A stretch of DNA of 63,930 nt, counting the filler, from Sandaracinaceae bacterium (GTDB lineage: Bacteria > Myxococcota_A > Polyangia > Polyangiales > JADJQN01): the NCBI GenBank assembly GCA_947483975.1. It is 3 parts of 3 records of this genome, joined end to end, with 100 filler letters (N's around TTAATTAATTAA, not from the genome) between each part and the next. Parts side by side here need not be neighbours in the genome. Positions count along the whole stretch, not along the records: positions 25,654 to 51,146 come from CANKOL010000030.1; 2 more parts are not named here. One strand, 5' to 3'. Both the position numbers and the translations under genes were made by a program. Shown here one piece after another: positions 1-63,930 of the stretch. Position 1 is the stretch's first letter; the number at the start of each line of letters is the position of its first letter. The notes under the pieces are model-generated. The model was given only the letters and a program-made list of their open reading frames with translations. It was not told the origin of the DNA and ran no database searches.

Positions 1-2
1 CT

Positions 3-551
3 CGAGGCGCCCGCGGCGCGCTCGTGCATGCGTGGCTCGGCGAGGCGCGCCCGCGCTCGCCGCTGCTCGCGCCCCTCGTGCGCGGCTCACTGCGCGTCTT
101 TTTCGCGGGCGGCGCCGTCCTCTGGGGCGGGGACGCGCTGCTGCGGGTCGGTCCCTTCGCCGCGGGGTTGCACCTGAGCACTGCGCCCGCGACGCAAGAC
201 TCGCTCGGCACGCTCGCACCCTCGCTCGTGCTCGGTCTCGCGGAGCTTGGTGTCGTCGGCGTCGAGGTCGGCTGGCTCGACCTCCACCTCGCCGCGCGCG
301 CGTCGGTCGGGCGGGCCTCCGTCCGCGGGCAGCCGGTCGGACCTGTGGCGTCTGGCCGTCGCCTCGGGGCGCCCTTCGCGGAAGGGGCCCTCGTCGCCTC
401 GGCGGCCGCCGTCACGGGGGCGCTCGCCTTCGGCGTCGACGTCGCGATCGGCTACTCCGCGGGGCTCGTCGCGCTGTCCGACGCGCGCGCCGCGCTCTCC
501 CTGAGCGGCGCCACGCTCTCGCTCTCCCTCAGCGTCGAGGTGCTGCCATGA
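3..551 (+). CDS. Hypothetical protein, 5'-truncated at window edge (possible beta-barrel C-terminus)
   Basis: Frame open from the window edge. Alternating hydrophobic beta-strand-like C-terminus (LSLSLSVEVLP). Stop overlaps next start (ATGA at 548-551). Confidence 0.55.
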   Translation, partial: RGARGALVHAWLGEARPRSPLLAPLVRGSLRVFFAGGAVLWGGDALLRVGPFAAGLHLSTAPATQDSLGTLAPSLVLGLAELGVVGVEVGWLDLHLAARASVGRASVRGQPVGPVASGRRLGAPFAEGALVASAAAVTGALAFGVDVAIGYSAGLVALSDARAALSLSGATLSLSLSVEVLP

Positions 552-1291
552 ATCGTCGACTCGCCTCGTACGCGCTCGCCCTCGGCGCGCTCCTCGCAGG
601 CTGCGCCACGCGCGAGGCGGCGCTCGTGTCGGCCCCCGTGGACGCGGGCGCGGACCGCTCGACGCCCGTGCCACCGCTCACGGACTGCCCCGCGGCGCTC
701 GCCGCGTACTTCGCGGGCGGCGCGCCGGCGTGCGACTTCATCGGGTCCTGCGGTGCGCCCGTCGGCGCGTGCTGCACGCAGAACGTCGAGTGCGCGGGCG
801 GTCTCGTCGTCGGCGCGCCGCTCTCGTGCGAGGTGGGCTGCGTCGAGTGTCACGTCGATCGCGACTGCCCCGCGACGCAACTCTGCGACGGCGCCCGCTG
901 CCTGCCGTGCCCGTTTCCGCCCGACGGCTCCGCGTGCCTGCCGTGCCCCGTCCCGCTCGAGCGCGTCGTGCGCAACAGCTGCGCGACCTGCGACTGCCGC
1001 CCGCCGAGTCAGTGTCACGGAGACGCCGAGTGCGCGGCCGGCGACCGCTGCCTGCCGGGGCAAGCGTGCGACCCCGCGTGTCCCGCGCCGGATTCACTCG
1101 CCTGCTGCGCCAACGCCTGCGGCGCGAGCAGTTGCCCGTTCCCCGTGCCGCTCGGCTGCGTCTCGGCCTGTCCGCCTGAGGTGCTGTGTCCTGGGCCGTG
1201 CATCTCCACCGCGTGCAGGTGCGACGGGATGACGTGGACGTGCGATCGGGTGTGCGCGCCGCCCGGCTATCCTGTGCGCTGCGCCCTGTGA
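548..1291 (+). CDS. Cys-rich lipoprotein
   Basis: MNRRLASYALALGALLAGC lipobox followed by many CxxDxDC-type Cys clusters. Translationally coupled to the upstream ORF. Confidence 0.75.
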   Translation: MNRRLASYALALGALLAGCATREAALVSAPVDAGADRSTPVPPLTDCPAALAAYFAGGAPACDFIGSCGAPVGACCTQNVECAGGLVVGAPLSCEVGCVECHVDRDCPATQLCDGARCLPCPFPPDGSACLPCPVPLERVVRNSCATCDCRPPSQCHGDAECAAGDRCLPGQACDPACPAPDSLACCANACGASSCPFPVPLGCVSACPPEVLCPGPCISTACRCDGMTWTCDRVCAPPGYPVRCAL

Positions 1292-1524
1292 ATCGGAGGC
1301 TCGCGCGCTGATTTGCGCGAAACCTTGAGCCGTTCGGCGGGGCCCGCTCCGCTCCGACGACCGACCGCGCGACGGCGCGACCGCGAGGCAGCGAACACCG
1401 TCCGCCCCTGACGCCGGCGCGATGTAGCCGGGGCCCGCGCACTGCCCGGGAGGCCCTCGACGCCGCGTGCGTCGGGGGCCTTCGCGCGTCGGCGTGCGCG
1501 GCGCGCGGTGTACGATGCCGCGCG

Positions 1525-3147
1525 ATGCCCAGCCTGAGCGCACCCGCACTCCGCGTCTTCGTCGCCGTCGTGCTCGCCGGGGCGACGCACTCGCCCGCGA
1601 GCGTCGCCTACGCCGCCGACACTGTCCTGCCGATCGACGGTGACGTGCCCACGGACGGCGCGTACTTCGAGGTTCCGTTCGAGGTCCCCGCGGGTACGCT
1701 CGAGCTCGAGATCCGGCACGACGATCTCTCCTCCGTGAACATCCTCGACTGGGGCTTGCTCTCGCCGAGCGGCTTCCGCGGCTACGGAGGCGGCAACACA
1801 GAGCCCGCGGTGCTCAACGCGGCAGCGGCGTCGCGCAGCTACCTCCCCGGCGCGATCGAGCCCGGCACTTGGCGCGTCTACGTCGGCAAAGCGAAGGTCA
1901 CCGAGCTTCCCGCGCGCTACGCCATCGAGGTGGTCCTGCGCGACACCGTGACCCTCGCCGCGCAGCCCGAGCGCGCGCCGTATGCGCCCGTCGCCGCGCT
2001 CGAGACCAACGCGCGCTGGTACGCGGGCGACTTTCATGTGCACACGCGCGAGAGCGGCGACGCCTCGCCGTCGCTCGAAGAAGTGGCCACGTTCGCCGAG
2101 TCGCGCGGCCTCGACTTCGTGATGCTCAGCGATCACAACACGACCTCGCAGCTCGAGCTGATCGCCGCGACGCAATCGGCGCATCCGTCGCTGCTGCTCG
2201 TGCCCGGCGTCGAGATCACGACCTACGAGGGGCACGCGATGGGGCTCGGCGCGACCGCGTGGATCGACCATCGCCTCGGCTTCGACGGGCGCACGATCGA
2301 TCAGGTCGTCGCCGAGGTGCACGCGCAGGACGCGCTCTTCTCGATCAATCACCCCGCGTTCTCCCTCGGTGACGCCTGCATCGGCTGCGGCTGGACGGCG
2401 ATGCTAGGCCCCGACGCGCTCGACGCGGTCGAGCTACAGACCGGCGCGCTCAGCGTGACGGGCGTGTTCTACGCGCGCAGCGAGCGCTTCTGGGAGGATC
2501 TCGTCGCCGCAGGCCATCACGTCGTCGCGCTCGGCGGCAGCGACGATCACAGCGCGGGCACCGGCACGGGCATGTTCGACAGCCCCATCGGCAGCCCGAC
2601 GACGATGGTCTACGCGCAAGAACTGAGCGTCGCGGCGCTGATGGAGGGCGTGCGGCGCGGGCGCACCGTCGTGAAGCTCGAGGGCCCGGACGACCCGCTG
2701 ATCGAGCTCTCGTCGCCAGACCTCGGCGCTGACACGGACACCATCGTCGCCGACCGCGCGACGTTCCGCGTGCGCGTCACGGGCGCCGCGCTCGGTAGCT
2801 CGTTCCGCGTCGTCCGCGATGGCGCAGCGCTCGCGCCCGTCTCCGTGACGGCCGACCCGTTCGAATGGGAGACGACGCTCGACGCGACCGGGACGGGCGA
2901 CGACTTCATCCGCGCAGAGCTCGTCAGCAGCGGGCGCGCGCGCGTCGTCACGAGCCATCTGTTCTTGCGCGGCGTGACGGTGCGTCCGCCAGACGCAGGC
3001 GTCATCCCCGACGCAGGCTCGCCTGCGCCGACGGCGCCCGATGGCTGCTCGTGTCGTACGGCGAGCAGGACGCGCGCGGCGTCGCCCGCGTGGCTGTGTG
3101 TGCTCGGAGTCGCGGCGCTCGCGCTCCGCCGCGCGCGGCGCAGGTAG
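1525..3147 (+). CDS. CehA/McbA-like PHP-fold metallohydrolase with MYXO-CTERM sorting signal
   Basis: Signal peptide. PHP motifs GDFHVH, SDHN, GVE, NHP, GGSDDH. C-terminal GCSC + TM + RRARRR. Confidence 0.85.
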   Translation: MPSLSAPALRVFVAVVLAGATHSPASVAYAADTVLPIDGDVPTDGAYFEVPFEVPAGTLELEIRHDDLSSVNILDWGLLSPSGFRGYGGGNTEPAVLNAAAASRSYLPGAIEPGTWRVYVGKAKVTELPARYAIEVVLRDTVTLAAQPERAPYAPVAALETNARWYAGDFHVHTRESGDASPSLEEVATFAESRGLDFVMLSDHNTTSQLELIAATQSAHPSLLLVPGVEITTYEGHAMGLGATAWIDHRLGFDGRTIDQVVAEVHAQDALFSINHPAFSLGDACIGCGWTAMLGPDALDAVELQTGALSVTGVFYARSERFWEDLVAAGHHVVALGGSDDHSAGTGTGMFDSPIGSPTTMVYAQELSVAALMEGVRRGRTVVKLEGPDDPLIELSSPDLGADTDTIVADRATFRVRVTGAALGSSFRVVRDGAALAPVSVTADPFEWETTLDATGTGDDFIRAELVSSGRARVVTSHLFLRGVTVRPPDAGVIPDAGSPAPTAPDGCSCRTASRTRAASPAWLCVLGVAALALRRARRR

Positions 3148-3153
3148 CGCCCT

Positions 3154-4086
3154 TCAGGCGCTCTGCTTGGACGCGACGTGCGCGAGTCCCTGCGCGTTGA
3201 GCCCGAGGTCGAACCTCAGGAGCGCGCGGTCCTCGGCGTCGAGCGTGAGCCCGAGGTCCGCGACGGTCTTCTCGAGCGCCGCCTCGAGCCGACCACGGAT
3301 ATGCGCCTCGGAGTCCGCGCGACCGACCGCCTCAGCGACCAGCGTCTTCGAGAGCTCCAGCCAGCCGCGCAGCTGCTCGGCGACGACATAGAGGTCGTCG
3401 ATCTCGCCGAAGTGCGTGAGGCACGCCGTGCGCGTCCCGAGCGCGAGCACCCGCTCGACGCTCGCGATGGCCGCGTCCGCGTCGAAGTCCGTCGGGCTCG
3501 TCGAGGGGAAGGCGAGGCGCCCACCTCGCTGCAAGCGCGGGTAGACCAACCCGAAGGTGTCACCCGTATAGACCGTGTCGCGCGCCTCGTCGTGCACGAT
3601 GAAGTGATGGTTCGCGTGCCCGCGCGTGTGCCAGAAGCGCAGCGCCGCGTCGCCCAACGCGACCTCCGCGCCATCGTCGAGCGAGCGCACTCGACCTGCG
3701 TCGATGGGCTCGATGGTCCCGTAGAGCGAGTCGAAGCGCTCGGCGCCGTAGACGACCCGCGCGCTCGCGACGAGCTTGCTCGGATCGATCAGGTGCCGCG
3801 CGGCGCGGGGGTGCGCGAGCAGCGTCGCGTTCGGGCACGCCCGCATCAGCGCCGATGCGCCGCCCGCGTGGTCGAGGTGCACGTGCGTCACGATCACGTA
3901 CCGCACCTGCGCCGGATCGAGGCGCTGTTCCTCGAGCGCCGCGAGCAATCGCGGCACGGCGTGCGTCGTGTTCGTCTCGATGAACGCCGCCTCGTCGCCC
4001 TGCACGCGCAGGTACGCAGCGGCGAGCCCCGGGGAGACGTACTCACAGTCGATCGTCATCAGGCTCAGGGCGGTCACGCGAGCCAC
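3154..4086 (-). CDS. MBL-fold metallo-hydrolase
   Basis: THVHLDHAGG (HxHxDH), GHANHH, TGD, THFG motifs. Confidence 0.9.
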   Translation of the reverse strand: MARVTALSLMTIDCEYVSPGLAAAYLRVQGDEAAFIETNTTHAVPRLLAALEEQRLDPAQVRYVIVTHVHLDHAGGASALMRACPNATLLAHPRAARHLIDPSKLVASARVVYGAERFDSLYGTIEPIDAGRVRSLDDGAEVALGDAALRFWHTRGHANHHFIVHDEARDTVYTGDTFGLVYPRLQRGGRLAFPSTSPTDFDADAAIASVERVLALGTRTACLTHFGEIDDLYVVAEQLRGWLELSKTLVAEAVGRADSEAHIRGRLEAALEKTVADLGLTLDAEDRALLRFDLGLNAQGLAHVASKQSA

Positions 4087-4152
4087 CGTAGCCGCCGGGC
4101 CGCGTTCGTGGTAGGCAGGTTGCCCCTTTTCCCCCCGTCGGAGGCCTTAGTG

Positions 4153-5535
4153 ATGATGAACGCATGGAAGTGGATGCCGGTGCTCGTGCTCGCGAGTGCC
4201 CTCGCCGCGTGTGGCGATGATGACGCGACCCCGATGACGGACGCGGGTCCGGCCGACGCGGGCGCGGACCTCGGTCACCCGGACCTCGGCCACGACGCCG
4301 GCCCGCCCGATGCCGGCGCCCTCGACACGAACAACTCGTTCGCCGACGCCGTCACCCTGACGCTCGGCGCGGCGACTGGCGCGATGGACACCATCGGCGC
4401 CATCGACGACAAGGACTACTTCAAGTTCGAAGCGACGGCCGACCAGTGGATCACCCTGAGCACGACCGCGAACCCCGATGACGTCAGCGGCATGGTCGAC
4501 ACCGTCATCACGCTCTACGACGCCTCGATGGTGCAGGTCGCCGAGAACGACGACGCCCTCCCGCGCGCCAGCACGGACTCCGAGATCATCTATCACGTGA
4601 TCACGGCAGGGACGTATTACGTGGAAGTTCAGGACTTCTCCGACTGGGTGAATATGTCGCCCGAGGCGCACCCCGCGGACGTCTACGAGGTCAACGTCGG
4701 CGAGCTGAACATCGCCGCGACCGGCATCACGCAGGATCCGGAGCTCGGCAACGACGCCGCGAGCGCCGCGCCCCTCGAGTTCTTCACGTCGGGCGGCGGC
4801 CTGCTCGTCGGTATGTTCGAGAACGTCGCGGACGTCGACGTCTACACGGTCACGACCACCGAGACGCAGATCTTCCAGGCGACCTTCATGCCCGCGGGCG
4901 ACACGGGCTACGGCTCGACGACGCCGGCTGGCGCGGCTTGGGTCACCAACATGGCGGGGACCGAGATCCTCGCGCGCCTCTCCGACCTCTCGGTGCTCAA
5001 CGAGCTCAGCCCGTCGCTCGCCGCGGGCTCGTACCTGCTGTGGATCAACCGCCCGGCCGGCACGGTCGGCGCGAACGACTTCTACGTCACCAAGGTGCTC
5101 CGCGGCACCGAGAACCCGGCGGAGCTCGAGGAGGCGACCAACGGCGTCCTCGCGACGCCGGAGTTCATCCCGCTCACGGCGCCCGCCGGCACGACGGATA
5201 TCCGCAGCGGCTTCGTCCTCGCGCAGCTCCCGGCCGGTGACACCGACTACTACTCGATCGACGTGCTCGCCGGCGAGCAGGTCAGCGGCGCGTGTGGCGC
5301 GGAGACCAGCGGCTCGGGCCTGCGCGGCCTCAGCCTCGCGCTCCTCGACAGCACGGGCGCGAGCCTCGCGACGGCCACGGAGACGACCGCCGACAGCGGC
5401 GCCGTCATCCGCGCGACCACCGTGACCGCGCCGGGCACGTACATCTTCCGCCTCACGGCGGCGAGCCAGGACGCGACGGTCACGGGCAGCTGGGCGCGCT
5501 GCGGCTTCCGCGCGATCGTCCCCGCGGCTCCCTGA
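4153..5535 (+). CDS. Lipoprotein with repeated PPC (pre-peptidase C-terminal)-like domains
   Basis: LAAC lipobox and DAG-rich linker. Repeated DxDYF/DVDVY/DTDYY...GTYY motifs. Real start taken at ATG 4153 within the longer shadow ORF. Confidence 0.75.
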   Translation: MMNAWKWMPVLVLASALAACGDDDATPMTDAGPADAGADLGHPDLGHDAGPPDAGALDTNNSFADAVTLTLGAATGAMDTIGAIDDKDYFKFEATADQWITLSTTANPDDVSGMVDTVITLYDASMVQVAENDDALPRASTDSEIIYHVITAGTYYVEVQDFSDWVNMSPEAHPADVYEVNVGELNIAATGITQDPELGNDAASAAPLEFFTSGGGLLVGMFENVADVDVYTVTTTETQIFQATFMPAGDTGYGSTTPAGAAWVTNMAGTEILARLSDLSVLNELSPSLAAGSYLLWINRPAGTVGANDFYVTKVLRGTENPAELEEATNGVLATPEFIPLTAPAGTTDIRSGFVLAQLPAGDTDYYSIDVLAGEQVSGACGAETSGSGLRGLSLALLDSTGASLATATETTADSGAVIRATTVTAPGTYIFRLTAASQDATVTGSWARCGFRAIVPAAP

Positions 5536-5615
5536 GCGTTCTCCACATTCTTCGCTAGTTACCTCCGACGCCGGCCCTTGAACGAGGGTCGGCGTCGTCG
5601 TACGTGGTGTCCACC

Positions 5616-6461
5616 ATGGCCACCGACGAGCTGCGCGGGCGCACGATCATCCTCACGGGCGCGAACACCGGCATCGGCCGCGCGACCGCCGCCAACCTCG
5701 CAGCGCGCGGAGCGACGCTCGTCCTCGCCGGGCGCTCTGCCGAGAAGACCTTGCCCGTGATCGCAGCGCTCAAGGCCGACAGCGGCAACGACGCCATCAC
5801 GTTCTCGGCGCTCGCCCTCGACGACCTCGCCGCCGTGCGTCGCAGCGCCGTCGAGCTGCTCGCGAAGCACGACCGCATCGACGTGCTGATCAACAACGCC
5901 GGGGTCGCGGGGGCGCACGGCGTCACGAAGGACGGCTTCGAGATCGCGTTCGGCACGAACCATCTCGGGCCGTTTCTCTACACGCAGCTGTTGCTGCCCG
6001 CGCTCCGCAAGGCTGAGCAGGGGCGCATCGTCAACGTCGCGAGCCGCGCGCACCTGAGCGCGAAGGGCATCCCGTGGGAGACCCTGCGGCAGCGGACCAT
6101 CACGACCACCGGCCTCAACGAGTACGCGGTCTCCAAGCTCGCCAACGTGCTCCACGCGAACGAGCTCGCGCGCCGCGAGGTCGGCAAGAGCGCCGTGACG
6201 ACGTATTCGCTGCACCCGGGGGTGGTCGCCTCCGACGTCTGGAGGAGCGTCCCGTGGCCGTTCGCGGGGCTGATCAAGCTGTTCATGCTCTCGACGGAAG
6301 ACGGCGCGAAGACGAGCCTCTACTGCGCCACCGACCCCGGCTTGGCGACGACCTCGGGCCGCTACTACGACAAGAGCCGCGAGGCGAAGATGAGCCGCGT
6401 CGCGCGCGACGAAGCGCTCGCCAAGGAACTGTTCGCGCGCAGCGAGGAATGGACCAAGTGA
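5616..6461 (+). CDS. Short-chain dehydrogenase/reductase (retinol dehydrogenase-like)
   Basis: TGANTGIG, NNAG, YAVSK, LHPGVV motifs. Confidence 0.9.
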   Translation: MATDELRGRTIILTGANTGIGRATAANLAARGATLVLAGRSAEKTLPVIAALKADSGNDAITFSALALDDLAAVRRSAVELLAKHDRIDVLINNAGVAGAHGVTKDGFEIAFGTNHLGPFLYTQLLLPALRKAEQGRIVNVASRAHLSAKGIPWETLRQRTITTTGLNEYAVSKLANVLHANELARREVGKSAVTTYSLHPGVVASDVWRSVPWPFAGLIKLFMLSTEDGAKTSLYCATDPGLATTSGRYYDKSREAKMSRVARDEALAKELFARSEEWTK

Positions 6462-6538
6462 GCTGAGCGCGGCGGGGCGCACGCGGGCCTGCGCGCGGCT
6501 CGCGGATGTTGGCGTTCCTCGTGCATTGTGTCGGGCTC

Positions 6539-7459
6539 ATGCTCACTCGTCGGCACGCTCTGGCACAACTCGCGCTCCTCGCGACCTCGGTCGCGCTCCT
6601 CTCCGCCTGCGGGGCTTCGCACCCCCTCGAGCCAGGTGACGGTGCGGCGCCCGACCTCGTCAGCGCCGACGGCGGCAGCCTCGACGGTGGCAGCCTCGAC
6701 GCTGGCGTCGACGAAGGCGTCATCGACGCCGGGCCACGCAACCCCTGCGACGCGCAGGACGCACACGAAGCGGCGTGTCCGGTGTCCCTCTGCGATGGCC
6801 CCGACGGCTGGTACTGGAACGGCGACCGCTGCTTCTCGATCACCTGCGGCGGCTGCGAGGGCACGGCTTGCGCGGCGCGCTTCGCCTCCGAGGGCGAGTG
6901 CGTGATGGCGCACACCGCGTGCGAGCCGAGCCTCTGCCGCGGCAGCGGAGGCGACTGGCTCTTCTGGGCGCAGGAGTGCCTGCACTACCAGTGTGGCCAC
7001 TCTGTGCCGGCGGACTGCGCGTTCGGCCGACCCGTCTGCGACTGCGGCCCGCTGCGCACCTTCGACCCGACCGTCGGCTGCGTCGCCGACCCTTCGTGCG
7101 CCGTCGGGCCGCCCATCCCGCCCCGCGAGCTCCTCTGCACGGGTAGCGGCGGCAGCTGGGAGGGGATCTGCTGCGACACGGTGTGCGGGGACTTCTGCCC
7201 GCTCGCTTGCGCGACGCCCGCCTGCAACTGCGGCGCGGGCCGCGTCTTCGACGACGCGCGTGGCTGCATCGAGTCGACGCGCTGCTTCGAGCGCAGCGTC
7301 GGCGAGACGTGTGACCCGCGGGCCCGCTGCGCGAGCGGTTCGCTCTGCTGTCAGACGTGCGGCGGGGCCGGCTGCTTCGGCGCGGCGACCTGCCGCGCGC
7401 CGACGTGCAGTCCGGACCCCGCGATCGACACCTGCGGGAACAACCGGTTCGCGCCGTGA
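6539..7459 (+). CDS. Cys-rich lipoprotein
   Basis: LLSAC lipobox, DGG/DAG linker, internal Cys repeats (LC..SGG.W...C). Confidence 0.75.
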   Translation: MLTRRHALAQLALLATSVALLSACGASHPLEPGDGAAPDLVSADGGSLDGGSLDAGVDEGVIDAGPRNPCDAQDAHEAACPVSLCDGPDGWYWNGDRCFSITCGGCEGTACAARFASEGECVMAHTACEPSLCRGSGGDWLFWAQECLHYQCGHSVPADCAFGRPVCDCGPLRTFDPTVGCVADPSCAVGPPIPPRELLCTGSGGSWEGICCDTVCGDFCPLACATPACNCGAGRVFDDARGCIESTRCFERSVGETCDPRARCASGSLCCQTCGGAGCFGAATCRAPTCSPDPAIDTCGNNRFAP

Positions 7460-7798
7460 ACCGCGCGCGGCGCCGCCGCCTTTCGCTCGCGCTGGCGTGC
7501 GCGCTCGTGCCGCTCGTGGCCTGCTCCTCGTCGTACGGTCTCTCGTCCGAGGGCGTCGCGGACGCCGGCACGGACGCGGGGCTCGTCGGGGAGCTCGTGC
7601 GGCACGCACAGGTCGAGCGGCACGACGACGCCTTCCTCGTGAAGAGCCCGGCGGTCGTCGCGCTCGTTCGCGCCCGGCGTCGGCTGCGTCCCCGACGCGG
7701 CGTGTCCCGCGGGACCGCCCGTGCTGCCGCGCGAGCAGCGCTGCGTCGAGAGCGGCGGGCGCTGGGCGAACCTCTGCTGCGACAGCGTCTGCCTCGCG
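7456..7798 (+). pseudogene. Disrupted paralog of the upstream Cys-rich lipoprotein, carrying an inverted merR fragment
   Basis: Lipobox LVAC, then an 89-bp merR-derived segment. After it, in another frame, FAPGVGCVPDAACPAGPPVLPREQRCVESGGRWANLCCDSVC matches FDPTVGCVADPSCAVGPPIPPRELLCTGSGGSWEGICCDTVC of the upstream gene. Truncated at the merR stop. Confidence 0.7.
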
Positions 7799-8168
7799 CT
7801 ACTTCTTCTTCGGCTTCAGGGGCAGCTTCGCGGCGCGACCCGAGCGCACGAGCTCGCCGAGCGCCCGCTCCATCTCCCGCGCGAACACGGTCCGCACGGC
7901 CTCGAGCCCGAGCGGACGCAGCGCGGCGAGCGCGTGCGACAGATCCTTCCCTTCGCCGCTCGCGTCGCGGACGAAGAGCTCGACGATCTCCTCCGCCGAG
8001 CGCCGCAGGTGCTTGGTCAGGATTTTCGCGGCCTTCGTCGAGACCTCGAGGTCGACGCCCGCGCCGGCGAGCTTGCCCGCGAGCGCGACGAGCGCCGGGC
8101 TCTTCACGAGGAAGGTGTCGCCGTGCCGCTCGACCTGCGCGTGCCGCACGAGCTCCCCGACGAGTCCC
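7578..8168. repeat. 89-bp inverted repeat (7578-7666 vs 8080-8168)
   Basis: Manual alignment of 7578-7666 to the reverse complement of 8080-8168 shows about 5 mismatches. Confidence 0.9.
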
Positions 8169-8536
8169 ACGCCCTGCTGTCCGAAGACCTCGAGCAGCTC
8201 CCGCTCGCTCATCGTCCGCGGTCGGTCGTCGGCCCACGGAGCCTGCAGCTCCGCGTCGAGCCCGAGCCACTCGCCGACGTCGAGCTCGCGCGCGTCGAGG
8301 CGCTTGATCAGGTCGCGGATGGCGTCGATCCGGAGCCCGCGGTCCTGCAGCTGGGCGACCAGCGCCAGGCGCTCGACGTGCTTCTTGCCGTAGTACGCGA
8401 CGCGCCCCTTCATCACCGGCGCCGGCACGAGCCCCTTGCTCTGATAGAAGCGGATCGTGCGGGTCGGAACTTTCGCGAGCCCAGCCAGCTCGTCGATCGT
8501 CAGCGTCGCGTCGGGGTTTGGGTCGGCTTGGGTCAA
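7799..8536 (-). CDS. MerR-family transcriptional regulator
   Basis: TIDELAGLAKVPTRTIRFYQSKGLVPAP...YYGKKHVERL MerR HTH. Start uncertain (TTG 8536 or GTG 8554). Confidence 0.85.
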   Translation of the reverse strand: MTQADPNPDATLTIDELAGLAKVPTRTIRFYQSKGLVPAPVMKGRVAYYGKKHVERLALVAQLQDRGLRIDAIRDLIKRLDARELDVGEWLGLDAELQAPWADDRPRTMSERELLEVFGQQGVGLVGELVRHAQVERHGDTFLVKSPALVALAGKLAGAGVDLEVSTKAAKILTKHLRRSAEEIVELFVRDASGEGKDLSHALAALRPLGLEAVRTVFAREMERALGELVRSGRAAKLPLKPKKK

Positions 8537-8667
8537 GGAACGAAGTCCTATCACGGGTCTACGTCTATGCGCCAGTGCAGACCGCGACAGTCGCAGATGT
8601 AACGATTGCGCTGGGCGCGCACGAGTCGCTTGCTTGCCCTGGGACGCTCCCGTATCACCGCCCCCCC

Positions 8668-9429
8668 ATGCCCAAGACCGCGCCATCGCCGCAGACCGAG
8701 CCCGCGCCTCAGACCAAGGCGACGCCCCACGCGGAGGCCGCCGCGAAGGCGGAGGCTGCCGCGAAGCCGGAGGCTGTCGCGAAGCCCGAGGCTGCCGCGA
8801 AGCCGGAGGCTGCCGCGAAGCCGGAGGCTGCCGCGAAGCCGGAGGCTGTCGCGACGACCGACGCTGCGCCGCAGACCGAGGCGGGCGCGAGCCCCGATGA
8901 TGGATCCGCCGTCCCCGACGAGCCGCCGACCGTCACCGAGCGTCGTCGCCTTCAGGAGCAGCTCGAGGCGCTCAAGCGGCGTGAGGCGGAGCTGCGACGT
9001 GCGCTCGCGCTCGCGGATCACCCCGCGCTCGCCGACGCTGCGCGGCTGCTCGAAGGCCGCGCATACTCGGTCAGTCGCGCCGACGCGAAGCTCGCGCAGG
9101 GGCTCTCCAAGAGCGAGGAGCGTCGCGTCGAGACCGTCGGCAAGAAGCTCGCGGCCGCGCGCGGCAAGCGTGAGGAGCTCGATCAACAGATCGCGGAGCT
9201 CGAGCGCGAGCTCTCGCAGCTCGGGGTCGAGCGCACGGCGACCTTCCGCGCCGAGCGTCGAGACGCGCTCGTGCAGCTGATCGCCGAGCTGAACACCCAC
9301 GATGACGCGTTCCGCGCCGCGGGCGTCGAGGTCGTCGCGCTGCTGCCGCAGCTCGGCGAGTGGATGGCCGAGATCCGCGAGCTTGCCGCCGAGCTCGCCT
9401 CGCGCCGGTTCGCGCCGCCCGCCGCCTGA
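8668..9429 (+). CDS. Hypothetical coiled-coil protein with KPEAAA repeats
   Basis: ORF with host-like codon bias. Low-complexity N-terminus and heptad-rich C-terminus. Confidence 0.7.
   Translation: MPKTAPSPQTEPAPQTKATPHAEAAAKAEAAAKPEAVAKPEAAAKPEAAAKPEAAAKPEAVATTDAAPQTEAGASPDDGSAVPDEPPTVTERRRLQEQLEALKRREAELRRALALADHPALADAARLLEGRAYSVSRADAKLAQGLSKSEERRVETVGKKLAAARGKREELDQQIAELERELSQLGVERTATFRAERRDALVQLIAELNTHDDAFRAAGVEVVALLPQLGEWMAEIRELAAELASRRFAPPAA
8731..8854 (+). repeat. 18-bp coding tandem repeat (GCGAAGCCGGAGGCTGCC), about 6-7 copies
   Basis: Directly visible. Encodes AKPEAA. Confidence 0.9.
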
Positions 9430-9500
9430 CCTCCGCCGCATCCGGCCTCGACCGACGAGCGCGCGCTTGCGAAGGCGCGTCCGAGCGGTAAATCCCGCCG

Positions 9501-10595
9501 ATGCCGACCTCCCTCTTCGATCCGCTCCCCTTTCGCAACGGTCTGCGCGCCCCCAACCGCGCGTGGCTCGCGCCGCTGACCAACCTGCAGTCGCACGACG
9601 ACGGCACGCTCGGTGACGACGAGCTGCGTTGGCTCGCGGGCTGTGCGGCGGGCGGCTTCGGCGTCATCGAGACCTGCGCGGCGTTCGTGTCGCAGGACGG
9701 CAAGGGCTGGCCCGGCGAGCTCGGCGCGTCGAGCGAGGCGCACCTGCCCGGGCTGCGTCGGCTCGCGGCGATGCTCCGCGAGGCGGGCTCGCTCGGTATC
9801 GTGCAGCTCTTTCACGGCGGCGTGCGCTCGCCGTCGAAGACCACTGGGATGCGCCCGTGGAGCGCGAGCGAGTGGGAGGAGGACGCGCCGACCTTCGAGG
9901 CGCCGCGCGCCGCGACGCCCGCCGACCTCGAGGGCGCCATCGTGCACTTCCGTGACGCCGCGGTGCGCGCGCACGCGGCAGGTTTCTCGGGGGTCGAGCT
10001 CCACGGCGCGCACGGCTATCTGTTCTCGCAGTTCCTCAGCCGTACGATGAACCAGCGCGCGGACGCGTGGGGCGGCGCGCTCGAGGGCAGGGCGCGCCTG
10101 CTGCGTGAGACCGTGCGCGCGGTCCGCGCGGCGCTGCCGCCGGAGTTCTTGGTCGGAGTGCGCCTGTCTGCCGAAGACTTCGGTCAGGCCCGCGGGCTCG
10201 ACCTCGACGAGAGCCTGACGGTCGCGCGCTGGCTCGCAGACGACGGCATCGACTTCCTGCACGCGTCGCTCTGGGACGTCTCGCGGAACAGCCTCAAGCG
10301 CCCCGCCGAGCACGTCGTGCCGCTGCTGCGTGGCGTGCTGCCGAGCGACGTCGTCCTCGTCGCCGCGGGCAAGGTCTGGACGCGGGCAGAGGCCGAGACC
10401 GTGCTCGCCCTCGGCGCGGACGCCGTCGCCGTTGGACGCGCTGCGATCGCCAACCCGGACTGGCCGAACCGCCTCGCCGCGGATCTCGAGCTGAAGCGCC
10501 CCCCGCTGACGCCCGCGGAGCTCGGCGAGCGCGGCCTCTCGCCCTCCTTCGTCGCGTTCATGCGCGGCTGGAAGGGTTTCGTCGCCGAAGACTGA
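9501..10595 (+). CDS. NADH:flavin oxidoreductase (Old Yellow Enzyme family)
   Basis: NRAWLAPLT, QLFHGG, GVELHGAHGYLFSQFLS, NQRADAWGG motifs. Confidence 0.92.
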   Translation: MPTSLFDPLPFRNGLRAPNRAWLAPLTNLQSHDDGTLGDDELRWLAGCAAGGFGVIETCAAFVSQDGKGWPGELGASSEAHLPGLRRLAAMLREAGSLGIVQLFHGGVRSPSKTTGMRPWSASEWEEDAPTFEAPRAATPADLEGAIVHFRDAAVRAHAAGFSGVELHGAHGYLFSQFLSRTMNQRADAWGGALEGRARLLRETVRAVRAALPPEFLVGVRLSAEDFGQARGLDLDESLTVARWLADDGIDFLHASLWDVSRNSLKRPAEHVVPLLRGVLPSDVVLVAAGKVWTRAEAETVLALGADAVAVGRAAIANPDWPNRLAADLELKRPPLTPAELGERGLSPSFVAFMRGWKGFVAED

Positions 10596-10654
10596 GCCGC
10601 CGCCCGCGCTGGCGCGCTCGCGCATCGAGTCGCTTGGACGCATACCTGCGCTCG

Positions 10655-12079
10655 ATGGCTCGCCTCAACCGACGGCTGACCGTCACCGCGCTCTTGCTCT
10701 CGATGTTCATGGGGGCGATGGAGGCCACGGTCGTCGGCACCGCGATGCCGACCGTGATCGCCGACCTCGGCGGGCTGGCGCTCTACGGCTGGGTGGGCTC
10801 GGCGTACCTGCTCGCGTCGACCGTGTCGGTCCCCGTGTACGGCAAGCTCGCCGACGTCTACGGCCGCAAGCCGGTGCTGCTCCTCGGGATCGCGCTGTTT
10901 CTGCTCGGCTCCATCGCGAGCGGCGGAGCGCCGACCATCGTCGCGCTGATCCTCGCGCGCGCCGTCCAAGGGCTCGGCGCCGGGGCGATGCAGCCCATCG
11001 CCGTCACGGTCGTCGGTGACCTCTTCGCCGTCGGGGAGCGCGGCCGCGTGCAGGGGCTGATCGGCGCCGTCTGGGGGAGCGCCGCCGTCGCGGGTCCGCT
11101 CGTCGGCGGGCTGATCGTGCAGTCGCTCTCGTGGCGCTGGGTCTTCTGGATCAACGTGCCGTTCGGCTTCGCTTCGGCCGCGATCCTGCTGCGCTGGTAC
11201 GCCGAGGACCCGCGTCCCCCGCGCACGCTGCCGCTCGACTGGCTCGGCGCGCTCCTGCTGTCGCTCTCGGCGCTCGCGTTGCTCCTCGGCGCGGCGGGGG
11301 AGCAGCCAGCGCTCACGCTGCCGCTCGGGGCGCTGCTCGCGCTGTGGGTCGTCTGGCAGGGACGGCGCGCCGCCGATCCGGTGTTCCCGCTCGCGCTCCT
11401 CACGCGTCGGCCGATCGCCGTCGCCGCGCAGAGCTCGCTGCTGCTCGGCGCGACGATGATGGGCACGCTGATGTTCGTGCCGCTCTACGTGCAGGGCGTG
11501 CTCGGGCGCGGCCCCGCAGAGGCTGGCGCGACCGCTGCGCCGATGCTCCTCGGCTGGCCCATCGCCTCGACGCTGACGAGCCGCATGCTCGTGCGCGTCG
11601 GCTTTCGCTCGCCGGTGTGGCTCGGCTCGGTGCTTTGTGCGGCGTCGCTCGGCGCGTTCGCGTGGCTCCTTCAACCCGGCGCGCGCATGCCCGCGCTGCA
11701 GAGCGCGATGTTCGTCTACGGGCTCGGCATGGGCCTCGTGAACACGACGCTGCTGATCGCCGTGCAGTCGAGCGTCGGCTGGGAGCAGCGCGGCGTCGCG
11801 ACCGCGACGACCATGTTCTCGCGCTCGATCGGCGGCGCGCTCGGCGTCGGTGCGTTCGGCACCGTGCTCGCAGCGCGGCTAGGCGCCGTGCTCCCCCCAG
11901 ACGCCGTGCGCGCGATCCTCGACCCCGAGCGTCGCCGCGCCCTCGCGGGTGGTGCGCACCTCGCGCGCGCCCTCGCGAGCGGTCTCGCGCCTATCTTCTG
12001 GGCGACGGCGGCGCTCGCGCTCTTGAACGTGCTCGTCGTCGCGTTCTATCCGCGCGCAGCGCAACGCCCTACGGAGTAG
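10655..12079 (+). CDS. MFS transporter, DHA2/EmrB-like
   Basis: About 14 hydrophobic segments. GKLADVYGRK and WRWVFWINVP motifs. Confidence 0.9.
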   Translation: MARLNRRLTVTALLLSMFMGAMEATVVGTAMPTVIADLGGLALYGWVGSAYLLASTVSVPVYGKLADVYGRKPVLLLGIALFLLGSIASGGAPTIVALILARAVQGLGAGAMQPIAVTVVGDLFAVGERGRVQGLIGAVWGSAAVAGPLVGGLIVQSLSWRWVFWINVPFGFASAAILLRWYAEDPRPPRTLPLDWLGALLLSLSALALLLGAAGEQPALTLPLGALLALWVVWQGRRAADPVFPLALLTRRPIAVAAQSSLLLGATMMGTLMFVPLYVQGVLGRGPAEAGATAAPMLLGWPIASTLTSRMLVRVGFRSPVWLGSVLCAASLGAFAWLLQPGARMPALQSAMFVYGLGMGLVNTTLLIAVQSSVGWEQRGVATATTMFSRSIGGALGVGAFGTVLAARLGAVLPPDAVRAILDPERRRALAGGAHLARALASGLAPIFWATAALALLNVLVVAFYPRAAQRPTE

Positions 12080-12113
12080 TGCTCCGCTGGGCGCGCGCGC
12101 GTCGACCTCGAGC

Positions 12114-14129
12114 TCAGGGGCTGCCGCAGAGACCCGTGCAGAAGTCCTGCACTCGACCGTCAGGGCGCATGAAGGCGTCGAGCTGCTGCTGAACGCGCGG
12201 ATCGCGCCGCACCGTCTCGTGCACGGAGCTGCTGATGACCGAGTCTTCCGGCTCGCTCGCCGCATAGGAGAAGTCGTCCGGCACGGACGACGCGCCAGTG
12301 TCGTAGACGACGTAGCCGCTGTCGGAGACATCGGTGAACGTCTCGAGCCCATAGACGCCGTAGAGGTCCGGCGTGTGGATCGGAATGCCGAAGTTGCGCG
12401 CCGCGATGTCCGCGCCGACGTTGGCGACCTGCGCGTCCCAGCGCCCGGTCTGCATCAGAATCTGCTTACCCGTCGGGGTCCCCGGCAGTACGTCCGTGAG
12501 CGCGTGCGCCGCGAACACCGCCGGATCAGAGCGCTCCCAGGTCTGCCCAAGCATCGCGAGGATCAGCGAGCGGTCGATCTTGTCGGGATACCAAGCCTTC
12601 AGGATCGCCTCGTACGCCTTCCAGTCCACCGAGCGCGGCATGAAGAGCGCGTACGACACCGCGCCGACTCCGAGCGCGAAGTGCCTGATGTCGGTGGACA
12701 GCCCGGCGAGCGAGCCGCCGAAGATGCCGCCTTGCGAGTTGCCGTGATAGTAGACCTCGCTCGGATCGAAGCTCGGCTGCCCGCCAATTTGGAACGCCGC
12801 GTTGTCCGCGCAGACGCCCTTGATCGTGCGCGTCAAGACGAGCTGGTCGATGAAGCCCTGCAGCTGACGATCGACGAAGGTCGGAAAGAGCGAGATATCC
12901 GCGAGGGCGCGCGTCGCGTACTCGACGTCATTCGGGCCTGCCATGCCGGTCCAGTCGCCCGCGACGACGACCGTCGGGAAGTCGTTCGCGAAGTTGCGCA
13001 GATAGCCGCCCTCCGCCTCACCGCGGTCACCGAAGAGCCCGTGTCCGTACTGCATGATGCGCACGGGCGGCCCCCCCGCCGCGACGCTCGCCTGCACCGA
13101 GCGCGGGATGAGGACCGTGAACGCATACTCCTTCGTGCCCATCGCGACGGGCGCGCCCGAAGCGTCGCGGCGAAGCGGCGAGCCCGCCGCGTCGGCGACC
13201 TGATAGAGCGGCACGGTGATGGTGCCGTCCACCTTGCGATAGATCTCCGTGTTGTAGTCGTCCTGCGTGCTCGTGATCGTGCAGCCGAGCCCCTCGGCGC
13301 CGACGCGCGTGAGCGCATCGTCGCGCATCGCGACGACGTCGCCCCACGCGGACTCGTCGGAGCCCGTCCAGATATCCCACGCCTCGGTCAGCGTGGACCG
13401 GTCGATGCCCGCGGCCGTGAGCGGGGCGAACACGTCGGTCTCGAATGCTGCTCGGCGCTCCTCGATCCCGGGGATGGTCGTCGGCGTGTTGTCACGCAGC
13501 GCGGCGAAGCCGGGGTGTGCCGGCACGAGCGAGCCGTCGGCGAGGCGCAGGTTGCGCGTCGCGATGATGATGTGGTGATTCTCCGGCATACGGCGCGCGG
13601 GGCGAATGTAGAAGGGCCGCTTGTCCGCCGACACGCCCGTATGCATGTCGAGCTCCGCGAAGTGCGGCAGCCGCTCCATCGTGGTCGCGTCGAAAAGGAC
13701 CGTCTGCGAGTCGGCCTCCATGCTCTTCTCGACGTGCAGCCAGTCGGCGAGCCCGGTGGCGTCCACGCGCCCCGCGTAGAGCGTCATGAACGACGTCTGC
13801 CCGGTGAAGCCGTCCCAGCGATTCAGCTCCGCGGGGTCGATCGGAATCGGCGTGTCGGCTGCGTTGGTCGGCATCGCCTCGATCGGGATCGCCACGCGCC
13901 GACCAGTGCGAGTGCTCGCGTCGTCGACGAGATAGCGACTCGACGGCCATGGCAGCATGCAGCCCATCGGATTGAGGTTCTCGCACTCGGCGCGGTAGGG
14001 CGGGGGCCCCGCGTCGGGCGGCCCAGCGTCTGGGGTAGGCGGCGGCGTGACGTCGTCGTCGCCACACCCAGCGAAGAGCATCGAACCCGCGATGGAGACT
14101 AGGAGCGAGGCACGAAGAAGACTCGACAT
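12114..14129 (-). CDS. Lipoprotein with alpha/beta-hydrolase (lipase-like) domain
   Basis: FAGC lipobox, PWPS motif, YGHG, and nucleophile elbow YHGNSQGG. Confidence 0.75.
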   Translation of the reverse strand: MSSLLRASLLVSIAGSMLFAGCGDDDVTPPPTPDAGPPDAGPPPYRAECENLNPMGCMLPWPSSRYLVDDASTRTGRRVAIPIEAMPTNAADTPIPIDPAELNRWDGFTGQTSFMTLYAGRVDATGLADWLHVEKSMEADSQTVLFDATTMERLPHFAELDMHTGVSADKRPFYIRPARRMPENHHIIIATRNLRLADGSLVPAHPGFAALRDNTPTTIPGIEERRAAFETDVFAPLTAAGIDRSTLTEAWDIWTGSDESAWGDVVAMRDDALTRVGAEGLGCTITSTQDDYNTEIYRKVDGTITVPLYQVADAAGSPLRRDASGAPVAMGTKEYAFTVLIPRSVQASVAAGGPPVRIMQYGHGLFGDRGEAEGGYLRNFANDFPTVVVAGDWTGMAGPNDVEYATRALADISLFPTFVDRQLQGFIDQLVLTRTIKGVCADNAAFQIGGQPSFDPSEVYYHGNSQGGIFGGSLAGLSTDIRHFALGVGAVSYALFMPRSVDWKAYEAILKAWYPDKIDRSLILAMLGQTWERSDPAVFAAHALTDVLPGTPTGKQILMQTGRWDAQVANVGADIAARNFGIPIHTPDLYGVYGLETFTDVSDSGYVVYDTGASSVPDDFSYAASEPEDSVISSSVHETVRRDPRVQQQLDAFMRPDGRVQDFCTGLCGSP

Positions 14130-14330
14130 GGTGCCGATAGTACCAGCACTGGCTGGCCGCGTGTCGACCGGACACGACCCGAAGTGCCGCCGTCCCGTCG
14201 ACCGGACTGCGCGCCCCGGCGTCATCCGGCGATGGAGACCTTGGCCGCGCTCCGGATCCGCGGCACCGCGCCCACTTGGGGCAATCAGTGGGACAGGTCC
14301 CGAAAAACGTGCCGTTTTCCCCGATGAAAC

Positions 14331-14405
14331 TGGTGGGCGGGACAGGGATCGAACCTGCGACCCGCTGCGTGTAAAGCAGCTGCTCTGCCGCTGAGCTACC
14401 CGCCC
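14331..14405 (-). tRNA. tRNA-Val (anticodon TAC)
   Basis: Reverse complement GGGCGGGTAGCTCAGCGGCAGAGCAGCTGCTTTACACGCAGCGGGTCGCAGGTTCGATCCCTGTCCCGCCCACCA folds as a cloverleaf with TAC anticodon and encoded CCA. Confidence 0.97.
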
Positions 14406-14449
14406 GGGAAGCGCGCGCAAAGTAGCACGCTCCGCGAGCAGTCGCTGTC

Positions 14450-15541
14450 TCAGCGACGAGTTGTGACGGCGGAACGGCGTGCGGCAGGCGGCGGGCGCAC
14501 GTGGACACGGGCGACGACGAGCGAGCTCGGGCCATCGAACGGCCCAACCAGCCCGACCTCCACGCACGCATACGGACCCATCGAGAGGACGCTGCGGTCG
14601 CGCACATCGGCCTCGCCGGCGAGTCCGCGTCCTTGAGGTCGTCGCCCGCCGACGACGCCCGTGTGCTCGACGGGCGCACCCGTCGCCGGCGTGAAGCTGT
14701 CGCGATAGCTGCCGTCTTCGGTCTGCATGATCAGGCGATCCGTGCCGCCGGCGCCTGTGTTGAGGTCGAGCGCCCCAGTGCGGTTGCTCGAGCCCCCGAA
14801 CCGCACGCCCTGCCGGAGAAAATCGTAGGACGCTGCCGTGATCGAGACGGTCGCCACGACGGTGTCCCCGCTCTGCATCTCGGTGCGGTAGCCCGGCGTC
14901 CCTGGAGTGTTGTTCGTGGGCGGGGTCGCGAACGGCACGACGAAGACGCGCGTGCGCTTGCCGACCCCATGGAGCACTACCCCGCGTGGCGGGGAGTCGA
15001 GCACGACGCCGTTCGTGTCGAGGAAGACGACGCGTATCGTCACTCCGCTGGCGAGCACGAGCGCCGTCACCGCCGCAGCACCGCCCTCGTTGCCGAGAGG
15101 CACGAGGTCGACGGTGTCGCTCGCAGGCGCGACCCGCTGGGGCTCCGTGAACACCTGACCATCACGATCCACGCGCACGACGAACGTGCCCTCGCGGCCC
15201 CCATACGCCACGAGGAAGCCGCCGTTGGCTCCGGCGAGCGCGATATCGCCCGAGGTACGAGCGACGGGCAGCAGAGCCTCGATCACCCGCACGCGCTCAT
15301 CGATGCGCGCGTATTGGATCGAGTGGCTGGTCGAGCTACCCGCCGTCCAGATCACGCCGACGTCCGCGCCGTTGTCCGCGAGCAGCGGCGACGCGATGCC
15401 CGGTCCGACGCTCAGCTCGCCGCACAGCACCTGCGCGCTCGGCGTACACACCCGGCCTCGGAACTGCGCGGAAGCGTCCGGCGCGAACGCGATGGCACCT
15501 AGCCCGAACCCGCAAGCCGCTGCGAACCGCCACCGCGCCAT
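14450..15541 (-). CDS. Hypothetical secreted protein
   Basis: Signal peptide ending ASA-Q and beta-rich body. Lies downstream of lon on the same strand. Confidence 0.55.
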   Translation of the reverse strand: MARWRFAAACGFGLGAIAFAPDASAQFRGRVCTPSAQVLCGELSVGPGIASPLLADNGADVGVIWTAGSSTSHSIQYARIDERVRVIEALLPVARTSGDIALAGANGGFLVAYGGREGTFVVRVDRDGQVFTEPQRVAPASDTVDLVPLGNEGGAAAVTALVLASGVTIRVVFLDTNGVVLDSPPRGVVLHGVGKRTRVFVVPFATPPTNNTPGTPGYRTEMQSGDTVVATVSITAASYDFLRQGVRFGGSSNRTGALDLNTGAGGTDRLIMQTEDGSYRDSFTPATGAPVEHTGVVGGRRPQGRGLAGEADVRDRSVLSMGPYACVEVGLVGPFDGPSSLVVARVHVRPPPAARRSAVTTRR

Positions 15542-15572
15542 CAGGCCCGAGCTTCGAGTGTGCATCGAGGTC

Positions 15573-18092
<2,520 letters not shown>

Positions 18093-18143
18093 TGCCTGTT
18101 GGTGCTCGGGACGAAGTCCGAGAGGGCAGCGTGGATCTGGCGA

Positions 18144-19403
18144 CTACGCCGACCCTCCCGCTGCCTCCTTCTCGTAGACGATCAGAGGCTTCTCAGCCTT
18201 CGTGATGCACTCCTCGTTGAGCACGACTTCCTTGATACCGTTGTGCGAGGGCACGTCGTACATGACGTCGAGCATCGCATTCTCGAGGATCGCACGGAGG
18301 CCGCGCGCGCCGGAGTTGCGCTTGAGCGCCTCGCGGGCGATGCCGTTGAGCGCGCCCTTCGTGAACTTCAGCTTCACGCCGTCCATCTCGAGCAGCTTCG
18401 CGTACTGCTTGACGAGCGCGTTCTTCGGCTTCGTCAGGATGTCGACGAGCGCCTCTTCACTGAGCTCGTGCAGGGTCGCGACGACGGGGAGCCGGCCGAT
18501 GAACTCCGGGATCAGGCCCGCACGCAGCAGGTCCTCCGGCTGCACTTGCTCGAGCAACTCGCCGACACGCTTGTCACGCTTGCTCGGGATCTCGGCGCCG
18601 AAGCCCAGCGTCTTGTCGCCGAGGCGTCGCTCGATGATCTGCTCGAGCCCGACGAACGCGCCGCCGCAGATGAACAGAATGTTGGTCGTGTCGACCTGCA
18701 GGAAGTCCTGCTGCGGGTGCTTGCGCCCGCCCTTCGGCGGCACGTTGGCGATCGTGCCTTCGATGATCTTCAGGAGCGCCTGCTGCACGCCCTCGCCGCT
18801 GACGTCGCGGGTGATGGAGGGGTTGTCGCTCTTGCGGGCGATCTTGTCGATCTCGTCGATGTAGACGATGCCGCGCTGCGCGCGCTCGACGTCATGCTCC
18901 GCGTTCTGCAGGAGCTGGACGATGATGTTCTCGACGTCCTCACCGACGTAGCCGGCCTCGGTCAGGGTCGTCGCATCCGCGATCGCGAAGGGCACGTTGA
19001 GGATGCGCGCGAGCGTCTGCGCGAGGAGCGTCTTGCCTGAGCCGGTGGGCCCGAGGAGCAAGATGTTCGACTTCTGCAGCTCGACGTCTTCCTGGCCGAT
19101 GCGCGAGTCGATGCGCTTGTAGTGATTGTGCACGGCGACCGCGAGCGTCTTCTTCGCGCGGTCCTGGCCGATGACGTACTCGTCGAGGACGGCCTTGATC
19201 TCAGCCGGCTTCGGGAGAGGCGTGCCGGTCGCGAAGTTGTCCTCGCGGTCGACCTCCTCCGCGATGATGTCGTTGCACAGCCCGATGCACTCGTCGCAGA
19301 TGTAGACCGTCGGGCCCGCGATGAGCTTCTTCACTTCCTTCTGCGACTTGCCGCAGAAGGAACATTGGAGGTTGCCGTGCCCGTCGTCGCGCCGTCGATC
19401 CAC
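18144..19403 (-). CDS. clpX: ATP-dependent Clp protease ATP-binding subunit ClpX
   Basis: CSFCGK...ICDEC Zn finger, [20 protein letters not shown] loop. Start at GTG 19403. Confidence 0.98.
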
Positions 19404-19557
19404 TGTGTGCCTCTCTAAGAACGAACAGCCATGACGGCGAGCGCCTGCCCTTGAACTACACGCCTGCTGAGCCCTGTCCATCGGACTTCAGGCTGGGCGA
19501 ACGAGTCTAGTCTCCCCGATCCAGGGGGGCAAGGGAGCGAGCAGGCGGGAAAGGACC

Positions 19558-20169
19558 CTATTTGCGCGGGACGATCACGTCGTCGACGATGCCGTATTCC
19601 TTCGCGTCTGGCGCGGCAAGAAAACGGTCACGCTCGGTGTCCTCTTTGATCTTCGTCTCCGGCTGCCCGGTGTGCTTGGCGAGGATCTCGTTGATCTTCT
19701 GGCGGAGATACAAGATCTCCTTCGCCTGGATCTCGATGTCCGAAGCCTGCCCGCGCGCGCCGCCGTGCGGCTGGTGGATCATCACGCGCGAGTTCGGCAG
19801 GCACTTGCGCCGACCCTTCGCGCCGGCCGCCAAGATGACGGCTGCCATCGACGCGGCCTGTCCGAGACAGACCGTCGAGACGGGGCAACGGACGTATTGC
19901 ATGGTGTCGTAGATCGCGAGGCCGCTCGTGATCACGCCGCCTGGGCTGTTGATGTAGAGCGTGATCTCCTTGTCGGGATCCTCGCTCTCGAGGAACAGCA
20001 TCTGCGCGATGATGATGTTCGCGACGTCGTCGTTGACCTCGGTGCCGAGGAAGACGATGCGGTCCTTGAGCAGGCGGCTGTAGATATCCCAGCTTCGCTC
20101 GCCGCGGTGGGTGGTCTCGACGACCTGCGGGTACGGGATGTATGCGCGCGGAACGGTGTCAATCGTCAT
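19558..20169 (-). CDS. clpP: Clp protease proteolytic subunit
   Basis: [27 protein letters not shown] motifs. Confidence 0.98.
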
Positions 20170-21497
20170 CCAGGCCCCTCAGACGTTGCGACCTCGGCGG
20201 TCGACGCGGCTGCGTCGCTCGCAGCCGGTGCGTCGACGATCGTAGCCCTGGCAAGGAGATAGTCGAGGAGCTTGTCCTGCAGAAGCTGCGAGACGAGCTG
20301 CTCGCGACGGTCCCCAGCGTAGTCGACGCGGACCTTGGCGACGTGCTTGCCGGTGCGCTCGGCGATCTCGGCGAAGCGCTTCTCGATCTCGTCGTTGCTG
20401 ACGTCCATCTTCTCGCGGCGGGCTAGCTCGCCGAGGAGGATCGCGGCGAGGACTTTGCGCTCGGCGCGGGCGTGCATGGTGTTGTGCATCTCCTCGCTGA
20501 GCGGCGTCGACATCTGGCCGGTCATCGAGAGGAACTGCGCGAATTCCTGCACCATCCGCTGCTCTTCCTGCTTGATGAGCGACGGCGGCACCGGCACCGG
20601 GTTCTTGTCCACGAGGCGCTCGACGACGAGGTCTCGGAGGGCGCCATCGGAGCGGCGCTTCGCCGTCTCCTCGAGGCGCTTGCGGATGTCGAGGCGCAGC
20701 TCGAGCAGCGTCGGGAAGTCACCGCAGTCCTTCGCGAACTCGTCATCGACTGCGGGGAGCGTGCGCTCCTTCAGCTCCTTGACGGTGACGCGGAACTCAG
20801 CGGCCTTGCCGCGCAGCGCGGCGTTGCCGTGGTCGTCGGCGAACTTCACGGCGATCGTCTTCTCGTCGCCGACGTTCGCGTCGACCAGGCCCGCCTCGAA
20901 CTCCGGCAGCAGGCGCTCGCCGTCGAGCTCCACTGCGTGGTCGTTGGCGCTCATGTCGGGCTTCACGTCGCCGTCGATCGACACGTGGTAGTCGATGACG
21001 AGGAGGTCGCCCTTCTTCGCGGAGCGGGCGGGCTCGGGCGCCGCGATCGTCGCGTTCTCGAGGCGTAGGCGCTCGATCTCGCGGTCGACGTCGGCCTCGG
21101 GGACCTCGGACGACGGGCGCGCGACCTGCAGACCGTCCGTGTCGAGGTTCTCGACCTTCGGGCGGACTTCGAGCTTCGCGGTGAAGGCCATCGGCTGACC
21201 GTCGACCATCGGGGTCGGCACGACGTCGGGCGTCGCGACCGGCTCGAGCTTGTGCTCCTCGATCGCTGCGAATAGGCCCTTCTCGACGAGGGCGGTCAGC
21301 ACCTCGTGGCGTACCTGGGAGGCGAACAGCTGCTTGACGACGCTGCGCGGCACTTTGCCCGGGCGGAAGCCTTTGATGCGCGCGACCTTCTGCATGCGCG
21401 CGTAGCCGTCCTCCATGTCCTTGCGCACCTCGTCCCAGGGAACCTCGACCTTGACCTCGACGAGAACCGGACTGATTTCAGTGACTTGGGACTGCAT
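20166..21497 (-). CDS. tig: Trigger factor
   Basis: GFRPGKVP ribosome-binding motif. Canonical tig-clpP-clpX-lon order. Confidence 0.95.
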
Positions 21498-21652
21498 TTC
21501 GGGGCTCCGGGGCGGACGTGGACAAGGGCGCGCGAGGGGGCGGTGGTCTAACGCCCGCTGATGTAGGCGTCAAGGAATGGATCAGCGGAATTGACTGCGA
21601 TTTCGCAGCCGTTCTCACCAATGCGGCGCGTATCGAGGGCGATACGGGGCGG

Positions 21653-22111
21653 TCAGGCGGGCGGAGTGCTCGCGGGCGGAGCTCCCGAGAGGTCGAGCAG
21701 CGCGATGCCGAGCTCGCTCGACATCTCGAAGATGCGCTGGTCACGGTAGAACTCGCCGAAGAAGATCTTCTGCAGGCCCGCGTTCGCGATGGTCTTGAAG
21801 CAGCTCCAGCAGGGGGAGGCGGTCACGTAGATGGCCGCGCCGTCGATGCGGGTGCCGTTCTTGGCCGCCTGGATGATCGCGTTCGCCTCGGCGTGCAGGG
21901 TCCGGACGCAGTGGCCGTCCTCCATCATGTGGCCGGCGTCGTCGCAGTGGGGGAGCCCGCGCACCGAGCCGTTGTAGCCCGTCGAGAGGATCGTCCGGTC
22001 GCGTACGATGACTGCGCCGACGTGCTTCCGCGAGCACGTCGACCGCGTCGCGACCTCGCGGGCGATGTTCATGAAGTACTCGTCCCAGCTGACTCGAATG
22101 CGCTCGTTCAT
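21653..22111 (-). CDS. dCMP deaminase / ComEB family
   Basis: SWDEYFM, RSTC, GYNG, HAEANA, PCWSC motifs. Confidence 0.92.
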   Translation of the reverse strand: MNERIRVSWDEYFMNIAREVATRSTCSRKHVGAVIVRDRTILSTGYNGSVRGLPHCDDAGHMMEDGHCVRTLHAEANAIIQAAKNGTRIDGAAIYVTASPCWSCFKTIANAGLQKIFFGEFYRDQRIFEMSSELGIALLDLSGAPPASTPPA

Positions 22112-22316
22112 GCGCCGACGGCTAACACGGCGGCGGCGCCGCGGGAAGGGCGAACGCGCGCGCTCGTCGGCGGTTTCACGGTAGCGTCGGGGGCGTCGTG
22201 CCGTCGCGGACGAGCGCCGTGTGGGTCGCGGCGAGCGAGCCGTGCTCGACGCGCAGCAGCTCGACGCGCAGCATGCGGACGATGGGCGCGCGCGCTGCGC
22301 TGCTATCCTGGCCGAC

Positions 22317-23363
22317 GTGCTGCGCAACTCGCTCGCTCGATGCTCGGTGTTCGTCGCGACGCTCACGCTCGCCGGCTGTGCCTCAGCGCCGCTCGCGGCG
22401 GATGCTGGGCAGGACGCCGCCGCGCCGACCGACGCGCGGGTCACCGATGCGTCGCTCGACGAGGGTACGGTCGATGCCGACGGGGGCGCGCACGTCGATC
22501 TCGGCGTAGTGCCGCCGGCCGACGCGGGGAGCGCCTGTCCACCGCGTCCGCTCCAAGGGCTCTTCGTCTGGAACGACGACCTCGTCGAGACGCGGGACGA
22601 GATCCTCGCGCTCGCAGAGGCGCGCGGCGTGACGGAGATCTATCTGCACGCGAATCTGTTCTACGCGGGCGACCGCGACGAGAGCGCGCTCGCGGCGTGG
22701 ATCGAGGCGGCCGGGGCTCGCTGCATCGCGGTCGAGCTGCTCTTCGGCAACGCCGACTGGCTGCTCCCCGCGGGGCGCGCAGAGGCGACGTCGCGCACGG
22801 CGTGGGCGGTGGCGTTCGCGGACGCGCACCCGGGCGCGCGCCCGAGCGGCGTGCACTGGGACCTCGAGCCGCAGCAGCTTGCCGCGTGGCACGCGGACGT
22901 CACGACGCAGCCGGGCTTCGTGTCCGATCTGGTGGACACGCTCGAGGTGCTCACGCCCGTCGCGGAGGCGGGCGGCTTGCCGCTGTCCATCGACCTCGGG
23001 TTCTTCTTCGACGGCATCGACGTGACGCGCGGCGGCGTGACGCGGCCCGGCAGCCAGTGGGTCACGGACGCCGTCAGTCGCGTCGTCTTGATGGACTACC
23101 GGGACACCGCGCTGTCGACTGGGCACGGCGGGCTGATCTCGCTGGCCGAGGCCGAGGTCGTCTATGCCAGCGCGGTGGGCGTGCCGATCGTGCTCGCCGT
23201 CGAGACGACGCCGCAGGATCCGACCTACGTCAGCTTCGCCGAGGAGGGGTTCGCGGCCATGATCGCCGAGCTTGCGGTGGTGCGCGCGCACTTTGCGAGC
23301 GCGAGCGCGTTTGCTGGGACGGCGCTCCACGACCGGGATGGCGTCGCGGCGCTGGCGCCTTGA
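22317..23363 (+). CDS. Lipoprotein with putative TIM-barrel (glycoside hydrolase-like) domain
   Basis: LAGC lipobox. GVHWDLEP, LMDYRD, AVET motifs. Start uncertain. Confidence 0.6.
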   Translation: MLRNSLARCSVFVATLTLAGCASAPLAADAGQDAAAPTDARVTDASLDEGTVDADGGAHVDLGVVPPADAGSACPPRPLQGLFVWNDDLVETRDEILALAEARGVTEIYLHANLFYAGDRDESALAAWIEAAGARCIAVELLFGNADWLLPAGRAEATSRTAWAVAFADAHPGARPSGVHWDLEPQQLAAWHADVTTQPGFVSDLVDTLEVLTPVAEAGGLPLSIDLGFFFDGIDVTRGGVTRPGSQWVTDAVSRVVLMDYRDTALSTGHGGLISLAEAEVVYASAVGVPIVLAVETTPQDPTYVSFAEEGFAAMIAELAVVRAHFASASAFAGTALHDRDGVAALAP

Positions 23364-23495
23364 TGGCCCGGCGGACTCGCGGCGGCCGTTCACGACGGGC
23401 CGTCGTGGCGAGAACGTCGCGCAGTTGCGCAGCGGACGAGGCTCGCGCACCACCGCCTTGAACAGTGTCGATGCGCGTTGCACCGTTGAGATGAA

Positions 23496-23819
23496 ATGCC
23501 GAAGCTCAACTGCTGGGAGTCGCAACGGTGTGGCCGCGAGCCTGGAGGGAGGCGCGTCGCGGCGCTTGGGCTTTGCCCGGCGGCCACGACGACCGAGGTC
23601 GAGGGCATCAACCATGGTCGCGCGGGCGGCCGAGTGTGCTGGGCGATCGCCGGCACGTTCTGCGGCGGGGGCGTGCAAGGGACGGCCGCGCAGAAGGGCG
23701 AGTCCTGCATGAGCTGCGAGTTCTTCCGCACCGTCGTGCGGGAGGAAGGGCGCAATATCGCCTCCGGGCAGGCGGTCCGCGACGCGCTCGGGGTGCTCGA
23801 CGCGACCGGCTCGGACTAG
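23496..23819 (+). CDS. Two-CW domain Cys-rich protein
   Basis: NCWE...CGRE...CPA...GRVCW.IAGTFC...C.SCEFF pattern. Confidence 0.8.
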   Translation: MPKLNCWESQRCGREPGGRRVAALGLCPAATTTEVEGINHGRAGGRVCWAIAGTFCGGGVQGTAAQKGESCMSCEFFRTVVREEGRNIASGQAVRDALGVLDATGSD

Positions 23820-25168
23820 GGGGGCACGCGCACGCCGGAGGGGGTCTGCGCGTCGAGGACGCGCAGGACGTTCTCGGCAGCGATCGTGCGCACGTCGAGA
23901 CCTCGCGCGCTGAGGGCGTCGCGTAGAACGCCGAGGTCCGAGGCATCGTCGAGCCCCGCGGGCAGCTCCCCGATGCCGTCGAAGTCCGAGCCGAGGCAAG
24001 CGGCGCCTGGACCCGCGACGCGGACGACGTGCGCGACGTGATTGACGAGCAGCGCGACGGTCGGTCGGTGCAGCGTCGGGTCGAGGCGGAGCGCGAGGGC
24101 GAGGCGCGACGGGCCGCCGCGCGCGGTCGAGGAATTGCCGGTGGCTTCGAGCGCGTCGAACTCCGCGCGGTGTGCGCGGACGACCGCGCGCTGCTGAGCG
24201 CCGTACGCCGCGTCGAGGAACTGCGGATAGAAGTTGACGCAGACCGCGCCTCCGCCGGCAGCGATGCGCGCGAGCAGCGCGTCGGGCAGGTTGCGGCGGT
24301 TGTCGGAGAGCGCACGCGCGGCGGAGTGGGACGCGAGCACCGGGCGCGTCGTCACGTCGAGCACGTCGGACACGGTCTGGTCGCTGACGTGGGAGACGTC
24401 GGCGATCATGCCGAGTTGGTTCATCTCGCGGACCGCGCGTCGGCCGAGGTCCGTCAGCCCGAGCTCGGGATGCGCGCCGGTCGACGCGTGGGCGAGCGCG
24501 TTGTCGTTCGTCCACGTGAGGGTCAGGTAGCGCGCGCCGAGCGCGTACAACTCGCGGAGGCGCGCGAGGGCTAGCTCGGGGTCGTCCGTCCCGAGCGCGT
24601 GCGCGCCCTCGACGCCGATCAGCAGCGCGATGCGCCCGCTCGCCGCTGCGCGCCGGACGTCGTCGGTCGTCGTGCAGAGCGCGGCCTCGTCGGGGTGCTG
24701 CGCGGCGAGCGCGCGGACGGCGTGGGTGAGGGCGAGCGCGCGCTGCCACGCGGCTTCGCCCCGAAATTTGCGCGGGTTGACCCAGACGCTGAAGAAGCCG
24801 CCGCTGAGCCCGCCTTCGCGCATCCGGGGGAAGTCGACGTGGCCGTCCGCCAGGCGCTGGGCGAGGTCGTCGTGCGCGTCGAGCATGCGCTGCGTCGTGT
24901 CCATGTGCGTGTCGAGCGTGAGCAGCGGCGGCGCCGGGTCGGGCGTGGCCGGCGGCGACGGCGCGGGCGCTGTGGTCGGCGACGGGGGAGTCGGCGGGAG
25001 CGCGACGGGCGCGGCCGTTTCAGTCGTCGAGGTAGGGGGCGTCAGCGCGACGGGCGGGGGCGGTGCGGCGCTCGAGGGCGTAGCGCCGCAGCCCATAAGC
25101 AGCAGGAGCACCTGGGAGCAACACGTCGCCCGTTGTGAGCGCGTCGCGGGGCGCCGGAGGGGCGCCAT
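23816..25168 (-). CDS. Membrane dipeptidase (peptidase M19) lipoprotein
   Basis: DTHMD, GVEG, DVSH, ASHS, LGSDFDG motifs. Pro-rich linker after LMGC. Confidence 0.9.
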   Translation of the reverse strand: MAPLRRPATRSQRATCCSQVLLLLMGCGATPSSAAPPPPVALTPPTSTTETAAPVALPPTPPSPTTAPAPSPPATPDPAPPLLTLDTHMDTTQRMLDAHDDLAQRLADGHVDFPRMREGGLSGGFFSVWVNPRKFRGEAAWQRALALTHAVRALAAQHPDEAALCTTTDDVRRAAASGRIALLIGVEGAHALGTDDPELALARLRELYALGARYLTLTWTNDNALAHASTGAHPELGLTDLGRRAVREMNQLGMIADVSHVSDQTVSDVLDVTTRPVLASHSAARALSDNRRNLPDALLARIAAGGGAVCVNFYPQFLDAAYGAQQRAVVRAHRAEFDALEATGNSSTARGGPSRLALALRLDPTLHRPTVALLVNHVAHVVRVAGPGAACLGSDFDGIGELPAGLDDASDLGVLRDALSARGLDVRTIAAENVLRVLDAQTPSGVRVPP

Positions 25169-25169
25169 C

Positions 25170-25553
25170 TCAGCGCTCTTCGACGCGCAATGACACTCGG
25201 ATCTGGACGACGCCGCCCGTGTCGGTGGGGCCGAAGTTGAGGCGCCGGAGCTTGTTCGCTACGCACGACGCGAAGGCGTGCGGTTCGTCGTTGCCTGCGG
25301 CCGCTTGGGCGGCGATCACTCGTCCATTCGCCGCGACGTCGACGTCGAACTCGCGCCCGCAGTTTACGGTCGGCGCGGGCTCGGTCCGGGGCCAGCAGTC
25401 GGCCCAGCCGCCTTCCGCTTCGATCGGGTCGCGCATCGCCGCGCTGCTCGCCAGGCCGCCGTAGCGTCCTCCGCTGAAGGCCACGTAGGGGGGAGGATAG
25501 ACGGATCTCGACGTGCCTTGCGCGGCCGGCCGGACAGCAGGCGCGTTGACGAG
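25170..25553 (-). CDS. Partial protein with AgmX/PglI (TonB-C-like) C-terminal domain
   Basis: DCW...FDVDVAANGRV...CVANKLRRLNF pattern. Frame stays open up to the contig end. Confidence 0.45.
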   Translation of the reverse strand, partial: LVNAPAVRPAAQGTSRSVYPPPYVAFSGGRYGGLASSAAMRDPIEAEGGWADCWPRTEPAPTVNCGREFDVDVAANGRVIAAQAAAGNDEPHAFASCVANKLRRLNFGPTDTGGVVQIRVSLRVEER

Positions 25554-25653
25554 NNNNNNNNNNNNNNNNNNNNNNNNNNNNNNNNNNNNNNNNNNNNTTA
25601 ATTAATTAANNNNNNNNNNNNNNNNNNNNNNNNNNNNNNNNNNNNNNNNNNNN
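25554..25653. other. Artificial contig linker / gap
   Basis: N-run + TTAATTAATTAA (stops in all frames) + N-run. Confidence 0.97.
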
Positions 25654-25925
25654 ACGACGTGCAGGCGGACCTCGCTGCGCACACAATGGGACGTCGCCGA
25701 CGGGCGCGAGGTCGCTGACGACTACATCACAGGAGCCGGCAGGTTCGTCTCGCGAGGGGCGGGCCTGCCGGTCGCCGCTTCCGCGCCCGCGCGGCCCTTT
25801 TCTTTGCCGACACGGTGCCGCCGGCGTCACGCCAGCGAGGGAGGCAAGGATGTCGGGCAACTGCGGGCGCTCGCTGCGCCGCCATAGCGGTTGCCTGGGC
25901 TCCGAGCCGATACACGATCACGCCG

Positions 25926-26684
25926 ATGGCTGCCTGTGATCAGACGAAGACCGTCGATGATCTTGTCGAACTGTGGACTGAGCTTGCCTCGATCCGTCTC
26001 GAACTGCAGCGACGCATCGCCATGTTGGGGACCTGCATTCTTGAGTCCGCGGACGGAAGGGCGGCGCTTTGTGATGATGGCCATGGCGATGTCGCCCGCC
26101 TCGCCCTGACCCATTTGGAGAACGAACTCGAATCGGCGCGTGCGGCCCTTGGTGCGTTCGAGAAGGAGCTTGCACGGCACCTGGGACGGGTCTCGCCACC
26201 GTGGGAGCTCCCTGCAAGGTTCGCGAACATCTCGGTGCCCGGCACTGCGCCCGAGCGACAGCAGGCGCTGCTTGCCGCCATCAAGGCCGTGATCCCGCTC
26301 ACGGGAGAGAGACTGAAGCACCTGCGTTCCCAGAAGAAGGCGAAGACGAAGGGCAGCTCGGCGGGTACGGGCAAGCCCCCGGTGATGGCCAACAAGGTGA
26401 CCCCATCCATCGCGCAGGCACGCCTGGCGAACGTCGCCCTGGCCTTGCTCCTGGCGGCTGACGCCGTTCACTCCCGGTTCAACCGAGCTCCCTATCGAAC
26501 GGGCAGTTGGGCCACCTCGATGAAGGTGATGGAAACGACGATCGAGGGTGACCAGGTCACGGAGATTCTTAGGGGAGAAGCCCGCGGCATCCGTGGGTCG
26601 GCGCGGGCCGCCGCTGAGGAGGTCGTCGGGCAGTTCATCGGCATCTCCGGCTCCGCGGTGCGGAAAGCGACCCGCAGCGGCTAG
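25926..26684 (+). CDS. Hypothetical (orphan) protein of the element
   Basis: About 252-aa ORF, helical, visibly lower GC. No motif recognised. Confidence 0.55.
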   Translation: MAACDQTKTVDDLVELWTELASIRLELQRRIAMLGTCILESADGRAALCDDGHGDVARLALTHLENELESARAALGAFEKELARHLGRVSPPWELPARFANISVPGTAPERQQALLAAIKAVIPLTGERLKHLRSQKKAKTKGSSAGTGKPPVMANKVTPSIAQARLANVALALLLAADAVHSRFNRAPYRTGSWATSMKVMETTIEGDQVTEILRGEARGIRGSARAAAEEVVGQFIGISGSAVRKATRSG

Positions 26685-26770
26685 CCTCGGCGGTAGGTCC
26701 GCTTGGAACGACTTGCCAGCGGAGTGTAAGGGAAGCGCCTCGGCATCAGCGGTACCTCGCGTCTACCGCC

Positions 26771-27046
26771 ATGAACCGAAGGTATCTGACGCTCGCTGAG
26801 GCTGCAGAAGTCGCGCGCGTCTCGACGAGCACGCTCCGCCACTGGATTCGAACTCGCGGTCTCCGCGCGTTTCGTCCGGGACGCCGGGTGCTGCTCGTCG
26901 AGACCGAGCTTCACGCCTTCGTCGAGCGCCGGACCCGAGGTCAGGCGGCGTGCGCCAACCAACAAAGTGAAACGCCGAGCCTTGCAGGGCTCGGCGCTTC
27001 CGGAGGTTCCGACGATGCCACCGCCGAACGCCAAAGCCAATGCTAG
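26771..27046 (+). CDS. Excisionase-like HTH (HTH_17) DNA-binding protein
   Basis: YLTLAEAAEVARVSTSTLRHWIRTRGLRAFRPGRRVLL pattern. Confidence 0.88.
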   Translation: MNRRYLTLAEAAEVARVSTSTLRHWIRTRGLRAFRPGRRVLLVETELHAFVERRTRGQAACANQQSETPSLAGLGASGGSDDATAERQSQC

Positions 27047-30000
27047 CTCAAGTCAGCCCGTCCCGCCTCCGCAAAGAGCTTTCGAGGTCCAGCTACGCGC
27101 CCGTGAACAGCCGGCTTCAACAGCGAGGCGCTTCAAGGAGCGCGACGTGCAGGCGACGCTCCTCAAGACACTGACAGCCGACGTCACGGTGCTGTCTGAA
27201 CCGATCCTCTCATGGTCGGCGGAGTGCGGCGCGGACGCAGTGTGCGTGGACATCGACGCCCCTGACGCCGAGAGCGCGCTGTCGCTGCATCACCTCGTGG
27301 ACCGATACTTCCCTGAGACGCTGCCCCGTCCCCTGTTCGCCTATCGCTCACATGGCGGCGGTCTGAAGGCCGTGTTCGTGAGCGTCGGCGGCGTCCCCGC
27401 GATTGATCTCGCAGCGGCCTGGTACGTGCTCGCGCCGCTCGGCGTGCTGGCAACGTGGCGGGCTGAGGTTAAGCGAGACCTGCGGCATCCGCGAGGCCTT
27501 CGCGAGCGGGATGGCGCGTCGGAGCGGTGCGGCCCGCTCGCACAGTTCTCCCCCTCGGCGAGGCTCGTGCTTCCACGGGAGACTGCAGCTGAGGCAAGCG
27601 CGAGCGATGTCGCTGACTGGCTCCAGGCGCACGATCTCGAGATGGGGCGTCGCTCCGCCGCGAACTGCCCGATGCCGGGCTGCGGACGAGAGACGGCGAC
27701 CTCGGGGTCGGACCCGATAGACGTCAGCGAGCGCGGCATCCGCTGCTTCCGCTGCAGCCGATTCGAGCGGTGGGGCAGCATCGTCTACGGCGCCGCAGGT
27801 CTCTCCGCGCTGGCCAGCGCGGCGCGCGAGCGGGTTCACTTTGGTCACCAGCGCTACGTGCTTCGGCACGCGCATCCGAAGGCCGACGAGTCGCTGCTGC
27901 GGCAAGGCTGGTGGGTGCTCCTGCACGCGGGAGCGCAGTGCTTCCCTCCGCCGCCCGAGGGATCGCCGGAGTGGGAGCCCTACGCCAAGGCGCGCCCGGC
28001 GTTTGCGGCCGCGATGAGCGACGACCTCGGACTCGTTCGAGGCGTCGATGGATCCTGGCTGCAGGCGGGGACGCTGCGGCGACGCATGAAGCTGACGACG
28101 ATTACGGCGCGCGCGCTGCCGTGGGTGTCCACGCCGTCGCGGGTCGATGAGGCACTCGACGTGCTTCCTCTCGCGGGGTTTCAGCCCGTCTACGCCGTCA
28201 ACCACGGCCTACTCCTGCCCCCACGGTTTCAACCGCCAGAAGGCGCGCTGCTCGTGCGGCGCGGGCCTGTCGATGGTGAGCTCGCCCCGGTGGATGTCTC
28301 GCGTCGGCCGAGCCCGCTCGAGGTGGAGGCTGCATGGGTCGAGCTCGAGCGCCTCCTGCCCGGGCTGGATCGAGGGTATCTCTCCGCTCTCGTTGCGGCT
28401 GCGCTGCGAGCTCACGACCCGACCGGCGTGCCACCGATGGCGGTGGTCACGGGCGGCTCCGGCGCCGGCAAGAACACCACGCTCGAGATCGCGGCGAGCA
28501 TCGTCGGCACGCGCGTCGCCGGCTGCAAGCTCAGCGATCCGAAGGAGACGTTGCGCGACTTCGGACTCGCGCTCGAAGACGGCTCCACGATCTTGAACGT
28601 CAACGAAGTCGGGCGAACGCCCGCGGTCTACGCGAAGTTGGAGGCCCTCCTTCGAATCGGCGCGACCCTCCGGTTCGACGCAAAGCACCGCAACGAAGTG
28701 ACCGTCCCCTTCCGGGCCGCCATCGTGATCACGGGCTCGACGCTGCCGCCGGCCGTCGTGAGAGCACCAGAGATTGCGCGGCGCACCGTGGCTTGGAGAT
28801 TGACGGCGCCGGACGGGCAGTGGCGACGCAACGGCGAGCTGAGCCGAGCGCGTCACAACGCTGCACTTCGAGGGCCGCTCGACATCGTCGCAGCGGACAT
28901 TTGGTGGCTGCTCGAGGGCGACCAGCGAGATTGGCAGGTCCTGGCTCGTGAGCGTTTCGGTGGTTCCGACGTCTCCGAGCTCGACCTCGAAGACCTTGGC
29001 GGCGAGGAGCGTGCCGGCTTCCTACATGCGCTCTATGAAGCGTATCGCACGGCGGATTTCAACTCCCACGTCGAGCTCCGCGGCGGGCCTGCCTGGCTTG
29101 CGATGCCTGCCCACGGCAGGTTGTTCCCGATGCTTGCAGAGCTCGTTGACGGTGACAACCCTGAGCGAGTCGCGGCGGTGCTTCACGACCTTGAGCGCGT
29201 GGACCTGGGACCGATCCTTGGTTTCAAGAAGCCGCGCTTCACGATTCTGATTCGACAGAAGCGCGGAGAATGGCGCTTCAAGGTGATTCAGGTTGACTGC
29301 CCGCGCGGCCGAGGCCTCCCGTGCGCAGAGTGGCCGGCCGCGACGCGCCGAGGAGAAGTCGAGCGGGTCAGCCCACTGGTCCGTCGCTCCGCGACGCTTG
29401 CGTGGCGCAACGTCACGTTCGACTCAATCCTCAATGAAAACAGCGTTACGCCCGTCACGCAGGCTTCTGAGGAGAAAGTTTCAGATGAAGAGGGCATAGA
29501 TGTCGCCTCAGCGGCGGAGGAAGCCGCCGTCGTGGCGTGCGTGACGAGCGTGACGCCGGAAACCGCGCTCGCGCTCCTCGCCGTCGGAGGTACGCTGGAG
29601 CTGCACGGTGCCGAGAATCCCGCCATCCGGTGGCAGGCCTCCGATGCCGCACCGCGCGCCGCCGTCGAGTGGGCGCAGGCCTGCAGGGTCATCGTCACGA
29701 GCGACGTCGTTGCGTCGGGCGTCCTGCCGCTGACGGATCCGAGCACCGTCGTCATCACGATGGCGTCCGCGGCGCGCATCACGGGGTCGGTCGTGCCGAC
29801 ATCGGTCGGTCCCAAGGCGGTCGCGGAGATGCTGAGCCTCGGGGCGCGCGTCTTCGTGCAGACGCCCGCCACCGAGCGAGACATCCTCGACGAAGACGGC
29901 ATCATCAACGCCCGCGGCTTCGCCATCGACGTCGAGCTCGCGCGCGCGCTGGCCGAGGTCGGCAACGAGTTCGCAGTGACGGCACAGACGGGAGCCGGGG

Positions 30001-31238
30001 TGGCGTCGGGAGACGTCAGCGATCCGCGGCGCCTCAAGGCCGCTCTCGCCGAGGCCGGTCTCGATGTGGCCGATGTTCAGCGCGGAACGCTCGAGGCCGC
30101 AGCCGACCGGTCAGACCTGTCGGACGACGCGCGACAGATCATCGACGCCCGCATCGCCACCGCGAGCAACACGACCTCCAAGTTGGCCGCGGCGCTCGAT
30201 GCCGTGCGGTTGGACGGGCGGGTGCGCGGCACCCTCGTCTACGCGGGCGCGCACACGGGGCGGTGGACCGGGCGCGGCTTCCAGCCGCAAAACCTGCCAC
30301 ACGGCCTCGAGACGGACGTCGAGCCGATCATCGCCGCGGTCATGGCGCACGACGTCAAGAAGTTGAAGGCGCACGCGAAGCGTCTCGGGGTCGCTGGCGT
30401 GCCGGCGCTCCTGCGGTCGCTTGTGCGCTCGATCATCGTCGCCAAGCCCGGGCACGTCCTCGTCGCGGGAGACTTCGCGCAGGTCGAGCCGCGGATCCTC
30501 GCCTGGCTCGCGGGCGACGACGCGAAGCTCGCGCTCTTCCGAGAGGGCACCGACGTCTACCGCGCGTTCGCAGCACCTCTTCTCGGGGTCGCGGCGACCG
30601 ACGTGACGGCGGCACAGCGCAGGCTCGGCAAGGTGGGCGAGCTCGGCTGCGGATACGGCATGAGTGCGGACCGCGCAGAGGAGTACGGCGAGACGCTGGG
30701 CGTCGAGTGGAGCAAGTCGGCGCTTACCGCGCAGGCGGTCGTCAGGGGGTGGCGCGCCGCAAACCCGCTGGTCGCAGGTGCAAGCGGGCTATGGAGCAAC
30801 TTCGAGCTCGCGTTCGGGCTCGCGCTCGAGGAGGACCACGAGCTCGGTCGCGTGAGCTTCGAAGGGGACGGGCCTGACGTTCTCGTCGAGCTGCCGTCCA
30901 CGCGGAAGCTGCGGTACCGCAACGTCGAGAGCGTGGTGGATGCCCAGGGACGCACCCAGATCAGCTACGAGCAGAAGGGACGCCGAGTCCGGACCTGGGG
31001 CGCGAAGCTGGTCGAGAACATCGTCCAAGCGATCGGTCGAGACCTCCTCGGCGACGCGCTCGTGCGGCTCGAGCGGAAGGGGCTCCCGCCGGTCTTGCAC
31101 GTCCACGACGAGGTCGTCGTCGAGGTGCCGCAGCCCGGGGACGCGACGCTCGTCGAGCGCCTGCTGGTCGAGCCTCCGTCATGGGCCACAGGACTGCCTC
31201 TTGCCGCAGAGGTCACCGTCGGCAGGAGGTACTCGTGA
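27015..31238 (+). CDS. Fused AEP primase - Zn finger - SF3-like helicase - family A DNA polymerase (~1407 aa)
   Basis: GGAGG RBS at 27002. VCVDID and YRSHGGGLK (AEP-like). CPMPGC...CFRC. GGSGAGKNT Walker A. PolA motifs HTGRWTG..QPQNLP, GDFAQVEPR, RRLGKVGELGCGYG, ENIVQAIGRD, LHVHDEVV. Confidence 0.85.
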   Translation: MPPPNAKANASSSQPVPPPQRAFEVQLRAREQPASTARRFKERDVQATLLKTLTADVTVLSEPILSWSAECGADAVCVDIDAPDAESALSLHHLVDRYFPETLPRPLFAYRSHGGGLKAVFVSVGGVPAIDLAAAWYVLAPLGVLATWRAEVKRDLRHPRGLRERDGASERCGPLAQFSPSARLVLPRETAAEASASDVADWLQAHDLEMGRRSAANCPMPGCGRETATSGSDPIDVSERGIRCFRCSRFERWGSIVYGAAGLSALASAARERVHFGHQRYVLRHAHPKADESLLRQGWWVLLHAGAQCFPPPPEGSPEWEPYAKARPAFAAAMSDDLGLVRGVDGSWLQAGTLRRRMKLTTITARALPWVSTPSRVDEALDVLPLAGFQPVYAVNHGLLLPPRFQPPEGALLVRRGPVDGELAPVDVSRRPSPLEVEAAWVELERLLPGLDRGYLSALVAAALRAHDPTGVPPMAVVTGGSGAGKNTTLEIAASIVGTRVAGCKLSDPKETLRDFGLALEDGSTILNVNEVGRTPAVYAKLEALLRIGATLRFDAKHRNEVTVPFRAAIVITGSTLPPAVVRAPEIARRTVAWRLTAPDGQWRRNGELSRARHNAALRGPLDIVAADIWWLLEGDQRDWQVLARERFGGSDVSELDLEDLGGEERAGFLHALYEAYRTADFNSHVELRGGPAWLAMPAHGRLFPMLAELVDGDNPERVAAVLHDLERVDLGPILGFKKPRFTILIRQKRGEWRFKVIQVDCPRGRGLPCAEWPAATRRGEVERVSPLVRRSATLAWRNVTFDSILNENSVTPVTQASEEKVSDEEGIDVASAAEEAAVVACVTSVTPETALALLAVGGTLELHGAENPAIRWQASDAAPRAAVEWAQACRVIVTSDVVASGVLPLTDPSTVVITMASAARITGSVVPTSVGPKAVAEMLSLGARVFVQTPATERDILDEDGIINARGFAIDVELARALAEVGNEFAVTAQTGAGVASGDVSDPRRLKAALAEAGLDVADVQRGTLEAAADRSDLSDDARQIIDARIATASNTTSKLAAALDAVRLDGRVRGTLVYAGAHTGRWTGRGFQPQNLPHGLETDVEPIIAAVMAHDVKKLKAHAKRLGVAGVPALLRSLVRSIIVAKPGHVLVAGDFAQVEPRILAWLAGDDAKLALFREGTDVYRAFAAPLLGVAATDVTAAQRRLGKVGELGCGYGMSADRAEEYGETLGVEWSKSALTAQAVVRGWRAANPLVAGASGLWSNFELAFGLALEEDHELGRVSFEGDGPDVLVELPSTRKLRYRNVESVVDAQGRTQISYEQKGRRVRTWGAKLVENIVQAIGRDLLGDALVRLERKGLPPVLHVHDEVVVEVPQPGDATLVERLLVEPPSWATGLPLAAEVTVGRRYS
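29443..29556. repeat. 18-bp inverted repeat pair made of CGTCACG/CGTGACG units; candidate replication origin
   Basis: GCGTTACGCCCGTCACGC (29443-29460) and GCGTGACGAGCGTGACGC (29539-29556) match 16/18 as reverse complements, with an AT-richer tract alongside. Confidence 0.6.
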
Positions 31239-31444
31239 GCAGCCCGGTCATCCTCATGTCGCCCGAGGACCTGCGCGAGCTCGTTCGCTCGGCCGTCGGA
31301 GAGGCGCTCGACGGTCAGCGTGCCGAAGAGCGCGCCGACGGGGCTGATGCAACCGACGCGTGCGTACCGGTTGCCGGGTCGGCTCTGACGGATCAGGTTG
31401 GCTTCGACCGTAGCGCGCTGGTCGCGTCGGGGAGGCGGTCGTGA
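31235..31444 (+). CDS. Small hypothetical protein
   Basis: GTGA overlap with the polymerase stop. MSSPVILMSPEDLRELVRSAVGEAL. Confidence 0.65.
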   Translation: MSSPVILMSPEDLRELVRSAVGEALDGQRAEERADGADATDACVPVAGSALTDQVGFDRSALVASGRRS

Positions 31445-31686
31445 GCAGGCCGTCCTCGCCCGGTTCAGAACCGGAGCTTGTGGTCGCGATGACCCGGACG
31501 GAGTTGCGGGCGATGCTCGCGGAAGTCGTACGGGAAGAAGTCTCTGCGCGTCGGTCGAAGATGAAGTCGCCGGCACGGAAGTCGGACGTGATCGAGGTGA
31601 GCGAGATGGACCGAGCAGCTGCTCGTGCGGCAGCCCGCCGCGTCGGCTTCATCGTGGGACCGGCGGGCGGGAGGGGGCGTCGATGA
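31441..31686 (+). CDS. Small hypothetical protein
   Basis: GTGA/ATGA overlaps at both ends. LVVAMTRTELRAMLAEVVREEV. Confidence 0.65.
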   Translation: MSRPSSPGSEPELVVAMTRTELRAMLAEVVREEVSARRSKMKSPARKSDVIEVSEMDRAAARAAARRVGFIVGPAGGRGRR

Positions 31687-33140
31687 GTCGAGAGACACTT
31701 CCGAGCGGCAAGGTTCGTGTGCGGGTCGTCGTGCGCGGCAAGCGAAGGACGCTCGGCGTCTACGAGACCGACGACGAGGCCGCCCGGATGGAGCGGGCGC
31801 ACGAGTCGAACATCGCCGACAGGATCATCGAGCGCCCGGACGGGAAGACGCTGCGGGTGTTCGGCCGCGAGTGGCTGGACGACCGCGAGGTGCGCGGCAA
31901 CAAGCGCGGGCGGCGCGTGAAGGACCTCGACTCCGAGCGCTCGATCTGGGCCACGCACATCGAGACGGCGGAGTTCGTGGACTGGCCGATGGAGTCGTTG
32001 CGCACGATCGACATCGAGGAACACGTCCGCGAGCTCGCCTCGCGCAAGGTAGTGCAGAGCGTTCGGACCAAGGTTGGTGTGGTGCTGCGCCAGCGGGAGC
32101 ACACGCTCGCGACGTCCACGATCAAGCATGCGCTTCGTGTGCTGCGACAGGTGCTCGATACCGCCGTCGCCAACGAGCTCGTGCCCCGAAACGTCGCCGA
32201 TGGAGTGGCCGCGCCGCACGCAGAGGGCGGTGAGGAAAGCTGGACGTGGTTGACGGAGGACGAGATCGCGCTCGTCGAGCGCAACGTGCCGGAGCCGTAC
32301 CGCACGCCGCTGCTCTTCGCGATCTTCATGGGCTGCAGGCAGATGGAACTCTGGCGCCTCCAGCGCGGTGACATCGACCTCGTCGGTGGATGGCTCCTCG
32401 TTCGAGAAGGCGCAGACGGCTCGACGAAGTCGGGCAAGGTCAGAAAGGCTCCGCTGCTCCCGCAGGCCCGCGCACTCATCGAGGCGTGGCTCGCGAGGAC
32501 ACCACGCGCGCCGGCGTCAGACCTGCTCTTCGCCGCCCCCCGAGGCGAGCCGTATGCGAAGGGCTACGACGGCGGCTGGGATGATCGTAACGAGTGGCAC
32601 CCGCTTGCGGAGCTCGAGGCTCTCCGAGAGGACGAGCGGGCCGGCAAACTCCGCGTCGTCAAGATCGACAAGCAGGCTCGGCGGGTGCTCGTCGCGGTCG
32701 CGCGATGGCGCACGAAGGCCGGGATCACCCGCGGCGTTCGGTTCCATGACCTTCGCCACACCTGCGCCTCGCATCTCGTACAAGGGACGTGGGGACGGAA
32801 GTGGCGGCTGGAAGAAGTTCGCGACTTCCTGGGGCACAGCTCGATCTCGGTGACGCAGCGCTACGCACATCTCAGCCCCGACGGCTTGCTGCGCGCTGCG
32901 CGAGAGACCGTGGGAAGTGCGCCGACGGCGCGCACGTCGCTCGCAATCGTGCCCACGGAGCGCCCACGAGCGGTCCAAGTCGTTGAAAATACAGGCGAGA
33001 GTGCGGATCTTCTAAGCCGACGGTCCCGCGTTCGATTCGCGGTGGGCGCGCTCCTTGTTTTACAAGGGGATGAGCCGCTTTTCGCGGGGTGGATTGTCGA
33101 GCGGCGGGCGGCCGACCGGCGCGGCGCGTCTAGCGCGTGA
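31683..33140 (+). CDS. int: Tyrosine recombinase / integrase
   Basis: Catalytic GCRQMEL (R), TKSGK (K), FHDLRHT (HxxR), LGHSSISVTQRYAH (H, Y). ATGA coupling to the upstream ORF. Confidence 0.95.
   Translation: MSRETLPSGKVRVRVVVRGKRRTLGVYETDDEAARMERAHESNIADRIIERPDGKTLRVFGREWLDDREVRGNKRGRRVKDLDSERSIWATHIETAEFVDWPMESLRTIDIEEHVRELASRKVVQSVRTKVGVVLRQREHTLATSTIKHALRVLRQVLDTAVANELVPRNVADGVAAPHAEGGEESWTWLTEDEIALVERNVPEPYRTPLLFAIFMGCRQMELWRLQRGDIDLVGGWLLVREGADGSTKSGKVRKAPLLPQARALIEAWLARTPRAPASDLLFAAPRGEPYAKGYDGGWDDRNEWHPLAELEALREDERAGKLRVVKIDKQARRVLVAVARWRTKAGITRGVRFHDLRHTCASHLVQGTWGRKWRLEEVRDFLGHSSISVTQRYAHLSPDGLLRAARETVGSAPTARTSLAIVPTERPRAVQVVENTGESADLLSRRSRVRFAVGALLVLQGDEPLFAGWIVERRAADRRGASSA
33009..33051 (+). 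other. att site: duplicated 3' half of tRNA-Arg(TCT)
   Basis: CTTCTAAGCCGACGGTCCCGCGTTCGATTCGCGGTGGGCGCGC contains the TCT anticodon loop, T-arm (CCGCG-TTCGATT-CGCGG) and 3' acceptor strand. No 5' half or CCA. Confidence 0.85.
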
Positions 33141-33912
33141 GGCAGCGCGCGGAGGTGCGCAGCATCAGCTGGTAGTCGAGGTCTTGGGGGCTGACCGTCG
33201 CCAGGATGCGCGCCCGATCGGCGAGGCCGACGTTGCAGAAGCCGGCGTCGACGTAGCACTGCTCGTGGCTCGCGAAGGCTGCCGCGCGGACGTCGGTGCA
33301 GGTGGCGGTCGGGGCGATGTCGGACTCCATCACGCGCATCAGGCACCGCCGAACGTCGTGCATGAAGGCTCGTCCGACGGGCGTCATATGGGGCGTGGTG
33401 ACTTGCATGTAGCGGAGGCAGTACGCGTAGCCGAAGCCTTGGTAGTAGCCCGCATCGCCGCAGCTCATGGGCGCTTGGGCGTCGCGACAAAGGTAGTAAT
33501 CGCACTGCGCGCAGTCTTCGCGGTCGATGTACGCGGCACAGCTAGACTCGAGGCCGGCGACGCCGCAGCCCGGGACGCTGCACGCCGAGTACACCCCGAG
33601 GCGGCAGAGGAGGTTCGCGGCGCGATCCGACTTGTCGTCGCCGAAGGCGCTGCACGGCTCAGCCAAGATCGCCGCGGCGTCGTCGGCGTTGCACGCGCTC
33701 TCCGCAATCTCGACCCCGAGGCAGGTCGTGACGTGCGCGCGCGCGTCCGCGCAGAGCGCGTCGGAAGTGGCCGGAGAGGCGTCGACGGCGCAACCCGCGA
33801 CGGCAGCGATGAGCGGCAGCGCGAGCAGGGTCAGGCTTCGTGAGGAGAGCAGCACGGATGGGAGCGCCGATCGAGTGGAGGGCGGAGAGGCGAGCGCAAC
33901 TATGCGCGCCAC
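33130..33912 (-). CDS. Cys-rich lipoprotein with stanniocalcin-like domain
   Basis: VAGC lipobox. C.YY.C...CG..GY..GFG..YC...G..FM..V..CL...C..V...AF.SH..CY...GFC pattern. Start may be GTG 33855. Confidence 0.7.
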   Translation of the reverse strand: MARIVALASPPSTRSALPSVLLSSRSLTLLALPLIAAVAGCAVDASPATSDALCADARAHVTTCLGVEIAESACNADDAAAILAEPCSAFGDDKSDRAANLLCRLGVYSACSVPGCGVAGLESSCAAYIDREDCAQCDYYLCRDAQAPMSCGDAGYYQGFGYAYCLRYMQVTTPHMTPVGRAFMHDVRRCLMRVMESDIAPTATCTDVRAAAFASHEQCYVDAGFCNVGLADRARILATVSPQDLDYQLMLRTSARCLTR

Positions 33913-33960
33913 CGGCGCGTGGGCCAGCAGGGAGACTTGCCGTGTCTCCGGCCCGGGGAG

Positions 33961-33988
33961 CCCGCGTCCGATTCGCGGTGGGCGCGCT
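33961..33988 (+). repeat. Second, degenerate copy of the tRNA-Arg 3' end (older att scar)
   Basis: CCCGCGTCCGATTCGCGGTGGGCGCGCT is 27/28 identical to 33025-33052. Confidence 0.85.
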
Positions 33989-34035
33989 GCCTCGGGGTGA
34001 GGCTTCTCTCGCGCTGTGCGCGCTTGGAGCGTCGG

Positions 34036-34404
34036 TCAGTGGCGATGCAGGTGCAGGCCACCGGGCATCATGGCCGCCGCGATGACGCCCATCAGGATCG
34101 ACCCGAGCAACATCACGAGCGTGAAGGCGACGAGCGAAGCGCCCGCCGCGCCCAGGAAGAACGAGAAGTCGGCCCAGCGACGCGCGGGGTCGGCTGCGTC
34201 GAGCGTCTTTCGGCCACGCCAGCCTGCGAAGAGCGCGTAGAACCAGCCGAGCACGCTGACAGGCATCACGATCGTCGTGATGCCACCGGTGAACGGCAGC
34301 AGGCATCCAGCCAGGAAGAAGAGCGCGTTCGACAGGACGCCGACGATGACGCCGCTTCGCGCGATGGCGCGGTTGACTCCAGTGATGCCGCTCGAATCCG
34401 TCAC
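34036..34404 (-). CDS. Small membrane protein
   Basis: 122 aa with about 3 hydrophobic segments. Confidence 0.6.
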   Translation of the reverse strand: MTDSSGITGVNRAIARSGVIVGVLSNALFFLAGCLLPFTGGITTIVMPVSVLGWFYALFAGWRGRKTLDAADPARRWADFSFFLGAAGASLVAFTLVMLLGSILMGVIAAAMMPGGLHLHRH

Positions 34405-34463
34405 AGGCGGCTACTGTATCGCGCTCTGCTGAGAGCGCGCGAGCGGCGTCGTCTGCGCGGCGC

Positions 34464-35669
34464 TCAAACTCGCACACGCTGCGCCGCCGCGAGGAGCGCG
34501 CTCGGGTAGACGACCCCGCGCCACTCGATGCCACGCAGGCGCGCGCCGACGAGGCCAGAGCGCAGCGAGAGCCAGGCGATGCCGAGAAAGCCGAGCGGCC
34601 AGAGCAGCGCGGCGCGCCACGGGCGCCCTGTGACCGACGCGGCGAGGGCGACGGCGACGGTCATCGCGACGTAGCCTGTCGCGCACAGCACGCGGAGTGG
34701 CGCGGACACAGGGAGGAGCGCTGCAACGGCAGAGAGGGCGATCCACGAGGCGAAGAGCGACAGCGCGATCGCCCGCAGTAGCGAGAAGCGCGCCATGATC
34801 GCGAAGAAGTTCTTTTGCATCGCGCGCGCCATCTCGCCGAAGGACGCGTACCACTCGAGGGTGACCTCGGCTCTCGCGTTGACGATGGCGCACTTGCCAC
34901 CGTGAGTCTTCATCAGGAGCATCAGCCCAAAGTCGTCGGCGACCTCGAGACGGAGCCACTCGAAGCCGGGCGTCCGGTCGAAGGTGGCTTTGCGCACGAG
35001 GATGAACGCGCCAGTCGCGGCGACGTGTCGCGACCTCGGGTCCACTACACTTCTCAGGCGATCATCGTTGCTCATCAAGGCGAGTGAGACGTCGAATACC
35101 GCATCTCCGAGCAGGCCCGCGGTGGTCATTTGAGGCACGACAGACAGGCAATCTAGCTGGTTGCGAACTGCATACGAAATCGCGCGCTTCACCGTGCGCT
35201 GGCCGAGATGCGCGTCTGCGTCCATCAGCAGAAGCCACTCGCCGTCGCCGCGCGAAGCGCCGACCTGCAGCGCATGGACCTTGCCGAGCCAGCCTTCGGG
35301 CAGTTCGCGGATGTGCTCGACCGTCAGGCGGGGGTCCTCTCTCGCGAGGGCATCGAGTAGCGCGCCCGTCGCGTCGGTCGAGCGGTCGTCTACCGCGATG
35401 ACGGAGACGTCGGGATAGTCGAGGGACAGCATGCTTCGCACGGCGCTCTCGACGTGGCGCTCCTCGTTGCAGGCGGGAGTCACGATGTGGAGTCGCGGCC
35501 AGTGGTCGCGCTCTTCGTAGGGCACGCGGCGCAGCTCGGGGAGTCGCCACAGCCCACGCACGGTCGACGCGAGCGTGTACACGCCGATCAGCGCGGGCAC
35601 GACGACGATGAGCAGGTAGGCGAGCGTCACGGAGGCGTCAACATAGGCGAAGCGCCCGCGAGGACGCAA
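34464..35669 (-). CDS. Glycosyltransferase family 2 with TM segments
   Basis: TPACNEE, DDRSTD, GWLGKVHAL, MDAD, VADDF motifs. Start uncertain. Confidence 0.9.
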   Translation of the reverse strand: MRPRGRFAYVDASVTLAYLLIVVVPALIGVYTLASTVRGLWRLPELRRVPYEERDHWPRLHIVTPACNEERHVESAVRSMLSLDYPDVSVIAVDDRSTDATGALLDALAREDPRLTVEHIRELPEGWLGKVHALQVGASRGDGEWLLLMDADAHLGQRTVKRAISYAVRNQLDCLSVVPQMTTAGLLGDAVFDVSLALMSNDDRLRSVVDPRSRHVAATGAFILVRKATFDRTPGFEWLRLEVADDFGLMLLMKTHGGKCAIVNARAEVTLEWYASFGEMARAMQKNFFAIMARFSLLRAIALSLFASWIALSAVAALLPVSAPLRVLCATGYVAMTVAVALAASVTGRPWRAALLWPLGFLGIAWLSLRSGLVGARLRGIEWRGVVYPSALLAAAQRVRV

Positions 35670-35798
35670 AAGGCGCGCTCGAGGACGGCCGAGCGCTCGC
35701 TATTCGTGGGCCAAATCAGGCACGATGAGGCGGTGAAGGAAACTCGGGACGATTCACGCAGCGCCGCTCGGCCCACGCTCGACGGGGGCGCTGGAACG

Positions 35799-36266
35799 AT
35801 GCCGTGCTCGCTCGCGCGGCGCTCGCAGCGACTCGTCTCGGCGCTCTGCGGCTTGCTCGCGCTCGGCACCGCCTCGGCGGCCGTGGCGTTGTCTCCTCCC
35901 GCGCGAGCGGGCGGCGCCAAGGTGCAGCAGTCGGTCTGCAACGTGACCGGGGCGTGGCGCGGGACGGGCCTGGACGTCGCGGGCACGCGCTGGCGATTCG
36001 AGCTCTCGCTGACGCAGGCCGACACCGCCGTCGAGGGCTTCTTCGACTGGCACGCGGGCGGAGGGGATGACGGGAGGGAGCGCGTCGCCGGGCGTGTCGA
36101 CTGCCGCGCGCGGCGCCTCGCGCTCCGTGGAGTCGCCCTCGAGCACGCGCCGGCGCTCGCCCTCGCGCGCTACGAGCTCGGCCTGAATCCCGCGTTCACG
36201 GTGCTCGCGGGGCGCTGGCTCGGTGGCGTTCCGGGCACGCTTCGCGCCACGCGCGTCGCGCAGTGA
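35799..36266 (+). CDS. Hypothetical secreted beta-rich protein
   Basis: Signal peptide and VTGAWRG motif. Confidence 0.55.
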   Translation: MPCSLARRSQRLVSALCGLLALGTASAAVALSPPARAGGAKVQQSVCNVTGAWRGTGLDVAGTRWRFELSLTQADTAVEGFFDWHAGGGDDGRERVAGRVDCRARRLALRGVALEHAPALALARYELGLNPAFTVLAGRWLGGVPGTLRATRVAQ

Positions 36267-36323
36267 GGGTGTGACGGGGGCGTTCGCGGTCGTCGATCGC
36301 GGCGAGTCGCCTCGCCCGCGCGC

Positions 36324-36908
36324 TCAGAGGGGCGCGCCCGAGTCGATCCAGCGGAGGAGTTCGAGTCGCTCCGCGCAGGACGGTCGTGGCTCGACGGGCG
36401 GCATATAGGCCGATACTCCGACGTCGTAGCGAATCAGCACCAGATTGGCGTGCACGGCGGCGGGCACGTTCCAGTCGAGGCCCAGCGGTGCGTAGTTGCG
36501 CTCGACGGCCGTGACGAGCGTCGAGGAGTGGCAGGACGCGCAATACACGCCGAAGAACATCGGTCCGGCCCACGTCGTGTAGGTGTGTCCGCCGAGGTCC
36601 TCGCCGGGCGCGGCGGTCGCCTCGGGGTGCGGCACGCAGCCGTGGACCAACCCCGCGTCGAAGCCGGCGTCGGCCGTGGTGCTCGCGTCGGCGTCGGTGC
36701 TGGCGTCTGCCGCTGCGCTCGCGTCGTCGTCGCCCGCGTCGACCGATGTGCCTGCGTCGTCGCGCGGCCCAGCGTCGTCGGGGCGCGTGCCGGAGTCGCC
36801 TCCGGCATCGGCGAGCGTACCCGCATCGGCCGCGGGGGAAGTGTCGTCGCCGCAGGCAGAGAGGCCCGCGAGCAGCAGCGTAACGAAGACCGCGAGACGT
36901 AAGTGCAT
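36324..36908 (-). CDS. Lipoprotein with a single c-type heme motif
   Basis: LSAC lipobox, DAG linker, CASCH, MPP and W..SGAP motifs. Confidence 0.75.
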   Translation of the reverse strand: MHLRLAVFVTLLLAGLSACGDDTSPAADAGTLADAGGDSGTRPDDAGPRDDAGTSVDAGDDDASAAADASTDADASTTADAGFDAGLVHGCVPHPEATAAPGEDLGGHTYTTWAGPMFFGVYCASCHSSTLVTAVERNYAPLGLDWNVPAAVHANLVLIRYDVGVSAYMPPVEPRPSCAERLELLRWIDSGAPL

Positions 36909-36994
36909 CGCCACAGCATGGCAGAGTCGCGCCTCGTTCGGCGCCGGGGCGATTTGCCTTTCGCGCCGGGGCCTGTCGCGCGACGCTCGGCGCC

Positions 36995-37894
36995 GTGAAG
37001 AACTTCGCCCACCTGCCTCCCACGACTCGGCTCGGAGACCTCGAGGTCTGTCGCCTCGGCTTCGGCGCCATGCAGCTCCCCGGGCCGATGGTCTGGGGCC
37101 CGCCCCGCGATCCGGCAGCCGCGCGCGCCGTGCTGCGGCGCGTCGTGGAGCTCGGGATCAACCTGATCGACACCTCTTGGTACTACGGGCCTCATGTCTC
37201 GAACGCGCTGATCGCCGAGACGCTGCACCCCTATTCGGACGACCTCGTGCTCGTCACCAAGCTCGGCGGTCGGCGCACCGACGACAAGGGTTGGGCGTCG
37301 GCGCTGCGTCCCGAGGAGCTCCGAAAGGGCTGCGAGGAGGACCTCCGCGCGCTCAAGCTCGAGCGCATCGACGTCGTTCATCTGCGCTGGATCGGCCACA
37401 CCGAGGTGCCGTTTCGCGAGGCGCTCGACGCGATGATCGCCCTGCAGCAAGAGGGCAAGATTCGACACCTCGCGCTCAGCAACGTCTCGCCGGCGCAGCT
37501 GCGCGACGCGCTCGCGCGCACGCCGATCGTCGGCGTGTCGAACCTCTACAACGTCGCGCACGGCGAGCAGCGCCTCGGCAGCTTGCCGCACGCGTCGACC
37601 GAAGGGCAGGAGGAGATCGTCGACCTCTGCGCCGCGAACGGCCTCGCGTTTCTGCCGTTTTTCTCGCTCGCGATCCCCGGTCCGCCGCGTCGCAACGAGG
37701 CGCTGAGCAGCGTCGCCGCGCGCCTCGGCGCGACCGAGACGCAGGTCGCCCTCGCGTGGCTGCTCGCGCGCTCGCCGACCATCGTGCCGATCCCCGGCAC
37801 GAGCTCGCCCGCGCACCTCGAGCAGAACTGGGCCGCGCGGACGCTCGCGCTGAGCCAGGAGGACTTCGACGCAATCTCCGCGGCGCGCGCGTAG
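36995..37894 (+). CDS. Aldo/keto reductase
   Basis: RLGFGAMQL, IDTSWYYG, GKIRHLALSN, IPGTSS motifs. Confidence 0.92.
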   Translation: MKNFAHLPPTTRLGDLEVCRLGFGAMQLPGPMVWGPPRDPAAARAVLRRVVELGINLIDTSWYYGPHVSNALIAETLHPYSDDLVLVTKLGGRRTDDKGWASALRPEELRKGCEEDLRALKLERIDVVHLRWIGHTEVPFREALDAMIALQQEGKIRHLALSNVSPAQLRDALARTPIVGVSNLYNVAHGEQRLGSLPHASTEGQEEIVDLCAANGLAFLPFFSLAIPGPPRRNEALSSVAARLGATETQVALAWLLARSPTIVPIPGTSSPAHLEQNWAARTLALSQEDFDAISAARA

Positions 37895-37974
37895 GCGGTG
37901 CAGCGGAGACGCCCTCGCAGCGCCGAACTTTGCGCCGCGGTCGGCGCCGAAATCGAGGTAAAGTCACAGCCACG

Positions 37975-39582
37975 ATGACTCGACAAGCTGTCCTCTGCAC
38001 GCTCGCGTGGATGGTCGTGGCGGGCTGTGCCACGGGCTCGCGCCGGGACCCGGTGCCGACGCCCGGCTACGACGCTGGGCACGTCGACTTCGGGGTGCGC
38101 GACGCCGGGCAGGTCGATCTCGGCAGCGACGCCGGCGCAACGGACCTCGGGCTCCCCGACGTGGACCTCGGGCTGCCCGACGTGGATCTCGGGCTGCCCG
38201 ACGTGGACCTCGGGCTGCCCGACGTGGATCTCGGGCTTCCAGGCACCGACGCGGGCGTCGATTCCGGTGTGGATTCGGGAGTCGATTCTGGGGTGGATTT
38301 GGGCGTCGACGCGGGCGTCGACCGCTGTCGGCGGGTCGATTGCTCCGCGCTCACGGCGGGTTGCTTCGTCGGAGTCTGCGTGCCGGCGACGGGCGCTTGT
38401 ACGGCGACCGCGGTGCCCGATGGGACGGCGTGCAGCGACGGAAACACCTGCACTGCGGGCGACGCGTGCAGCGCGGGAGTGTGCGCGGGAGTTGCCACCG
38501 ATTGCTCGGCGCTCTCCGGCGCGTGCGGGGCGGGCGCGTGCGATGCGACGACGGGAGGCTGTCATGTCGTGCCGGTGATGGACGGCACGAGCTGCGGGGC
38601 GATGAGCGGCTGCGCGTCGCCGCTCTGCGCGGCGGGCGCGTGCGTGTCCGTGCCGAGCGCGGACTGCGTAGCTTGCGGCCCCGGTTCGGTGTGCGCTGCG
38701 GGGCTCTGCGGCGCGCCTCCGACGACGCTCACCTACGACTTCGAGAGCGGCGTCGTCCCGGCGGGCTGGACCAACGGCGCAGGCGGTACGGCGCCGTGGA
38801 CCCTCGTGTCCGGGCGCACGCACGGCGGCACGGGCGCGCTGAGGTCAGGCGCGATCGGGGACGGCGCCGTGTCGCGCATCTCGATGCCCATCACGTTGTC
38901 GACCGGCGCGACGATGTCGTTCTGGCTCAACACCTCCACCGAGACCTGCTGTGACCATCTGGAACTCTGGGTGGACGGAGTGCTGAGCGGGCAGTGGCAG
39001 GGCACCACCGCGTGGACGCAGGCGAGCGCGGCGGTCTCCGCGGGCGCGCACACGCTCGAGTGGCGCTACACGAAGGACGGCTCCGTCTCGAGCGGCTCGG
39101 ACGCCGTGTGGATCGACGATGTGACGTTCGCGCTCGAGAGCAGCCCCAACACGGGCTTCGAGGGCAGCGCGGCCCTGCCGGCGGGCTACACGACGGGCGG
39201 CACTCTGCCGTGGGTCATCGACGCCTCGATCCCGCACGCGGGAGTGAACGCCGCGGCGAGCGGGCGCATCACGCACTCGCAGACGAGCTCGATGTTCCGC
39301 TCGGTGAACGTCGCGAGTCCGTCGCCGCTCACGTTCTGGTATCGAGTGCAGACTGAGTCTTGCTGTGACCATCTCCTCGTCTACGACAACGGCGTGCAGC
39401 TCGCGTCTTATCAGGGCGATGTGCCTTGGACGCTGGCGACCTTCACGCTCGCGACGGGCCCGCATCGGCTCGAGTGGCGCTACTCGAAGGACAGCTCCGT
39501 TTCGACGGGGCTCGACCGCGCCTTCGTCGACGACATCGACTTCGGCTTCACGCCCGGAACCGGCCCGCTCTGTGGTCTGTAA
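37975..39582 (+). CDS. Cys-rich lipoprotein with two tandem jelly-roll-like domains
   Basis: VAGC lipobox. Twice-repeated FW...ETCCDHL...G.H.LEWRY.KD.SVS.G.D...DD module. Confidence 0.75.
   Translation: MTRQAVLCTLAWMVVAGCATGSRRDPVPTPGYDAGHVDFGVRDAGQVDLGSDAGATDLGLPDVDLGLPDVDLGLPDVDLGLPDVDLGLPGTDAGVDSGVDSGVDSGVDLGVDAGVDRCRRVDCSALTAGCFVGVCVPATGACTATAVPDGTACSDGNTCTAGDACSAGVCAGVATDCSALSGACGAGACDATTGGCHVVPVMDGTSCGAMSGCASPLCAAGACVSVPSADCVACGPGSVCAAGLCGAPPTTLTYDFESGVVPAGWTNGAGGTAPWTLVSGRTHGGTGALRSGAIGDGAVSRISMPITLSTGATMSFWLNTSTETCCDHLELWVDGVLSGQWQGTTAWTQASAAVSAGAHTLEWRYTKDGSVSSGSDAVWIDDVTFALESSPNTGFEGSAALPAGYTTGGTLPWVIDASIPHAGVNAAASGRITHSQTSSMFRSVNVASPSPLTFWYRVQTESCCDHLLVYDNGVQLASYQGDVPWTLATFTLATGPHRLEWRYSKDSSVSTGLDRAFVDDIDFGFTPGTGPLCGL
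38143..38310 (+). repeat. 21-bp (DLGLPDV x4) and 12-bp (VDSG) coding tandem repeats
   Basis: Directly visible. Confidence 0.85.
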
Positions 39583-39600
39583 TAGAGGAAATACCCCCTG

Positions 39601-40635
39601 ATGATCACGCCTGGAGAGACCGTCGATCGTGTGGTGGGGCTGCTGTCGCACGCGCTGCATGGGTGGCGCGGGGTGGAGGTCAACACGGCCGACGACCTCG
39701 GTCCGTACCTCGATCTTCCCGCCGAGGTGATGTTTCCGCGTCCCGTCGTGCCGCGCGACATGAAGCTTCACAAGGCGCGCTTGCGCCTCGGCGCGCGCGT
39801 GACCGACACGCTGCGCTGGCACAGCCAGCACGTCCCTCTTTGTCCGCACTACCGGGTGCGGCACGCGGGCGAGTACTTGCTCAATCAGCGCGTGACGGCG
39901 CGCTGGATTCACCCGCGCACGGGTCCACGCAAGCGCGCGCTCGTGTACGTGCACGGCTGGCTCGAGCCTGGCCCGTGGGTCGAAGAGGCGGCGCTGCTCC
40001 CGCACTTTCACGACGCGCTCGGCGTCGATGTGTTCCACGTTCAGCTGCCTTTTCACGGCAGCCGGAACCCGCGCAGCGCGCTCTTCCATGGGGAGTTCTT
40101 CTGGAGCGCGGATCTCGTTCGGACGGTCGAGTCCGTGCGTCAGTCGCTGATCGACGTGCGCACGCTGATCGCCTGGCTCCGCGCGACGCAGGGCTACGAG
40201 CAGATCGGCGTGACGGGCATCAGCCTCGGCGGCGGGATCACGATGGCGCTCGCGTGCGTCGACCCGCCCCCCGACTACATCATCCCGATCATCGCGCACC
40301 TCAAGCTGGGCGAGGCGGTCGAAGAGGCGCCGATCCTCTGGCGCATGAAGTCCGATCTCGAGCGCTTCGGGATCGACCGCGCGCACCGCAAGGAGCTCTT
40401 TCGCCGCATCGGGCTCGAGACGCTCACTCCCGTGCTCGCGCCTTCCCAACAGCTCTGGATTCCCGCGACCGACGACGCGTACATCACCGCGCCGCTCGTC
40501 ACGCAGCAGTGGCACGAGTGGGGCGAGCCCCCGATCGAGTGGCTCAAGGGCGGCCATATGACGTTCCCGCTCTCGCTCGGCCGTATCTCCGCGCGGATGA
40601 AGGACTTCGTCGACGCGCAGCCAATCCGGCGCTGA
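39601..40635 (+). CDS. Alpha/beta hydrolase
   Basis: VHGW, PFHGSR, GVTGISLGG nucleophile elbow, GGH. Confidence 0.85.
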   Translation: MITPGETVDRVVGLLSHALHGWRGVEVNTADDLGPYLDLPAEVMFPRPVVPRDMKLHKARLRLGARVTDTLRWHSQHVPLCPHYRVRHAGEYLLNQRVTARWIHPRTGPRKRALVYVHGWLEPGPWVEEAALLPHFHDALGVDVFHVQLPFHGSRNPRSALFHGEFFWSADLVRTVESVRQSLIDVRTLIAWLRATQGYEQIGVTGISLGGGITMALACVDPPPDYIIPIIAHLKLGEAVEEAPILWRMKSDLERFGIDRAHRKELFRRIGLETLTPVLAPSQQLWIPATDDAYITAPLVTQQWHEWGEPPIEWLKGGHMTFPLSLGRISARMKDFVDAQPIRR

Positions 40636-40719
40636 ACGGCTCGTGTCTCGCTCTACACTGCAGGCTCTCGCAGCGCTCGTCGTTCTCATCGTTCTTCACT
40701 TCCCCTTCGGAGACTCCTA

Positions 40720-41220
40720 GTGCGTCAATCCACTCTGTTCGTCGCTCTCATCGTCCTCTCGTTCGGCTGCTCCGAGCGGCACGCCGCGACGGACACGGAC
40801 TGGGGTGTGCCCATCGATGCGCGGGTCGATGACGGAGGCGCGTCGCTCGACGCCGCGTCGATGCCGGTCGACGCCGCGTCGATGCCGGTCGATGCCGCGT
40901 CCAGCGACGGCGCCGTGCTCGACGCAGGGCATGCGGGCGACGGTGGCGCGCTGACGGCCGAGTCCGTCTGCGCGGGGCTGTGTCCGGCGCTCTCCGTGTG
41001 CGCAGGTTCGACTCCCTCCGCGACGTGCACCGCAGATTGCTCGGCCGACCTCGCCGACTGCTCGGCTGCGCAACTCGAGTCGCTCGCCGCTTGCAACACG
41101 GCGGGCTGCGCGATGAGGGCGATGGCGCCGGCGATCGTCGAGTGTCTGACGATGGTCGCGTGCATCGGCACAGGTGCCCCGCCGCCGCCTCCGACGCCGG
41201 TGCCTATGCCCGGCAGCTGA
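40720..41220 (+). CDS. Small Cys-rich lipoprotein
   Basis: SFGC lipobox and 21-bp DAASMPV repeats. Confidence 0.65.
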   Translation: MRQSTLFVALIVLSFGCSERHAATDTDWGVPIDARVDDGGASLDAASMPVDAASMPVDAASSDGAVLDAGHAGDGGALTAESVCAGLCPALSVCAGSTPSATCTADCSADLADCSAAQLESLAACNTAGCAMRAMAPAIVECLTMVACIGTGAPPPPPTPVPMPGS

Positions 41221-41224
41221 GCGC

Positions 41225-42631
41225 GTGTCCCCGCTCGATTTTCTCTCGGCGTCAGCGCTCGAGCAGGCGCGCCTCGTGCGGAGCGGGCAGCTCTCGGCGG
41301 TGGCGCTGACGCGCGCGTATCTCGAGCGCCTCGAGCGCCTCGACGGACGCGTGAACGCGTTCGTGCAGGTGCTCTCGGGGCGCGCGCTACGGCACGCGCG
41401 CGGCAAGGACGACGAGGCGGTGCGGGCGCGGCGCGGCGGCACCGTGGACCGCCTGCCGCCGTTTCACGGCGTGCCCGTCGGCGTGAAGGATCTGAACCTC
41501 GTGCGCGGCACGTTCTCGCGCATGGGCTCGCGCGCGTTCAAATACTTCTGGTCGCCCGTCGACGACCAGATGACGGCGCAGCTGAGGCGCGGCGGCTTCG
41601 TCATCCTCGGCAAGCTCGCGACGGCTGAGCTCGGCGCGATGCCGGTGACGGAGACGGCGCTCCACGGCGCGACGCGCAATCCCTGGGACCTCGACGTGAC
41701 GCCGGGCGGCTCGAGCGGTGGCTCGGGCGCCGCCGTCGCCGCGGGGCTGCTGCCGATCGCGCAGGGGAGCGACGGCGCGGGCTCGATCCGCATCCCGGCG
41801 GCGTTCTGTCATTTGTATGGGCTCAAACCTTCGCGCGGCAGGCTCGCGCACCCGTATGGCCGGCCCGATCACACGGCGCTCGCGACGCCCGGTCCGGTCG
41901 CGCGCTCGGTCGAGGACGCGGCCGCGATGCTCGACGTGATGGCGGGCCTGACGGTGGGCGCGCCCCACTGGGCACCGCCGCCGCAGAGGCCTTATGGCGA
42001 GCTGCTGCACAGCGCGCCTCCGCGCCTGCGCGTCCGCTTCACGACGCGCTCGCCGGTCGTCGAGACGCACCCGGAGATCGCCGCAGGGGTTCGGCGCGTG
42101 GCGTCGGTGCTCGAGGCGCTCGGGCACGACGTCGAGGAGCGACCGCTGATGGACGCTACGGTCGCCGAGTTCCTCCCGCTCTGGCAGCACTTCATCTCGC
42201 GCCTGCCCGGCGTGCGTCGCGGGGCGCTGCAGCCCGTCACGCTCTGGCTCGCGGACGCGGGTCGCGAGCACCGCGATGAGGACGTGCACGCGCGGCAAGC
42301 CGCGCTCTCGCGGCGCGTGCTCGCGTGGTTCGGCGACGCCGACCTCTGGCTCACGCCGACGGTGCCCGTCCCGCCGCCCGTCATCGGCGCGTGGAGCGCG
42401 CTCTCGCCGGAGGACGCGTTCTTCGCCGCGGCGCAGCTCGGGGCGTTCACGGCGCTCTTCAACGTGAGCGGGCAGCCCGCCGCGAGCGTGCCCGTCGGGC
42501 TCACGAGCGAAGGGCTGCCGTTCGGCGCGCAGCTCGCGGGGCGCCCGCACGACGAGGCGACCGTCCTCGCCGTGTCGCGGCAGCTCGAGCTCGCGCTGCC
42601 GTGGGCGTCGCGCACGGCGCACCTCGACTGA
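41225..42631 (+). CDS. Amidase (amidase signature family)
   Basis: GVPVGVKD, GGSSGGSG, GSDGAGSIRIPA motifs. Confidence 0.93.
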   Translation: MSPLDFLSASALEQARLVRSGQLSAVALTRAYLERLERLDGRVNAFVQVLSGRALRHARGKDDEAVRARRGGTVDRLPPFHGVPVGVKDLNLVRGTFSRMGSRAFKYFWSPVDDQMTAQLRRGGFVILGKLATAELGAMPVTETALHGATRNPWDLDVTPGGSSGGSGAAVAAGLLPIAQGSDGAGSIRIPAAFCHLYGLKPSRGRLAHPYGRPDHTALATPGPVARSVEDAAAMLDVMAGLTVGAPHWAPPPQRPYGELLHSAPPRLRVRFTTRSPVVETHPEIAAGVRRVASVLEALGHDVEERPLMDATVAEFLPLWQHFISRLPGVRRGALQPVTLWLADAGREHRDEDVHARQAALSRRVLAWFGDADLWLTPTVPVPPPVIGAWSALSPEDAFFAAAQLGAFTALFNVSGQPAASVPVGLTSEGLPFGAQLAGRPHDEATVLAVSRQLELALPWASRTAHLD

Positions 42632-42706
42632 CTCACGCGGCGCGTCGCACCCTCGCGCGCTCCACGCACTTGCCGCGCGCGGCCGAGGGCCCCATCGTCT
42701 CGCGAC

Positions 42707-43879
42707 GTGCGCGTCGAGCTCTACGACAGTCTTGCGGGGATCGACCCCGGCGCGTGGGACGCGCTCACGGGCGACGACGATCCGTTCGTCGAGCACGGGT
42801 TTCTGCGCGCGCTCGAGACGAGCGGCTCCGTCGGCGGAGGGACGGGCTGGGAGCCCCTGCATGTGACCGTCTGGGACGAGCGCGACCTCGTCGCCGCGCT
42901 GCCGCTCTACGTCAAGACGCACTCCTACGGCGAGTACACGTTCGACTTCGCGTGGGCGAGCGCCGCGCAGCGCGCGCGCATTCCCTATTATCCGAAGCTC
43001 GTCTCGATGACGCCGTTCACGCCCGCGACGGGGCGGCGGCTCTTGCGCGCGGCGGGGCGTGACCCAAAGCCGCTCGTCGACGCGCTGCTCGCCGGCGTGC
43101 AGGCGGCGGCGGAGCAGGCGAGCGCGTCGGGCGCGCACTTGCTCTTCGTGCCGGAGGAGGACGTCGCGCTGCTCGCTCCGCACGAGACGCTGATGCCGCG
43201 GCTCACCTATCAGTTCCATTGGCACGCAGCGGGGGACCGCAGCTTCGAGGACTACCTCGCTCGATTCCGCGCCGAGGTGCGCAAGCAGGTGCGCAAAGAG
43301 CGCCGCAAGATCGTCGAGGGAGGGCTCGAGGTGCGCACGGTCGAGGGGCCGCAACTCACCGACGCCGAGTGGCTCGCGCTCGACGAGTTCTACCGCGACA
43401 CCTGCGCGCGCAAGGGCTCGGAGGCGTACCTCGCGGAGGGCTTCTTCGCGCACCTGCGCGGCAGTCGCTCGCTCGAGCGGGTCGTCGCGGTGCTCGCGTA
43501 CGACGGCGGTCGGCTCGTCGCGGGCACGCTCAATTTCGAGAAGGGACGGCACCTCTACGGCCGCTACTGGGGCTGCCTCGAGCAGTACGACTCGCTGCAC
43601 TTCGAACTCTGTTACTACCAGCTGATCGATCGCGCGATCGCGAAGGGGCACACGCGCTTCGAGGCGGGCGCGCAGGGCACGCACAAGATCAAGCGCGGGC
43701 TGGTGCCGTCGCCGATCCACAGCGTGCACTGGCTGCGCTCCGCGTCGCTCGCTGCGGCGGTGCGCGACTTTCTGCCGCGGGAGGCGCTCGCCGCGCGGCG
43801 CGAGATGGCGATCCTCGGGGAGCAGTCCCCGTTTCATCGCGGACCCGCGGACACCGCGCCCGAGCCGCGCGAGCGCTAG
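42707..43879 (+). CDS. FemAB-related GNAT protein (DUF482-like)
   Basis: HSYGEYTFD..WA, YYPKL..PFTPATG, LYGRYWG, LHFELCYY, EAGAQG motifs. Confidence 0.9.
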   Translation: MRVELYDSLAGIDPGAWDALTGDDDPFVEHGFLRALETSGSVGGGTGWEPLHVTVWDERDLVAALPLYVKTHSYGEYTFDFAWASAAQRARIPYYPKLVSMTPFTPATGRRLLRAAGRDPKPLVDALLAGVQAAAEQASASGAHLLFVPEEDVALLAPHETLMPRLTYQFHWHAAGDRSFEDYLARFRAEVRKQVRKERRKIVEGGLEVRTVEGPQLTDAEWLALDEFYRDTCARKGSEAYLAEGFFAHLRGSRSLERVVAVLAYDGGRLVAGTLNFEKGRHLYGRYWGCLEQYDSLHFELCYYQLIDRAIAKGHTRFEAGAQGTHKIKRGLVPSPIHSVHWLRSASLAAAVRDFLPREALAARREMAILGEQSPFHRGPADTAPEPRER

Positions 43880-43922
43880 CCGCGCGAGTCAGTCGGCCGC
43901 GTCAGGGTGCGACGCAGCAGGC

Positions 43923-44759
43923 TCAGTCGGCCGCGGGGGCGGGCGGCGGGACGAGCGGTTCGGTCGTGGGAGCGGTCGGCGCGGTGGGCGTCGCGCCGTA
44001 GCCGGGCGGCGCTGGGGGCACCCCGCTCGCGTCATCGTCTGCGTCGATGTCAGCGTCGTCGTCCGCGTCGTCTGCGGGCCGCGCGGGCTCGGCCCCTCCG
44101 AACATGAACGCCAAGCCGCCCTGATAGATCGTCACGGCCCCGACGGCGCCGTTCGTGACGTTGGCGTAGGCGTTGACCTCAGGGGCGATCCAGAACGCGC
44201 GCCCGATGCGGATGGGCACGCTGACGTACAGCCCTACGAGGAGCCCCTCGATCAGGAGCAGGTCGTCGCGGACGACGTCGCCGCTGCGAAATTGATAGCC
44301 GAACATTAGCTTCGGTCCGAACGAGAGCGTCACCCGATCGCTGATGTTCCAGCCCATCAAGAGCGGCAGATGCGCATAGAACGCGTTGAACGAGGTGCCC
44401 GCCTGATCGTCGAAGGACGCGTACGACACCGCGGGCGCGAGCGCGATGTCGAGCGGGCCGCGCAGGATCAGCCACTTCACGCCGCCCTCGATGCCGAGGG
44501 AGTAGAGCTTCACGCCGACGTCGACGCGATCGCTGAGCCCGTAGCGCGCGGAGACCTCGAACTGCGCCGAGCGCGGGCTCGGACCGGAGTCGTCGCTGAG
44601 CGCGCCGACGCCGCCCGCGAGCGCGGCGAAGCGCAGCTCACCCTCGGGCACCGTGCGCGGTACCTGGAGTGTGCTGAAGGAAGGGCAGCCGCCGCACGCG
44701 AGGGCAACAGCGAGTACGGGGAGCAGTCCTTCCCACGGGACGGCGTGGGCGGGCCTCAT
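43923..44759 (-). CDS. Putative outer-membrane beta-barrel lipoprotein
   Basis: GGC lipobox-like signal, amphipathic strands (RYGLSDRVDVG, IAPEVN), acidic/Pro tail. Confidence 0.6.
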   Translation of the reverse strand: MRPAHAVPWEGLLPVLAVALACGGCPSFSTLQVPRTVPEGELRFAALAGGVGALSDDSGPSPRSAQFEVSARYGLSDRVDVGVKLYSLGIEGGVKWLILRGPLDIALAPAVSYASFDDQAGTSFNAFYAHLPLLMGWNISDRVTLSFGPKLMFGYQFRSGDVVRDDLLLIEGLLVGLYVSVPIRIGRAFWIAPEVNAYANVTNGAVGAVTIYQGGLAFMFGGAEPARPADDADDDADIDADDDASGVPPAPPGYGATPTAPTAPTTEPLVPPPAPAAD

Positions 44760-44891
44760 GGGCGACGCTCCTAGCACGACGGCCGGATGCCGTCACCGAC
44801 CGCGCGGTCGCCAAGCGCAGATCCCTTGCCCAACCGCGCGGGGAACGCTACACGGGCTGCTGCGCGCCGTTTCGCGCGCTACGAGGAGGCG

Positions 44892-45224
44892 ATGATGGAC
44901 GACGGCAACAAGATCACGCGGCGCGACATGCTCGGGCGCAGCCTGCTCCTCGGAGCGGTGGCTACGGTCGGGACGAATCTCTTCTTGAGCGCCTGCGGCG
45001 GCTCGGCGGCGCTCGACTGCTCCGCGACCGCGGGGCTCTCGGCAGAGGACATCGCGACTCGCACGGGCAACCAGTACGCCGACGCGTCGACGGACCCGGC
45101 CAAGAAGTGCAGCGGCTGCAATTTCTTCACGGGCGCCGCGGCGGCGTGCGGAAGCTGCACGGTCGTCAAGGGCACGATCAACCCGGGCGGCAGCTGTCGC
45201 CTCTGGGTCGCCAAGCAGGCCTGA
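44892..45224 (+). CDS. High-potential iron-sulfur protein (HiPIP), Tat lipoprotein
   Basis: GAGGAGG RBS. TRRDML twin-Arg and LSAC. Y...KKCSGCNFF...C.VVKG.INP.GSC.LW. Confidence 0.88.
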   Translation: MMDDGNKITRRDMLGRSLLLGAVATVGTNLFLSACGGSAALDCSATAGLSAEDIATRTGNQYADASTDPAKKCSGCNFFTGAAAACGSCTVVKGTINPGGSCRLWVAKQA

Positions 45225-45341
45225 GTCGGGGGGCACGCGCGCTCTGCGCGTGCGCCTCGTGAGGAGCGCGCTCGAGGTCGCTGAGGCGACGTCGGGCGCG
45301 TTCTTCGTTTCAGGGTCGGAGCGTCTCAGGGTCGGAGCGTC

Positions 45342-46511
45342 TCAGGGTTGTAGGAGCGGGGCGAGCGCGCGGAGCGCCTCGTCGAGGTCGTCGGGAGGCA
45401 CGGCGGTGAAGCAGAGCCGCACGTGTCGGGGGAAGTCGCTGCCGCTCGCGCTGCCCGGGGTGAGCCACACGCCCGCGTCGAGCGCGCGCTCGAGGAAGGG
45501 CGCGCAGGTCTCCTCGCCGGGGCGCAGGTGCGCGCTCACGTCGACGAAGAGAAACGTGCCGCCCTCGGGAACGCGCACGCCGAGCGCTCGCGCCGCGCGG
45601 GTGCCCGCCTCGCGGTAGAGGGCGCGCGCCTCGTCGAGCCAAGCGTCGGCTTCACGCAGCCCTCGCGCGGCGCCGAGCTGAAACGGGCGCGGCGCGCAGT
45701 ACGTCGCGAACGTATTGACCGAGCGCAGCGCGCGCATCGCCTCCGCTGGGCCGTGCACGAAGCCGATGCGCGCCCCCGCGAAGCCGTAGCCCTTCGAGAG
45801 CGTGTGCACCGCGACGCTGCGCCCGCGGAAGTCCTCGCGCGCCCAAGCTGGCGCCGGCCGCGCGTCGCCGAGCCAGAGCTCCTCGTACGCCTCGTCGCAG
45901 AGCAGCCAGAGGTCGTGCCGCGCGGCGACGCGCGCCATCGCGGCGAGCGCCTCGGGCGGCAGGACGCGGCTCGTCGGGTTGTTCGGCGTGTTGACGTAGA
46001 GCGCCGCCGTGCGCGGCGTGACCGCGCGCTCGAGCGTCTCTTCGACGTCGAAGCCCGGCTCGTCGAGGCGCGTGAAGAGCGGCACCTGCACGGGCACCGC
46101 GCCGCGCGACGCGAAGATGCCCCGCGCGAGCGGCCAATAGGGCGAGGGCAGCAGGACCTCGTCGCCTGGATCGAGCAGCGTCTGCGCGATGACCGAGAGC
46201 CCGCTGGTGCCGCCGTTCGTCACCTGCACGAGCTCGCGGTCGATGGCGGCTCCGCTGCGCGCGCTCAGGCGCTCGACGATGGCGTCGAGCAGCACGGGCT
46301 CGCCCTGGACCGGCGCGTAGTTGTGCAGGCGTACGTGCTCGCTCGTGAGCTGCGCCTCGGCCCGCATCATGGCGGGCGGATCGAGGTAGGTGTCCCCGAC
46401 CTGCAGCGCGTAGATGCGCCCGCCGCGGGCGCGCGCGCGGGCGCCGAGGTCGCTGAAGATGCGGTCCGAGAGGCCGTCGGCGGTCGACGTCGTGCGGGGG
46501 AAGCGCGGCAT
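45342..46511 (-). CDS. PLP-dependent aminotransferase class I/II
   Basis: NTPNNPT, DEAY, TLSKGYGFAGARIG motifs. Confidence 0.92.
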   Translation of the reverse strand: MPRFPRTTSTADGLSDRIFSDLGARARARGGRIYALQVGDTYLDPPAMMRAEAQLTSEHVRLHNYAPVQGEPVLLDAIVERLSARSGAAIDRELVQVTNGGTSGLSVIAQTLLDPGDEVLLPSPYWPLARGIFASRGAVPVQVPLFTRLDEPGFDVEETLERAVTPRTAALYVNTPNNPTSRVLPPEALAAMARVAARHDLWLLCDEAYEELWLGDARPAPAWAREDFRGRSVAVHTLSKGYGFAGARIGFVHGPAEAMRALRSVNTFATYCAPRPFQLGAARGLREADAWLDEARALYREAGTRAARALGVRVPEGGTFLFVDVSAHLRPGEETCAPFLERALDAGVWLTPGSASGSDFPRHVRLCFTAVPPDDLDEALRALAPLLQP

Positions 46512-46579
46512 CCCCGTCGAGTATCGCGAAACGCTGCCGGATGACAGCGGCCATCGACCGCCTGTATCCTCGCGCCGCC

Positions 46580-47677
46580 ATGAACGACCGCACGAACGCT
46601 CGGAACTCCTCGCGCTCCTCCTCTGCTCGCAGCATCGCCGGCGCGACCGCGGCGCTGCTGCTCGTCGCCCCGCTGCTGCTCGTCGCCGGCTGCGGCTCGA
46701 AGGAGGAGGCTGCCCCGCCTCCGCAGGACATCGTCGGGATCCTCGAGCTTCCCGTCGCGCATCGCGGCTCGCCCGCCGCGCCGACGGGCGCCGCGCGCAT
46801 CGAGATCGGGCAGAGCGAGCTGCGCCTCGACGGGCACTCCATCGCGATCCTCGCGACGGGCGCGCTCGCGGCAGGCGATGTGACGAACTTCGCGATCCCG
46901 AAGCTGCGCACGGCGCTGACGGGCGGGCGCGCGACGGCGGTCCTCTACGTGCACTCGGCGACGCCCTACGCGACGACGCTCGCGGTGCTCAAGACGCTGC
47001 GCGAGTCGGGAGTGCGCAACGCGGTCTTCGCCGTGCGCCGCGTCGCGCCTGCGCCGACGAAGGGCGCGCCGCCCCCCGGGCCGACGCTGACCGCGTCGTT
47101 CCTGGAGCTTCGGGATTTTCAGGTCATCCCGGAGACCGAGGGAGAGGTCGCATTTCCGAGCGTCGCGCCCCTCGCCTGGTCTGAGGTCGGCGCGCAGTGG
47201 GACGCGGTCAAGGCCGCGTGCGGCATGTCGGACACGGCCGACTGCATGTGGAAGCCCGACTCGATCGCCGTCGGCGGCAACGCGAAGATCACGCTCCGCT
47301 CGCGCGGCGACGGAGTGAAGGTCGAGTTCCTGCAAGTCGGCGCGCCGATCGCAGAGGCGCCGGCCGCCGCCGTCGCCATGATCCCTGGCGTGCCCGCGGC
47401 CGCGGCGCCCCTCGCCCCCGGCGCAGCGCCTGGCCCCGGCGAAGAGATCCCGCCGCCGCCCGCCACGGAAGCGTCGTTCACGCTGCGCTCAGGCACGACG
47501 ATCGAGCCCGAGTCACCCATCAGCGCGATGATGCGCAACGTCTGCGGCTCGCGCGCGTGCGGCGTCGTCGTCGTCTCCGACCGCGAGCAGATGACGATGC
47601 GCGTGCTCTCGCTGATCGGCGCGGCGTTCCCGGAGGGCAGCGCCCCGCCGAGCGTCGCCTTCCAGCTTCCGCGCTGA
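46580..47677 (+). CDS. Hypothetical lipoprotein with ExbD/TolR-like periplasmic segments
   Basis: VAGC lipobox. LYVHSATPYATTLAVLKTLRESG resembles the ExbD C-terminal fold. Confidence 0.55.
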   Translation: MNDRTNARNSSRSSSARSIAGATAALLLVAPLLLVAGCGSKEEAAPPPQDIVGILELPVAHRGSPAAPTGAARIEIGQSELRLDGHSIAILATGALAAGDVTNFAIPKLRTALTGGRATAVLYVHSATPYATTLAVLKTLRESGVRNAVFAVRRVAPAPTKGAPPPGPTLTASFLELRDFQVIPETEGEVAFPSVAPLAWSEVGAQWDAVKAACGMSDTADCMWKPDSIAVGGNAKITLRSRGDGVKVEFLQVGAPIAEAPAAAVAMIPGVPAAAAPLAPGAAPGPGEEIPPPPATEASFTLRSGTTIEPESPISAMMRNVCGSRACGVVVVSDREQMTMRVLSLIGAAFPEGSAPPSVAFQLPR

Positions 47678-47698
47678 AGCGCGCGTCGAGTCGGGCGC

Positions 47699-47725
47699 GA
47701 GGGGCGGGCTCGAGCGCCGCCCCTC
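47699..47725. terminator. GC-rich hairpin between convergent genes
   Basis: GAGGGGCGG-N9-CCGCCCCTC perfect 9-bp stem. No U-tract. Confidence 0.5.
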
Positions 47726-47733
47726 CGTGACGC

Positions 47734-49674
47734 TCAGCGCCGCCGACGCAGCCCGAGCGCGAGGAGCCCGAGCAGCGCTGCGAAGAGCCGCCACGCCGTG
47801 CCGCCGTTGGTGCTCGCGACGCGGCAGCCGCAGGCGCCCGTGTCCTTCGGCGCGATGTGGGTCGGGATGCCAGCGTCGGGCCGGACCGTCGGCCCGCCAT
47901 CGTCTGTCGGCGAGGACGGCACGCAGGTCCCGGCGAGGCAGCGCTCGCCATCTCCGCACACGACGCCGCTGCACGGATCGGGCACGCACACGCCGTCGCG
48001 GCAGAGCTGCTCCGCGGGGCAGGTCACGCCGTCACACGCGCTGAAGCAGACGCCGTCGCGGCAGACATCACTGCCCGTGCAGCGCACGCTCGCGCAGCGA
48101 TCGGGCACGCACTCGCCGCCCGTGCACCACTGCCCGACGGGGCAGGTCACGCCGGCGCACGCGTCGACGCACGCGCCGGCGGTGCACGTCTCGCTCGCCG
48201 CGCAGGTCGCGCTCTCGCAGCCCGGATCGACGCAGAGCCCCGCCGTCGGAGTCCCCGTGCGCGCGTCGCACGCGCGACCCGTCGGGCAGAGCGGCGCCGC
48301 GAGCTCGGTGCAGTTGCACGACGGGCCGCAGAGCGTCGTCGCGCCGGGCGTGCCGGCGAGGCAGACCTGGTTCGTCGGGCAGACGACGCCGAGACACGGA
48401 TCGAGGCACGCGCCTCCGCTGCACACGCGGCCTGCGGGGCACACGGCGCCTTCGCAAGGAGCGACGCACGCCCCGGCGCGGCAGAGCGTCCCCGCCGCGC
48501 ACGCGACGCTGAGGCAGGCGGCCTCGACGCAGGTGCTGTCGCTCGCGCACGCGAAGCCCGACGCGCAGCCGCCTTCGAAGCACGCGGTCTGACAGAGCCC
48601 CGTCGCCGTCGAGCAGATCGTGCCGGTGGGGCACGTCTCCATCGGGCGGCAGTCGAGGTCGCGCGTCGCGCCGCAGGGCTCGAAGGCGCCGGGGTGCACG
48701 CTCGCGTCGGTGTCGTCGCAGTCATCGCCGCCGCAGGACGCGGCGCGGTGCCCGTCGCCATCGGCGTCGATGCAGATGGCGGTGTTGTCCTCGTTGAGCC
48801 CCGCGACCGCGTCGAGCTCGTCCTCGCTCGAGTCGTAGACGCACTCGGGGCCGGGGTTGCCGTTGTTGCCGCCCTGGATCGCGATGTAGCGGAACGTGAT
48901 GCCGCAGGGCAGCGCCCACACCGTCGCGAGCGCGTCGGCGACGGCTTCGCCGCCCGAGTTGTCGCGCAGATGCGTCGCGAGGTCGCCGCGCCCAGCCTCG
49001 CCTGCGCCGCTCGCGGTCGCGTTGCGCGTCCAGCCCTGCGTGAACGCGCGGATCAGGCGCGCGGGGTTCCACTTGCTCGCGTCGGGCGCGGACTCCGGCG
49101 CCATCTCGGTCGCGTCGGGGTTGTTCGAGAGCCACACGGTGTACTCGAACGCCTCACAGGGCAGCGGCGCGTGATCGGTGATCGGGAACAGCACGACGCG
49201 GTTCGCCTCGCCGCCGAGGTCCATCAGGCGCCCGCGCCAGGGGTAGTAGAAGCCGCCTGTGCCGTCGGCGACGCCCGTGCCCGAGTCGTCGGTGCGCACG
49301 ACCTGCGTCCAGTACCAGTCGAGCGAATTGGCATACATCCCGATGTCCTCGCCGGGCGTCGCGGCGTGGCAGGTGTAGCCGCTGAGGATCGTCGGCGTGT
49401 GCGTGTTGCCGATGCAGCCGTTGACGCCGCGGAGGTACGTCGCGAAGTGGAGCTGCGGTGCGAAGAGCCCATCGCTCGTCGTGAAGATGTCGTCGACGAC
49501 GCCGTCGGCGCGCGCCGCGCGAATCACGTTGAGGCAAGCCTCGCCCGTCGCGTCGATGCACGTCGCCGTCTGGGCGCGCGCGGGCGTCGCGTCGAGGGAG
49601 AGCGCTCCGACGAGCGAGGTCAGGGCGACGAGGGACGCGAGCGTGGCGCGCGAGGGAGGAAGGAAGCAGCGCAT
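47734..49674 (-). CDS. Surface protein: N-terminal globular domain, MopE-like repeat, Cys repeats, MYXO-CTERM
   Basis: Signal peptide (ARA-Q). DADGDGH...DCDD...VHPGA.E.C. Many C..V.C repeats. C-terminal ACGC + TM + RRRR. Confidence 0.8.
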   Translation of the reverse strand: MRCFLPPSRATLASLVALTSLVGALSLDATPARAQTATCIDATGEACLNVIRAARADGVVDDIFTTSDGLFAPQLHFATYLRGVNGCIGNTHTPTILSGYTCHAATPGEDIGMYANSLDWYWTQVVRTDDSGTGVADGTGGFYYPWRGRLMDLGGEANRVVLFPITDHAPLPCEAFEYTVWLSNNPDATEMAPESAPDASKWNPARLIRAFTQGWTRNATASGAGEAGRGDLATHLRDNSGGEAVADALATVWALPCGITFRYIAIQGGNNGNPGPECVYDSSEDELDAVAGLNEDNTAICIDADGDGHRAASCGGDDCDDTDASVHPGAFEPCGATRDLDCRPMETCPTGTICSTATGLCQTACFEGGCASGFACASDSTCVEAACLSVACAAGTLCRAGACVAPCEGAVCPAGRVCSGGACLDPCLGVVCPTNQVCLAGTPGATTLCGPSCNCTELAAPLCPTGRACDARTGTPTAGLCVDPGCESATCAASETCTAGACVDACAGVTCPVGQWCTGGECVPDRCASVRCTGSDVCRDGVCFSACDGVTCPAEQLCRDGVCVPDPCSGVVCGDGERCLAGTCVPSSPTDDGGPTVRPDAGIPTHIAPKDTGACGCRVASTNGGTAWRLFAALLGLLALGLRRRR

Positions 49675-49777
49675 GCGGGGACTCCGGCGGCCGCGCGACG
49701 GCGCGGCGAATCGACGAGAGTACCGCACTCGAGCGGAGCACGGGGCAGCGGAGGCGCGCGCAGGTGCACAGCGAGCG

Positions 49778-50254
49778 TCAGCGCAGGGCGCCGAGCGAGC
49801 TCGACAGCGGACGCAGCGCGCCGTGGACGGCGGCTGCGAGGGCGGCACGCTCGAGCGACGCTGCGTCAGCTCCGCGGGCGCCTGCGCGACCCGACAACAT
49901 CATGCGAATCGACCCGCCGCGCGCCTCGGACACGATCAGCGAGACCTCGCAGCGCACTTGCACGTCGGGACCTGTGGAGGCGCGGTCGAGGCGCGTGATG
50001 GAGCCGCGCACGACGTAGCGGGCGCGGCTCGTCTCGGCGAGGCGCAGGCTCGGCAAGCGCCCGATCTCGCGCACGAGCGCGTCGTGCAGCGCGTCCGCGT
50101 CACCCGGTGAAGACGTCTGCGCGGCGGTCTCGCCGACGGCGACGATGGAGGTCCGCGGACTCTCCGCGAACACGGGCAGCGCCGGCGCGCAGGTCTGCAA
50201 AAACGCGACGGTGGCCGTGAGCAGCCACGTCGCGAGCGTTCGGGCTCGCAGCAT
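49778..50254 (-). CDS. Hypothetical secreted protein
   Basis: GAGGAGG RBS upstream of ATG 50254 and a signal peptide. Confidence 0.65.
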   Translation of the reverse strand: MLRARTLATWLLTATVAFLQTCAPALPVFAESPRTSIVAVGETAAQTSSPGDADALHDALVREIGRLPSLRLAETSRARYVVRGSITRLDRASTGPDVQVRCEVSLIVSEARGGSIRMMLSGRAGARGADAASLERAALAAAVHGALRPLSSSLGALR

Positions 50255-50378
50255 CGAAGTACCTCCTCGGGGACCGCGTCGAGAGCTGACCGCAGTGCGC
50301 CCACGTTCCACCTATCAAAGGGGCGGTCGCGTGGTCAAAATCCCTGCGAAGAAAGCTGGCGCGGCGTCGCGCCTGCGG

Positions 50379-51146
50379 TCAGTCGCGCGCGTCGTCCGCG
50401 GCGGGCGGCAGCAGGCTGTCGCGCACGCCGTCGTCGAGCTTGTAGCGGCGCAGCTTGTCGAGGAAGGTCGTGCGCTTGAGCGCGAGCAGGCGCGCAGCCT
50501 CGCTCTTGTTGCCTCCCGAGCGCAGCAGCGCGTGCTCGAGGATGCGGCGCTCGAGCTCTTCGTAGGTGCCGCCGAGCGGATCTTCGGCGTTCGCGGCGGC
50601 GCTCAGCGGCGGCAGGTCCTCGCGCAGCACCTTCGTGCCGCGGGACGCGCGGACCGCGCGATCGATGACGGAGCTCAGCTCGCGCAGGTTGCCGGGGAAG
50701 GGATGCGCGAGCAGCAGCTCGAGCGCGGCGTGATCGATGCCGACGGCGTCGCGCCCGAGCGTGCGCGCGGCGCGATCGAGCGCGAGCAGCACGAGCGAGG
50801 GCAGATCCTCGCGGCGCTCTCGGAGCGCGGGCACGTCGAGCGCGAGCGGCGTCAGCCACTGACCGAGCTCGCCGTCGAAGGCGTTGTCGGCGAGCAGCTC
50901 CGAGAGCGCGCGCTGCGAGGTGGCGACGACGCGTGTGTCGACGGCATACGAGCCGGCGCCGCCGACTGCGCGGGCTTGGCGCACGGCGAGCGCCTCGGCG
51001 AGGGCGCGCTGAGCCTCGCGGGAGAGCGCCGGGACGTCGATGAGGAAGAGCGTCCCGCCCGCCGCGAGGCGCAGCCAGCCGGGGTGCGCGCCGCCCTCTG
51101 CGCCCTCTTCGCCGAGCAGCGCGGCTTCGCTGCGCTCGGGGCGGAG
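50379..51146 (-). CDS. Sigma-54-type Fis-family regulator (partial, degenerate AAA+)
   Basis: PALRERREDL, HPFPGNLREL, GNKSEAARLL..KRTT Fis HTH. 5' end lost at the gap. Confidence 0.85.
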   Translation of the reverse strand, partial: LRPERSEAALLGEEGAEGGAHPGWLRLAAGGTLFLIDVPALSREAQRALAEALAVRQARAVGGAGSYAVDTRVVATSQRALSELLADNAFDGELGQWLTPLALDVPALRERREDLPSLVLLALDRAARTLGRDAVGIDHAALELLLAHPFPGNLRELSSVIDRAVRASRGTKVLREDLPPLSAAANAEDPLGGTYEELERRILEHALLRSGGNKSEAARLLALKRTTFLDKLRRYKLDDGVRDSLLPPAADDARD

Positions 51147-51246
51147 NNNNNNNNNNNNNNNNNNNNNNNNNNNNNNNNNNNNNNNNNNNNTTAATTAATT
51201 AANNNNNNNNNNNNNNNNNNNNNNNNNNNNNNNNNNNNNNNNNNNN
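51147..51246. other. Artificial contig linker / gap
   Basis: N-run + TTAATTAATTAA + N-run. Confidence 0.97.
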
Positions 51247-51557
51247 CGCGCGGCGCGGCGAGGTTGCGCCGGGCGCTGCCCCGCGAGCATCGCAAAGGTG
51301 GCCAAACCTGCGATCAGGAGCGCCATCGCGAGGACGACGAGGCGCCCGCGCTGGGCAGGAGGAGGCGGAGGCGTCGGGGGGCTTGGGGGGGAATCGTCCA
51401 GGGTAGGCTCGAGTCGAACGCCGGGAGCCTAGCGTGAGATTCCGTGTGGCGGGCGGGCGCCTGTCGAGGCACTTCGGAGGGCCACCCCTTGCGGTCTCCG
51501 TATGCCTCTGCTAAACGCCGCCACTCTTTCCAGCGACTCTTCAAGAGGACGGACGTC

Positions 51558-51749
51558 ATGGCATTCGCGTGCGAGTACTGCAGCAAAGTCCGGCTCAAGG
51601 CCCACAAGGTCAGCCACTCGAACATCAAGACCCGTAAGTGGCAGCAGCCGAATCTGCAGTCCGTACGCGTACAGAAGGACGGGCGGGCCCAGAAGGTGCT
51701 CGCCTGCACCCGCTGCATCCGCACGGGCGTCGTCGTCAAGGCCGCCTGA
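51558..51749 (+). CDS. rpmB: 50S ribosomal protein L28 (Zn-binding C+ form)
   Basis: CEYC...VSHSNIKT.KW.QPNLQ...CTRCIR. RBS GAGGA. Confidence 0.93.
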   Translation: MAFACEYCSKVRLKAHKVSHSNIKTRKWQQPNLQSVRVQKDGRAQKVLACTRCIRTGVVVKAA

Positions 51750-51775
51750 CCGCTCGGCGCGGGCCCAAGGGCGAG

Positions 51776-52837
51776 GTGCCCGCGCCTATCCTGCGTGGCG
51801 ACCTGCCCAGCGTCGGACCTCCTGAGCCGCCTCGGGAGGACGAGCGCGGTCGTCCGCTGTTGCCCGTTCCGCCGGGTTGTCCGCCCGACTCGATCGTCCT
51901 CACGTTCCCCGTCCCGCGGGAGCACTCGGGGCTGCGCCTCGACCGCTTCATTCAGACGCGCATCCCGCGGCTGTCGCGGACGCGCGCGCAGGCGATCGTG
52001 CGTGAGGCGGGGCGACGCGCCGATGGCAGCCGTCGGCGTCCGAGCGACATCGTGCGCGAGGGCGAGGTCGTGCTGCTCGTGCGCGCGACCTTCACGGAGC
52101 CCGACGCGCCCACCAATTACGGAGTCCTCTACGAGGACGAGGCGCTCTACGTCATCGACAAGCCGTCCGGCTTGCCGGTGCATCCGACGGCGACGTACCA
52201 CCGCAACACGCTGACGTATGTGCTGCGCGCGCGGTTCGGCGAGCAGATGCCGCGCATCGCCCATCGCCTAGATCGCGAGACGAGCGGTGTGCTCGTCGCC
52301 GCCAAGACGATCGGCGACGAGCGCCTGCTGAAGAACGCGTTCGAGTATCGGCGCGTGCAGAAGAGCTATCTCGCGATCGTGCGCGGCGTGCTCGCCGACG
52401 ACCGCGGCGACATCGCGCTGCCGATCTCGCCCGTGCGCGAGGGGCTGCATATGCTGATGGAAATCCGCGACGACGGCAGCGAAGGCGCGCGCGCCGAGAC
52501 GGGCTACGAGGTGCTCGCGCGGGCTCCGGAGCACACGCTCGTCGCGCTCCATCCGCGCACCGGGCGGCAGCATCAGCTGCGCGTGCATCTCTCCGCGATC
52601 GGGCATTCGATCGTCGGCGACAAGCTCTACGGCCCCGAGCGTGAGGCGGTCTTCTACGAGAACATCGCCACGGGGATGACGCCGGAGCTGCTCGCGCGCC
52701 TCGGGCACGATCGGCACGCGCTGCACGCGCATCGGCTGTCGTTCGTTCACCCGCGGACCCACCAGGCGGTGACGTTCGAGGCGCCGCTCGCGCCCGATCT
52801 CGTACAGCTGTGGGAGACGCTGCGAGGCGCCGCATGA
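51776..52837 (+). CDS. RluA-family pseudouridine synthase
   Basis: RLDRFI S4-like domain, DKPSGLPVHP, HRLDRETSG, TGRQHQLRVH, LHA motifs. Confidence 0.93.
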   Translation: MPAPILRGDLPSVGPPEPPREDERGRPLLPVPPGCPPDSIVLTFPVPREHSGLRLDRFIQTRIPRLSRTRAQAIVREAGRRADGSRRRPSDIVREGEVVLLVRATFTEPDAPTNYGVLYEDEALYVIDKPSGLPVHPTATYHRNTLTYVLRARFGEQMPRIAHRLDRETSGVLVAAKTIGDERLLKNAFEYRRVQKSYLAIVRGVLADDRGDIALPISPVREGLHMLMEIRDDGSEGARAETGYEVLARAPEHTLVALHPRTGRQHQLRVHLSAIGHSIVGDKLYGPEREAVFYENIATGMTPELLARLGHDRHALHAHRLSFVHPRTHQAVTFEAPLAPDLVQLWETLRGAA

Positions 52838-52905
52838 CCGTGGCTCGCGCGCGTCGATTGCCGGTTGATTGCCTGAGAGGCGCGACCGGCTATCTTGCCG
52901 ACACG

Positions 52906-53493
52906 ATGCTCCTCGTCCGCACGTCGCTTGCTCCGCTCTCGCTCTCTCTCGCCGCGCTTGGATTGCTCGGCTGCGGTGCCGCCCTGCCGCCCGCGCGCGT
53001 GACGTCGCCGACGACTCCGGAGGAGCTGCGCGTGTTCGAGCACGGCGTCGACCTCGTGGACGATCCCGAGATTCTCGCCGGTCAGTGGCGCGAGAGCTGG
53101 GGCGCTGAGCTGCAGCAGCGCGTCGGCGCGGCGGACGTCATCGAGCTCGTTCGGGTCAACTCGGCGCAGGCCACGCGGATCCCCGATCAAGGAGCGTCGT
53201 ACAGGCTCGACATCGAGCCGAGTCGCGCGCTGCTCGGTGAAGAGACCGACGTCGACCTGCTCACGGTCGAGACCGACGGCGGCTACGTCAGCATCGACCG
53301 CAACCAGACTCGCCTGCTCTCGACGGACTTCGTGCTCTACGTGAAGTGGTATCGCACCGACGACGGCACGACCGCGGCCCACTGGCATCTGTCGCCCGCG
53401 ACGCCCGCCGTCGTGCAGCGCACGCAGTTCCTCATCGGGCGCCGTCGCCAGGCGTCCTCCGAGCCGAATCGCGTCATCGTCCGCGAGAACTGA
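52906..53493 (+). CDS. Hypothetical lipoprotein
   Basis: LLGC lipobox and host-like codon usage. Confidence 0.65.
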   Translation: MLLVRTSLAPLSLSLAALGLLGCGAALPPARVTSPTTPEELRVFEHGVDLVDDPEILAGQWRESWGAELQQRVGAADVIELVRVNSAQATRIPDQGASYRLDIEPSRALLGEETDVDLLTVETDGGYVSIDRNQTRLLSTDFVLYVKWYRTDDGTTAAHWHLSPATPAVVQRTQFLIGRRRQASSEPNRVIVREN

Positions 53494-53503
53494 GCGCGGT
53501 CGC

Positions 53504-54847
53504 TCAGCGCCGGCGGGACGGGGGCGGGGCGACGTGCGTCTTCTCTTCGGAGAGCGCGTCGGCGAGCGCCTCCGCGTCCGCCGAGACGGGGCGGGTGCGG
53601 CTCGGGTCACCGATCGGCACGCGCGCTGGGCGCTTGCGCCGGATGCCCGCGGTCGAGCCCTGGGGTAGCCCGAGGAGCTCCGTCCGCGCGAGGTGCAGCG
53701 GATCGTCGGCGTTGACCGGGGGCAGCGAGGACTCGTCGTCCACCTCGGCGAAGGACTCGGCGGCCCCATCGCTCGAGCGCGTCACGCGCGTCGGGCTCGG
53801 GCTGAAGCGCGAGTAGGCGGCGTCGGGGCCGAGCGCGTCCGCGATCAGGTTCTTGCCGAGATCCGTCGGCGCGACGACGTCCACGACGAAGTCCTCCATC
53901 GCGCGGAGTTCGGCCTCGATCTCGGTCGCGAAGAGGCGCTTCATCACGCGCGCGAGCTTCGTGCGCCGGTACTGTGGGGAGGCGACCAGCAGCCAGTTGA
54001 GCAGCGCGTCGCGGAACTCGAGCGCGGTCTGATAGCGGCCGCTCCGCGAGCGGACCATCGCGCGCTCCACGATGTCGGCGAGCGCGACGGGGATGCGCGG
54101 CTCGACCTCGCGCAGCGGGCGCGGCGCGGCGTCGCGCACCGAGAAGATCAGGTCGACCTCGGTCGCCGCTTGAAACGGCGCCTGCCCGCAGAGCAGCTCG
54201 TAGAGCACGCTGCCCGCGCTGAACACGTCGCTGCGGCCGTCGAGCTTCCGGCCGAAGGCCTGCTCCGGCGACATGTACTTGACCTTGCCCTTGATGATCC
54301 CGGTCTTGGTCTGGACCTTGTTGTGAGACGCCTTCGCGATGCCGAAGTCGCAGATCTTCACGTGCCCGTCGTACGCGAGCAGGATGTTCGAGGGGCTGAA
54401 GTCCCGGTGCACGAGCTGCAGCGGATGCCCCTCGGGGTCCCGCGCCGTGTGCGCGTGATGGAGCCCGTCGATCGCGCGCGCGATGAGATATGCGCTGTCG
54501 TCGAGCTCGAGCACGCCGCCGGGGAAGCCCTTGTCCTTCTCGACGACGGTGCGCAGGTCCTTGCCGTCGACGTACTCCATCGCGATGAGGATCGTGTCGT
54601 CGATCCGCGCGAGCTCGTAGACCTCGGCGATGTTCGGATGACGCAGATAGCTGACGAGCCGGAACTCGTCCGTCAGCATATCGATGAACTGTCGGTCCTC
54701 CGCGAAGTGCGGGAGCACCTTCTTGATGGCGACGTCACGCCGAAAGCCGTCCGCGTCAAACGTGAAGCCGCGGAAGATCTCCGCCATGCCTCCGAAGGCG
54801 ATACGCTCCGTAACGTGGTAGCGGCCGAGCTGGCGCGTCCGGCGCAT
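53504..54847 (-). CDS. Hanks-type Ser/Thr protein kinase (cytoplasmic)
   Basis: GGMAEIF, VAIKK, HRDFSPSN, DFG, YMSPE motifs. No TM segment. Confidence 0.95.
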   Translation of the reverse strand: MRRTRQLGRYHVTERIAFGGMAEIFRGFTFDADGFRRDVAIKKVLPHFAEDRQFIDMLTDEFRLVSYLRHPNIAEVYELARIDDTILIAMEYVDGKDLRTVVEKDKGFPGGVLELDDSAYLIARAIDGLHHAHTARDPEGHPLQLVHRDFSPSNILLAYDGHVKICDFGIAKASHNKVQTKTGIIKGKVKYMSPEQAFGRKLDGRSDVFSAGSVLYELLCGQAPFQAATEVDLIFSVRDAAPRPLREVEPRIPVALADIVERAMVRSRSGRYQTALEFRDALLNWLLVASPQYRRTKLARVMKRLFATEIEAELRAMEDFVVDVVAPTDLGKNLIADALGPDAAYSRFSPSPTRVTRSSDGAAESFAEVDDESSLPPVNADDPLHLARTELLGLPQGSTAGIRRKRPARVPIGDPSRTRPVSADAEALADALSEEKTHVAPPPSRRR

Positions 54848-54920
54848 CGGGCGCGATGTTCTCCCGAGAAGGGCGCGCGAAGCAAGCAATCGCTCGCGTG
54901 CGCCCGACCCTCGAGGGCGA

Positions 54921-55394
54921 TCAGCCCGCTTCGCCGCGCGCGAGGGCTCGGGCGGCGCTGACGACCAGCGTGTCGAACTCGCGCCAGAACGACACGGTGG
55001 CAGGAGTCTCCTTCCGGAGCTTCTGCGCGCGGTCGTGGAGCCAGCTGGCGCGGGCGGGGGCGATGCGGAGCCGCTGCCGGAGCTCTTCCAGCAGCGTGCG
55101 CTCGGTCGGGGCCTCCTCGAGGTCCGCGAGCGCCATCCACGCGGCGCAAAGGTACGTGAGCTCCGCCTCGCGCGGCCCGAGCGCCTCGAGCGGCAGCGTC
55201 TCGAGGCGTTGCGCACCGAGTTGAACCGCGTCGTCGAGGAGCTCGCTCCCTCCCGGCAGCCCGAGCGCGATGGCCACGGCGCGCGCCGCGGCGATCTCCT
55301 CCTCGGCGAGCTTCCGGTCTGCCCAAGCCATGCACACGAGCACGTCGAACACCGTGCTCGTGGCCACCTCTCCGATCGCGTCGATGGCACTCAT
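54921..55394 (-). CDS. TerB-like / DUF533-like protein
   Basis: MAWAD.KL.EEE and MALAD.EE...E..LL..L...L repeats. Confidence 0.7.
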   Translation of the reverse strand: MSAIDAIGEVATSTVFDVLVCMAWADRKLAEEEIAAARAVAIALGLPGGSELLDDAVQLGAQRLETLPLEALGPREAELTYLCAAWMALADLEEAPTERTLLEELRQRLRIAPARASWLHDRAQKLRKETPATVSFWREFDTLVVSAARALARGEAG

Positions 55395-55545
55395 GCGGCG
55401 GGCACCGTACCGCGGAATGGGCCCGCGCGGCACGCGTTCCCGACCCAATCGTAGGACAGGCCGATTGCGCGCCCCCACTTGCTGCCTCGTGGGCTGTGTA
55501 ACAATCTCGGCGCGCCTTCTCTCCGTGTCCACGCAAGAGGTCCCA

Positions 55546-56697
55546 TTGGACATCGAAAGCCTCCCGTCCTCTGCTCCCGCGACTCGCTCGAGGGCGACGC
55601 TCGTGACGCTCCTGCTGCTCGCCGCCTGCGTGCTCGCCATCGCAGCAGCGATCGGCATTCGTATGAAGAGCGCGCTCGAGGTGAAGGCGGCGCTCGAGAC
55701 GGCGCGGCGTGAGGCCGCGGCTGCGGCGACTCGCCCGCGCGACATCGCCGTCGTGCACGCGGTCGCAGCGCAGTTCGTGCCGAGCGTCGTGCTCACCGGG
55801 ACGCTCGAGCCCATCGAGTCGGCGGACCTCGGCTTCGAGGTAGGCGGGCGCGTCGCGCGCGTGGACGTCGCGCTCGGTGACGAGGTGCAGCCGGGCCAGA
55901 TCCTCGCGACGCTCGACCGCGCATCTGTCGGCGCGATGCAGGCGTCGAGCGCGGCGGGCACGCAGGTGGCAGACGCCAACGTCGCGCTCATCCGTGACCG
56001 CGTGGAGCTCCTCGAGCAGCTCGCGAGCTCCGGCGCGGCGGCGACGCGCGACCTGACGAGCGCGCGGCAGCAGCTCACGCTGGCCGAGGCCCAGCTCGCG
56101 CAGGCGCGCGCCGGTCAGCGGGCGACGTCCACCGCGAGCGCAGATCACGCGATTCGAGCGCCTTTCGCGGGCGTCGTCACGCGCGTGCCCGCGGGACCGG
56201 GCGGCGTCGTCGGGCCCGGGCTGCCCATCGTGCGCATCGAGCGGCTGACCTCCCTGCGCATGCGCACGACCGTCGCTGAGGCGGACCTCGCGGGCGTCCG
56301 TGTCGGCGCGACGGTGCGGATCGAGGGCGCGGCCGTCACGGGGACGGTGCGCAGCGTCGTTCGCTCGCTCGACCTGCAGACGCGGCGCGCGCCCGTCGAG
56401 GTGCTCGTCGAGAACACCGATGGTGCGCTCGTGGCGAACGCGCTCGTGCGCGCGCACATCGACACCGGCGCTCCGGTCCCCGCGCTGCGGGTCCCTTCGA
56501 CGACGCGCCGCGCGGACGGCACCGTGCTCGTCGTCGGCGCCGACGGGAAGGTCGCCTCGCGGCCGGTGGTCGGCGTGGCCGACGACGTCGGCGACTGGCT
56601 CGTCACGAGCGGGCTGACCGCGGCCGACTCGGTCGTGCTTCGCCCCGGCGAAGTGCGCGAGGGCGACGCGGTCCGCGCGGCTGCGGCCGCTCGATGA
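55546..56697 (+). CDS. RND efflux periplasmic adaptor (MFP)
   Basis: N-terminal TM. FEVGGRV..V.V..GD.V..GQ and IRAPFAGVV motifs. ATGA overlap with the permease. Confidence 0.9.
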   Translation: MDIESLPSSAPATRSRATLVTLLLLAACVLAIAAAIGIRMKSALEVKAALETARREAAAAATRPRDIAVVHAVAAQFVPSVVLTGTLEPIESADLGFEVGGRVARVDVALGDEVQPGQILATLDRASVGAMQASSAAGTQVADANVALIRDRVELLEQLASSGAAATRDLTSARQQLTLAEAQLAQARAGQRATSTASADHAIRAPFAGVVTRVPAGPGGVVGPGLPIVRIERLTSLRMRTTVAEADLAGVRVGATVRIEGAAVTGTVRSVVRSLDLQTRRAPVEVLVENTDGALVANALVRAHIDTGAPVPALRVPSTTRRADGTVLVVGADGKVASRPVVGVADDVGDWLVTSGLTAADSVVLRPGEVREGDAVRAAAAAR

Positions 56698-59600
56698 CGC
56701 TCTCCGATGTCGCGATCAAGCGCCCGGTGTTCACCACGATGGTGTCCGTCGGGATCATCGTGCTCGGGGTGATGGGCTTCTTTCGCCTCGGGGTGAACCT
56801 CTTCCCCGACGTGCAGTTCCCCGTCGTGACGGTGGTCGCGGTCTACCCCGGCGCGAGCCCCACGGAGATCGAGACGCAGGTCACCAAGAAGCTCGAGGAC
56901 TCGCTCGCGTCCATCGCGGGCATCAAGCAGATCATCAGCTTCTCGCGCGACTCGGTGTCGCAGGTCGTCGTGCTCTTCGAGCTCGACGTCGACGTGAAGG
57001 AAGCCGCCATGGACGTGCGCGAGCGCGTCTCGCAGGTCCGAGCGCAGCTGCCGCGGGACGCTGAGGAGCCGACGGTCACGCGGATGGACATCGCCGCGTC
57101 CCCGATCATGACCTACACGCTCTCCGGGCACGGGGACGTGCAGACGCTGCGCGACTACGCGGAGCACGTCGTCAAGCCGCGCCTCGAGCAGGTGAGCGGC
57201 GTCGCGAGCGTCAACGTGCGCGGCGGCCGCGAGCGGCAGGTCAACGTGCTGCTCGATCTGGATCGCGTGCGCGCGCTCGGGATGACGCCCGTCGCCATCG
57301 CGGACCGGATCCGCATGGAGAACCTGAGCGTGCCGGCCGGCAACTACGACGAGGGCACGCGGCTCATCTCCGTGCGCACGCTCGGCGAGATGCGCAGCGT
57401 GCGGGAGCTTCGCGAGCTCCCCATCGGCGTCGGGCACGACGGCTCGATCACGCGGCTCGGGGACCTCGGGCGCGTCGAGGACGGCTTCGCCGATCAGGAC
57501 ACGGAGGTCCGGGCGAACGGGCAGGGCGCGGTCGTGATGGAGGTGCAGAAGGCGTCCGGCGAGAACACCGTCGAGACGGCTGAGCGCGTGCGCGCGCGCC
57601 TCGACTCGCTCGTCATGCCCAACGGGATGCGCGCGAATCTGATCGTCGATCAGTCGGAATTCATCGTCGAGAACATCCGCGACGTCGAGGAGTCGCTGCT
57701 GTTCGGCGGCGCGATGGCCATCCTGATCATCCTCGTCTTCCTGCTCGACTGGCGCAGCACCTTCATCAGCAGCCTCGCGCTGCCGACGTCGGTGATCGGC
57801 GCGTTCTTCCTGATGTGGGTGCTCGGCTTCACGCTCAACATGATGACGTTGCTCGGGCTCTCGCTCGCCATCGGGCTGCTGATCGACGACTCGATCGTCG
57901 TGCGCGAGAACATCATGAAGTACCTCGAGCGCGGCATCGATCCGATCACCGCGGCTCAGGAGGGGACGAAGGAGATCACGCTCGCCGTGCTCGCGACGAC
58001 GGCGACGCTCTGCGCCGTCTTCGTGCCGGTGGCGTTCACGGGCGGCATCGTCGGGCAGTTCTTCCGCGAATTCGGCCTCACGGTGGCCGGCGCCACGGTG
58101 ATCTCCGCGTGGGTCGCGCTGACGCTCGACCCGATGCTCTCGTCGCGCCTCGCCAAGCAGTTGGCCGTCGGGGAGCATCGGCAGCAACACGCTGGGTTCT
58201 TCGGCTGGCTGTCGCGCCCGCTGCGCGTCGTGTTCGCCGCGATGGATACCGCCTACGCGGCGATCCTCGCGCGCGTGGTCGGCAAGAAGCGCTGGATGGC
58301 GCTCGTCGCGCTCGGCGCGGTGCTGACGCTCGTCGGCAGCTTTCGGCTGATGGGGCTGATGGGCTCGGAGTTCACCTCGCCCGAGGACCGCGGGCAGTTC
58401 CACGTCGACATCGAGATGCCGGCGGGGACGCGCCTCGAGGAGATGGCCCGCCTGTCGCTCGGCGCCGAGCAAGAGCTCAAGCTCGACCCCCGCTTCGTCA
58501 CGATCTACGCGCGCATCGGCGTCAACGGGCAGTCCAACACGGCGACCTATCGCGTCGTCGCGCTGCCGAAGGGCCAGCGCACGGCGACGCAGTCGCAGCT
58601 GCAGGACGTCACGCGCGCGATCGTCATGCGCCACTTCCCCGGCGGCAAGGTCGTCGTCACCGACCCGTCGATCGTGGAGGGCGTGCGCGAGTACCCGATG
58701 GCGCTCTATGTCCAGGGCGACGACTTCGCGTCGATCGACGCCACCTCGCGCCGCTTCCGGCAGATCCTGCGCGGGATCCCCGGCACGAAGGACGTCGACA
58801 TCCAGTACTCGCCGGGCAGCCCGGAGCTTCAGGTCGCCGTGCGACGCGACCGCGCCGCGCAGCTTGGGGTCCCTGCGGCCATGATCGCCCGCACCGTGCG
58901 CGCCTCCATCGAGGGCGAGGTCGCCGGCGTGTACCGGGACGGCGACGACGAGATCGACATCCGCGTCCGCCTCGACGAGGCCGCGCGCGACACCGAGCGG
59001 CGCGTCCGCGAGGTCCCCATACAGACGATGACCGGCATGCTCGTGCCGCTCTCCGACGTCGCCGAGATCGGGCGCGGGGATGGCCCGGCGGTCATCCAGC
59101 GCAACGATCGGCAGCGCGTCATCATCGTCACCGCGGCGCCGTCGGGGCGCTCGCTCGGCGAGGTCGTCACCGAGTTCCAGGCGGCGGTCGCGCACGAGAC
59201 GCTGCCGCCGGGCGTGACCTGGTCCCTGCAAGGCACCGCGAAGACGATGAACGAGTCGAACGCGAGCATGGGCATCGCGCTGCTGCTCGGGCTCGTCTTC
59301 ATCTACATCGTGCTCGCCTCGCAGTTCGAGTCGTTCATCCACCCGGTGACGATCATGATGGCGCTGCCGCTCGCGCTGGTCGGCGCCATCGTCGCGCTCT
59401 TCCTGCAGGGCTCGTCGATGTCGATGGGCGCCAGCATCGGCATCATCCTCTTGATGGGCCTCGTCACGAAGAACGGCATCCTGCTGATCGATCACGCCGT
59501 CACGCGCGTGCGCGATGGGATGACGCCCACGGAGGCGATCCTCGACGCGGGGCCGGCGCGCCTGCGCCCGATCCTGATGACCAGCGCGGCCATGGTGCTC

Positions 59601-59777
59601 GGGATGCTGCCGACTGCGCTCGGCAACGGGCCGGGCAGTGAGTTCCGGTCGCCGATGGCGATGGGCGTCATCGGCGGCGTCATCTCGTCGACGTTCATGA
59701 CGCTGCTCGTCGTGCCGGTCTTCTACCTCGCGGTCGAGGGAGTGAAGACCGGCATGCGGCGCCTGTTCAGGGGTTGA
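56694..59777 (+). CDS. RND efflux permease (AcrB/AcrD/AcrF family)
   Basis: IKRPV, AIGLLIDDSIVVREN, KNGILL, RLRPILMTS motifs. Confidence 0.95.
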   Translation: MTLSDVAIKRPVFTTMVSVGIIVLGVMGFFRLGVNLFPDVQFPVVTVVAVYPGASPTEIETQVTKKLEDSLASIAGIKQIISFSRDSVSQVVVLFELDVDVKEAAMDVRERVSQVRAQLPRDAEEPTVTRMDIAASPIMTYTLSGHGDVQTLRDYAEHVVKPRLEQVSGVASVNVRGGRERQVNVLLDLDRVRALGMTPVAIADRIRMENLSVPAGNYDEGTRLISVRTLGEMRSVRELRELPIGVGHDGSITRLGDLGRVEDGFADQDTEVRANGQGAVVMEVQKASGENTVETAERVRARLDSLVMPNGMRANLIVDQSEFIVENIRDVEESLLFGGAMAILIILVFLLDWRSTFISSLALPTSVIGAFFLMWVLGFTLNMMTLLGLSLAIGLLIDDSIVVRENIMKYLERGIDPITAAQEGTKEITLAVLATTATLCAVFVPVAFTGGIVGQFFREFGLTVAGATVISAWVALTLDPMLSSRLAKQLAVGEHRQQHAGFFGWLSRPLRVVFAAMDTAYAAILARVVGKKRWMALVALGAVLTLVGSFRLMGLMGSEFTSPEDRGQFHVDIEMPAGTRLEEMARLSLGAEQELKLDPRFVTIYARIGVNGQSNTATYRVVALPKGQRTATQSQLQDVTRAIVMRHFPGGKVVVTDPSIVEGVREYPMALYVQGDDFASIDATSRRFRQILRGIPGTKDVDIQYSPGSPELQVAVRRDRAAQLGVPAAMIARTVRASIEGEVAGVYRDGDDEIDIRVRLDEAARDTERRVREVPIQTMTGMLVPLSDVAEIGRGDGPAVIQRNDRQRVIIVTAAPSGRSLGEVVTEFQAAVAHETLPPGVTWSLQGTAKTMNESNASMGIALLLGLVFIYIVLASQFESFIHPVTIMMALPLALVGAIVALFLQGSSMSMGASIGIILLMGLVTKNGILLIDHAVTRVRDGMTPTEAILDAGPARLRPILMTSAAMVLGMLPTALGNGPGSEFRSPMAMGVIGGVISSTFMTLLVVPVFYLAVEGVKTGMRRLFRG

Positions 59778-59877
59778 ACCGGCGCCGCCGGCCACCGAGC
59801 GTCAGCGGCTACGGCAGCGTAGGCCGGTGATGCGGCGCCTGTCCCGGGGTTGAACCGGCGCCGCGAACCGCCGAGCG

Positions 59878-59905
<28 letters not shown>
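59754..59905. repeat. 76-bp tandem duplication spanning two convergent stop codons
   Basis: 59754-59829 vs 59830-59905, about 64/76 identical by manual alignment. Confidence 0.85.

Positions 59906-63930
<4,025 letters not shown>

Follow-up and report, generated by a model that had tools for sequence, protein, structure and literature searches.

A probable tRNA-Arg(TCT)-associated island arm in a Sandaracinaceae bacterium encodes a family A DNA polymerase fused to a predicted primase-helicase

Gene content and operon organization

The window, a stretch of 63,930 nucleotides assembled from the genome of a Sandaracinaceae bacterium (GCA_947483975.1), includes contig CANKOL010000030.1 (C30) at positions 25654–51146. 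The element stretch, 25654–33051, is the start of C30, and the N/TTAATTAATTAA spacer (25554–25653) lies directly to the left of the contig. The features of the element and of the DNA next to it are as follows.

25654–25814, + strand: left visible edge (contig start), with a terminator-like hairpin and T-run at 25781–25804
25926–26684 (or 25815–26684), + strand: orf1, an orphan without a family, 252 aa from ATG 25926 or 289 aa from GTG 25815
26771–27046, + strand: HTH_17/excisionase-family DNA-binding protein (Xis/AlpA-like), 91 aa (PF12728, E 5.1e-11; phrog_66; TIGR01764 'excise', E 6.9e-12)
27015–31238, + strand: fused replicase, 1407 aa, with a predicted AEP-like primase and Zn site, a predicted SF3 (D5-like) helicase, a degenerate exonuclease-like linker and a family A polymerase (profiles, structure model, alignments)
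27015–27794, + strand: predicted AEP-like primase domain, residues 1–260 (conserved columns in alignments A2 and A4; model pLDDT 89)
28302–29354, + strand: predicted SF3 helicase, residues ~430–780, with Walker A GGSGAGKNT (K486), Walker B (E531) and R589/R590 (Foldseek, conserved columns)
29871–31232, + strand: family A DNA polymerase domain, residues 953–1406, motifs A, B and C intact (phrog_17, E 1.6e-68; alignment to Taq)
31235–31444, + strand: small ORF, 69 aa, GTGA-coupled to the replicase stop, no family
31441–31686, + strand: small ORF, 81 aa, GTGA-coupled, no family
31683–33140, + strand: tyrosine integrase, 485 aa, ATGA-coupled (PF00589, E 4.4e-21; phrog_1, E 2.7e-48)
33009–33051, + strand: attR, a displaced 3' fragment of tRNA-Arg(TCT) from the anticodon loop to the 3' end, 43 nt (43/43 identity to C419:4385–4427)
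33130–33912, minus strand: Cys-rich lipoprotein-like ORF (ORF call), belonging to an older-insertion remnant and not to the element
33961–33988: second tRNA-Arg 3' fragment of the older-insertion remnant, 28 nt, 1 mismatch (sequence comparison)

Six ORFs (orf1, HTH_17, the 1407-aa protein, two small ORFs and the tyrosine integrase) were co-oriented on the + strand, and the gene order with overlapping or coupled stops and starts given in the original prediction could be read in the sequence. Three junctions were GTGA or ATGA overlaps (GTGA at 31235–31238 and 31441–31444, ATGA at 31683–31686), each preceded by a GGAGG-like stretch. The replicase starts at an ATG (27015) that overlaps the HTH gene by 32 nt and has a GGAGG before it. 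Families for orf1 and the two small ORFs were found in none of Pfam, PHROGs and NCBIfam. Among 5.8 billion proteins the sole match of orf1 was itself, and its atlas model (pLDDT 0.43) had no structural match ≥0.9. The two small ORFs showed no significant similarity to each other (E 2.1). Neither a sigma-70-like promoter nor iterons or origin-like repeats were found in the visible element. The bin held no paralogue of the element proteins apart from the host's own polA and two integrases, both distant. Among phage records, the best 12 of 27 matches to the integrase had identities of at most 28% and included no Mx8 record.

None of the visible ORFs matched a family (Pfam, PHROGs, NCBIfam) for capsid, terminase, portal or conjugation functions, in agreement with the original prediction, and no relaxase/T4SS or FtsK-type translocase (Pfam, NCBIfam) was detected in them. 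Packaging-hijack genes (small terminase, capsid-size, head-adaptor) were likewise absent from the visible 7.4 kb.

Integration site and extent of the element

The integrase gene overlaps attR, its frame running through the 43-nt fragment into the flank and ending at 33140. The intact tRNA-Arg(TCT) forms the last bases of contig C419 of the same genome (G000). The predicted end of the element at a tRNA-Arg(TCT) 3' fragment was thus borne out at 43 of 43 nt, and the host tRNA gene with an identical 3' half, proposed as a check, was located. A 21-nt part of the fragment (≤3 mismatches) occurred twice in the window, with 0.02 occurrences expected by chance. In a genome of the same genus (G400), a tRNA-Pro/tRNA-Arg pair is followed by 8.6 kb of unrelated DNA and then by core sequence matching C30:17016 onward. 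From this synteny we infer that C419 and C30, the two contigs carrying the intact tRNA and the fragment, are neighbours in the same orientation, with C419 just upstream. No end-overlap joined C419 or C30 to other contigs of the bin.

The left end of the element is lost at the contig break marked by the spacer, as had been stated, which leaves room there for a prophage arm. The hairpin and T-run at 25781–25804 point to another + strand unit upstream. A Logan contig of run X3 extends 520 nt to the left of position 25654 and one of run X4 extends 152 nt; the element thus continues for at least 520 nt to the left of its visible part. The element had been called compact, a description left unproven by this further assembly and by islands with a related backbone, some of which reach more than 40 kb. 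A 45-nt pattern taken at the start of C30 had no exact match in the metagenome contigs.

Raised coverage had been suggested as a check. The element contigs were instead shallower than the flank contigs in four of four metagenome runs (Logan), where contig depth is not equivalent to copy number, and the coverage gave no sign of replication in these samples. The lower depth suggests that the element is present in only part of the population. The 43 nt of attR formed a separate Logan contig (depth 39.8, run X1). Because Logan contigs break at this repeat, none bridged attL, a circular attP or an empty site. The many apparent joints of 20–21 nt involving Logan contigs were short-sided and were discounted.

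Outside the element and adjoining it, the remnant of an older insertion occupies 33130–33988. Rfam showed no tRNA in 25654–35000, and the tRNA-Gly(GCC) called by ARAGORN at 33906–33987 was therefore dismissed as a chimeric call that incorporates the second tRNA-Arg fragment.

The 1407-aa replicase

Profile matches were confined to the C-terminal third of the protein, where residues 953–1406 matched DNA_pol_A (PF00476) and phrog_17 (E 1.6e-68). Alignment to Taq revealed equivalents of DYSQIELR, RRxAK..YG and HDE, and the motifs also align in 17 relatives. The polymerase domain is nearest to phage polymerases, with 30–36% identity to those of Microcystis, Glutamicibacter and Jersey-like Salmonella phages. 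In an alignment of 18 sequences, the Exo I–III motifs were absent from residues ~800–950 of the replicase and also from P0002 and P0003, while Exo I was present in 10 of the 18. The two closest relatives of the replicase are 53–57% identical to it.

The N-terminal 780 aa had no match among Pfam, PHROG and NCBIfam models. A structure model of residues 1–800 (pLDDT 88) resembles the primase-helicases of poxvirus D5/E5, SaPI5, NrS-1 and PriRep1. The original designation of the protein as primase/helicase/PolA therefore stands by profile for the polymerase; the primase and helicase are assigned from the structure model and from no profile library, and the AEP part of the assignment is weak. Foldseek matches to the helicase part comprised D5/E5, the SaPI5 primase-helicase (7ola), the NrS-1 CTR (6lrb) and PriRep1 (7pds), with E-values of 2.5e-6 to 1e-4, and also E1. 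The fold is that of an SF3 ATPase, Walker A and Walker B included, and K486 and E531 are conserved; a profile search of PDB sequences returned P-loop matches only. In the putative primase domain, D79-x-D81, S112-H113, G116 and E151 are conserved, of which D79, D81 and G116 are invariant or conserved at ≥90%, and a Zn-type motif (C218, C244, C247, H278) follows just after the domain. AEP enzymes were the best long structural matches, at weak scores: S-2L PrimPol had a Foldseek E-value of 1.8e-3, and RepB' (Z 6.5, 138 residues) and Prim-PolC (Z 5.9, 159 residues) fell, like all the AEP matches (Z 5.0–6.5), below the chance level of ~7–8. The catalytic columns are conserved across 38–41 family members.

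Related proteins and loci

The N-terminal primase-helicase family comprised 414 representatives at 50% identity (E ≤0.001). Among 25 hand-picked members that were scanned, DNA_pol_A was found in 12 of the 12 of at least 1385 aa and in none of the 13 shorter ones. Primase-helicase and PolA were fused (G579) or encoded by adjacent genes (G581, G440, G765) in every relative examined. The backbone with int and HTH_17 lies beside tRNA-Asp in G579, and the same backbone lies beside tRNA-Met in G765. These relatives are just 35–39% identical, the gene order differs and the island ends are unmapped; att repeats were sought for the G579 and G765 islands and none were found. The two flanks of the G579 island are not kept together in its congeners, so its size is merely bounded. 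Islands with a related backbone vary in size from ~13 kb at most up to above 40 kb, the latter with defence cargo. Among the ORFs scanned in four related loci there were no virion, terminase, portal or conjugation genes, and two of the four islands carried methylase/RM- or DISARM-like cargo.

P0003, on a contig of 589 kb, was the closest relative on a long contig. Neither the protein nor alignment A1 retrieved a close relative or the left arm from genome contigs, metagenome contigs or viral contigs. The N-terminal 950 aa had no match in 50,697 phage records (E 1e-5) or in a pattern scan of IMG/VR. A search of 400 genomes of the phylum with the protein as query yielded no relative, and profile A2 yielded only P-loop matches in the same genomes.

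Comparison with known systems

Mobile islands of this type are already known; the fusion of primase, helicase and DNA polymerase makes the enzyme unusual. The element shares with Islander-class tRNA islands, as far as their account in PMC4383910 goes, a tyrosine integrase, a displaced 3' tDNA fragment starting at the anticodon loop and an older tandem fragment adjoining it, and differs in that a single end lies on the contig. The same source notes an integrase frame crossing the att site for Mx8 (IntP) and SSV, an arrangement that recurs here across attR.

The combination of int, an AlpA/Xis-type HTH protein and a primase-D5-like SF3 fusion with tRNA insertion is also described for AEP primase-helicase elements and P4/SaPI-type satellites (Kazlauskas 2018, PMC5862659), and a satellite-type module (int, regulator, primase-helicase) is present here. 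The modelled helicase part is structurally similar to the SaPI5 primase-helicase (7ola). Unlike the elements covered in that source, the present one has PolA fused on and an N-terminal 780 aa without a Pfam, PHROG or NCBIfam model. Its visible part also lacks packaging, capsid-remodelling and capsid-redirecting genes, and no helper phage is known; the label PICI/satellite-like is unproven for it. Nor is the element a pipolin: pipolins too are integrative elements at tRNA genes with their own DNA polymerase, but their defining enzyme is a family B polymerase that needs no primer (as outlined in PMC7385651), whereas the polymerase here belongs to family A and is joined to a separate predicted primase domain.

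Single polypeptides that unite a primase, an SF3 helicase and a polymerase are reported in PMC4889955: Pas55 of Actinoplanes phage phiAsp2 (DnaG primase-SF3 helicase-PolA) and gp55 of Lactococcus phage 1706 (SF3-AEP-PolB). In contrast to both, as described there, the protein studied here combines putative AEP and SF3 domains with PolA and a dead exonuclease, and is encoded in an integrated island without a visible virion gene. PolA is likewise joined to a primase in the AEP-PolA fusions of PolA cluster 8, which the relevant part of Czernecki 2023 (PMC10201439) describes without a helicase or island context. CcPol-MP-helicase operons of SCC elements place PolA with primase/helicase beside a site-specific recombinase; according to the portion of PMC10061031 concerned with it, CcPol differs in that it is truncated, has an SSB partner for priming and is carried along with serine recombinases.

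Nature of the element

The attR, the integrase and DNA_pol_A agree with the predicted tRNA-Arg-targeting integrated element with its own polymerase. On balance, we lean towards reading the visible stretch as the integrase-proximal (right-hand) arm of a site-specific island that sits in the 3' end of tRNA-Arg(TCT), encodes a replication enzyme itself and shows no virion genes in the visible part. It is unlikely, though not negligibly so, that the visible 7.4 kb instead belongs to an ordinary temperate phage, as its arm for integration and replication, with the structural and lysis genes located in a left arm that was not assembled. The unseen extension of at least 520 nt, the phage-like polymerase domain (phrog_17; 30–36% identity), the triple fusions reported in true phages in PMC4889955 and the integrase spanning attP described for Mx8 in PMC4383910 would all suit a phage. 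Against this, two terminase families, the HK97 capsid and one portal family (PF03354, PF03237, PF05065, PF04860) gave 0 matches in the bin, a search of 4 Pfam families in a bin that is 81% complete and from which phage contigs may have been left out. The four related loci, moreover, had no virion match among the scanned ORFs, methylase or DISARM-like cargo being present instead, and the N-terminal 950 aa went unmatched in the phage records and IMG/VR.

Decay into an immobile remnant that no longer excises or replicates appears improbable. The degraded older insertion next door (with its 28-nt second fragment), the lost exonuclease motifs of the polymerase, the lack of raised coverage and the lack of a circular junction in Logan contigs, which end at the 43-nt repeat, are consistent with decay; yet none of the six ORFs is interrupted, their coupling signals are intact, attR is still identical to the tRNA at every position, and the motif residues of the polymerase, Walker and AEP sites persist. 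The exonuclease loss is common to the two closest relatives at 53–57% identity, which argues for a stable clade trait and not recent decay, and the depth below that of the flank in all four runs suggests presence/absence polymorphism. We assign equally little probability to a primase-helicase-polymerase with a different function, for instance damage tolerance or defence against incoming DNA, in an island copied passively with the chromosome. Such a role has a precedent in Thermus ICETh2, for which PMC7693054 reports, in the part that treats it, that loss of the primase-polymerase left replication of the element unaffected and ties the enzyme to defence against environmental DNA. It would also accord with related backbones in defence-rich islands and with the lack of an origin in the visible element. 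However, primase, hexameric helicase and polymerase are the set required for replication, the set is conserved, fused or as two paired genes, beside int and HTH_17, and the structures nearest to the model are replicative primase-helicases of viruses and SaPI5.

Proposed mechanism and significance

For the island with its own replication enzyme, we propose that the integrase would recombine the 43-nt cores with help from the HTH_17 protein in the role of directionality factor or regulator, releasing a circle and restoring the tRNA locus. On this circle the 1407-aa protein could act as a minimal replisome in which the AEP domain primes, the SF3 ring unwinds and the non-proofreading PolA extends. 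Because the integrase frame crosses attR, its last 29 residues would be encoded by flanking DNA in the integrated state and by the left end of the island after excision. By analogy with the relatives, the unseen left arm is more likely to hold cargo than virion genes.

A broader reading, which we put forward tentatively, is that an HTH protein, the profile-less AEP-SF3 family, PolA and a tyrosine integrase may together be the hallmark of a lineage, not described before, of tRNA-targeting islands that replicate themselves. Such islands would carry defence cargo and a complete priming-unwinding-synthesis machine, here a single exonuclease-dead polypeptide of 1407 aa, would, once excised, replicate independently of the host replicase, and would be the PolA counterpart of PolB self-synthesizing elements. 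If they do not replicate themselves, the present element is one more tRNA island. The primase-helicase family is sizeable, lacks a model in Pfam, PHROG and NCBIfam, and is repeatedly fused or adjacent to PolA. A single polypeptide that primes, unwinds and synthesizes would, if confirmed, offer a compact system for the study of replisome coupling, and possibly a tool enzyme. If the islands do replicate themselves, they would add a polymerase of family A to the means by which integrative elements replicate themselves, and could help explain the spread of defence cargo in this bacterial order.

Layout of the element and operon structure

The stretch is made up of three contigs separated by N/TTAATTAATTAA spacers, with C29 at positions 1–25553 and C30 at 25654–51146. 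The visible part of the element starts exactly at a contig start (25654), as the original prediction had guessed, and positions 25815–33140 were filled by six ORFs on the + strand:

25815 or 25926 to 26684, + strand: orf1, an orphan of 289 or 252 aa
26771–27046, + strand: HTH protein, 91 aa (HTH_17 and TIGR01764 'excise' in profile searches)
27015–31238, + strand: large ORF (fused replicase), 1407 aa
31235–31444, + strand: first small ORF, 69 aa, no family
31441–31686, + strand: second small ORF, 81 aa, no family
31683–33140, + strand: integrase, 485 aa (Phage_integrase in a profile search)

The junctions originally listed were found in the sequence. The large ORF has its ATG 32 nt within the HTH gene. 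The three junctions that follow read GTGA, GTGA and ATGA, and each is preceded by a GGAGG-like stretch. The six-ORF run is a single translationally coupled operon. Profile searches gave no family for orf1 or for either small ORF, and the only match of orf1 was itself.

Two small features were observed within this run. A 32-nt near-perfect palindrome (26969–27000) lies in the 3' end of the HTH gene, directly ahead of the ribosome-binding site of the replicase, and may be an operator or attenuator. Just ahead of the orf1 ATG, a 29-codon ORF (25850–25939) has a strong GGGAGG ribosome-binding site and a stop overlapping the orf1 ATG region; it may encode a leader peptide, or be due to chance.

The large protein

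In profile searches, the large ORF matched family A polymerase only, at residues 953–1406 (PF00476; phrog_17 E 1.6e-68). An exhaustive phmmer search with residues 1–950 retrieved 414 cluster representatives at E ≤0.001, falling into two length classes of about 800–900 aa and about 1400–1600 aa. Among 25 hand-picked representatives subjected to a domain scan, DNA_pol_A was found in all 12 of at least 1385 aa (one of them 0.3 bits below the cut-off), three of which also had the exonuclease domain; the 13 shorter ones all lacked any Pfam domain beyond weak P-loop matches.

An AlphaFold model of residues 1–800, with 38 sequences as input, had a mean pLDDT of 88 and gave Foldseek matches in the PDB with E-values of 2.5e-6 to 1e-4. 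The helicase part matched poxvirus D5/E5 primase-helicases, the SaPI5 primase-helicase, the NrS-1 C-terminal region, PriRep1 and ASFV PrimPol. For a separate model of residues 1–310 (pLDDT 89), the best Foldseek match was the AEP domain of cyanophage S-2L PrimPol, weaker than those of the helicase part (E 1.8e-3). The longest VIA alignments of this region were to AEP enzymes (RepB' Z 6.5, Prim-PolC 5.9, LigD polymerase 5.2, S-2L PrimPol 5.1), with Z values within the range common by chance. Because of this, the AEP assignment also rests on the conserved columns of the primase part, namely D79-x-D81, G116, E151 and the metal-type motif C218/C244/C247/H278.

In the helicase part, Walker A K486, Walker B E531 and R589/R590 were conserved. 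Alignment of the polymerase domain to Taq showed motifs A, B and C to be intact. Among 18 aligned C-terminal regions, 10 kept Exo I (DxE); the query and the two relatives closest to it lacked Exo I, Exo II and Exo III alike. From the model matches, the conserved residues, the polymerase motifs and the loss of the Exo motifs, we predict that a single chain combines a primase, an SF3 helicase and a non-proofreading family A polymerase.

Integration site and chromosomal position

Positions 33009–33051 were identical (43/43) to tRNA-Arg(TCT) from the anticodon loop through the 3' end. The intact tRNA-Arg(TCT) sits at the very end of contig C419 of the same assembly, with tRNA-Pro(TGG) ahead of it. 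G400, a genome of the same genus, has this tRNA pair as well, with 8.6 kb of unrelated DNA behind it and then a block matching C30:17016 onward; this order indicates that C419 and C30 adjoin each other on the chromosome and share one orientation. The element would occupy the interval from the tRNA to the displaced tRNA fragment, and its integrase would lie next to that fragment (attR).

The integrase frame is free of stops until 33140, crosses the 43-nt core and has its last 29 codons in flanking DNA. Mx8 and SSV integrases extend across attP according to the Islander paper, which cites Mx8 IntP work (PMC4383910). The integrase of the relative in G579 likewise reads across, on the opposite strand of a tRNA-Asp.

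A second, shorter copy of the tRNA-Arg 3' end (28 nt, one mismatch) lies at 33961–33988 and was probably left behind by an older insertion. ARAGORN called a tRNA-Gly(GCC) on this fragment, which was rejected as false, with Rfam giving no support. Between attR and the second fragment (region 33130–33988) lies a Cys-rich, lipoprotein-like ORF on the minus strand, for which no family was found. The 8.7 kb from the second fragment to the conserved core (33989–42668) encode a glycosyltransferase, an aldo-keto reductase, a hydrolase and an amidase. This region had no DNA match in G400, where 8.6 kb of other DNA occupies that place, and is a variable region adjoining the tRNA.

Metagenome depth and the left arm

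Most of the stretch was found in five metagenome runs from a single lake study, and the Logan contigs of four were compared with it.

Depth of Logan contigs in four runs (contig depths, which are not copy numbers)
X1: element contigs 10.6–12; flank contigs 13.7–14.5
X3: element contigs 3.5–8.7; flank contigs 12.1
X4: element contigs 4.8–8.3; flank contigs 16.1–16.9
X5: element contigs 4.2–5.8; flank contigs 5.4–7.6

The raised coverage considered in the original prediction was not borne out, since the element contigs were shallower than the flank contigs in 4/4 runs; the pattern fits an element present in only part of the population. The element was also more broken up into contigs than the flank. 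In X1 the 43-nt core was a separate contig (depth 39.8), and the tRNA 5' half was a loose end ahead of 33009. No junction was bridged in the Logan contigs because they break at this 43-nt repeat.

Leftward of the C30 start, one X3 contig extended the sequence by 520 nt and one X4 contig by 152 nt. A terminator-like hairpin at 25781–25804 suggests another + strand unit upstream. These extensions and the hairpin put the length of the element above 7.4 kb. One contig each in X3 and X5 matched from 25819 rightwards, just past the hairpin, but differed over 255 nt or more on the left; variants may differ in the left arm attached to the backbone from orf1 to the integrase. In X1, X3 and X4, a 3314-nt contig leading elsewhere opens with a divergent copy of the integrase 5' end (31698–31791; 8 differences and one gap in 94 nt). 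A second, related integrase may be present in the community; none was found in this bin.

Relatives and their islands

Only two close relatives were found among 5.8 billion clusters (57% and 54% identical over full-length alignment). Sampling 400 genomes across the phylum gave no relative, 400 genomes of the order gave three, and 383 genomes of one family gave four, two of them new; these relatives from the order and family searches were 35–39% identical.

Gene order at related loci
G579: tRNA-Asp; integrase reading into the tRNA; HTH_17; three unknowns; fused 1499-aa gene with intact exonuclease motifs; unknowns; TIR-domain gene
G581: integrase; HTH_17; primase-helicase; PolA (ATGA overlap); three unknowns; Eco57I/MmeI-type methylase
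G440: unknown; HTH_3; primase-helicase; PolA (5.2-kb contig)
G765, backbone: tRNA-Met; integrase; Dam methylase; HTH_17/AlpA; primase-helicase; PolA
G765, downstream same-strand run: SNF2 helicase; large N6 methylase; PLD nuclease; second SNF2; Mrr; DEAD helicase; MZB/DUF1998 protein

The G579 island spans at most 13.2 kb up to a block common to congeners. Its integrase (G579:C85; L040 18598–20003) runs into the intact tRNA-Asp in the antisense direction, and the tRNA thus encodes the last residues of this protein. A TIR-domain protein and a DUF2188 protein were observed on the far side of this island. The downstream gene set of G765 (G765:C3:90000–129999, L054 and L052) is one that we take to be DISARM-like.

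Nature of the element

Virion, terminase, portal and conjugation families had no match among the ORFs scanned in the four related loci, whose island ends are unmapped. In the bin itself, which is 81% complete, TerL_ATPase, Terminase_6N, Phage_capsid and Phage_portal gave no match, while control genomes did. This null makes a prophage less likely without removing it, as a left arm carrying such genes may be unbinned. Triple fusions do exist in phages: PMC4889955 describes phiAsp2 Pas55 as DnaG-SF3-PolA and phage 1706 gp55 as SF3-AEP-PolB.

The original observation was confirmed, and its interpretation was supported in part: an integrative island with its own predicted minimal replisome is the reading we retain, identity with a pipolin was rejected and a satellite was unsupported. 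Bacterial AEP primases are reported from integrated elements, most of which lie at tRNA genes (PMC5862659), AEP-PolA fusions are recorded for PolA cluster 8 (PMC10201439), and in SCC elements a truncated family A polymerase is paired with a D5-like helicase and with recombinases (PMC10061031). No description of an AEP-SF3-PolA fusion on an integrative island was found in open-access main text. What is new here is mainly a primase-helicase family without a profile model and its fusion to an exonuclease-dead PolA.
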